A DNA stretch of 33,932 nt from Clostridia bacterium (lineage in GTDB: Bacteria > Bacillota > Clostridia > Christensenellales > UBA1242). Of this stretch, positions 1 to 33,932 are shown in pieces (position 1 is the stretch's first letter; each line of letters starts with the position of its first letter). Where the stretch lies: the NCBI GenBank assembly GCA_028702545.1, contig JAQVOQ010000001.1, positions 1-33,932 of the forward strand, in the 5' to 3' direction. The translations under genes were made by a program, and so were the position numbers. A model generated the notes under the pieces. The model saw only the letters and a list, made by a program, of their open reading frames with translations, made no database searches and had not been told where the DNA came from.

Positions 1-80
1 ACACTCTTTTTAACGCTGCGCGACACGCCCGATGCCGTGTGTGTCGGGGAACATCAAGTAAACCGTTTTGCCCTTAAAAA
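1..80. other. GC-rich, hairpin-forming segment at the window edge. Possibly part of a structured RNA or leader (unassigned).
   Basis: The composition of 'gctgcgcgacacgcccgatgccgtgtgtgtcgggg' contrasts sharply with the AT-rich surroundings. Two alternative stems are possible: cgacac/gtgtcg and cccga/tcggg. The only open frame uses GC-rich Arg/Cys codons unlike every other gene here, so coding is unlikely. Confidence 0.25.
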
Positions 81-107
81 ATAGCTTTAATAATAGTGAA
101 AAAATTA

Positions 108-305
108 TTAAATAGTTTTATTTTTTAAACGATCTGATTTAATTTGTTTTTTAAAAAATTCTTTTTTTGATAAAAATAATATTAAACTAATTGTTCCGCC
201 TACAAAAAATGAAATGATAAAAGCAATTAAATTAAGTCTTACCAACGTTGCTAAAATTATTAACCAAACCGTTAATATAATTAAAATCTTGTCATATTTA
301 CTCAT
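108..305 (-). CDS. small hypothetical membrane protein (two predicted TM helices)
   Basis: 65-aa ORF. An RBS-like AAGAGG lies upstream of the ATG. Two hydrophobic stretches (ILIILTVWLIILATLV and IAFIISFFVGGTISLILFL) are followed by a basic tail. Confidence 0.45.
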   Translation of the reverse strand: MSKYDKILIILTVWLIILATLVRLNLIAFIISFFVGGTISLILFLSKKEFFKKQIKSDRLKNKTI

Positions 306-423
306 TCAAAATACCTCTTTACTAATTTATAGTTATATTTTATAAAAAAAAGTTACAATACAAAAATTATTATGACAAAATATTATAAAAACTATGTATT
401 ATTATGTAGTTTTTGCAATAAAT

Positions 424-455
424 AAAAAAGAAAACAATTATTTGTTTTCTTTTTT
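424..455 (-). terminator. Rho-independent terminator downstream of the divIVA-like gene (palindromic, could act in both directions)
   Basis: Perfect 14-bp stem aaaaaagaaaacaa / ttgttttctttttt with loop ttat. The U-run lies in the 3' arm. Confidence 0.6.
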
Positions 456-464
456 ATTTAAATT

Positions 465-1427
465 TTAATTTTTGCCATCGTTATCATCATCTTCAAAAAA
501 ATTAAAAGCCTTCATAATTTCACCTAAGTCTTCAGTTGGGTTTAATGCTTCCTTTAAGTCAAAGCCCGTTTCATTAGGCTCAGGGTAACCTGCGGCATTT
601 CGTTTTCGTTTTTTAGTAAGTTGTTTGCCGTATGCATTATTTGCAAAACTCTCACTCTCTATATTGTTTACGCTTAAATATTTATCTACTAAATTGTCGT
701 AATCATCTTCTTTGGTTAAAGTAATGTTAGTTATGGGTTTAATTATAGATTTTACGTCACCTAATCTTTTTTCTTCAAGTAAGAAATCATTTTTTACTTT
801 TGTTTTTTCAGCACTTGCTAAACTTGGTCTTTCTGCTCTTTTAATTTGTTTAATTGGGTTTGGCACTTTTATTTCAAAATTGTTAGGTTTTGAAATATAA
901 TTCGTCGGCCTCATGTTTGAATTTCCAACTTTAGATGAACTCATTTTATTAAGCAAGCTCTGAATACCTTCTCTTGCTTTTTCATTATTTGAGCGTTTGA
1001 CACTTTGCATTGAGCTAAAATTTTCTTCAATTGTTTTATCTATCGCTTGAGCAAAACCTTTTAAAATAATTTGTGGGTCAAAATTTTCTTTCATATTTGG
1101 ATTTTTTAATAGCATTTCATTCAAAAAACTTTCCCATTTATTATATAAAAGCCTTAATTTTTTAATTTCTAACTCGTAAATGTCTTTTGAATTTTTTTCA
1201 ATTTCTTGTGCTGTTTCAACAGCAGCAATAAGAGCCCCTGATATATTTTTATCTTTGCTCTTATATTTTATTAATTCTTCTTTTGCTTCTAGCGCTTCTC
1301 GTTTTAATTCGTCAATTCGGTATTTTTGCTGTGATAATTTAACTTCATAATCTTCAACTAAACTATCAACGGTTTTTTGAACCTCATCCCTGTTGTAACC
1401 TTTTTTTTCTATACTAAAGTCTTGCAT
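465..1427 (-). CDS. divIVA: DivIVA-domain protein
   Basis: The N-terminus 'FSIEKKGYNRDEVQKTVDSL' fits the DivIVA/GpsB signature (F..x.RGY..xEVD.FLD). A coiled-coil-like region follows (ELKREALEAKEEL). An AGGAG RBS overlaps the lgt stop. Confidence 0.7.
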   Translation of the reverse strand: MQDFSIEKKGYNRDEVQKTVDSLVEDYEVKLSQQKYRIDELKREALEAKEELIKYKSKDKNISGALIAAVETAQEIEKNSKDIYELEIKKLRLLYNKWESFLNEMLLKNPNMKENFDPQIILKGFAQAIDKTIEENFSSMQSVKRSNNEKAREGIQSLLNKMSSSKVGNSNMRPTNYISKPNNFEIKVPNPIKQIKRAERPSLASAEKTKVKNDFLLEEKRLGDVKSIIKPITNITLTKEDDYDNLVDKYLSVNNIESESFANNAYGKQLTKKRKRNAAGYPEPNETGFDLKEALNPTEDLGEIMKAFNFFEDDDNDGKN

Positions 1428-1438
1428 CTACATAACTC

Positions 1439-2206
1439 CTAATTTTTTATTGCTTTTTGTTTTTTATAATAATAAACGAATAATGCTACTCCAAAAAGTA
1501 CTAACACTATGCTAAGCACTTGACTAACTCTTAAACTAGTGTCGCCTATGTATAAACTATCTGTCCTAAGTCCCTCTATTAAAAATCTGCCTATTCCGTA
1601 ATATACAAGATAAAATGAAGTTATAAAGCCTTTTTTATCAGTTTTTAAAAAGATTAAAATAATCATAACAAATCCAATCAAATTCCACATACTCTCATAA
1701 AAGAATGTTGCCATGTGCCAAGCTCCTTCGGCATCTATAAACACTGCATAAGGAAACCATTGCAAATTAATATCCGTTACAAGTGGTCCAAAAGCTTCTT
1801 GGTTAAAGAAATTTCCCCACCTACCTAAAACTTGGCCTAAAATAAGTGCTGGCACGACTAAATCTGTTAATTTTATCGTATCTATTTTTTTAACTTTTCC
1901 ATAAATGTATAGTGCTATAAATCCACCTATAACGCCTCCATAAATAGCTAAGCCACCATTTTGAAGTGCAAACATTTCAGAGAATGTCCATGCCCTGCCA
2001 CTAAATAATATATAGTATAGCCTTGAACCAATTATAGACAAAGGAAAAACAATAATAACTAAATCATAAGGTAAATCTTTTTTATATCCTTTTCTCTTAG
2101 CAAAAAATGCTACTAAGAAAAGACCTATTATAAAGCCTAAAGCGATAATTAAACCATAAAACTTAACTTCAATTACTGAAATAGTAAAACCGTTTGGCAT
2201 AAACAC
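1439..2206 (-). CDS. lgt: prolipoprotein diacylglyceryl transferase
   Basis: Polytopic membrane protein with the Lgt signature 'GRWGNFFNQEAFG' (compare E. coli GRLGNFINGELWG). Confidence 0.9.
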   Translation of the reverse strand: MFMPNGFTISVIEVKFYGLIIALGFIIGLFLVAFFAKRKGYKKDLPYDLVIIVFPLSIIGSRLYYILFSGRAWTFSEMFALQNGGLAIYGGVIGGFIALYIYGKVKKIDTIKLTDLVVPALILGQVLGRWGNFFNQEAFGPLVTDINLQWFPYAVFIDAEGAWHMATFFYESMWNLIGFVMIILIFLKTDKKGFITSFYLVYYGIGRFLIEGLRTDSLYIGDTSLRVSQVLSIVLVLFGVALFVYYYKKQKAIKN

Positions 2207-2333
2207 TCCTTTTACCTAAACTAATAAAATTATAGTGGTTTAGTGTTTTAATGTCAATAAAACGACTAAAACAAAAAATAATTAAATAATATATTTTATT
2301 ATTGTTTTTAATTTTCGGCACAATATTACAAAA

Positions 2334-2353
2334 AAAAGAGGTTGCCCTCTTTT
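2334..2353 (-). terminator. Rho-independent terminator after the 318-aa gene
   Basis: Stem aaaagagg / cctctttt with loop ttgc. On the minus strand a U-run follows it. Confidence 0.6.
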
Positions 2354-2378
2354 TATAATGTGCTTTATTGTCCTATTT

Positions 2379-3335
2379 TTATAATGTATTTTCTGGAATT
2401 TCTTGATTTTGCTCTTGTTGAGAATTATCTTTACTAGTTTTTTGATTAGCCTTTGCTAGTTTTTCATAATCTCTAGCTAATTTTTCTAGCTCACTTCTTG
2501 AAAAGTCTTTTTGTTGCCTTTGTTCTTTGCCATCTTTAACAAGCGTTTGACTTATGCTTAGTGGATATGAGTCGTTTTTTGTAGTAGCTAGCAAATCATT
2601 AAGCATTAATGCGCTAGCTGAATAAAATATGTCTTTATCTTTAGCGTTTAAATATTCTATTGGTTGGTCAGCTGTTTTACTTGTATAAACATTTAATCTG
2701 TTAAATACAAAATTATTATCCTTTGCTTTATACTTCACGTCTTTTTCTTGTGCTAATTTTTCAAAATAATCCTTTGCCTTTAAACTGCTAGTATGAATCA
2801 TAGAAAAATCATTTAATCTGTGGTTATATCTATTCAAATTTACATATTCTTTTGCAGAATAAGATTTATTTTGTTTATTTGCTACTCGTTCAATCTGTTC
2901 AGGAATCCTTCTAGTATGATTTCCGCGTAAAGATTGGTAATATGGCGCCCTATATTCAACATCTTGCTCGTCTAAATATCTAGATCTTTTTTCAATTGCT
3001 TTAAGCCTTTTATTTTTTGCTCTTTCTGAAAGTCCTTTTTTTGTATATAATTTAGGAAATCTTCTTTGCAAAAATCTTTGAAAAGCGTTTAATTTTTTTC
3101 TATTTCTATGTCTTTCTGAATGTTTTCCGAGTTTTCTACCCGCTGACAACTCTTTGTCATATTGTTCAACTATATTACGATTATATTTTCTGTTTGCACT
3201 AGGACGAATTGTTCTATAGCCTTTTTTAGCAGCTTTTGTTAAAATTTTGTATGCAATAAAGCCGCCGACTGCCATTGCAGCGACTGGGAAAGCCCATAAG
3301 CCTAATATTTGCCATATAGTAAATGATGCTGGCAT
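2379..3335 (-). CDS. hypothetical membrane-anchored, highly basic protein
   Basis: 318-aa ORF with an AGGAGG RBS upstream. It has an N-terminal TM segment (ILGLWAFPVAAMAVGGFIAYKIL), an Arg/Lys-rich body and a Gln-rich C-terminus. No family was recognised. Confidence 0.5.
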   Translation of the reverse strand: MPASFTIWQILGLWAFPVAAMAVGGFIAYKILTKAAKKGYRTIRPSANRKYNRNIVEQYDKELSAGRKLGKHSERHRNRKKLNAFQRFLQRRFPKLYTKKGLSERAKNKRLKAIEKRSRYLDEQDVEYRAPYYQSLRGNHTRRIPEQIERVANKQNKSYSAKEYVNLNRYNHRLNDFSMIHTSSLKAKDYFEKLAQEKDVKYKAKDNNFVFNRLNVYTSKTADQPIEYLNAKDKDIFYSASALMLNDLLATTKNDSYPLSISQTLVKDGKEQRQQKDFSRSELEKLARDYEKLAKANQKTSKDNSQQEQNQEIPENTL

Positions 3336-3431
3336 ATATACATACCTCCTAAGAGTTAATTTTTTTGCTCTTTTGTTTTATACAATAAATATACCACTTT
3401 TACATATGTATGTCAATACCTAAACTTTTAA

Positions 3432-3458
3432 AAAATCGCCTTATTTTAAAGCGATTTT
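3432..3458 (-). terminator. Rho-independent terminator of the mazEF-like operon
   Basis: Stem aaaatcgc / gcgatttt overlaps the mazF stop. On the minus strand UUUUU follows. Confidence 0.55.
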
Positions 3459-3798
3459 ATAAGTAACCTAAACTAATAAGCATTGCGTTATTAACTTGCT
3501 CCATTTTATCTATGCCGAGCATACCTATATGCTCTTGCAGACGCCTTTTGTCTATTGTGCGAATTTGTTCTAGTAAGATAACAGAATCTTTGGGAAGTCC
3601 ATAACTCTCAGCATCAAGTTCTATATGTGTTGGCAACTTCGCTTTGTTTATTTGACTAGTAATTGCAGCGACTATAACAGTTGGACTATATTTATTACCT
3701 ATGTCATTTTGCAGTATTAAAACAGGTCTAACTCCTCCCTGTTCGCTACCTATAACGGGGCTTAAATCCGCATAATATAGTTCGCCTCTTTTAATCAT
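3457..3798 (-). CDS. mazF: MazF/EndoA (PemK family) mRNA interferase toxin
   Basis: Close to B. subtilis EndoA/NdoA along its length: '[26 protein letters not shown]', '[17 protein letters not shown]', '[17 protein letters not shown]'. Confidence 0.93.
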
Positions 3799-4046
3799 TA
3801 CCTCTCGTCACTCTCCATTAACCATTTTTCATATCTTTCAAGGTCTTCTTTGTCTATTTGTTGAAACTCCTCATTTAATTCTATACAGCAATCCAAATTG
3901 CCTTGCTCGGCAAAATATTTTGAGTATGCAAGTTCCAACTCATCCTGTGACATTTTATGCAAATGCCCTCTCAAATTGTGATTAATGCTGGTTCTTTTAA
4001 CTCTATTTTGCAAACTGTTAGAATATTTAGATAGTTTTTTAGACAT
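3798..4046 (-). CDS. putative MazE-like antitoxin
   Basis: 82-aa ORF directly upstream of mazF with a 1-nt TAATG stop/start overlap, implying translational coupling. It has an acidic C-terminal half. '[22 protein letters not shown]' loosely resembles the toxin-binding tails of Firmicute MazE/EndoAI. Confidence 0.55.
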
Positions 4047-4095
4047 AACATTTATCTCCTATTTTTAGTGTTTTTAAACATAAAATTTAATAAAA

Positions 4096-4120
4096 AAAAC
4101 TATTATCTATTAATAGTTTT
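4096..4120 (-). terminator. Rho-independent terminator after acpS
   Basis: 10-bp stem aaaactatta / taatagtttt with loop tctat. On the minus strand a run of eight U follows. Confidence 0.6.
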
Positions 4121-4141
4121 CTGATTTATTTTGTGTAACAA

Positions 4142-4507
4142 TTAGTTAATTATACAAATAGCTGTCGCCGTTTTTTTTGTATGAGTTATGCTTATGCTTA
4201 TTTCTTCTATCTTATGGTCTATTAATTTATCCGCTAGCCCATTGTCTAAATTAATATAAGGTGCACCATTATTATTATGATTAACTTCAATAAGTTTTAA
4301 ACTAATGCCTGCACCTATACCTATTTTAAGTGCCTTTAAAAATGCCTCTTTTGCTGCAAAAATACCCGCTATAGTTTCAAACTTAGTAACATTTTTGCCC
4401 ATTACATAGCTTATCTCATACTCGCTAAAATATTTAGTTAAAAAACTTTCAAAATTTTTCATTTTGGCAAATCTTTTTACCAGAACGCTATCTATTCCGA
4501 CTCTCAT
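4142..4507 (-). CDS. acpS: holo-[acyl-carrier-protein] synthase
   Basis: 'VGIDSV..KRF', 'AGIFAAKEAFLKALKIGIG', 'NGAPY' and 'ISITHTK' parallel B. subtilis AcpS (GIGLDI, AAKEAFSKAFGTGIG, NGKPY, VSITHT). Confidence 0.85.
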   Translation of the reverse strand: MRVGIDSVLVKRFAKMKNFESFLTKYFSEYEISYVMGKNVTKFETIAGIFAAKEAFLKALKIGIGAGISLKLIEVNHNNNGAPYINLDNGLADKLIDHKIEEISISITHTKKTATAICIIN

Positions 4508-4509
4508 AA

Positions 4510-5115
4510 TTATTCCTCATATCCTTTTAAAAAAGGTTTTATCTCATCATAACTAAAACCCCTTCTCATTAAAAATGCGTAAAGTTTTGTCATTGTTTTT
4601 GATGATTTTTCTTTATTCTTCATATATTTTTGAACTAGTTCCTTAACTACTTCATCTTGCTCCTCAAGGTTACTTAACACTTCATCAATAATTTTTATAC
4701 CAACACCTTTTAACAAAAGCTCTTGTTTTAGTCTTTTTTTGCCTTTTGAGTGACAATATGCAAGTACATAATTTTTTGCAAAAAGTTCATCATTTATATA
4801 ATTGTATTCTTTTAATTTTGCAATAACATAATCTATTGTTTTTTGACCGTAATATTTATCGGACAAATAAGTTTGTATTTGTTTTTGAGTTTTTTGTCTT
4901 TTGCTTATTAAATTTAAAACTTTGTTAAACGCCATTTGTTTTTCGCTTTCAAACTGTAAAAGCGTTAACTCATCTTGTTCTATATCATCTCCCACTTTAA
5001 GTGAGTGTTTTATAACAGTTTCAGCTTGTAGTCCGCAAAAAAACTCACCATCTAAATGAACATTCACACGCTCTTTATTTTTTGTTTGCAATTTTAACTG
5101 AGTAATTTTTGACAT
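4510..5115 (-). CDS. recX: recombination regulator RecX
   Basis: ~200 aa. An N-terminal 'ERVNVHLDGEFFCGL...' beta region is followed by repeated three-helix modules ('RQKTQKQIQTYL', 'YINDELFAKNYV', 'KGKKRLKQELLLKGV') typical of RecX. Confidence 0.75.
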   Translation of the reverse strand: MSKITQLKLQTKNKERVNVHLDGEFFCGLQAETVIKHSLKVGDDIEQDELTLLQFESEKQMAFNKVLNLISKRQKTQKQIQTYLSDKYYGQKTIDYVIAKLKEYNYINDELFAKNYVLAYCHSKGKKRLKQELLLKGVGIKIIDEVLSNLEEQDEVVKELVQKYMKNKEKSSKTMTKLYAFLMRRGFSYDEIKPFLKGYEE

Positions 5116-5117
5116 TT

Positions 5118-5720
5118 TTATTCCTTTATACTGTTTAGAATATAATAACCCTTGTCACGCTCTAATATTTGGCAATTGCCAAACGCTTCTTCTAGCGCCA
5201 ACTTTATACTATCTTTGCCGTGAGATTTTTTTATTACCAAAATTATTTGTCCGCCCTCTTCCAATCTTTCAACCGACTGGCTAATTAAGTTTAGCAATAC
5301 TTGTTTGCCAACCTTAATCGGTGGGTTAGTTATAATAAAATCAAACTTGCCTTCAACTTTTTCAAATAAATCACTGTTTATCACTTCAATATTTTCTGCT
5401 TTATTTAAATAAATATTTTGTTTGCAAAGTCTAATTGCTGTTTTTGTAATATCGCTCATAACAAAATGCGTATCTTTGTAGTGGTCTGCTAAACTTATGC
5501 CAATAGCACCATATCCACAGCCTAAATCTATTGCTCTACTTCCAAGCGTTTTAAAGTTTTTTATAATAGTAGAAATAAGCACTTTTGTGCCATAATCCAC
5601 TTGATTTTTAGAAAAAACATTGTTGCAAGACTGAAAAGTATATTTTTTTTTATTTATATAATCTTCTGTTAAAAAATAATCATCTTCATTTCTTTCTATA
5701 TCTTCAAAATAGTGACTCAT
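5118..5720 (-). CDS. class I SAM-dependent methyltransferase, RsmC/RlmG-like small-domain family
   Basis: Motif I 'DLGCGYGAIGISLA' and motif IV 'FIITNPPI' (an NPP-type N-methyltransferase). The ATGA start overlaps the upstream gene's stop. Confidence 0.75.
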   Translation of the reverse strand: MSHYFEDIERNEDDYFLTEDYINKKKYTFQSCNNVFSKNQVDYGTKVLISTIIKNFKTLGSRAIDLGCGYGAIGISLADHYKDTHFVMSDITKTAIRLCKQNIYLNKAENIEVINSDLFEKVEGKFDFIITNPPIKVGKQVLLNLISQSVERLEEGGQIILVIKKSHGKDSIKLALEEAFGNCQILERDKGYYILNSIKE

Positions 5721-6337
5721 TTTTTCTCCTTTAATATTGTTTTTATAAAATTTAATTCAACCTCTTTGTTAAAAATATTATTTAAAAATTCTTGTAAAAG
5801 ATTTTTATTTTCTTCTAAAACAACTAAATCAACTATTACTTGCTCGTCATACTGCTTTTTTGTTATTTCAAAAAAATCTGGTTGTTTTATTTTATCTAAA
5901 CTACTCGCCTCGTCATAACTTAATTGCATTTGATACTCTTTCATACTGATGTATTCGCTTATTTTTACGCCCTTCAAACTTTCGCTTGCCGTTTTACCAT
6001 AAGCCCTAATTAACCCGCCAGCACCCAGTTTAATGCCTCCAAAATAGCGAATAACGGCAATTATGATATTGTTTAACTGTTGTTTTTTTATAATGTTTAA
6101 AATTGGTAGCCCAGCAGTGCCAGTCGGTTCATTATCATCAAAACATTTTTCATCATTTTTTTCTAGAATATAGCCGTAGCAAATATGATTTGCACCTGAA
6201 TAATGACTTTTTAATTTATCTAAAAAATTTTGCACCTGCTCTTTTGTATTAACATGTGCACATATGCCTATAAATTTACTTTTTTTAATAATAAGCTCGG
6301 CATTATTCTCCGAGCTTATCGTTTTATAAAAATTCAC
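5717..6337 (-). CDS. YigZ / IMPACT (UPF0029) family protein
   Basis: 'IIKKSKFIGICAHV', 'HICYGYIL', 'DDNEPTGTAGLPIL' and 'VIRYFGGIKLGAGGLIRAYG' are family hallmarks. The GTG start lies immediately after the tyrS stop. Confidence 0.8.
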   Translation of the reverse strand: MNFYKTISSENNAELIIKKSKFIGICAHVNTKEQVQNFLDKLKSHYSGANHICYGYILEKNDEKCFDDNEPTGTAGLPILNIIKKQQLNNIIIAVIRYFGGIKLGAGGLIRAYGKTASESLKGVKISEYISMKEYQMQLSYDEASSLDKIKQPDFFEITKKQYDEQVIVDLVVLEENKNLLQEFLNNIFNKEVELNFIKTILKEKK

Positions 6338-7552
6338 TTAAAAATTCACCTTTAAATGTAGTTTTTTGCCCTTGTGGATAACAAAAGTTTTTGCCGTTAG
6401 TTCATCTTGAGTTAAACCCTCATCAAAGTTTAATATAATTCGCCCATCAATTCTAACAGCTCTTGCTTCAATTAAAGTTCTTGCTTGACTTTTGCTTTTG
6501 CAAATATTGGTTAAAACCAGAATTTCAATTATGCTCTCGTCCCCCGTTAAAACTAACTTCACGCTCGGCATATTTTCAACATTTCCATTTTTAAAAGCTG
6601 CCTCGCTTTGTTTTTGCGCTTCTTTAGCATCTTCCTCGCCATGCAAAAGTTTTACAAACTCATAAGCCAACACTTCTTTTGCAATATTAATTCGTTCATC
6701 TTCAAATTTTGTTAACTCGTCAATTTTTTCTATACTTAAAAAAGTCATTCTTTTTAAATATTCAGCAACTTTGCTATCTTCGGTATTCCTTAAATATTGA
6801 AAAATCTCATAAGGAGTAGTTTTTTGTTTATCTATCCATAAAGCACCTTTTGCACTTTTGCCCATTTTAGTACCATCGGCCTTTAATAATAGAGGAAGAG
6901 TAAGTGCAAACGCTTTTTTAGATTCTTTTCTGCGGATTAAATCAGCGCCCGCTAAAATGTTTGCCCATTGGTCATCTCCACCCATTTGCACACTAATATT
7001 ATACTTTCTGTTTAAATGCAAAAAGTCATAGGCTTGCATCGGCATATAATTAAGTTCTAAAAATGTTAAGCCCTTATCCCAACGGCTTTTAAAACATTCA
7101 AAACCAAGCATTCGGTTTACGCTCATATCAGCACCAATTTCTCTTAACATATCAATATATTTAAGTTTAAGAAGCCAATCGGCATTATTTACAATAACTG
7201 CACTATTTGCACCGCTAAAACTTAAATATTTTTTAAGTTGTCTAGCTATGCTTTTAGAATTAGCCTCTATTTGTTTAGGAGTTAACATACTCCTCATATC
7301 GCTTCTTCCACTAGGGTCGCCGACATAAGCTGTACCGCCACCTATTAAAATATAAGGTTTATGGCCTGCTAATTGCAAGTGCTTCATTAAAAGAATTGGC
7401 AAAAAGTGACCTATTGTCAAACTGTCGGCAGTAGGGTCAAAGCCTGCATAAAAAGAAACCATACCGCTTGATAATTCCTCTTTTAATTCTTCTTCAAAAA
7501 CAACTTGTTTTATAAAGCCTCTTTCTTTTAAAATGTCTAATATATCATCCAT
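6338..7552 (-). CDS. tyrS: tyrosine--tRNA ligase
   Basis: HIGH-type motif 'LTIGH' within 'YAGFDPTADSLTIGHFLP'. KMSKS-type motif 'KMGKS'. C-terminal S4-like domain ('SKSQARTLIEARAVRIDG'). Confidence 0.95.
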   Translation of the reverse strand: MDDILDILKERGFIKQVVFEEELKEELSSGMVSFYAGFDPTADSLTIGHFLPILLMKHLQLAGHKPYILIGGGTAYVGDPSGRSDMRSMLTPKQIEANSKSIARQLKKYLSFSGANSAVIVNNADWLLKLKYIDMLREIGADMSVNRMLGFECFKSRWDKGLTFLELNYMPMQAYDFLHLNRKYNISVQMGGDDQWANILAGADLIRRKESKKAFALTLPLLLKADGTKMGKSAKGALWIDKQKTTPYEIFQYLRNTEDSKVAEYLKRMTFLSIEKIDELTKFEDERINIAKEVLAYEFVKLLHGEEDAKEAQKQSEAAFKNGNVENMPSVKLVLTGDESIIEILVLTNICKSKSQARTLIEARAVRIDGRIILNFDEGLTQDELTAKTFVIHKGKKLHLKVNF

Positions 7553-7640
7553 TCATTTAATCTCCTAGTACATTTATGCCATTAATTATATCATTAACTT
7601 TATAATTAATCAAACATTTAAAGTTTTAAGTTACTCCAAT

Positions 7641-8546
7641 TTAATCAGCTAGTCTATCCTTGCCTAAAAAGAACACACCAATAGCGCCCGGGCCTGTATG
7701 AGCGCCAACTATTGTGCTACACAAACTTACCATAAACTCCGTTATACCTAATCTTTTAATAATTTCTTCTTTTAAAAATTCAACATCATTTAAGCAATCG
7801 CCTTGTGATATATATATAATTTTGTTTATTCCTTTAATTATCTTTTTTTCTATATAGTCTACTAGTGTTTTTATGCTCTTTTTGCGACCCATTGTTTGAC
7901 CTATTTGAATAAGTTTTCCTTCCATATTCATATGAAGCATCGGTTTAACCTGTAAAAGTGAGCCGACAACGGCTTTTTTCTTACTTATTCGTCCACCTCT
8001 TGCTAAATATCCTAAATCATCAAGTGTAAAAAAGTGGCAACACATAGGAATTAAGCGTTTTGCCTCAACTTCTAACTCTTCTATTGTCTTGTCACCCTCT
8101 TTGCTAAACTTTATAAGCATATCAAGTAGCATTCCTTCGCCACCTGCACCAGTAAAAGAATCAAGTTCAATTATTTTATAGTCTTGATTTTCTTTTGTAA
8201 TCAACTTTTCTTTTTCGGCTTCTATTTCTTCTACCGCAAGTAGCACACTACCGTGAGTTCCACTAATGCCTGAACTTGTAGACAAGTGAAAAATATCATA
8301 TCCTTCATTAATTTTTTTAACAAAAAAGCTCTTTGCTACTTCTGGATTTGTTTGACTAGTCTTTGGCACTCCACCTTTACGCATCAAGTCAAATAATGTA
8401 AGTGTAGGAAGTTGTTTGGTTTTTATATCGTCATATTCAATATCATTAATTGTGTAAGCCAGTGGCAAAACCATAACATTATGCTTTTGCGTATATCCCT
8501 CAGGTACATCACATATTTGATCCGTGCTAAATAAAATTTTACGCAT
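7641..8546 (-). CDS. DegV-family fatty-acid-binding protein
   Basis: N-terminus 'ILFSTDQICDVPEGY' (compare DegV 'TDSxxDLP'), 'TSQTNP', 'ISGTHGS' and 'VGAHTGPGAIGVFF'. Confidence 0.85.
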   Translation of the reverse strand: MRKILFSTDQICDVPEGYTQKHNVMVLPLAYTINDIEYDDIKTKQLPTLTLFDLMRKGGVPKTSQTNPEVAKSFFVKKINEGYDIFHLSTSSGISGTHGSVLLAVEEIEAEKEKLITKENQDYKIIELDSFTGAGGEGMLLDMLIKFSKEGDKTIEELEVEAKRLIPMCCHFFTLDDLGYLARGGRISKKKAVVGSLLQVKPMLHMNMEGKLIQIGQTMGRKKSIKTLVDYIEKKIIKGINKIIYISQGDCLNDVEFLKEEIIKRLGITEFMVSLCSTIVGAHTGPGAIGVFFLGKDRLAD

Positions 8547-8661
8547 ATTTCAATCTCCAATTATTTGTTTTATTTATTATAGAACTAAACTAAGTTTTTT
8601 AAAAATTTTTAAATAGTAAAAGATTAATTTTATTTAAATATTCTACAAAAACTACATTTTT

Positions 8662-9747
8662 TTAATAACTTTCCTCAATAACTCCTCCGCCTAAGCAAAT
8701 ATCATCGTCATATAATACTACCCATTGTCCCGGCGTTATCGCTCTTTGGCGAGTGTCAAAATTAACTTTAACATAACCATTTTCCATTATGCTAATATTT
8801 ACTTTTTGGTCGGGTTGCCTATGCCTAAATTTTGCCGTACAAGCAAATTCTTTAACACTTGGCTCACCATTAATCCAATGAAAATTATAAGTAATAAGTC
8901 CATTTGTAAACAGTTTTTCGTGCTCGCCTTGATTAACATATAAAATATTATTTTTTAAGTCTTTTTCTATAACAAACCACCGCTCGCCACTGCCACCTTT
9001 AAGCCCGCCGATATTAAGCCCTCGCCTTTGCCCTAAAGTATAATACATAAGCCCTTCATGTTCGCCTACGATATTACCATCTAAATCTTTTATAACACCT
9101 TTTTTTGATGGCAAATAATTTTTTAAAAAGTCTCTAAATTTTCGCTCACCTATAAAGCAAATACCAGTAGAATCCTTTTTGTTTGCCGTATTTAAGTCAT
9201 TTTCTTTGGCAATTTTACGAAGCTCTGGTTTTGTCAAGTGCCCTACGGGAAAAAGTGTCATTTTTAACTGTTGTTCGTTTAATTGATTTAAAAAATAAGT
9301 TTGGTCTTTATTATCATCAACACCTTTTAACAAATAAGTATGACCGTTTTCGGTTTTTACTCTCGCATAATGGCCTGTTGCAATATAGTCTGCTCCAATT
9401 TTTTTTGCATAATCTAAAAATGGCCCAAATTTTATTTCTCTATTGCACAAAACATCAGGGTTTGGAGTTCTTCCTCTTTTATATTCTTCTAAAAAATTAT
9501 CAAAAACTCTGTCCATATATTCTTTGGCAAAATTAACTGTATAATACGGAATATTTAGTTTGTTACAAACTCTTTTAACATCTTCATAATCTTCTTCTGC
9601 CGTGCAATGCCCCGCATCATCTTCTTCTTCCCAGTTACGCATAAAAAGACCAATAATATTATAGCCTTGTTGTTTTAATAAAAGTGCGGCAACTGAAGAG
9701 TCCACGCCTCCACTCATACCAACGACAACTGTTTTATTGTTACTCAT
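8662..9747 (-). CDS. mnmA: tRNA-specific 2-thiouridylase
   Basis: PP-loop '[17 protein letters not shown]', '[14 protein letters not shown]', 'ATGHYAR', 'KDQTYFL' and '[10 protein letters not shown]'. Confidence 0.95.
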
Positions 9748-9752
9748 TAAAA

Positions 9753-10220
9753 TTATTTTCCTTTTTTAATATTTTTCTTTAAAACAACGGGCACTTTATA
9801 GCTTTTAAATACTAATCCTATCAAATCAAATACCCACATAATAAGTGTTATTGCATAAAGAATAGCTGTATAAAGCACTGCACTCATAAATTCTTGTGGC
9901 AGTACACCTGTAAAAACAAGCATAGAACCAATTAAACTTAAAACAAGCGAAAGTATATTAAACCAAGCTCTAAAAGTTTTATTTACATAAAAATTATGCA
10001 AACCAAACCAACCGCCAAAAACAGCTAAATAAAAAGTTTTTTTATAATCTAAATCACTCGGAAACTCAGTTGTACTAATAATTGCATCATAATTTCCTTG
10101 TTTTCTTGCAAGTTTAACAGCACTGTTGCTAGCAGTTTTTAACTCATTAAAATTAAAACCACAGGCGTCGCAAACAGCCTTATCTTTTTCTATTTTGCTA
10201 TAACATACCGGACACATCAT
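9753..10220 (-). CDS. zinc-ribbon plus TM2-domain membrane protein
   Basis: '[19 protein letters not shown]' is a zinc ribbon. '[19 protein letters not shown]' is a TM2-type motif, followed by TM helices. The start was moved to the 4th codon (ATG at 10220) because the AGGAG RBS abuts the track's first ATG. Confidence 0.6.
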
Positions 10221-10299
10221 AAAAATCATCTCCTAAATAATACCTTATTATAACTTAGCCGTAAACTTTTGGCAAGTAACCACACTTTTTATTAAATAA

Positions 10300-10328
10300 A
10301 AAAGCACTTATTTTGTTTAAGCGCTTTT
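10300..10328 (-). terminator. Rho-independent terminator after gap
   Basis: Stem aaaagcactta / taagcgctttt (one G-U pair on the minus-strand RNA), followed by a U-run on the minus strand. Confidence 0.6.
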
Positions 10329-10342
10329 TATTTTGAAAATTT

Positions 10343-11371
<1,029 letters not shown>

Positions 11372-11428
11372 TTAAATTACTTATTTATTGTAATCAATAA
11401 TTGCGTTTTTGGCAAATAAAAAACCCGT

Positions 11429-12547
11429 CTAAACCAAATTTTCTGGATTTAATACTTTTAAAAACTCTGGCACAAATCTACCATCTTTTCTTATTAAGAC
11501 ATCATCAAAATAAATTTCGCCACCGCCATATTCACTTCTTTGAATTTGCACCAAATCCCAGTGAATAGCACTAACATTTCCGTTATCGGCATCTTTATAA
11601 GATGCGCCCGGTGTAAAGTGAATTGAGCCTGCAATTTTTTCATCAAACAAAATGTCCAGCATAGGCTCGTAAATATAGGGGTTAACGCCAAAACTAAACT
11701 CGCCAATATAGCGCGCTCCCTCGTCCATATTTAACACTTCTTGCAATTTTTTTGTGTTTGATGAGGTTGCATTTATAATTTTGCCGTCTTTGAATTCAAA
11801 ATAAATATTATCGTGTCTGATGCCCGAATGCGTGCTAGGCACATTATATTGAATATGCCCGTTAACACTATTTTTAACTGGTGCTGTGTAAACTTCACCA
11901 TCAGGAATATTCATTTTGCCCGCACACTTAATAGCCCTCATTCCTTTAATAGAAAACTCTAAATGAGTGTTTTTAGTTACAATTTTTACTTTATCAGTTT
12001 TTTCCATCAAATCTTTTAAGCTATTCATAGCTTCATCCATCTTAGAATAATTTAAGTTGCAAACATTAAAATAAAAATCTTCAAAATCTTCAGTTGATTT
12101 TCCTGCAAGTTGTGCAACGCCTTCTGTTGGATACCTAAGTATTACCCATTTTGTTTTTGTTACCCTAATATCTCTGTGTATTGGCTTTGAATAATACTCA
12201 GAATAAATTTTAATCTTTTCGTGCGGCACATTTGAGTATTCAAAAACATTATTGCCTCCACTTATTGCAATATAAGCATCCATAGCCTCCATTTGAGGTA
12301 TTATGTGCTCGGCTAGCAGTTTTGAATGCTCAACGCTTGTTCCAATTAACATCTCTTTTGTTACCTTACTGTTTTGTAGGCGTACAACAGGATATGCCCC
12401 CACTTTAAACGCTTCTTTAACTAGCTCGCTAACAAGCTGTACATCTTGCAAATCGTAGGCTTCAATTAAAACTTTTTCGCCCTTTTTTAAAGCGCAAGAA
12501 TAATTTATTATATTGCTTGCTAAAACCTTAACTCTTTCATCTAACAT
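11429..12547 (-). CDS. M29-family aminopeptidase (PepS/AmpS-like)
   Basis: 'IPDGEVYTAPV', 'ARYIGEFSFGVNP', 'FDEKIAGSIHFTPG' and 'HWDLV' fit the thermophilic metalloprotease (M29) family. Confidence 0.8.
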   Translation of the reverse strand: MLDERVKVLASNIINYSCALKKGEKVLIEAYDLQDVQLVSELVKEAFKVGAYPVVRLQNSKVTKEMLIGTSVEHSKLLAEHIIPQMEAMDAYIAISGGNNVFEYSNVPHEKIKIYSEYYSKPIHRDIRVTKTKWVILRYPTEGVAQLAGKSTEDFEDFYFNVCNLNYSKMDEAMNSLKDLMEKTDKVKIVTKNTHLEFSIKGMRAIKCAGKMNIPDGEVYTAPVKNSVNGHIQYNVPSTHSGIRHDNIYFEFKDGKIINATSSNTKKLQEVLNMDEGARYIGEFSFGVNPYIYEPMLDILFDEKIAGSIHFTPGASYKDADNGNVSAIHWDLVQIQRSEYGGGEIYFDDVLIRKDGRFVPEFLKVLNPENLV

Positions 12548-12621
12548 AAAAAAACTCCTTATATATTTTAAGTTTAGGTTTTGTATATTTAGTTATTAAT
12601 ATTCTTATTTTTTAAGGGTTT

Positions 12622-13437
12622 TTATAAATCGCCTCTTGATTTTATAATATCTTTAACGAGCAAATATCCACTTAATAAAATTGCTCCAATAGATAGTGCT
12701 AAAATTAAAAAGTAATAACCTATGCCATTATTTAAAGCCAATATAGCGTTAGTAAAAACTAATGATAATATTAAAAACAACAAACTAACAACTAATGAGG
12801 AAACACCTCTTTTAATATTGCTATTTTTAAAATCCAGCAATTTTAAATCTTGTTTATTTTGTTCTTCTAACAACTCTATCATTTCAATATTATAACCCGT
12901 CAAAGTGTCAAAGTTCCTAAGATATGCATTTTTGTCATTCAAACTCTTGATAACTTTTACTGCATCTTGGTTAAAATACTGAAAAGTATTGCTACATATT
13001 AAATCTTTTTGTAATCCTAAAAATTTTAGGTAACTATGGTAGGCTTTAATTAACAAATTAAATAAATATTTTTTAATTTTAGACTTTTTATATGTATTTT
13101 TATATAGCACTATATTATCCACTGATTTTTTGTCAAAAATTTTTGACAAAATTTGTTGCCAATTTTCATTTTCAAAATCTAAAATTATTACAGCACCCTC
13201 ACTAAGTTGTTCAAACCCTTTTGCGATTAAATGGTTACTCGCTTGAAAAGGCGTTTCAATCAATTTATAATTTTGTGAATTTCTGTAATTTTTGGGTTTT
13301 TCAAAACATTTGCATGCAACAAAAAATACATTAAACTCATCTTCATACTTTTTTAAAAAAGCCTTAAGTTGCTTAGTTTTTTTACTTAAATCATAATTGT
13401 TTGAAACGATAGGTATTATAATGTTAATTTTTTCCAT
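12622..13437 (-). CDS. hypothetical membrane protein. The N-terminal region faintly resembles a GT2 fold. It has C-terminal TM helices.
   Basis: The start was reassigned to the internal ATG at 13437 ('MEKINIIIPIVSNN'), which has an AGGAGA RBS. The C-terminus 'VSSLVVSLLFLILSLVF...YYFLILALSIGAILLSGYLLV' is hydrophobic. The family is not recognised. Confidence 0.45.
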   Translation of the reverse strand: MEKINIIIPIVSNNYDLSKKTKQLKAFLKKYEDEFNVFFVACKCFEKPKNYRNSQNYKLIETPFQASNHLIAKGFEQLSEGAVIILDFENENWQQILSKIFDKKSVDNIVLYKNTYKKSKIKKYLFNLLIKAYHSYLKFLGLQKDLICSNTFQYFNQDAVKVIKSLNDKNAYLRNFDTLTGYNIEMIELLEEQNKQDLKLLDFKNSNIKRGVSSLVVSLLFLILSLVFTNAILALNNGIGYYFLILALSIGAILLSGYLLVKDIIKSRGDL

Positions 13438-13563
13438 AATATTTCTCCTACTATCATTATAAATTATTTTTTTTTTATTTAAAAGTAAATTGACCACTAA
13501 ATTTGTTAGTAGTTATTAAAAAAATGTTTTATAATTAAAATATATTACAATAAGAGAGGTTTT

Positions 13564-14484
13564 ATGGGCTTAACTAACACAAAATTAATGCTAAACAACG
13601 CTTATAAAAAAGGCTATGCAATTGGAGCATTTAATTTTACTAATTTAGAACAATTGCAAGCAATTTTAGAAGTTTCTGTGCAGGAAAATAGTCCTGTTAT
13701 TGTGGCTACCTCCATTTCGGCAATAAAATATATGGGCTTAGATGTGCTTGTCGCTATGGTAAAAGCTTGCACAAAAAATTTAAAACAAAGCGTCGCACTC
13801 CATCTTGACCACGGCACAACTTTTGAACACTGTAAATCAGTAATAGATGCTGGTTTTACTTCCGTTATGATAGATGCTAGCAGTTTGAACTTTGACGATA
13901 ATGTATCCCTTACAAAGCGCGTCGTGGACTATGCTAGGTCATTCAATGTAACAGTGGAAGCAGAACTCGGCAAACTTGCCGGCATTGAAGATGACATTAG
14001 TAGTGCTTTTTCAAAATACACAGACCCTATGGATGCAAAAAAGTTTGTTGAACTAACGGGCGTTGATAGTTTGGCGGTGTCAATTGGCACGAGCCACGGA
14101 GCTTATAAATTTAGTGGCAAACCAAGTTTGCAAACAGAACTTTTGGCTCAAATAAAAAAACTATTGCCTAACACTCCCCTTGTTTTACACGGTGCGAGCG
14201 GTATATCTCAAGAATTACAGGATGGATTTTCTAAAAGTGGTGGTAGTTTAAGCGGTGCAAAAGGCATTAGTGACTCCCTTATAACAAAAGCTATTGAAAA
14301 TGGTATTGCGAAAATTAATGTTGATTCCGACCTTAGAATTGCATTAACAACTGGTGTAAGAGAGGCTTTAATTAATAAAGAAGAATTTAACCCGCGCACT
14401 TATATGTCAAATGGAAAAAATAAAATGAAAGAAATTTTAACTTATAAAATAAAAAATATATTTAATAGTAAAGATAAAAATTAA
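13564..14484 (+). CDS. fba: class II fructose-bisphosphate aldolase
   Basis: 'GYAIGAFNF.NLE', 'SPVIV', 'ALHLDHG', 'VEAELG', 'IGTSHGAYKF' and 'LVLHGASG'. Confidence 0.95.
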   Translation: MGLTNTKLMLNNAYKKGYAIGAFNFTNLEQLQAILEVSVQENSPVIVATSISAIKYMGLDVLVAMVKACTKNLKQSVALHLDHGTTFEHCKSVIDAGFTSVMIDASSLNFDDNVSLTKRVVDYARSFNVTVEAELGKLAGIEDDISSAFSKYTDPMDAKKFVELTGVDSLAVSIGTSHGAYKFSGKPSLQTELLAQIKKLLPNTPLVLHGASGISQELQDGFSKSGGSLSGAKGISDSLITKAIENGIAKINVDSDLRIALTTGVREALINKEEFNPRTYMSNGKNKMKEILTYKIKNIFNSKDKN

Positions 14485-14486
14485 AT

Positions 14487-14520
14487 AAAAAAAACTGTAA
14501 GTTTTGCTTACAGTTTTTTA
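14487..14520. terminator. bidirectional Rho-independent terminator between the convergent fba and 82-aa genes
   Basis: A-run, then stem ctgtaag / cttacag with loop ttttg, then a T-run. Confidence 0.7.
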
Positions 14521-14522
14521 TT

Positions 14523-14771
14523 TTAGTCTTCAATAATTTCTCTAATTTCTTTTATTTCTTCAAAACTTAGTGTCTCTAGCTTATTAATCATTTCTTTATA
14601 AGCTAATTTCAAAACTTCTGGATAATCTTTTCCATCTTGAACCTTAGTAGATGCAGACTTTGCAAGTGCCATAATATTAGCTTTTGTAGTTAATGGTCTT
14701 AACATAATAATGTCTTCTAAAACTATAAAACTAAGTTCTATCGCTTTTGTATTAATATCATTCATCATCAT
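14523..14771 (-). CDS. small acidic hypothetical protein (last gene of the T4SS-side block)
   Basis: 82-aa ORF with a GGAGGT RBS 9 nt upstream. It lies 38 nt downstream of the 633-aa gene and is probably co-transcribed. No family was recognised. Confidence 0.5.
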   Translation of the reverse strand: MMMNDINTKAIELSFIVLEDIIMLRPLTTKANIMALAKSASTKVQDGKDYPEVLKLAYKEMINKLETLSFEEIKEIREIIED

Positions 14772-14809
14772 TTTATTTTACCTCCATTTGCAATTATATT
14801 TCATCTAAA

Positions 14810-16711
14810 TTATCTTTCATTTGAACTGTCTTTTTCAGTTGTTTTAACAGCAGCTGATAACATCTTTTTAAAATGGGTATCTGGTGTTAAAGTACAATTA
14901 GATTTATAATAATAATCTTTAAATAATTTATAGCCTCTTACATGAAAATTGCCATCCCTGCATTGATATTCTTTAGGATTTTTATCAATATCTGCTATCA
15001 TTTCTTTATATAAAACATTTGCCACCTTATTCATATCAACGCCACTTTCTTGGCATTTTTCAATATAGCACTTGCTGTATCTCATTGCAGGAACTTGAGA
15101 TAATTTAATTTTTCCAAGTAGATTATCGGATAAAAACTTTCTTAATTTTTCTTTTGCTACTTCTGCATTTTTACCATTTTTATCCGTTAAAGGAATTTGA
15201 TCTGTTTTTGCTTCTGCTTTTGCCTCTGTTTTTTCTTTGTCAGTTAATTCTTTTTGTTTAGCGGCTTCTTTCATAAGTCTTTTATATAATTCTCTTTGTC
15301 TAATAATATCTTGTTCTGCAGAAGATATATTAACTTTTTCTTCCTCTTTATTAAACTCCTTTTGTGCTTTAAAGTCAAAAGAATATTCGGCTTTTGAAAA
15401 AATTAATTCATCAATAGATTGAGCATTTTTTACATTCCTGCCCGTTTTAGCATAAAGCTCTTGTAATTTGTCAAAATCTAATAAGCCTGCTTCTTGATAA
15501 TTATTTTTACTTACTTGCAAAACTTTTTCCGAAATATAAGGCAATATCCAACTAGAATGTATTTTTGGTATTCTTGCAAGTTGCATAGAAGCTTGAAGTT
15601 GCAAATGATCTTCAACTTTTTTAAATGTAGTGCCTTCCATATAAATTCTTGCTTGATTTATTGTGGATAATAATGAAATAACTTCATTTAATGTATTTTT
15701 ATATTCAATAAACTTTGCTTTATCTTTCTTTAAATTTTTATAAGGATTAAAATTTTCGCCTTCTTCATTAACTGTTCTAGAGATAAAAAATTTTTTTGCC
15801 TCCCTATAACTATCGTCAAAAATAAATAAGCGCTTTTTTGTTAAAGCTTTTTTATTTAATTTATACATAGCAGAAACAGCAATTTCAGTATTGCTCAAAC
15901 TCTCATCCGAAATTAAAATATTTTTTCTGTCTATTACAACATCATCGGCTTGTGCATAAATTTTAGTCGTCACATCAAGTTTATATTTTTTTGCTTTAAG
16001 CGATTCAATAAAAGCATCATATTTTGGAAAATTTCTCTCTTGCTCATTTAGAATTGGCTCATTAGTATAATAATCTTTAATTGGCATTTCTAAAATATTG
16101 TTATATTTATAAAACTGAACAGATGCCCAGTCATAAACAGGTTTTTCTATATCAGATGGATTTTCTTTGTTATAAAAAGATTTAGCATCTCTTGCCAAAA
16201 ACAAACCTTTTGCTCTAATATCTTCTTCAGTTAATAATTGGCTATTATCAATTTTGTTTTCTTGAATCCTCTTATATTGTGTTAGGGCAACAAAATCACT
16301 AGCACTGTATTTTTCTTGCTTAAATGCAACTCTTCGAGCTACTTTTTCAATTTGAGGCTTATATAATTCAAAAATACTTACCATTTCTTGATTTTTTGGT
16401 TCTATATCATAATCATAAGCTTCCGTAATAAAGCTAACTAATCCATCAAAAGTATTAAAAGGAATGCCGCTATATTTTGATAAAAAAACACCTGCATTTC
16501 TTTCGTTAATATTATTATCATGTAAAACTTTAACTACAATATTTTCCAAATTAGCGCCTGAATTGGCAATATCTTTATCTTCTTTACTCTCTCCAAGCAT
16601 AGTAAAAGCATCCCAGCCAGCATTATATAAATCTTCATATTTTTTTGGCATTGGACTGAAATGACCTCTATGTCTTAAAAATTGTTTTTCTTGTTTTTTG
16701 TTTAGTTCCAT
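14810..16711 (-). CDS. large cytoplasmic hypothetical protein associated with the T4SS cluster
   Basis: 633-aa ORF with an AGAGGT RBS. It has no TM segment or signal peptide. A Lys/Glu-rich coiled-coil segment ('RELYKRLMKEAAKQKELTDKEKTEAKAEAK') is followed by a C-terminal Cys/His cluster (C-x4-C ... C-x5-H). The family is not recognised. Confidence 0.6.
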   Translation of the reverse strand: MELNKKQEKQFLRHRGHFSPMPKKYEDLYNAGWDAFTMLGESKEDKDIANSGANLENIVVKVLHDNNINERNAGVFLSKYSGIPFNTFDGLVSFITEAYDYDIEPKNQEMVSIFELYKPQIEKVARRVAFKQEKYSASDFVALTQYKRIQENKIDNSQLLTEEDIRAKGLFLARDAKSFYNKENPSDIEKPVYDWASVQFYKYNNILEMPIKDYYTNEPILNEQERNFPKYDAFIESLKAKKYKLDVTTKIYAQADDVVIDRKNILISDESLSNTEIAVSAMYKLNKKALTKKRLFIFDDSYREAKKFFISRTVNEEGENFNPYKNLKKDKAKFIEYKNTLNEVISLLSTINQARIYMEGTTFKKVEDHLQLQASMQLARIPKIHSSWILPYISEKVLQVSKNNYQEAGLLDFDKLQELYAKTGRNVKNAQSIDELIFSKAEYSFDFKAQKEFNKEEEKVNISSAEQDIIRQRELYKRLMKEAAKQKELTDKEKTEAKAEAKTDQIPLTDKNGKNAEVAKEKLRKFLSDNLLGKIKLSQVPAMRYSKCYIEKCQESGVDMNKVANVLYKEMIADIDKNPKEYQCRDGNFHVRGYKLFKDYYYKSNCTLTPDTHFKKMLSAAVKTTEKDSSNER

Positions 16712-16789
16712 AAATACCTCTACCCTAAAGAGTTTTATTCATAAATAATATAACACAGCTTTATCAAAAATGCAATACCTAAAATAAAA

Positions 16790-16806
16790 GCACTTTTAAA
16801 AAGTGC
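16790..16806 (-). terminator. Rho-independent terminator after the virB4-like gene
   Basis: Stem gcacttt / aaagtgc with loop taa. On the minus strand UUUUAUUUU follows. Confidence 0.5.
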
Positions 16807-16812
16807 ATCTAT

Positions 16813-19482
16813 TTAATCGTTGTCTTCTACTTCTTCTTTTTTAAGTTTTTCAAACAAATCTCTAACCGGTGGCAAGGCGACAATACTAACCCTTGTCCTG
16901 CTTATTGGGCTAGTTATCAAGAAGGCTTCACCTCTACCAGCTGTTGCAATATTATCTTGCTCGTCTTCGTTAATTCCACCAGCGTTTCTATAAAGTGCTA
17001 CTAAATCGCTCATATCATTTGGTGATAAACCAAATATCATAGAGTATTGGCTCGCATTAATAACAGCAGCAGATTGTTTTGCAATTTCTTCACTACCAAC
17101 AAAGTCTTTAATATTTTGAGTGATTATTATCTGCATACCAGAATATTTTCTAATACGCTTAGCCATTGTTTCCATAAAGTTAAGTGCTATTGGATAATCT
17201 TTGTTAATAAATACGTGTGCCTCATCAACTGTTATAATAACCTTACGCCTATTAGGGTCTTCTTCTCCAAAGCCCATCATAGTGTTAAACTCTTTATTTT
17301 TGATAATTTCGTTGTTTAGATATCTCAAAACTAACATCATTTGTGCATTTGCTATAACCATATTATTGTTAGATAATAGCGACCTAAAACTAAATGTAAC
17401 AAAGTTTTCTTTAGTTTCTAGGGTTGTTAGTCCATTCCAAAGATTGGAGTTTCGTCCACCTGTTGAGAATTTTTGAATATAAGTTTCAATAATTTGATAC
17501 ATTCTTCTTATGTATTCATCTTTTTCTTCCTGAGCTTTTTTATCTATAATTTTATATAAATCATCAAATACTGGAAAGTCACTGGGCTTTAACTTGGTAA
17601 TATCAGTTGCCTGATTTATGCCTTTTGATGCGTACATATCAGATACTAAAGTATTAACTTTTTCAAAAGCATCCGATGAGATTCCTTGTAAAATTACCCT
17701 AAAAAATTGCTCTAAAAACTGAAGATGCGAAGAATAATCATCCGTCATCGTTACTCCTTCACCTTGAAGAGATGGCGTGATATGAAAAGGATTAATACGA
17801 CCTTGCAAACCCGTTCCAACGTCTATTGCTTGACCTTTAAGGTTTTCGGTTAAAATTTCATACTCATTTTCTGGGTCAAGAATAAATATTTTGCTGTTAT
17901 CTGCTGCTAAATTGCTAAGTAGAGTTTTGGTAGCAAAGCTTTTACCACTACCAGATTTACCAATTATCATCATATTAGAGTTAACGCGCTCGTTATCCCT
18001 TCTAAAAAAGTTTACAAAAACTGGTCCAAAATCGTTATGTCCTATATAAAATCCACCTTTATCCATAAGTGCACTGCTAATAAATGGGAAAGTAGCCGCT
18101 AGTGATGAGGTGTGAATACCTCTTTTGTTTTGATTTATAGTGTCCAGTCTGCTAATATTAGAACTTATAAAACAATCCACTTGCCTACCAAACATTTCCG
18201 TATATTTAAAACCCTCTTGCTTTAACAAGATTCTAACTTCCTTTTTCATCTCATCTTCACAAGTTATATAGATATTTACATCAAATAAATTCTCATTTCC
18301 TGTTTTTAATTCAACCAACAATTGCCTCAATGTAGAAAGGTGAGTTTCATTTTCAATTTGAGTACTTGTTTTAACAGAATATAATGTTTTTGTTTCCATT
18401 TCTACAAGCGCTTTATCTATCATTTTTTCTGCTTCATATTTTAATATTGGCTTAATATTAACTACTACTTTTGTATTAGGAAGTGCAAACATAGCATATG
18501 CCCATGCATTTCTAACCGTAATAGGATAATCTGTTATGCCAAAAGTACGATAAGATTTTTTATCTATAATAGTTTGATTCGCTTTAAAAGTAATATTTTT
18601 TGGCATTGTCCAATCAATAACTTTATCCATTGGCATACCTTCAAGTTCGCGCTCATCAAAGTCTTTTGTATAATTCGCCTTCAAAAACACTGCAAGCTGT
18701 TTATCTTGCAAATAATTAGTGTAAATAGGAATAGAACTATTGACCAAGTATCCAATAATACCATCAACAGTAGATTGTAAACCCAGTTTGTCGCTATCAT
18801 AAATAACCAAATAAAAATGGTCCCTATAAGTCCTCTCAACACTATTTATATAGTTCATAGTAGAAACACGGTTTTCAAAAACCATACTTCTAGCCTCAAC
18901 TTCTTCTTTTGAAATTTCGCCCCTATCGCCCATCTCTAAAACAACTTCATACTTACGGTCTTCATTTTGTATATAATCATCAAGAAGAAGTGGCTTATTA
19001 ACTTTTATCAAACTAGCCGTTTGTGAAGAATTAAGCCTACGAAGAGCATTTGCAAAGGTGTCAATTAACAAATTTTGCTTTTGTTCTGTCAATAAAAAGA
19101 ATTCTTTTGGTTTAATTTCTATTACTTGTGCAAAATAATTATCATATTTTATGTATTTACCGTTGACAATTTCTTTATATGGAATAAGCTCTTTAATATC
19201 GGTATGTTTATCTTCCTCTATTTTGCTATACTTTCTTTTAAATGCTGCAAATCTAAATAGTAGCACAAGCGAATAATAAAGTTTTAAATCATCTGTAACA
19301 GGTACAAATAAAGTAATTATTATACTAAGCCAGCTAACTGCAACGATAATATTATAATCAAAATTGGAACTCAAAATTAAAAGAAGTCCAGCGCCACCAA
19401 TTAACCCTAAAATAACATCAATTAATGTAACGCCTTTAAAGAATTCCATCTTTACTCTTGTTTTTCTTGGTATAAATCTCAT
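16813..19482 (-). CDS. VirB4/TrsE/TraE-like T4SS ATPase with a fused N-terminal two-TM (VirB3/PrgI-like) segment
   Basis: Walker A 'MMIIGKSGSGKSF'. 'IFILDPENEY'. Walker B 'KVIITVDEAHVFI'. 'MQIIITQNIKDF'. Residues ~18-75 contain hydrophobic helices (VILGLIGGAGLLLILS and IIVAVSWLSIIITLFV). Confidence 0.88.
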   Translation of the reverse strand: MRFIPRKTRVKMEFFKGVTLIDVILGLIGGAGLLLILSSNFDYNIIVAVSWLSIIITLFVPVTDDLKLYYSLVLLFRFAAFKRKYSKIEEDKHTDIKELIPYKEIVNGKYIKYDNYFAQVIEIKPKEFFLLTEQKQNLLIDTFANALRRLNSSQTASLIKVNKPLLLDDYIQNEDRKYEVVLEMGDRGEISKEEVEARSMVFENRVSTMNYINSVERTYRDHFYLVIYDSDKLGLQSTVDGIIGYLVNSSIPIYTNYLQDKQLAVFLKANYTKDFDERELEGMPMDKVIDWTMPKNITFKANQTIIDKKSYRTFGITDYPITVRNAWAYAMFALPNTKVVVNIKPILKYEAEKMIDKALVEMETKTLYSVKTSTQIENETHLSTLRQLLVELKTGNENLFDVNIYITCEDEMKKEVRILLKQEGFKYTEMFGRQVDCFISSNISRLDTINQNKRGIHTSSLAATFPFISSALMDKGGFYIGHNDFGPVFVNFFRRDNERVNSNMMIIGKSGSGKSFATKTLLSNLAADNSKIFILDPENEYEILTENLKGQAIDVGTGLQGRINPFHITPSLQGEGVTMTDDYSSHLQFLEQFFRVILQGISSDAFEKVNTLVSDMYASKGINQATDITKLKPSDFPVFDDLYKIIDKKAQEEKDEYIRRMYQIIETYIQKFSTGGRNSNLWNGLTTLETKENFVTFSFRSLLSNNNMVIANAQMMLVLRYLNNEIIKNKEFNTMMGFGEEDPNRRKVIITVDEAHVFINKDYPIALNFMETMAKRIRKYSGMQIIITQNIKDFVGSEEIAKQSAAVINASQYSMIFGLSPNDMSDLVALYRNAGGINEDEQDNIATAGRGEAFLITSPISRTRVSIVALPPVRDLFEKLKKEEVEDND

Positions 19483-19594
19483 AGAAAGCTCCTAAAATTT
19501 TGTAATATATATTTATTGTTCGTAAATTTTATAACATTATAAGTAATTATACTAAATATTTACAAAAAACACTACTAAATTAAACAGCAAAAAA

Positions 19595-19616
19595 AACCTT
19601 AAATTTCTTTAAGGTT
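19595..19616 (-). terminator. Rho-independent terminator after the VirB6-like gene
   Basis: Stem aaccttaaa / tttaaggtt with loop tttc, flanked by A- and T-runs. Confidence 0.65.
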
Positions 19617-19630
19617 TTTTAAAATTATTC

Positions 19631-21889
19631 TTATTTCTTATTGTCTGTATTGACTGTATCTTTTGTCTTGCTAATAAACTCCTTTAAGTCCTGAGCAATT
19701 TTTTTATTTCCACTTATTCCGCCATCATAATTTTTTAATTTATCAACATTCTTTTTCTTGTTTTCAATGATGTCGTCTAGACTTAAATCCAATGTTTTCA
19801 TAGCGCTTTCTAGCGTTTTTACCCCTTTTTGTTTTTGCTCATATTCTTTTGTATATATTTTTTCTTCTTGTTGTAATTTTTTTATTTGTGCTTTCTTTGC
19901 AGCAACAGTTTCTGGTGTTAAACCTCTTGTTCTTAACCCCTTATCTTCATTAATTTCATCTTTTATTGAATTAATTTCAGATTGAGTATTTGTAAGTTTT
20001 GCTTTACTCTCATCCACATATCCGCTCTTTGCTAAATTTAAAGTTGATTCTGCAGTAAGTGGAACATCGTTTGCTTTGTTGCTATCATCTGCACCACTAG
20101 TAGTACCTTGTTTACCTTCAAGCGCTTTAATCAGTTTTTCGTTTCTTAAATCAGCAGCTAACTCTGGTCTTTCACGATTTGATCTATCCTTTGTAGCTTG
20201 AGCAGCAGCAGATAACGGCATTAATTTATCAAATCCTAAGTTCTTTCCAAAACTAGATTTTTTAAAACTTTCAAAACGATCAGCTTTATCTTTTAAGAAG
20301 CCAATTCGATTGCCTTTATTATCTTTGCCAAATCCAGCAAAGTTTTTAGCACCTTTTGCAAACTTATTTCCCATATTGGCAGCATTCTTAAATGGAGTAA
20401 CAAGGCCTGCTCCAACTCCCTTTGATGCTGCTTGCATCCAGTTTAATCCATTTGCTCTTGAATTTTTGAAACCTGAGCCTACAGCCTTCACAGCACCTTT
20501 TTGAAGTGCAAAACCTGTAGCGCCAATGCCTGTTCCAAGTGCAACTGCTTTTGCTGCAGTTTTTGTAAACGCTTCTGCCTTACCAGCTCCATCTCCAAGT
20601 ACATCGCTTGCACCTATAATGTCAGCTAATTGTTTAGAAAAGTCTTTAAAGAATACTGCTCCTCCAATTAACATCAATAATTGTGCTATTAAATTAAATA
20701 CTTGATAAGTAACTGCTACTACGGCAGAAGTTTCCGAATCAATTTGGAAAAAATCTATTTGACCGAGTATTGGAATCAACATTATATAAAGATTCATAGT
20801 AACGATAACCGCATAAATACTCAAAGTGTTAGAAATAAATGCTTTTTTCCAATTTTTATAAGCATCTTCATTGATGGGTGTTATTGCAATAATTGGTGGA
20901 GCTATTATAAATAACATAACTAAAGCATAAATACGTTTAATTAAACCAAGTAATACCATTAACATAATCGTAAGTAGCATAATAGTTACACCAATTGCTA
21001 CAAAAAAGTTAAAGTTACTTAAATCATAATAATACCAAACCAAACTATAATCATATATTGAAAATGATTCTGGGTAATCTGGTAATCCTATCGTTTTGTA
21101 AACAAAGGACAAAATATCATTTAATGTAACAGGATCAAAGTCTTCACCAGTAGGTGCCAATGTATTATTTTGAAAAGCATTGTCAATTTTATCGGCAACT
21201 GTTTCAATAATAAAACCAGTATTAGTGTCCTCACTAAAAAGGCCAAAGTTATTCTTGGTAGATAAATCATCTAAAAATTCTTGGTCAAAAGGACCAACGC
21301 CCTCTCTTGCTCTATTAGATTCATAAGCAGCTGCTGCGAATATACGACCACTCAATTTTGAATTTGCACCACTAGAAGTCGCCATATCAAGCGTACTTAA
21401 AAGTGCATTACCTATAAATAACCCTAAAATTGCAACAACTGGAACAGTTGCAAAAATTGCAACGCTTTTTAATGATTTTCCTATTATTTTACCCTTACTA
21501 TTACCGCCTTTTGCGTCAAGCGGTTGATATTCACTTTTTATTACAGCAACAAAAGTTGAAATAAGAAGCAATACTATTGATAAAATAGCAAGTGACCAAA
21601 AAATATTCATTACGGCCTGATTGTTAATAATCTCTAATGCTAAATCTCTTGGTTGAGCTGTTTCAACACCATTAACTACATAATTTTCCAAGCCTGCTAA
21701 TTTTCTAAACAATAGTTGAATGACATCAAGTATTGTAGCAAAAGCCAAAAATATAGTATAAAACCAATTGGCTAAAAGGGCTAAATAACCATCAATTAAA
21801 TATTGAATCCAACCTGCGATACCACCGACTATACCATCTACTATGTCGCCAAGACCTGCAAGGTGGCTTATTCTCCATCCTAAACCCAT
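19631..21889 (-). CDS. polytopic membrane protein, VirB6/TrbL/TcpH-like T4SS channel candidate, with a long hydrophilic C-terminal extension
   Basis: 752 aa with a GGAGGAG RBS. At least 6-8 hydrophobic helices lie in residues 1-430. A Gly/Ala/Lys-rich segment follows ('GAGKAEAFTKTAAKAVALGTGIGATGFALQKGAVKAVGSGF...'), then a coiled-coil-like tail. The call rests on topology and its position next to virB4. Confidence 0.5.
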   Translation of the reverse strand: MGLGWRISHLAGLGDIVDGIVGGIAGWIQYLIDGYLALLANWFYTIFLAFATILDVIQLLFRKLAGLENYVVNGVETAQPRDLALEIINNQAVMNIFWSLAILSIVLLLISTFVAVIKSEYQPLDAKGGNSKGKIIGKSLKSVAIFATVPVVAILGLFIGNALLSTLDMATSSGANSKLSGRIFAAAAYESNRAREGVGPFDQEFLDDLSTKNNFGLFSEDTNTGFIIETVADKIDNAFQNNTLAPTGEDFDPVTLNDILSFVYKTIGLPDYPESFSIYDYSLVWYYYDLSNFNFFVAIGVTIMLLTIMLMVLLGLIKRIYALVMLFIIAPPIIAITPINEDAYKNWKKAFISNTLSIYAVIVTMNLYIMLIPILGQIDFFQIDSETSAVVAVTYQVFNLIAQLLMLIGGAVFFKDFSKQLADIIGASDVLGDGAGKAEAFTKTAAKAVALGTGIGATGFALQKGAVKAVGSGFKNSRANGLNWMQAASKGVGAGLVTPFKNAANMGNKFAKGAKNFAGFGKDNKGNRIGFLKDKADRFESFKKSSFGKNLGFDKLMPLSAAAQATKDRSNRERPELAADLRNEKLIKALEGKQGTTSGADDSNKANDVPLTAESTLNLAKSGYVDESKAKLTNTQSEINSIKDEINEDKGLRTRGLTPETVAAKKAQIKKLQQEEKIYTKEYEQKQKGVKTLESAMKTLDLSLDDIIENKKKNVDKLKNYDGGISGNKKIAQDLKEFISKTKDTVNTDNKK

Positions 21890-21999
21890 AATGCTCCTCC
21901 GTTGTTAATTTAAACTTGCCCAAAAATATGATAGATTTTGCATATTAATTTACTATACAGTTATTATAGCAATAATATTTTAATTTGTACATCTTTTTT

Positions 22000-23712
22000 T
22001 TACTCTACTTGTGGAGTGAATGAAATATCTATAAAACCAAACCTAAACAATATTGGATTTGTGTTTATATCTCCGCTTAAAGATGTTGCACTAAAAACAA
22101 TCTCAAAAAAGTCAGTGCTATTATCATTATATTTTGCTAGACTTGAAACTCCATCTTCCGCTTTTTCTACTATAAAATAATCGGCGGCTGGCGTTGTGGT
22201 GTTTAAAACGACAGGTTCATCAAAACTTTCTGTGTTATTAGTAAAAGATTGCAAGTTAGAATTTGATAACCCATAAGTATTCAATATATCTTGAATATCT
22301 ATCTCAAAATCGTTGTCATTATCCGAAATATCATAAGCGCCGCCATTTATTAGTAAAGTAGTTAAAACATCGTCAAAAATTATTCCCTCGCTAACTTTAT
22401 GATAACGAGCAGTTATCTCCAAATTAAAACTTCTAGTTGATTCAAACGCTAACCAAACACTATCTAAACTAACAGCTTGACTGTTCATAAAAATTAAGCT
22501 TTTGTAACATTGCATACCCGTCGGTATAGTAAAAATTTCGTCTAAATTAGACTCAACATCGGCAAATATAAAATCTTGATATTGTATTCCTGCAATTTGA
22601 GGATATCTAACAGTGTTTTCGCTAATTGTCGTTATTATTGCATTTACGGTGTTGCGATAGTTTTTAAAATATTCATCTATAAAGTCGTAAGCACCACCTA
22701 ATGGCACTCCGCTATCCCACTCATCATTATTGTTCAAATCATTATATTTTTCGCCTGCATCAAACTGACCATTCGGTATTGAATCTATAAACTCCTCAGC
22801 ATCAAATAAACCATTATTATTTACATCAATAAATCTTTCAACATCAAATTCAACTAAGGTATTACCTATTACAACATTTAAAATAAACTGACCTAGCTTG
22901 TACATTTCTTCTTCTAGCATTCCAATATAAGTTATTTCTTTTGCAAAATTTTCTTTTAATGTTTCTTTTTCGCCTAAACTCAATTGAGTATAAGAAATAT
23001 ATTCGTTATAATCGCTCGTGCCAATTTGATATATGTTTTTGTTAAGCTTTAACATATAAATAGCTATTTGCAAATTGTCTGAATGAGCTGTTAAAAAAGC
23101 GTCAATATAATCGGCAGGATTGTAATTTTGAACGAGCGTCCAATTCCAAGTATAATATTGATCAACACCCGTATTATAATAATCTTTTCTTACAGCATCT
23201 TTATGTGCATACTTATAATCAACGCCGTAACTTGCTGGAACAGAGTCAAACGGCTCAAAGCCATCTGCATAAATATCCTCAAATTGTTGAATACCGTTCA
23301 CATAGTAATAAAGCCTATATCCACCTAATCCAATTCCGTTACCATATTCCGACATAAGTCTAATAATAACTTCTTTGCTCATAGTATTAATTTGGCTTTT
23401 AACATCATTTATATAACCGATTTTTTCTGGACTGCCCGACAAATCGCCCGACAAATCAGGATTATATGTTATTTTAACGCCATCAAAATAATCACTATAA
23501 GCATAGCTTTCCGTCTCACCTGGATTATATGGATCAAATGGGTCATCTGGGTCAACTGGGTCATCTGGGTCATCTGGGTCAACTGGGTCAACTGGAACAT
23601 AAATATCTCCTGTACCTCCGCCACTAGTACCGCCCGGAACACATCCTGTTAACATAATAGGACTTAAAATCAAAATAATTATTAAAGTAAAAATATAAAT
23701 TTTTTTTAGCAT
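22000..23712 (-). CDS. surface lipoprotein of the T4SS cluster
   Basis: Signal peptide with lipobox 'IMLTGC'. A Gly-rich stretch and a Pro-x-Asp tripeptide linker follow. An internal 'FIDVNNNGLFDAEEFIDSIPNGQFDAGEKYNDLNNNDEWD' resembles a set of Ca-binding loops. AAGGGGA RBS. Confidence 0.8.
   Translation of the reverse strand: MLKKIYIFTLIIILILSPIMLTGCVPGGTSGGGTGDIYVPVDPVDPDDPDDPVDPDDPFDPYNPGETESYAYSDYFDGVKITYNPDLSGDLSGSPEKIGYINDVKSQINTMSKEVIIRLMSEYGNGIGLGGYRLYYYVNGIQQFEDIYADGFEPFDSVPASYGVDYKYAHKDAVRKDYYNTGVDQYYTWNWTLVQNYNPADYIDAFLTAHSDNLQIAIYMLKLNKNIYQIGTSDYNEYISYTQLSLGEKETLKENFAKEITYIGMLEEEMYKLGQFILNVVIGNTLVEFDVERFIDVNNNGLFDAEEFIDSIPNGQFDAGEKYNDLNNNDEWDSGVPLGGAYDFIDEYFKNYRNTVNAIITTISENTVRYPQIAGIQYQDFIFADVESNLDEIFTIPTGMQCYKSLIFMNSQAVSLDSVWLAFESTRSFNLEITARYHKVSEGIIFDDVLTTLLINGGAYDISDNDNDFEIDIQDILNTYGLSNSNLQSFTNNTESFDEPVVLNTTTPAADYFIVEKAEDGVSSLAKYNDNSTDFFEIVFSATSLSGDINTNPILFRFGFIDISFTPQVE
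23540..23595 (-). repeat. in-frame 9-nt tandem repeat (about 6 units: gggtcatct/gggtcaact) encoding a (P-x-D)n linker
   Basis: Direct reading gives gggtcatct gggtcaact gggtcatct gggtcatct gggtcaact gggtcaact. It translates on the minus strand to 'PVDPVDPDDPDDPVDPDDP'. Confidence 0.85.
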
Positions 23713-23839
23713 AACTTCCCCTTTAACATAGGTGCCGACTTTGATTTTATTCTTTTATTTAATTTAGTATATCACATTTTAAAAAAAATTCAAGAATATG
23801 TATAGTTTGTTTTAAAAAAATATTTTTAAAACACGAAAA

Positions 23840-23864
23840 AACCTAAGTCTACAAAACTTAGGTT
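23840..23864 (-). terminator. Rho-independent terminator after the VirB2-like gene
   Basis: Stem aacctaagt / acttaggtt with loop ctacaaa. On the minus strand UUUUU follows. Confidence 0.65.
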
Positions 23865-23892
23865 TTAGTTTATAATTTAAAATAATTGAGGT

Positions 23893-24252
23893 TTATGAAA
23901 TCCAAGCGCCTAAGTTAGCTTTAAATAATCCTAATAATAAAATTAAAACAATTGTAATTACAAGTGCAATAACTGCATTTATAATACGTTTTTTAGCCTC
24001 TTCTCTTTTGTCAGCAGTTTCAGCTTTTGCCATATTAACACCAAGAACAACCGCATAAATAGTTCCCGCTGTTGCAACAAAAATTAGTAGTGGTGTTAAA
24101 ATACCATCTAATGCACTCATGATTGGATTTAAGAAAGCAAGTGATCCCGTAAATTGTTCTGTTACTTCATCATAATAATCAGTTGCTCCCAAAAGACTTC
24201 CACCTGTTAAACCTGTTACAAAGGTTGCAATTTTAAATAAAAGTAAGTTCAT
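23893..24252 (-). CDS. VirB2/TrbC-like small T4SS membrane (pilin-like) protein
   Basis: 119 aa with an AGGAGG RBS. It has a signal-like N-terminus ('...GGSLLGA/TD') and then two hydrophobic helices separated by a charged loop, 'MAKAETADKREEAKKRIINAVIALVI'. This architecture is typical of Gram-positive/CPR T4SS pilin-like proteins. Confidence 0.55.
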   Translation of the reverse strand: MNLLLFKIATFVTGLTGGSLLGATDYYDEVTEQFTGSLAFLNPIMSALDGILTPLLIFVATAGTIYAVVLGVNMAKAETADKREEAKKRIINAVIALVITIVLILLLGLFKANLGAWIS

Positions 24253-24533
24253 TATAATTTCCTCCTGATGTTGTGTAACTAGCTTATTCTTAGTTTTATA
24301 AAATTAAAAATAACTATTCAATAAAACACAAAAATATTTTCAAACTAAGTTAATTATCATTATTTTAGCACATAAAATAAAATTTGCAAACTTTTTAAAC
24401 AACAAAAATTTAAAAAATTTAAAAAATTAAAGTTTAAATTAATTTGGCTTTTAAATTAATTTATGCTATATTATTTTTAGTTATTTTAAACTTTTTTATA
24501 CTTAATTCTAAAAACAAGAAAAGGGGAATTTTA

Positions 24534-26570
24534 ATGGATAGATTTATAAAATTTGTTATTAAGTTCGTTGCATTAATCGTTATATCCTTTGGAATAGCAG
24601 TAATGATAAACTCATTTTTAACCTTTGGAACCTTTGAATTTGAAGTTACACTTTTAACAGATTCAATGACGCTAACGATTGCGGCACTACTAGTTTTGTG
24701 CATTGTAATATATTATTTGAACAAATTAACAAAAGAGGATTCCTTTAGTGGCACATCCTCTCATAAAAGCCGAACAAAAGATGGTAAAGATTTAGAACAA
24801 TACTATAATTCTCGACTAATTAACGAAAAAGAACTTAAAACGGAATCTAAATTTATGTATCATTTATATGGAAACCTAAAAACCTCTAAAAAAGATGGTA
24901 TTCTTATTAGAGCAGAATATAAAGGTAAAAAACTTCATGTAAATATGTATAAACCTATTCACGCAATGGTTGTAGGAACTACCGGCTCTGGTAAAACAAC
25001 AACTTATGTTAGCCCCACAATTCAAGTTTTATCTGAGACTGCCTCTAAACCAAGTATGATAATCTCTGACCCTAAGGGCGAGCTTTATGATATGCACGCA
25101 AATAAATTAAAAAATTCTGGTTATGATGTTCAAGTTATTGACCTTAGAGAGCCCGATAAATCAGCGCGCTGGAATCCACTTGATAGAGCCTATGATTTTT
25201 ATCAAAGAGCACACAATTTGACTAGCGAGATTTTAGTTCATAGAGCTTCTAATCCAAATAAATTTCCAAAACTTCAAAAAATGAACAGCGTTAGTTATGG
25301 AGAGGAATGGTATGAGTTTGACGGAGTAGCCTACCCCGACAAAGCAACGCTAAAACATGCAATTACAGCACTTAATGCTAAATTAAAAACTCAATCAGCA
25401 AATGAAGTTGAAGATATCGCCTTAACTCTATGCCCTGTTACAGGACAAGACCCTATGTGGAGTATGGGTGCACAAGGCTTTATTAAAGGAATTTTGCTTG
25501 CAATGCTTGAAGATAGTTTAATACCGGAAGTTGGTATGACAAAAGAGCGTTTTAACTTTTATAACTTAGAAAAAATAGCAAGTAAAAGAGATATTAATCA
25601 AAGTGATACACTAGAAACTTTAAAAAATTACTTTGCAGGGCGTGACAAATTATCCCCTGCAGCATCAGGTGGTAACAACGTTGTTCAAAATGCACCTAAT
25701 ACTGCAAAAGGCTTCTTAGGTCATGTAAACTCTTCAATTAAAATGTTTACAGATGCCGGTGTTTGTTATCTTACAAGTGCAACAGATATTGACTTTAAAA
25801 ACATTGCAACAAAACCTAGTGCAATATTTATTAAAATTCCTGATGAAAATGCAACTCGTCACCCACTTGCAAATATTTATATCAGTCAGCTTTACAAAAT
25901 TTTAATTGAACTTGCAAATGAAAGACAAGAACTATCACTTCCAAGAAATGTTTACTTCGTACTAGACGAGTTTGGTAACTTACCAAAAATTGAAAAAATT
26001 AAAAGTTTTGTTACAGCAGGTCGTAGTAGAAGAATTTTCCTAGTAATAGTTGTACAAAGTTTTACACAGTTAACTTCAGTTTATGGAGAACAAGATGCAG
26101 CGACTATTAAAGAAAACTGTAACATTCAAGTATTTATTGGAACAAAAGACCAAAAGACAAAAGAGGAATTCAGTAAAAACTGTGGAAACGTAACCGTTGA
26201 AATAGAAAACAAATCAAAAAGTAATCAAGCAGGAACTAAAGAGCAACACGGCAGCACTTCAACAACTACTAGTTCAAACACTGTTTCTCGTCCACTTATT
26301 TATCCTGAAGAACTTGACCATTTAGACAGAAGCAAAGGCGAAGCAATTGTTAATATGTTCTCAGAATTTAGTATAAGAAGTATATTTACACCTACTTACA
26401 AATGTCCAGTTTATGATATGCGAAGAGTACCTGAGGTATACAAACCATCTGGTTATCTAAATGAACAACAAGTATATTACGATGTTGTTAATAGAAACAA
26501 CATTGTTTTAGGTAGCGGAGATGATGATGACGATGACGATTTTGACTTCTTTAAACCTAAAAAGAATTAA
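24534..26570 (+). CDS. VirD4/TraG-family type IV coupling protein
   Basis: Two N-terminal TM helices. Walker A 'MVVGTTGSGKTTT'. 'MIISDPKGELY'. Walker B 'YFVLDEFGNLPKI'. 'AGRSRRIFLVIVVQSFTQL'. The start was moved from the track's TTG (24444) to the ATG at 24534, which is preceded by AAGGGGA. The C-terminus is acidic (seven consecutive Asp). Confidence 0.88.
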   Translation: MDRFIKFVIKFVALIVISFGIAVMINSFLTFGTFEFEVTLLTDSMTLTIAALLVLCIVIYYLNKLTKEDSFSGTSSHKSRTKDGKDLEQYYNSRLINEKELKTESKFMYHLYGNLKTSKKDGILIRAEYKGKKLHVNMYKPIHAMVVGTTGSGKTTTYVSPTIQVLSETASKPSMIISDPKGELYDMHANKLKNSGYDVQVIDLREPDKSARWNPLDRAYDFYQRAHNLTSEILVHRASNPNKFPKLQKMNSVSYGEEWYEFDGVAYPDKATLKHAITALNAKLKTQSANEVEDIALTLCPVTGQDPMWSMGAQGFIKGILLAMLEDSLIPEVGMTKERFNFYNLEKIASKRDINQSDTLETLKNYFAGRDKLSPAASGGNNVVQNAPNTAKGFLGHVNSSIKMFTDAGVCYLTSATDIDFKNIATKPSAIFIKIPDENATRHPLANIYISQLYKILIELANERQELSLPRNVYFVLDEFGNLPKIEKIKSFVTAGRSRRIFLVIVVQSFTQLTSVYGEQDAATIKENCNIQVFIGTKDQKTKEEFSKNCGNVTVEIENKSKSNQAGTKEQHGSTSTTTSSNTVSRPLIYPEELDHLDRSKGEAIVNMFSEFSIRSIFTPTYKCPVYDMRRVPEVYKPSGYLNEQQVYYDVVNRNNIVLGSGDDDDDDDFDFFKPKKN

Positions 26571-26582
26571 TTAATCTTTTTA

Positions 26583-26610
26583 AAAACCTCATAATATTTG
26601 AGGTTTTTTT
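26583..26610 (+). terminator. Rho-independent terminator after the coupling-protein gene
   Basis: Stem aaaacctc / gaggtttt with a 9-nt loop, followed by a T-run. Confidence 0.7.
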
Positions 26611-26710
26611 ATTATTAAATTTTGAGAAAAACATAATTTAAATTTTGCCTTTAGCGTATTTTAAATTTACCCTTGTATATAATAAGTATATATTTATATA
26701 TATTAAATAG

Positions 26711-26739
26711 TTGTTAATAGAATTTTAATATGATAAAAT
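26711..26739 (+). promoter_or_regulatory. candidate sigma-A-type promoter for the giant ORF
   Basis: TTGTTA, a 17-nt spacer containing an extended -10 'TGa', then TAAAAT. It lies ~60 nt upstream of the ATG. AT-rich DNA produces such matches by chance. Confidence 0.3.
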
Positions 26740-26801
26740 ATATTAAATATTATGTTAAAAATAAGTTACTTAAGACAACCGATTAAGGAGAATACTAGTA
26801 T

Positions 26802-29800
26802 ATGAGAATAACTATAAAAAATAAAGGCTTAATAGTATTAATGTTTATAGTGGGCATGTGCACACTTATTGGTGGCAATATAATTTTTATGAATATTGGC
26901 ACAAATATAGCAGGTGCAGTAGAGGCCGATAATACAGTTCTTACGGTACAAAAAGTTTTAAGAGATGTTGACCAAAATGACAATGACATAACGAATGGTT
27001 ATTCTTATTTGGCGTCAACAGAGGTTGGCAACTATACGCACTTAAACTCTATTGCCAATGATGCTTTTGAGATGTTAAATAATAATGCAGCAGATGAATC
27101 TTTAATAGCCGGAACAGCGGTAGAAAATGTTAAAGTAGAAAACATATTAATTAAATTTGCAGATAGTTACGGAAATGGACTTCCTTGGTTAACGGCTTCT
27201 GCTTGGTTAAATGGAACTCCAATAGATGTTGGCTCAGCTATGATAATTGAAACAAATGGAGACAAAAAATTCACTCACTCACTTGACTTAAAAACATTAG
27301 CTACCCTTGAAGGTCAACCTATTGAAAATTTAGATGGTTACTATGAGTATCGCTTTAATTATTATTACAGAGATAGTTATGGTGCTACTTATGGCGAGTA
27401 TACAAAAACAATTGCATTTTGGCTTTTAGATGAAAACAAGTATGTTGACACAGCGCTTCAAAATAATATTATTCCTAAAATGTATAATACAGAAAAAATA
27501 AATAGAGATAAATATGACAAAAAAATAGAACAAAATTTTTTTAACTATAATAATTTTAATATGACCGATACTTACGACTCAGGCGAAGTCTTGTTATTGC
27601 CTACTTTAATCTATGACGCTAGTAGATACAATATTTCTTACACTAAGCAAATTTATGGTGTTACTAACACTATAACTTCTAGTTTTAAAATATTAGGTGA
27701 TACAGGTCAAGTAACTTTTTATTTAAACGGTGCAACCGCTCCTTTTAAAGCTGATTATGTTAATAAAACAACCGTTGGCGGAGTTGATTATTTCATTTAT
27801 GACGGACTAAACATAAATGATGTCGCCGATTATAATTTTACAGTCAAATATACATATAGAGTTTCAGATACAAATTTTGTTATCGCTACAACAGGTAGTA
27901 TATATGAGCCAAGCACTAGAGGTAACAATGTTTTGTTGTCAGTTTTTGGCTATCAATCATATTACTCAAAAAATAACACAGAGGATGCCGAATTTAAATA
28001 TAGCGACGAAACAACAACTATCATAAGCGACTATACAAAAGATAATCAACTTTACATAGAAAATTATGACACTACTAGTTATAGAAGCGGCGAACTATTT
28101 ACCGATGCAAATGCAGATGGCGTTTATAATCCAGCAGAAGAATTTACCGATGCAAATTCAAATGGTGTTTACGATTTTGCCGAAGAGTATGTTGACGCAA
28201 ACGGAAATGGTGTTTACGACCCTGCTGAAGAGTTTATTGATGCAAATGGTAACGGAGTATATGACACTTTAGCTCTGCAAATTAATGGTACGCTAGCTAG
28301 CACAAATCAAGCACCTGTATTTTTAAAAAGCTATGGCTCGCTAAAATATGATTCAACTTTCACTTCTTCAAGGTCTTTTTACTATTACTATTCAAGTGGA
28401 ACAAAAACTGGTATTCCTCAAATAATACCTTACACAAATAATACTCGCTTTACACAAAACGGCTATTATGAAGTTGTTGTAATTTATGATTTTGAAAAAT
28501 ACCAATATATAAATAGTACTGACGATGTAACATCAGGCAATAAAGTTGCTCATATGCAAGTTTTTGCATTTAAGATTGCAAACATACCTCCAACGGTTAA
28601 CATTAAAACAGATACAAATCAAACGATAACTAGTGGCAAATATACAAATGCCCCTTATGTAACAGCAAACTGGACAGATATTGGCGTTTTTGATGTTGCA
28701 CCTAACGCTAGAATTTGGAGACAAAGTTTTGATGGTTATAATCCATATACTCAAAGTTCCCTATTTAATGGTTCTTATGATAACGTTAATGGACAAGTTT
28801 ATATTAAAGATAGTCAAATTGCAATTAGTGGTCACTATATACTACAAATCTTTTATGGTCCTTCAACTAATACCTCAATTATTTATAAATTCACAATAGA
28901 CCAAAGTGCTATTAGTGGCTTTAGTGTTTTAGGAACTAAAGAAAGCGTAGACGAAAACGACAATATAATTCCACTAAAAGACACAAGCCTTGATTTAACA
29001 AATAAAACTGTTATCAACACCCCCTTTACTCTAAATTGGAATTCAAAAACTTCAGGTGCTGCAATAACAGCAAAATATAGCATTACATCTATTGCCGAAA
29101 AAGCATCTTATACTCCTACTTTAATAGAGCAAAATGGTCAAGAATGGATAACCAATGGTTATCAAACACTAAACACATTTAATAATTTAACTTATTACAA
29201 AACAAACACAACAGGAACGGATATATTAAATCCAAACTCAGTATTAAAAAACGCTAGCATATATTATTTTACTTTAACGGATCAAGCGGGCAACTCTTTA
29301 AATTATTATGTTATTTTAGATGACTCGCAAGCTCAAATATTGCAAGACCCTGAGGCCGTTTCTAAATATAACTTTGTGCCAACTAAAACGACTATCACTT
29401 GGGGTACACATAAAGCTATTGAAATTTCTCCTACTTCTAACTTACCTGCTAGTATAACAACAGATAACCCATTATTTGATACTTACGCTGGTACGCTTTA
29501 TTTAATAGTACCAATTGAAGTGGTAAAAGTATACGCCGCTGGATTAACTGACTCTGACCAGTTAACAGTTGAAAATAGTTATGACTTAAGCGATATAGAA
29601 TCAAACAAAATAAGAACTTATACAAGGAATGTTAATTTTAGCAGTTCGGCAACTTTTTACACGGGCTTAGAGCCTTTTATTCCAGCAGGAAACGAAGATG
29701 TTACTGGCGAAAATATTTATAATACTTATGTGCTAGATTATTCTAGTACTACCCCCTTCACTAACTCAAGTTACAATAATATTTCTATGCTAGACTTAAA

Positions 29801-33932: not shown

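Follow-up and report, generated by a model that had tools for sequence, protein, structure and literature searches.

The stretch of DNA analysed here (the window, 33,932 nucleotides) ends in a single giant open reading frame that occupies its last 7.1 kb (26802..33932, + strand). As the initial annotation had claimed, the frame is uninterrupted to the last base; translation of the window gives 2,377 codons with no stop up to base 33932, so the coding claim stands, and the remaining five frames over the same interval contain 178-296 stops each. At a per-codon stop probability of 0.071, a stop-free frame of 2,377 codons has a chance probability of about 4e-77. Because an in-frame TAG lies at 26796-26798, the ATG at 26802 is fixed as the earliest possible start, and the ribosome-binding site asserted for it can be read from the sequence as a Shine-Dalgarno-like AAGGAG 11 nt 5' of the ATG (26785..26790, + strand). 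The longest ORF listed for this region has 73 aa, the same maximum as first stated, since the lister leaves out ORFs that run past the end. The giant ORF had been called unlisted, which is incorrect: the NCBI entry MDD4210790.1 records it as "hypothetical protein PHC46_00130, partial", with 2,377 aa. The prediction that pipelines would miss the gene thus applies to the ORF lister used, but not to NCBI, where a partial gene was called.

The contig end falls within the frame, and this is the sole point in favour of an artefact, be it a frame open by chance or a chimeric assembly. A second, noisy assembly of the same organism, obtained independently, spans the region at 99.8% identity and supplies the 3' end that the initial annotation had proposed to seek: 107 further C-terminal residues and the stop lie past the window end, giving a total of approximately 2,484 aa (about 280 kDa, pI 4.4). 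The GC content and skew of the region agree with the rest of the contig, and full-length colinear homologues occur in at least 186 species. The absence of stops, the homologues and the independent assembly rule out a chance frame or chimera, whose probability we regard as vanishingly small. The giant ORF is a genuine gene that is conserved over its full length.

Directly upstream, the + strand encodes a VirD4/TraG-type coupling protein of the CD1115 family (24444..26570), which matches Pfam PF02534, PF12696 and PF10412 as well as NCBIfam NF045973 (298 bits, cut-off 250). The other genes of this type IV secretion system (T4SS) block lie on the - strand. Divergent from virD4 is the gene of a small pilin-like T4SS membrane protein of the Mbov_0395 family (23893..24252), with 44.8 bits to NF045849 (cut-off 40) and a marginal 26.2 bits to Pfam T4SS_pilin. 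It is followed by orf570 (22000..23712), a conserved member of the block without a known family, whose product has one N-terminal TM helix and a 540-aa extracytoplasmic part, and by a VirB6-like polytopic channel protein of the MMCAP2_0566 / Mbov_0396 ICE transmembrane family (19631..21889), which has at least 7 hydrophobic segments and scores 126 bits against NF045848 (cut-off 90) and 84 bits against NF045889 (cut-off 70). The Mollicutes-ICE-type VirB4/TraE ATPase (Mbov_0397 family; 16813..19482) carries two N-terminal TM helices and matches Pfam P-loop_TraG and, over its full length, NF045975, with 584.9 bits lying slightly below the cut-off of 590. The last gene of the block before housekeeping fba is orf633 (14810..16711), which has neither a TM helix nor a family; its sole match, to endo-beta-N-acetylglucosaminidases (E = 0.03), is weak and unreliable, and no relationship is detectable to the 880-1,030-aa ORFs at the same position in relatives.

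With VirB4, VirD4, a VirB6-like protein and a small pilin-like protein all found, the block shows the features of an MPF-FATA / Mollicutes-ICE-type T4SS. None of the window ORFs that reach 100 aa could be recognised as belonging to a relaxase or integrase family; a divergent relaxase may be hidden in orf633. There is likewise no sign of a self-transmissible element (relaxase, DDE recombinase or variable insertion site), the other genomes having been examined over about 10 kb per side. The chromosomal site of the T4SS is the same in distant relatives, its neighbours are housekeeping genes, and VirD4 diverges in step with Rho and YpeB: distances are correlated among these three and the giant protein (Pearson 0.83-0.88, Mantel p <= 0.0005). 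As judged from these comparisons of sequence and gene order, the T4SS here is chromosomal, vertically inherited and no obvious mobile element.

The giant protein starts with a predicted signal peptide (aa 1-39; 26802..26918, + strand), recognised from hydropathy and homologue layout, with a basic n-region MRITIKNK, a hydrophobic core at residues 7-33 and A-G-A before V40; this putative cleavage site, like the fibre length given below, is an estimate. The homologues share the layout, with a small residue ahead of an acidic mature N-terminus. Several properties first read by eye are corroborated, namely an N-terminal signal or anchor (the hydrophobic segment 7-33), a single Cys located within it (C20), and a composition rich in Thr, Asn, Ile and Tyr (10.9%, 9.4%, 8.8% and 8.7%, respectively). 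A lipoprotein reading of C20 was rejected: the residue has no lipobox context, and the pattern [LVI][ASTVI][GAS]C is matched within the first 60 residues by 0 of 77 family members.

At the other end of the protein, a 34-residue module is found, consisting of P-L-N, a transmembrane helix and a tail of the form F-I-x-L-R-x-x-M-K-V-K/R. In 71 of 77 members, the distance from P-L-N to the C-terminus is exactly 34 residues; across the 77, the R, M and K of the tail are conserved to 100%, 75% and 79%, respectively. Every full-length member combines an N-terminal hydrophobic signal with a C-terminal TM helix and basic tail, and the C-terminus of the window organism recovered from the second assembly carries the same module. 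From this layout, the protein should sit in the membrane in type-I orientation, with only about 9 basic residues on the cytoplasmic side. An LPXTG-type motif (LP.T[GAN], last 60 residues) occurs in none of the 77. On the other hand, a tripartite arrangement of motif, TM helix and terminal basic cluster is present, as in dedicated C-terminal sorting signals of the sortase, exosortase, archaeosortase and rhombosortase types. No NCBIfam CTERM model matches the module, which was seen only on giant proteins within approximately 1.7 Mb of family loci, and which apparently no model describes.

Between signal and anchor, AlphaFold predicts a membrane-distal, beta-rich N-terminal head (about aa 40-434, with strands at 45-397; 26919..28103, + strand) and, together with Foldseek, a stalk in which Ig/FnIII-like beta-sandwich modules follow one another (aa 495-2377; 28285..33932, + strand). 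Head and stalk comprise some 150 predicted strands in about 20 modules, nearly without helix; the tiles modelled, on 19-sequence alignments, are almost all-beta with pLDDT values of 71.6 and 80.4. The Foldseek matches of the ectodomain are exclusively chains of Ig/FnIII-like domains, including alpha-2-macroglobulin MG domains, cytokine-receptor FnIII, titin, MyBP-C and cadherins, as well as SiiE, the Sap S-layer and the GhpA grappling hook (2yn5, 6qx4, 9flw; probability 0.98-0.99 for SiiE). Against viral models, nothing but generic Ig/FnIII tail-fibre-like chains was obtained. Both methods therefore agree with the original proposal of a giant fibre-like surface protein built of Ig-like beta-sandwich modules, and the ectodomain of approximately 2,400 aa is predicted to be a chain of about 20 consecutive Ig/FnIII-like modules.

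Sequence searches place the protein in no family: Pfam gave nothing at E <= 1, Big/BIg included, NCBIfam nothing for the window protein at E <= 0.1 and nothing for its relatives P0002, P0004 and P0012 at E <= 1, PHROG no match, and a 15-member family profile nothing at E <= 1 among PDB sequences. Nor do these searches place the sequence in Big_1-Big_x, Cadherin-like, HYR or similar domain families. The family and profile searches revealed no recognisable ligand-binding domain, and those of Pfam and NCBIfam no similarity to any known T4SS component.

The initial annotation had counted about ten recurrences of one composite motif. This number is too high for the full motif, of which three to five copies exist, and is surpassed by the strand element alone. 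Strict copies with D-x-A-G-N occur at aa 827 (29280..29294), aa 1579 (31536-31550) and aa 2168 (33303-33317), all on the + strand, the second within a YYEIIExDxAGN block that is almost invariant across the family; two looser copies lie at aa 1264 and 1784. The G/S-x-Y-x-h-x-h strand element has 13 copies, compared to 3.3 +/- 1.8 in shuffles. The four peptides quoted as examples are all present (aa 820, 1570, 2160 and 1264). A simple tandem-repeat make-up was considered and rejected, self-BLAST of 150-aa tiles giving only weak matches (E = 1e-5 to 1e-2).

The sole DNA tandem repeat in the gene, located with Tandem Repeats Finder, is a 45-bp (15-aa) unit in 3.4-4 copies (28097..28283, + strand). 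It encodes EF-hand-like loops of the form D-x-N-x-N-G-x-x-x-x-x-E (DANGNGVYDPAEE) at aa 435-494, which, judging from the loop pattern, presumably bind calcium. The insert is predicted to be disordered (pLDDT about 35) and is lineage-specific: it is missing from P0001-P0003, and its gap fraction over the family is 0.56.

The family comprises 120 clusters among 1.84 billion representatives (clustered at 50% identity) and is present in at least 186 species-level genomes, mostly gut-derived and all from uncultured Clostridia or Christensenellales. Full-length homologues of 2,424-2,456 aa are 50-62% identical and colinear over 99-100% of their length, and further relatives of 2,660-3,044 aa show 26-28% identity. 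Conservation climbs from the N- to the C-terminus (0.26-0.31 in the head, which belongs to the less conserved N-terminal third, versus 0.39-0.43 C-terminally), and in the most distant relatives the alignment does not begin before about aa 490. No paper that describes the family was found in the literature. The C-terminal half has no tblastn match among PLSDB plasmids, and IMG/VR viral contigs hold no relative; this speaks against descent from a plasmid or phage.

The giant gene is vertically inherited and occupies a conserved site, where its most constant neighbour, ahead of the T4SS, is the rho-ypeB-sleB-spoIIR block. In most loci it lies directly beside rho-ypeB-sleB-spoIIR-sipL-veg-spo0A, and the linkage to ypeB outlasts a local inversion (arrangement B), in which ypeB(+) is followed by the giant gene (+) after a gap of 230-450 nt. 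This neighbourhood would suit a giant protein associated with sporulation, for example at the spore surface or the mother-cell/forespore interface. In the common arrangement, however, the sporulation genes are read from the other strand, and rho mostly stands between them and the giant gene. Neither a domain nor a promoter of sporulation type was identified, and as synteny extends over the entire region throughout the clade, the linkage may mean nothing functionally. We consider a spore-associated role very unlikely.

The second part of the neighbourhood is the T4SS. The giant gene had been said to adjoin the coupling-protein gene in the same orientation; virD4 does lie directly upstream on the + strand, and the pairing recurs in many distant relatives. 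At 29 of 84 non-redundant loci, which is about half of those with enough flanking sequence, virD4 is followed on the same strand by the giant gene after a gap of 160-450 nt, and the arrangement persists down to 24-28% identity of the giant protein. In the other half or so of the assessable loci, no T4SS gene lies within approximately 10 kb. Where the T4SS is split, the giant gene remains beside the VirB4-VirB6-orf570 half (locus L040) or the pilin-VirD4 half (locus L091). Seen from VirD4 homologues, it is directly downstream in 3 of 5 contexts, and one context lacks it. Since the rho-ypeB-sleB-spoIIR block is the most constant neighbour, the adjacency may in part reflect an old gene order passed on where rearrangement is slow, instead of selection for co-function.

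In the window, the gap between virD4 and the giant gene measures 231 nt. A terminator-like hairpin with a T-run (26582..26608, + strand) stands directly 3' of virD4, and a promoter-like site follows (TTGTTA, 17 nt, TAAAAT, with TG; 26711..26739, + strand), the latter being a consensus-scan match of a kind common in AT-rich DNA. Because these two elements lie in between, the sequence suggests that virD4 and the giant gene are separate transcripts. Speaking for the T4SS link are the retained order, strand and short gap, the split-T4SS loci, the VirD4-anchored contexts, the co-varying distances and the precedent of CDS14 in mycoplasma ICEs; speaking against it are the loci without a T4SS, the VirD4 context that lacks the giant gene, the greater constancy of the rho-ypeB-sleB-spoIIR block as a neighbour, the terminator-like hairpin, and the absence of a recognisable relaxase or integrase, of plasmid or viral matches and of a recognisable ligand-binding domain.

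The same data bear on a rival reading, in which the protein is a general-purpose surface fibre or adhesin, or a surface-coat component, that works independently of the T4SS on mucus, dietary particles, host cells or other microbes, its adjacency to virD4 being a remnant of ancestral gene order. This would fit the roughly half of assessable loci that lack a nearby T4SS gene, the place by rho/ypeB that the giant gene keeps whether or not a T4SS is present, and its own promoter-like site behind a terminator-like hairpin. It would also fit the C-terminal module, which is conserved equally in loci with and without an adjacent T4SS, and the structural matches, which are generic adhesin or S-layer-like Ig chains. 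However, the order, strand and short gap are kept at a giant-protein identity of 24-28%, and the gene stays by whichever T4SS half remains; this goes beyond what passive synteny would predict, as the other upstream neighbours differ. We rate this reading as unlikely, though not strongly so.

The position directly beside virD4 may also be read in another way, with the giant protein as a structural part of the T4SS, such as a wall-spanning conduit or sheath, or as a substrate whose tail is recognised by VirD4. Some T4SS substrates have positively charged C-terminal signals, which the tail of the giant protein recalls, and the extreme C-terminus is both basic and conserved in sequence beyond its charge; moreover, monoderm T4SSs have no known wall-spanning conduit. 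On the other hand, the N-terminal signal peptide and the stop-transfer helix point to Sec export and membrane retention, the positive-inside rule is enough to explain the basic tail, some loci have the gene without T4SS genes close by, and no resemblance to a known T4SS component was found. Such a role appears improbable.

We favour an anchored Ig-like fibre that serves as the contact arm of the T4SS. The genuine, conserved gene encodes a protein exported through its Sec-type signal peptide and held in the membrane, in type-I orientation, by the C-terminal P-L-N, TM helix and basic tail, with an ectodomain folded into about 20 Ig/FnIII-like modules; for these elements jointly, our confidence is high. 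The resulting fibre would measure tens of nm, about 80-100 nm if extended, and would span the Gram-positive wall and project past it. Its distal 500 N-terminal residues, which are less conserved and in this lineage carry the four EF-hand-like calcium loops, may form the binding tip, and the best-conserved, proximal C-terminal part would be stalk and anchor. At the tip, a target cell might be captured and held so that the short, pilus-less monoderm channel of the adjacent chromosomal Mollicutes-ICE-type T4SS (VirD4, pilin-like protein, orf570, VirB6-like protein, VirB4) can engage, a role likened to those of PrgB (pCF10) and the CDS14 lipoprotein of mycoplasma ICEs. That the fibre works with the adjacent T4SS in this manner is a tentative proposal with slightly less than an even chance, and the explanation as a whole, a fibre of approximately 280 kDa serving as a T4SS contact arm, seems to us evenly balanced between right and wrong. 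The gene neighbourhood, on which the initial annotation had based a role as mating-pair determinant, makes that role plausible; "mating" in the classical conjugative-element sense is an unproven candidate reading, because the T4SS is chromosomal and vertical and its block lacks any relaxase or integrase that could be recognised.

Both giant fibres of the cell surface and adhesins linked to a T4SS have been described before, and the existence of the giant ORF alone is unsurprising. What is new is a sharply delimited, wholly unannotated giant-protein family with a fixed C-terminal anchor module, whose frequent partner is a T4SS that has its closest curated relatives in mycoplasma ICE conjugation proteins and behaves as a core chromosomal system. 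The pair is a concrete candidate for cell contact by uncultured gut anaerobes.

Among known systems, we take CDS14 of ICEA (Mycoplasma agalactiae) to be many times smaller than the giant protein. Its gene, too, accompanies a minimal monoderm T4SS, and one of the same kind: the mycoplasma ICE and the window share the Mbov_0395 pilin-like protein, the Mbov_0396/MMCAP2_0566 TM protein, the Mbov_0397 VirB4 and TraG/VirD4. However, CDS14 is a lipobox lipoprotein on a mobile ICE with a DDE transposase, whereas the giant protein has no lipobox, is anchored by a C-terminal TM helix and is encoded at a vertical chromosomal locus without a recognisable recombinase or relaxase; no sequence relationship between the two is detectable. 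CDS14 is a surface protein without which transfer fails, and it has been proposed to initiate contact between donor and recipient (PMC6030558).

A second comparison is offered by large surface proteins of the PrgB type that are, like the giant protein, encoded with a monoderm T4SS. PrgB, the aggregation substance of pCF10, is a large surface adhesin that gives mating-pair contact in a pilus-less monoderm T4SS; it is LPXTG/sortase-anchored and plasmid-borne, has recognisable adhesin domains and is presumably about half as big as the giant protein. The giant protein differs from it in having no LPXTG motif, no Pfam domain and no plasmid homologue. PrgB is the named MPF-FATA adhesin (PMC12102498).

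Chains of Ig-like modules, as predicted for the giant protein, also make up SiiE of Salmonella, the Sap S-layer assembly domain and GhpA, and beside such giant Ig-like adhesins, the giant protein is similarly acidic with calcium-loop-like inserts. It differs in lacking a Big/BIg Pfam match, in having highly divergent modules instead of near-identical repeats, and in its apparent export, which relies on an N-terminal signal and on a TM anchor at the C-terminus, not on T1SS, SLH or T9SS routes. In Ebh-type staphylococcal giant surface proteins, a C-terminal TM helix and a positive cytoplasmic tail are used without sortase, and the repeats are alpha-helical FIVAR/GA units. The anchoring of the giant protein is alike, but the protein is almost all beta and there is no homology.

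Finally, Patescibacteria carry a chromosomal MPF-FATA-type T4SS that is mostly relaxase-less and is inferred to have been co-opted beyond classical conjugation; epibiotic growth of one Saccharimonadia strain depended on its T4SS genes, which were essential for it, and no PrgB-like adhesins have been reported from the group (PMC12102498). The T4SS block of the window has the same hallmarks, being of monoderm type, fixed in the chromosome and devoid of a recognisable relaxase, and differs in belonging to another phylum and in its often adjacent giant fibre gene. With one chromosomal site, vertical inheritance and no recognisable relaxase across a clade of uncultured Clostridia / Christensenellales, a domesticated Mollicutes-ICE-type T4SS and its dedicated 280-kDa membrane-anchored Ig-like fibre, with a PLN-TM-basic tail module at the C-terminus that seems not to have been described before, might form a clade-wide organelle of cell-to-cell contact and transfer and no mobile-element conjugation device, an idea we regard as doubtful. 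With the same reserve, such an organelle could by analogy be a functional counterpart of the chromosomal T4SS essential to the epibiotic life of Saccharimonadia. If fibre and T4SS do work together, Patescibacteria would no longer be the only example of a monoderm T4SS turned into an organelle of a whole lineage, this being the second, and the ancestry of the mycoplasma ICE machinery might be sought here.

On the forward strand, positions 26802-33932 translate into 2,377 codons with no stops, bearing out the uninterrupted frame that the initial annotation had read from the ATG at 26802, while each of the other five frames contains 178-296 stops over the same stretch. With a per-codon stop probability of 0.071 at this base composition, the probability that so long a frame stays open by chance is ~4e-77. 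The sequence AAGGAG lies ahead of the ATG at 26785-26790, and this ATG is the earliest possible start because an in-frame TAG occurs at 26796. The giant gene is real, and the observation is confirmed. The gene had been called unlisted, which is incorrect: NCBI deposits the ORF as 'hypothetical protein PHC46_00130, partial' (MDD4210790.1), on a MAG contig labelled 'Clostridia bacterium', and the ORF track shows ORFs of at most 73 aa there because its lister skips frames running off the sequence end.

The 3' end, sought beyond the contig, was found in L090 (ENA ERZ1645045 ctg536), another assembly of this organism, riddled with indels, that is 99.8% identical to the window and reaches beyond its end. 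With two frameshifts corrected by reference to P0002, one of the closest homologues, this assembly supplied the missing 107 C-terminal residues (...KNIMLTFNKY...SFKLIKKAPLNSVSIFLIIAAVLIVTFLTIVFIKLRTKMKVS, followed by a stop codon); the complete giant protein therefore has 2,484 aa, ~280 kDa and a pI of 4.4. L090 is full of frameshifts, with genes broken into many pieces. Degraded duplicates of the 3' portion of the giant gene also occur in it (14906-15221 and 16806-18331): an inverted copy at 87% identity and a short direct one at 80%. Both are most likely long-read assembly artefacts. The giant protein aligns over 99-100% of its length with three full-length homologues (2,424-2,456 aa), at 50-62% identity, and a further set of proteins of 2,660-3,044 aa is 26-28% identical; all of them end in a TM helix and a short basic tail.

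The N-terminus opens with a basic n-region, continues into a hydrophobic core and closes on a small-x-small site (A-G-A before V40), a layout common to all homologues. The only Cys is residue 20, inside the hydrophobic segment (residues 7-33), where it had been placed by manual translation, and a lipobox occurs in none of 77 family members. From these N-terminal features we infer Sec export and cleavage by signal peptidase I. At the other end, P-L-N stands exactly 34 residues from the C-terminus in 71 of the 77 members; next come a TM helix and then F-I-x-L-R-x-x-M-K-V-K/R, in which the Arg is 100% conserved. LPXTG is absent from all 77 members, and no NCBIfam CTERM model matches the C-terminus of the giant protein. 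Within the fetched loci, this module is confined to the giant proteins. The rigid 34-residue unit (P0001-P0029, L008-L086) has a three-part build like that of a protein-sorting signal.

The AlphaFold models of aa 1-1190 (pLDDT 71.6) and aa 1191-2377 (pLDDT 80.4) are both almost entirely beta, with ~150 strands. In Foldseek searches of the PDB, the only matches are chains of Ig/FnIII/MG-like domains, including alpha-2-macroglobulins, cytokine receptors, titin, MyBP-C, cadherins, SiiE, the Sap S-layer protein and GhpA, and the viral library gives the same picture. In predicted structure, the Ig-like/beta-sandwich modules proposed in the initial annotation are thus borne out; the Asn/Thr/Tyr/Ile-rich composition also holds, and all four quoted peptides exist in the protein. 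The ~10 recurrences of a composite motif stand only in part, since strict D-x-A-G-N occurs just three times (aa 827, 1579 and 2168) with two looser versions, whereas the strand element G/S-x-Y-x-h-x-h has 13 copies, compared with 3.3 +/- 1.8 in shuffles. Self-comparison of the giant protein revealed weak matches only and no near-identical internal repeats, and on sequence grounds the ectodomain modules are judged old and diverged. Together, models and termini show a predicted Sec-exported, C-terminally membrane-anchored protein, the ectodomain of which is a chain of ~20 predicted Ig-like modules.

The sole DNA tandem repeat in the giant gene is a 45-bp unit at 28097-28248 (+; 3.4 copies, 75% matches), within an insert reaching to 28283. 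It encodes four EF-hand-like loops, D-x-N-x-N-G-x-x-x-x-x-E (DANGNGVYDPAEE), and the insert is predicted to be disordered, is absent from the closest homologues and is lineage-specific. Several short matches to unrelated large proteins (40-58% identity over 2-5% of the query), some of which carry T9SS sorting domains (PF18962), probably arise from this repeat. Across the family, conservation climbs towards the C-terminus: it is 0.26-0.31 in the N-terminal 500 aa, 0.14 in the insert and 0.39-0.43 in the last 300 aa.

The family assignment through HMMER/Pfam that had been envisaged yielded no match to the giant protein in Pfam, nor was there one in NCBIfam, PHROG or PDB sequences. When the C-terminal half was run exhaustively with HMMER against 1.84 billion cluster representatives, only 120 proteins reached E <= 0.001, and the apparently full-length ones are all ~2,280-3,050 aa. 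With one genome taken for each GTDB species, a pattern-seeded scan found relatives in at least 186 species; its best 80 loci, with family ORFs of 2,400-4,000 aa, are nearly all labelled uncultured Clostridia or Christensenellales MAGs, and their gut sources are human, ruminant, chicken and rabbit. No relatives were found on plasmids (PLSDB) or viral contigs (IMG/VR). By the LPXTG, lipobox and Pfam tests, the giant protein lies outside every described adhesin family. At one further locus (L092:1-2773, -), a 3,608-aa ORF, on the strand opposite a VirD4 homologue that lies ~7 kb away, matches only the family N-terminal motif 'PTxxYDAS(K/R)YN', and weakly (E = 0.018); it may be a very divergent family member or represent another giant protein family.

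Going upstream from the giant gene, the order is virD4, a pilin-like gene, orf570, a polytopic protein, VirB4 and orf633. The virD4 gene (24444-26570, +) belongs to the CD1115 family (298 bits, cut-off 250), and a terminator-like hairpin (26582-26608) and a promoter-like site (26711-26739) separate it from the giant gene. As listed from a TTG, virD4 encodes 708 aa, close homologues of 640-676 aa span only 90-95% of this product, and the real start is probably ~30 codons further downstream. The pilin-like gene, divergent from virD4, is of the Mbov_0395 family; orf570 (22000-23712, -) has one TM helix and no known family; the polytopic protein matches MMCAP2_0566/Mbov_0396; and VirB4 aligns along its entire length with the Mbov_0397 'VirB4_plasma' model, at 584.9 bits, just below the cut-off of 590. 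Based on these family matches, mycoplasma ICE conjugation proteins are the nearest curated relatives of this T4SS. The product of orf633 (14810-16711, -) lacks a TM helix and fits no family; its single match, to endo-beta-N-acetylglucosaminidases, is weak (E = 0.03). Relatives have unrelated 880-1,030-aa ORFs at this position, and orf633 might encode a cryptic wall hydrolase or a DNA-processing protein of a new kind.

The window's other ORFs of 100 aa or more are all housekeeping genes (fba, M29 peptidase, gapdh, mnmA, degV, tyrS, recX, acpS, lgt, divIVA and others) or have no family match, plus a MazF/PemK-type toxin gene (3457-3798, -) surrounded by housekeeping genes. Relaxase, integrase and transposase families were not detected among the window's ORFs of this length, those of the T4SS block included, and GC content is even along the whole contig. 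The T4SS lacks the look of a mobile-element component. The block at 14810-26570, of the Mollicutes-ICE type, is flanked by housekeeping genes, co-diverges with them and looks like a domesticated chromosomal T4SS.

Of 84 non-redundant loci, 26 have virD4 immediately ahead of the giant gene in the same orientation, mostly across a gap of 160-450 nt; in 2 it follows the giant gene directly, and in 1 it lies upstream but faces the other way. Loci with an adjoining virD4 are about half of those with enough flank to judge. In a search begun from VirD4, the giant gene was directly downstream in three of five contexts. No T4SS genes were seen in ~28 loci having at least 3 kb of upstream sequence, and the link is not obligate. 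The protein might then be a stand-alone adhesin, with T4SS adjacency as ancestral synteny, a reading to which we give lower weight than to a contact arm acting with the T4SS. At L040, VirB4-VirB6-orf570 precedes the giant gene without virD4; at L091, pilin-virD4 precedes it without the remaining T4SS genes; and at L089, pilin-virD4 lies amid housekeeping genes with no giant gene nearby. In such lineages the T4SS occupies two chromosomal loci amid housekeeping genes, and the giant gene remains with one half or the other.

The most constant neighbour of the giant gene, almost always adjoining it (L001, L003, L005, L015, L017, L019 and others), is rho-ypeB-sleB-spoIIR-sipL-veg-spo0A, which in the common arrangement is convergent downstream. 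Nine loci (including L031, L044, L057, L063, L068 and L079) are flipped, with ypeB(+) followed by the giant gene(+) and no rho between, and the linkage with ypeB persists through this local inversion. In the window organism, rho and ypeB lie downstream on the other strand (L090:13548-14907), as in relatives. This nearly invariable adjacency might hint at a sporulation-linked role, which likewise carries less weight than the contact arm. The adjoining rho-like gene (L001:9579-10994 and equivalents) evolves unusually fast for Rho, with a mean pairwise distance of 0.74, as high as that of the giant protein, and in several genomes it matches Pfam only weakly or faintly. Across 21 loci, the pairwise distances measured for VirD4, the giant protein, Rho and YpeB correlate strongly (Pearson 0.83-0.88, Mantel p <= 0.0005), and the T4SS and giant gene therefore appear to have been passed on vertically with the chromosome.

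Modelled as a chain of modules, the giant protein would form a fibre long enough to span the cell wall, with the variable distal head as a putative binding end and a conserved proximal stalk. Its best-supported function is plausibly that of a contact or adhesion arm acting with the adjoining T4SS, because the virD4-giant gene arrangement is deeply conserved and CDS14 of mycoplasma ICEs provides a precedent for a T4SS-linked contact protein. PrgB of enterococcal plasmids is a second precedent for such an arm. Lower weight is given to the reading that the giant protein is a T4SS substrate or structural component. Hence the structural interpretation in the initial annotation is supported and its functional part is plausible: a giant, predicted fibre-like surface protein does lie beside virD4, but the T4SS link is not obligate and the system is not mobile-element-like, which tempers its proposed role as a mating determinant. 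CDS14, an essential protein exposed at the surface, has been proposed to promote contact (PMC6030558), and PrgB is named as the MPF-FATA adhesin (PMC12102498); the giant protein plausibly works most like such a T4SS-associated contact adhesin. The T4SS itself resembles the chromosomal, relaxase-poor MPF-FATA systems of Patescibacteria, which are thought to have been co-opted for non-conjugative roles (PMC12102498).

Follow-up and report, generated by a model that had tools for sequence, protein, structure and literature searches.

A tandem 15-residue EF-hand-type loop repeat in two exported proteins of a type IV secretion locus of a Clostridia bacterium

The DNA analyzed here, a stretch of 33,932 nucleotides from a Clostridia bacterium that we call the window, carries type IV secretion system (T4SS) genes that match the NCBIfam families Mbov_0395, Mbov_0396, and Mbov_0397 of the mycoplasma ICE T4SS. 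On the minus strand lie a VirB4-like ATPase gene (16813..19482; Mbov_0397/VirB4_plasma, 584.9 bits for a cut-off of 590), the gene of a polytopic T4SS membrane protein (19631..21889; family match to MMCAP2_0566/Mbov_0396), a lipoprotein gene (22000..23712), and a pilin-like T4SS gene (23893..24252; profile match to the Mbov_0395 family/T4SS_pilin). The plus strand carries a VirD4/TraG coupling-protein gene (24444..26570; family profile match), directly upstream of the gene of a giant surface protein (26802..33932). The frame of this last gene is open from 26799 to the end of the window, and translation from the ATG at 26802 gives at least 2377 amino acids, as the gene runs past the window end. 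The giant protein begins with a hydrophobic signal or anchor and contains 0% Cys, and the lipoprotein (570 amino acids) carries an LTGC lipobox at residues 20 to 23; lgt is also present within the window. Judging from these N-terminal signals, both proteins are exported. The giant protein gave no match in Pfam, NCBIfam, or the PDB, and no family was found in these databases for the lipoprotein, including in a PDB search with a lipoprotein profile. Relatives of the lipoprotein were not found in our scan of GTDB genomes either.

The position of the lipoprotein gene resembles that of CDS14 in ICEA of M. agalactiae, a surface lipoprotein gene that also sits beside pilin-like, membrane-protein, and VirB4 T4SS genes. 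CDS14, a surface lipoprotein of a mycoplasma ICE, is essential in mating and probably starts the contact between donor and recipient (PMC6030558). No sequence relationship between CDS14 and the lipoprotein of the window was detected, and the analogy is one of position and lipoprotein nature alone.

The giant protein contains four tandem 15-residue units with EF-hand-type loops (28098..28277, plus strand; residues 433 to 492), which are in frame and 45 nucleotides long each (28098-28142, 28143-28187, 28188-28232, and 28233-28277). The translated array reads ...ELFTDANADGVYNPAEEFTDANSNGVYDFAEEYVDANGNGVYDPAEEFIDANGNGVYDTLAL..., with the unit consensus FxDANxNGVYDxAEE, and Tandem Repeats Finder reported a period of 45, 3.4 copies, 75% matches, and a score of 150. 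Units 1 to 3 have D/N/[ND]/G/Y/[DN]/E at loop positions 1/3/5/6/8/9/12 and thus form complete 12-residue EF-hand-type loops, whereas unit 4 keeps positions 1 to 9, continues with T-L-A-L, and lacks Glu12. Loop position 8 is Tyr in all four units. The preliminary description of this DNA had reported four back-to-back 15-residue units with Asn at position 9 of the first one, and both points agree with the translation and the Tandem Repeats Finder result, save for the missing Glu12 in unit 4. Pairs of units share 58 to 78% nucleotide identity and differ by 2 to 7 synonymous codons, and in the same codon-level comparison D1, N3, [ND]5, G6, V7, and Y8 are invariant. This combination of synonymous divergence and invariant residues indicates that the array is not a fresh product of slippage and that the peptide is what has been conserved. 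We rejected an opposite-strand feature or an RNA as the origin of the repeat, since it lies in frame inside a 7.1-kb ORF and no overlapping ORF of at least 80 amino acids is present.

The lipoprotein has an acidic Pro/Asp linker, a helical N-terminal half, and a C-terminal beta-sandwich. It carries a three-unit array (22699..22833, minus strand; residues 294 to 338), whose units 1, 2, and 3 are FIDVNNNGLFDAEE, FIDSIPNGQFDAGEK, and YNDLNNNDEWDSGVP; the lipoprotein peptide quoted in the preliminary description proved exact upon translation. The first unit has a complete EF-type loop. In unit 2, loop position 3 is Ile, and unit 3 lacks Glu12 and carries Asp at position 6, so that two of the three units are degenerate in this genome. 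Loop position 8 is occupied by Phe, Phe, and Trp, respectively, and the units are spaced by 14 and 15 residues. The array of the lipoprotein is Cys-free, as is that of the giant protein. The giant units follow the general family consensus described below (15 residues, with a P-A-E-E tail), unlike the 14-residue first unit of the lipoprotein. As to a possible copying of the giant array from the lipoprotein gene, the sequences are too short and too constrained to decide.

We evaluated how far such loops could arise by chance with the pattern D.[DN].[DN]G..[DN]..[DE]. From composition, about 0.003 matches are expected per protein; we counted 3 in the giant protein and 1 in the lipoprotein, and among 5000 residue shuffles of each protein none gave more than 1 match. 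In the six-frame translation of the window, the loop pattern was restricted to these two proteins, apart from a lone DDDNDG on the minus strand, near 474-491. The shuffles and the six-frame scan together show that the motif does not simply reflect the general composition of this sequence. Furthermore, we built a family profile from 19 four-unit slices of unrelated proteins, leaving out the window's own sequence. This profile gave 86.3 bits for the giant array and 38.8 bits for the lipoprotein array, and all remaining ORFs of the window scored at most 1.4 bits. The two proteins therefore carry the same repeat, as had been proposed from the resemblance of their peptides.

The family is defined by a second profile, A2, which comprises the same 19 slices and the window's own array as the 20th row. 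Among 1.84 billion representatives, A2 matched 3,052 clusters (formed at 50% identity) at E<=1e-3, 851 at E<=1e-10, and 137 at E<=1e-30. Many members begin with signal peptides or lipoboxes, and arrays of at least 50 units occur in secreted members. The dominant period is 15 residues (855 spacings; the next commonest period accounts for 108), with occasional periods of 14 or 16, and the exact 45-nucleotide spacing of the giant units conforms to it. In 149 family proteins, we anchored one set of residues and then counted the residues at the other positions. With the aromatics at unit positions 1 and 10 and Glu at 14 as anchors, D3 was present in 87%, N/D5 in 86%, N/D7 in 89%, G8 in 72%, and D/T/N/S11 in 89% of cases, for background frequencies of 7 to 10%. 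Reciprocally, anchoring on DxNxNG alone returned E14 in 73% of cases. These reciprocal percentages establish that the positions of the repeat unit are coupled, and aromatic residues at unit positions 1 and 10 are conserved across the family.

The repeat was found in diverse bacteria and in unrelated domain contexts, such as TonB-dependent receptors, AI-2E transporters, proteases, and sensor proteins. As it is common in unrelated secreted bacterial proteins, the repeat is a promiscuous module rather than one specific to type IV secretion. No repeat family was found in the long-array proteins P0009, P0010, and P0023 with Pfam and NCBIfam or in P0020 and P0024 with Pfam. On sequence evidence, the family is thus large, widespread, and uncurated, Pfam and NCBIfam being without a model for it; nearly all cluster members are listed as unnamed or hypothetical proteins. 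We found no description of natural 15-residue EF-loop arrays in the literature. A third homologue search with the repeat profile yielded only 8 short fragments.

Searches with the EF-hand, TSP_3, TSP3_bac, and Dockerin_1 models, a check of the kind proposed in the preliminary description, gave no score at or above a cut-off for the full proteins or for the isolated peptides. The Pfam EF-hand models scored 10.9 to 14.4 bits on the window peptides, below the cut-offs of 25 to 25.9, and the best Pfam or NCBIfam result for proteins and peptides was a partial GEVED match (21.1 bits, cut-off of 24.4). Two family members that A2 matched at 4e-62 (P0060) and 3.5e-43 (P0099) scored above the cut-offs as whole proteins, with 74.5 and 40.0 bits for EF-hand_5 (cut-off of 25.9) and 46.8 and 50.5 bits for EF-hand_1 (cut-off of 25.4), respectively. 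These matches are loop-only and placed on the arrays, and they provide a transitive link from the arrays of the window to the EF-hand models. In the PDB, the top sequence matches of the family profile, both marginal, were 3VDZ and 2OJR (E=0.013 and 0.028), followed by EF-hand proteins. In both entries, ubiquitin carries a fused double lanthanide-binding tag, in which YIDTNNDGWIEGDEL is repeated with a period of 15. No significant relatives emerged when we queried the PDB with the sequences of the window peptide, of a 17-unit array, and of the giant protein or with the lipoprotein profile.

Structure models were also computed. AlphaFold2 modeled the four-unit array, from the 20-row repeat alignment, as helix-free coil throughout (pLDDT of 60.9), and it gave the lipoprotein, from 6 sequences, a pLDDT of 44.2, with about 30 in the array region. 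Both models are ion-free and of low confidence, so they cannot be used to judge the geometry of the loops. Foldseek found no match for the array model. For the lipoprotein model it gave weak, generic jelly-roll matches that covered the C-terminal domain only, with a low-confidence likeness to CBM4/lectin-type folds.

The repeat shares with the EF-hand loop (EF-hand_1, EF-hand_5, and EF-hand_6) a length of 12 residues and D1, N/D3, N/D5, G6, D/N/T/S9, and E12. The full EF-hand ligand set, namely oxygens at positions 1, 3, 5, 9, and 12 and Gly at position 6, is present in giant units 1 to 3 and in lipoprotein unit 1. In contrast, the helix-loop-helix of an EF-hand, which spans about 29 residues and is usually paired, is absent: successive loops are only 2 or 3 residues apart, the units follow head to tail rather than in EF pairs, and the proteins are extracytoplasmic. 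Position 8 also differs, being aromatic (Y/W/F) in the family and Tyr, Phe, or Trp in both arrays instead of the aliphatic I/L/V of EF-hands; PROSITE PS00018 has I/L/V/M/C there. The earlier view of EF-hand-type loops without flanking helices is thus borne out by the Dx[DN]x[DN]G...E pattern. EF-hands coordinate Ca2+ with pentagonal-bipyramidal geometry. Helix-less isolated EF loops usually bind Ca2+ weakly.

Among solved sequences, the closest resemblance is to the lanthanide-binding tags YIDTNNDGWYEGDELLA (1TJB, 2OJR, and 3VDZ), which have D1, N3, D5, G6, and E12 as in the repeat and an acidic position 9. The tags are also helix-less isolated loops with an aromatic residue two positions before Asp1, and the double tag has a period of 15 residues. 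They differ in being artificial and optimized for Tb3+, with Trp at 7 and Glu at 9. In the natural units, these two positions are Val/Ile and Asp/Thr/Asn, respectively, with Tyr/Trp at 8 between them; the match itself has an E value of only 0.013 to 0.03.

The preliminary description had placed the loops closer to thrombospondin type 3 (TSP3) or dockerin calcium loops, an assignment that our searches did not sustain. TSP3 repeats have hardly any secondary structure and a fold organized by bound Ca2+, and like the repeat, TSP3 and TSP3_bac have contiguous Asp-rich DxDxDG-type loops in extracellular proteins. However, TSP3 repeats have disulfide-bonded cysteines and other unit lengths, whereas the arrays studied here are Cys-free and without TSP_3 or TSP3_bac matches, so we rejected a TSP3 identity. 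One family member, P0025, has both types of repeat, and its TSP3_bac matches fall outside its 15-residue array. Type I dockerins also occur in secreted proteins of Clostridia and have duplicated EF-like DxNxDGxxD loops and Ca-dependent folding, but they consist of two loop-plus-helix segments of about 22 residues and bind cohesin. As the arrays have a period of 15, 3 or 4 units, no helix, and no Dockerin_1 match, we rejected a dockerin identity for them. The Excalibur and Excalibur-like motif (DxDxDGxxCE), found in extracellular bacterial proteins and in disordered proteins, is likewise a helix-less EF-like loop, yet it occurs singly, with a conserved Cys and Glu at 9-10, and not as a 15-residue tandem with Glu12. 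We also rejected the RTX nonapeptide beta-roll (GGxGxDxUx), which differs in period and consensus, and cell-wall-binding aromatic repeats, for which there was no profile match, the ligand set being that of an EF loop.

The two arrays differ in their evolutionary history. The orthologues P0001 to P0003 of the giant protein (2424 to 2456 amino acids, 50 to 62% identity) have no array, and neither do the more distant homologues P0004 to P0008 and P0011 to P0013. Both loci examined, those of P0001 and P0003, have the same gene order as the window. The giant array corresponds to an insertion of about 55 residues, placed exactly within a loop of variable length, and sequence comparison identifies it as lineage specific. 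The array of the lipoprotein, in contrast, is retained in five homologues with 44 to 60% identity, which score 32 to 42 bits with the family profile, and by this comparison it is a conserved element of the lipoprotein family. Since orthologues of the giant protein manage without the array, any role that it plays there would be dispensable.

We infer metal binding, its stoichiometry, and a folding and stiffening role from this pattern and propose that each unit is probably a helix-less EF-type Ca2+ loop that stiffens an exposed linker, a structural element and not a docking module. The unit, [FY]-x-D-x-N-x-[ND]-G-x-[YWF]-[DN]-x-x-E-x, would consist of a 12-residue loop and a linker of 2 or 3 residues bearing an aromatic, with units joined head to tail and devoid of E or F helices. 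In the millimolar Ca2+ outside the cell, a complete unit would wrap one ion through the side chains at positions 1, 3, and 5, the main-chain carbonyl of position 7, position 9, with or without an intervening water, and Glu12 as a bidentate ligand. The aromatics at unit positions 1 and 10 may close the loop and pack on neighboring units, and in this way an acidic segment that is disordered otherwise would become stiff and compact, like beads on a string. Three complete sites and one partial site are predicted in the giant protein, and one complete and two degenerate sites in this lipoprotein. For the lipoprotein, we envisage the array as a conserved connector, stiffened by Ca2+, that would link the helical N-terminal half with the C-terminal beta-sandwich. 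The array of the giant protein would be a lineage-specific accessory that decorates or extends an exposed loop of variable sequence.

Several precedents are consistent with this proposal. Dx[DN]xDG loops bind Ca2+ in nearly identical fashion across many unrelated contexts, some of which lack regular secondary structure. Loops grafted into CD2 are among the cases, a thrombospondin site is noted as well, and homologues often differ by the insertion of a loop bearing the motif (PMC3123361). Helix-less EF-like motifs of disordered proteins bind Ca2+ at about 100 uM with compaction of the chain (PMC8391695). Lanthanide-binding tags are isolated EF loops that hold the metal, helix-free, through D1, N3, D5, the W7 carbonyl, E9, and E12 (PMC11670062).

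The preliminary description had suggested Ca-dependent docking. On such a reading, the arrays would behave like dockerins or as complementary Ca-bridged modules and would link the lipoprotein with the giant protein, or either of them with a partner of the cohesin type, while the T4SS assembles or mating pairs form. Within the window, the repeat is indeed confined to two ORFs, both for exported proteins and three genes apart in the same T4SS block, and given the rarity of the family, such a co-occurrence would hardly be expected by chance. Mating in the related mycoplasma ICE system requires a surface lipoprotein (PMC6030558), and 3 of 64 family members have weak Dockerin_1 matches. Yet the giant homologues P0001 to P0003, P0004 to P0008, and P0011 to P0013 lack the array that the lipoprotein homologues retain, in the case of P0001 and P0003 within loci of the same gene order, so a conserved system cannot need the array on both partners. 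Moreover, neither window protein has a Dockerin_1 match, no ORF of the window has a cohesin domain, the period of 15 excludes dockerin helices, and the repeat occurs in proteins of unrelated domain contexts. We consequently regard docking as highly improbable. Hardly more credit is due to a ligand other than calcium, such as a glycan or cell-wall polymer bound through the spaced aromatics, or a lanthanide, Mg2+, or Mn2+. The conservation of the aromatics at unit positions 1 and 10, the lanthanide-binding tag as the nearest solved sequence, and the weak, low-confidence likeness of the lipoprotein C-terminal domain to CBM4/lectin-type jelly rolls would fit such a ligand. However, the conserved D/N/G/E residues are the EF-loop ligand set and no known glycan-binding signature, and no match to CW_binding or a further cell-wall-binding Pfam family was obtained. 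Among the suitable cations, Ca2+ is by far the commonest outside cells.

A functionally neutral insertion in the giant protein deserves more weight, although we still consider it unlikely. The array would then have arisen by repeat expansion or by transplantation of a piece of the common module, and the variable surface loop would tolerate it; it would serve no function in the giant protein, with or without Ca2+ binding. Its absence from all detected giant orthologues, its site in a length-variable loop, the evident mobility and expandability of family repeats across many protein contexts, and the decay of the last unit, which has already lost Glu12, all agree with neutrality. Against it, the ligand positions of units 1 to 3 are intact despite the nucleotide divergence between units, a pattern better explained by purifying selection on the peptide than by drift, and the array still scores 86 bits with the family profile.

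Beyond a Ca2+-stiffened linker, the repeat may represent an undescribed class of natural poly-EF-loop proteins, in which helix-less 15-residue units each bind one cation and the chain folds only around metal, into a rigid wire. In this T4SS lineage, the module would have become fixed in the lipoprotein and would have reached the adhesin-like giant protein recently, by transplantation or expansion. We find this broader reading attractive but lean slightly against it. It would make the arrays, of up to at least 50 units, the natural counterpart of engineered double or multiple lanthanide-binding tags, and the lipoprotein module a Ca-switchable connector.

The repeat is a widespread module missed by current domain libraries, and with a curated model, long stretches that now lack an explanation would be annotated in thousands of large secreted bacterial proteins. 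Should every unit bind one ion, these proteins would be the densest natural EF-type metal binders, with one site per 15 residues, which would be relevant to the Ca-dependent rigidity of surface fibers and adhesins. Given their likeness to lanthanide-binding tags, the units might also serve as natural scaffolds that bind rare earths. The difference between giant orthologues with and without the array offers a clean natural case of a Dx[DN]xDG loop array inserted in a variable loop. For the mycoplasma-ICE-like T4SS of Clostridia, a conserved Ca-loop connector in the lipoprotein predicts that the surface machinery has a Ca2+-dependent step, which would be sensitive to EGTA.

The giant gene lies on the forward strand. 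Its frame, open from 26799 to the window end, contains an ATG (26802), spans no fewer than 2377 codons, and encodes a hydrophobic segment at the N terminus. Residues 433 to 492 of its product read FTDANADGVYNPAEE / FTDANSNGVYDFAEE / YVDANGNGVYDPAEE / FIDANGNGVYDTLAL, encoded by four in-frame 45-nt units at 28098-28142, 28143-28187, 28188-28232, and 28233-28277 (+), and Tandem Repeats Finder reported the array with a period of 45, 3.4 copies, 75% matches, and a score of 150. With loop position 1 set at the Asp in unit position 3 and Glu12 at unit position 14, EF-hand loop positions 1/3/5/6/8/9/12 are D/N/[N/D]/G/Y/[D/N]/E in units 1 to 3, and translation bore out the Asn previously noted at position 9 of unit 1. 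Unit 4 keeps positions 1 to 9 and has Ala in place of Glu12. Composition leads one to expect D.[DN].[DN]G..[DN]..[DE] about 0.003 times per protein; we observed it three times in the giant protein and once in the lipoprotein, and 5000 residue shuffles per protein never yielded it more than once. A six-frame scan of the window confined the loop pattern to these two proteins, bar one bare DDDNDG at ∼474-491 (-), the sole other D.[DN].[DN]G match, which sits in the acidic tail ending a DivIVA-like protein (465-1427, -). Translation, Tandem Repeats Finder, shuffles, and scan thus confirm the tandem EF-type loops that the preliminary description had proposed for the giant protein and the related motif that it noted in the lipoprotein. 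This protein contains no Cys in its 2377 residues, and its family (2400 to 3000 aa) is known solely from metagenomes.

Searching for homologues of the giant protein, we retrieved full-length relatives as well as unrelated large proteins that covered 2 to 5% of the query, scored up to 298 bits, and carried the 15-residue unit dozens of times. The consensus of 157 in-register units, [FY]-[TIV]-D-x-N-G-[ND]-G-[VI]-[WY]-[DT]-x-[AG]-E-x, agrees with the window units at nearly every residue. A 60-column profile (A2), built from four-unit slices, was run against a library of 1.84 billion representative proteins and gave 3,052 clusters at an E value of ≤1e-3, 851 at ≤1e-10, and 137 at ≤1e-30. In the best 149 of these proteins, many of which start with a signal peptide or lipobox, the unit spacing was 15 in 855 instances and the next commonest spacing occurred 108 times. 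Since the window array was itself a row of A2, we avoided circularity by rebuilding the profile without it and ran this version on the window's 78 six-frame ORFs and on the homologue sets. The giant array scored 86.3 bits, the lipoprotein array 38.8 bits, and five lipoprotein homologues 32 to 42 bits, with other window ORFs at ≤1.4 bits and giant-protein orthologues at ≤0.4 bits; the DivIVA-like DDDNDG, at 0.6 bits, was rejected as a family member. Extrapolated from the A2 pairs of bit scores and E values, 86.3 and 38.8 bits would correspond to E values of ∼1e-19 and ∼1e-5 in the 1.84-billion library. By profile score, then, both window arrays are members of one widespread repeat family.

Anchoring on aromatic-1, aromatic-10, and Glu-14 alone recovered D3 in 87% of units, N/D5 in 86%, N/D7 in 89%, G8 in 72%, and D/T/N/S11 in 89%, against a background of 7 to 10% for those residues. 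Reciprocally, anchoring on DxNxNG alone recovered E14 in 73% of units, with unit position 10 hydrophobic or aromatic in 82%. The conserved positions are therefore coupled and are no artefact of the search pattern.

The repeat has no curated family of its own. The giant protein had no match in Pfam, NCBIfam, or PDB, and the lipoprotein had none in Pfam and NCBIfam; the isolated window peptides remained below threshold throughout Pfam (GEVED, 21.1 bits for a cut-off of 24.4; EF-hand_1, 14.4; EF-hand_6, 11.5; and EF-hand_5, 10.9, for cut-offs of about 25). Likewise, the arrays of 30 to 50 units in homologues P0009, P0010, and P0023 were unmatched in Pfam and NCBIfam, and those of P0020 and P0024 were unmatched in Pfam. 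Among 64 scanned family members, the cut-off was reached by three for EF-hand_5, two for EF-hand_1, and three for Dockerin_1. The members with EF-hand matches carry a variant unit, AGDTNGDGxIxxxEV, of period 15 with Ile at loop position 8. In two of them, P0060 and P0099, the matches are located on the arrays, are confined to the loop portion of the Pfam models, and pass the whole-protein cut-offs of about 25 bits by summation (74.5 and 50.5 bits). As A2 also matches both proteins (E values of 4e-62 and 3.5e-43), the connection that these profiles draw between the window-type unit and the EF-hand loop is transitive but real. Variants of the family (P0060, P0099, P0018, and P0078) comprise these 15-mers, which adjoin MBG_2 and YDG domains, and arrays with an 18-residue period. 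P0025 has both TSP3-type and 15-residue repeats, its TSP3_bac matches (1716-1736) falling outside its 15-residue array (about 1296-1420).

The lipoprotein gene (22000-23712, -) encodes an LTGC lipobox at residues 20 to 23, and the peptide quoted in the preliminary description was exact, corresponding to residues 294 to 338 (22699-22833, -). All five lipoprotein homologues (44 to 60% identity) carry a three-unit array at the same place, with the family consensus RFIDxNxNGxFDAEE-FVDxNxNGxYDxGEK-YNDLNxNGxWDSG; the window protein deviates by Ile at loop position 3 of unit 2 and Asp at position 6 of unit 3. Glu12 is missing from the last unit in every homologue, likewise in the last unit of the giant array. 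In a low-confidence AlphaFold2 model (mean pLDDT, 44), the array is coil between helices at residues 283-292 and 344-364, upstream of a C-terminal beta-sandwich (residues 392-566; 22000-22540, -; pLDDT, about 70). The sandwich showed weak Foldseek likeness (TM, about 0.3 to 0.4) to CBM4, Fbs1 sugar-binding, and CanA jelly rolls and may be a lectin-like head. A low-complexity linker rich in Pro and Asp, PVDPVDPDDPDDPVDPDDPFDPYNP (residues ∼38-65; 23520-23600, -), directly follows the lipobox; its counterparts in the homologues are Gly/Asp/Thr-rich and differ in length.

The closest three giant-protein orthologues, P0001, P0002, and P0003 (62%, 60%, and 50% identity; 2424 to 2456 aa), align on both sides of the giant array with a gap of about 55 residues at the array, in a region that is itself length-variable. 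None of 15 full-length or partial relatives has a tandem array; three show a lone D.[DN].[DN]G hit each, at unrelated positions. Gene order is the same in both orthologous loci examined: VirB4, a 751-aa membrane protein, lipoprotein, pilin-like protein, VirD4, giant protein, and rho for P0003, and VirD4, giant protein, and rho for P0001. Array-free orthologues in the same gene order thus identify the giant array, by alignment, as a lineage-specific insertion in an otherwise conserved protein. One orthologous locus (L081) contains sporulation genes. The MAG with the P0003 locus and P0030 (GCA_050178795.1) is labelled "Spirochaetales bacterium," yet the window housekeeping genes are Clostridia-like, a mismatch that may stem from faulty binning or labelling.

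Housekeeping genes occupy positions 1-14484 (DivIVA-like, lgt, mazF, acpS, recX, methyltransferase, tyrS, degV, mnmA, gap, M29 peptidase, and fba). The best TyrRS identity to GTDB species representatives was ≤59%, the top matches being uncultured Clostridia and Christensenellales-type MAGs. An 82-aa ORF without a family hit (3798-4046, -) lies ahead of the MazF/PemK toxin gene (3457-3798, -) with a one-base overlap, and the two are probably a type II toxin-antitoxin pair. The T4SS block runs from 14523 to the window end and comprises, in order, an 82-aa and a 633-aa ORF without Pfam or NCBIfam matches (14523-16711, -), VirB4 (NCBIfam VirB4_plasma/Mbov_0397; 584.9 bits, the cut-off being 590), a 752-aa membrane protein (MMCAP2_0566/Mbov_0396), the lipoprotein, a pilin-like protein (Mbov_0395), VirD4 (CD1115 family), and the giant gene. 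On the Mbov_0395, Mbov_0396, and Mbov_0397 family matches, the machinery most resembles the mycoplasma ICE conjugation module, yet the block lies in a Clostridia-type chromosome. Mating in that system requires the CDS14 surface lipoprotein, which probably starts donor-recipient contact (PMC6030558); the window lipoprotein is a positional analogue only. The window shows neither a relaxase nor an integrase, and rho follows the T4SS block in two relatives (50 to 62% identity); the block looks like a vertically inherited chromosomal module, not a recent ICE. Consensus matches include terminator-like hairpins between the pilin-like and lipoprotein genes (23838-23866) and after VirD4 (26582-26608) and promoter-like sites ahead of the giant gene (26666-26753), suggesting that the lipoprotein and giant genes may be transcribed apart from the channel genes.

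PDB sequence searches with the window peptide or a 17-unit array returned EF-hand proteins only, none significant. The best matches of the family profile, 3VDZ (E = 0.013) and 2OJR (E = 0.028), consist of ubiquitin carrying a fused double lanthanide-binding tag (YIDTNNDGWIEGDEL repeated, period 15), followed by Entamoeba calcium-binding proteins and calmodulins (E > 0.04). Such tags are isolated EF loops that hold metal through D1, N3, D5, the residue-7 carbonyl, E9, and E12 and do not need helices (PMC11670062). The natural unit resembles them in ligand register and in the aromatic two positions ahead of Asp1, a match that is statistically marginal but mechanistically informative. Dx[DN]xDG loops coordinate Ca2+ in nearly the same way in at least a dozen unrelated contexts, some without regular secondary structure; a loop graft made a Ca2+ site in CD2, and insertion of a motif-bearing loop is a frequent difference between homologues (PMC3123361). 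Helix-less EF-like motifs of disordered proteins bind Ca2+ at about 100 µM with chain compaction (PMC8391695). By analogy, both studies support that such loops can act autonomously. AlphaFold2 modeled the four-unit array, with a 20-row repeat alignment and no ions, at a pLDDT of 60.9 with no secondary structure, and Foldseek found no match to this low-confidence model; an all-coil model would fit metal-dependent folding and equally a poor prediction.

We consider it probable that the units are helix-less EF-type Ca2+ loops. Each complete unit would take up one Ca2+, and extracellular Ca2+ would draw a stretch that is acidic and otherwise disordered together into a segment both compact and stiff, the lipoprotein array being a conserved connector joining two domains and the giant array an accessory insertion in an exposed loop. 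That the giant array is instead a neutral insertion seems unlikely. Its units differ pairwise by 2 to 7 synonymous codons (GAT/GAC, AAT/AAC, GGC/GGT/GGA, TAT/TAC, and GAA/GAG; nucleotide identity, 58 to 78%), and all ligand residues are intact in units 1 to 3, a poor fit with neutrality. Judged from this divergence, the array is no product of very recent slippage, and selection appears to act on the peptide. We see a slight chance that the units hold a ligand other than calcium, and a similarly slight one that the arrays serve docking: this earlier suggestion is weakened by the array-free giant orthologues, the missing dockerin-defining features, and the presence of the module in many unrelated protein contexts.

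Dx[DN]xDG and EF-loop chemistry is well known; natural arrays of 15-residue EF loops are not described in the literature searched, of which coverage was partial. What is new for these Ca2+-loop candidates is the contiguous, helix-less 15-residue unit, a repeat family that numbers thousands of clusters and has no curated model or solved natural structure, and, at one T4SS locus, an array cleanly seen as inserted in one protein and conserved in the other. It is notable that two proteins whose genes lie three apart share this rare module; either common selection in one extracellular setting or the seeding of one array from the other could account for it.
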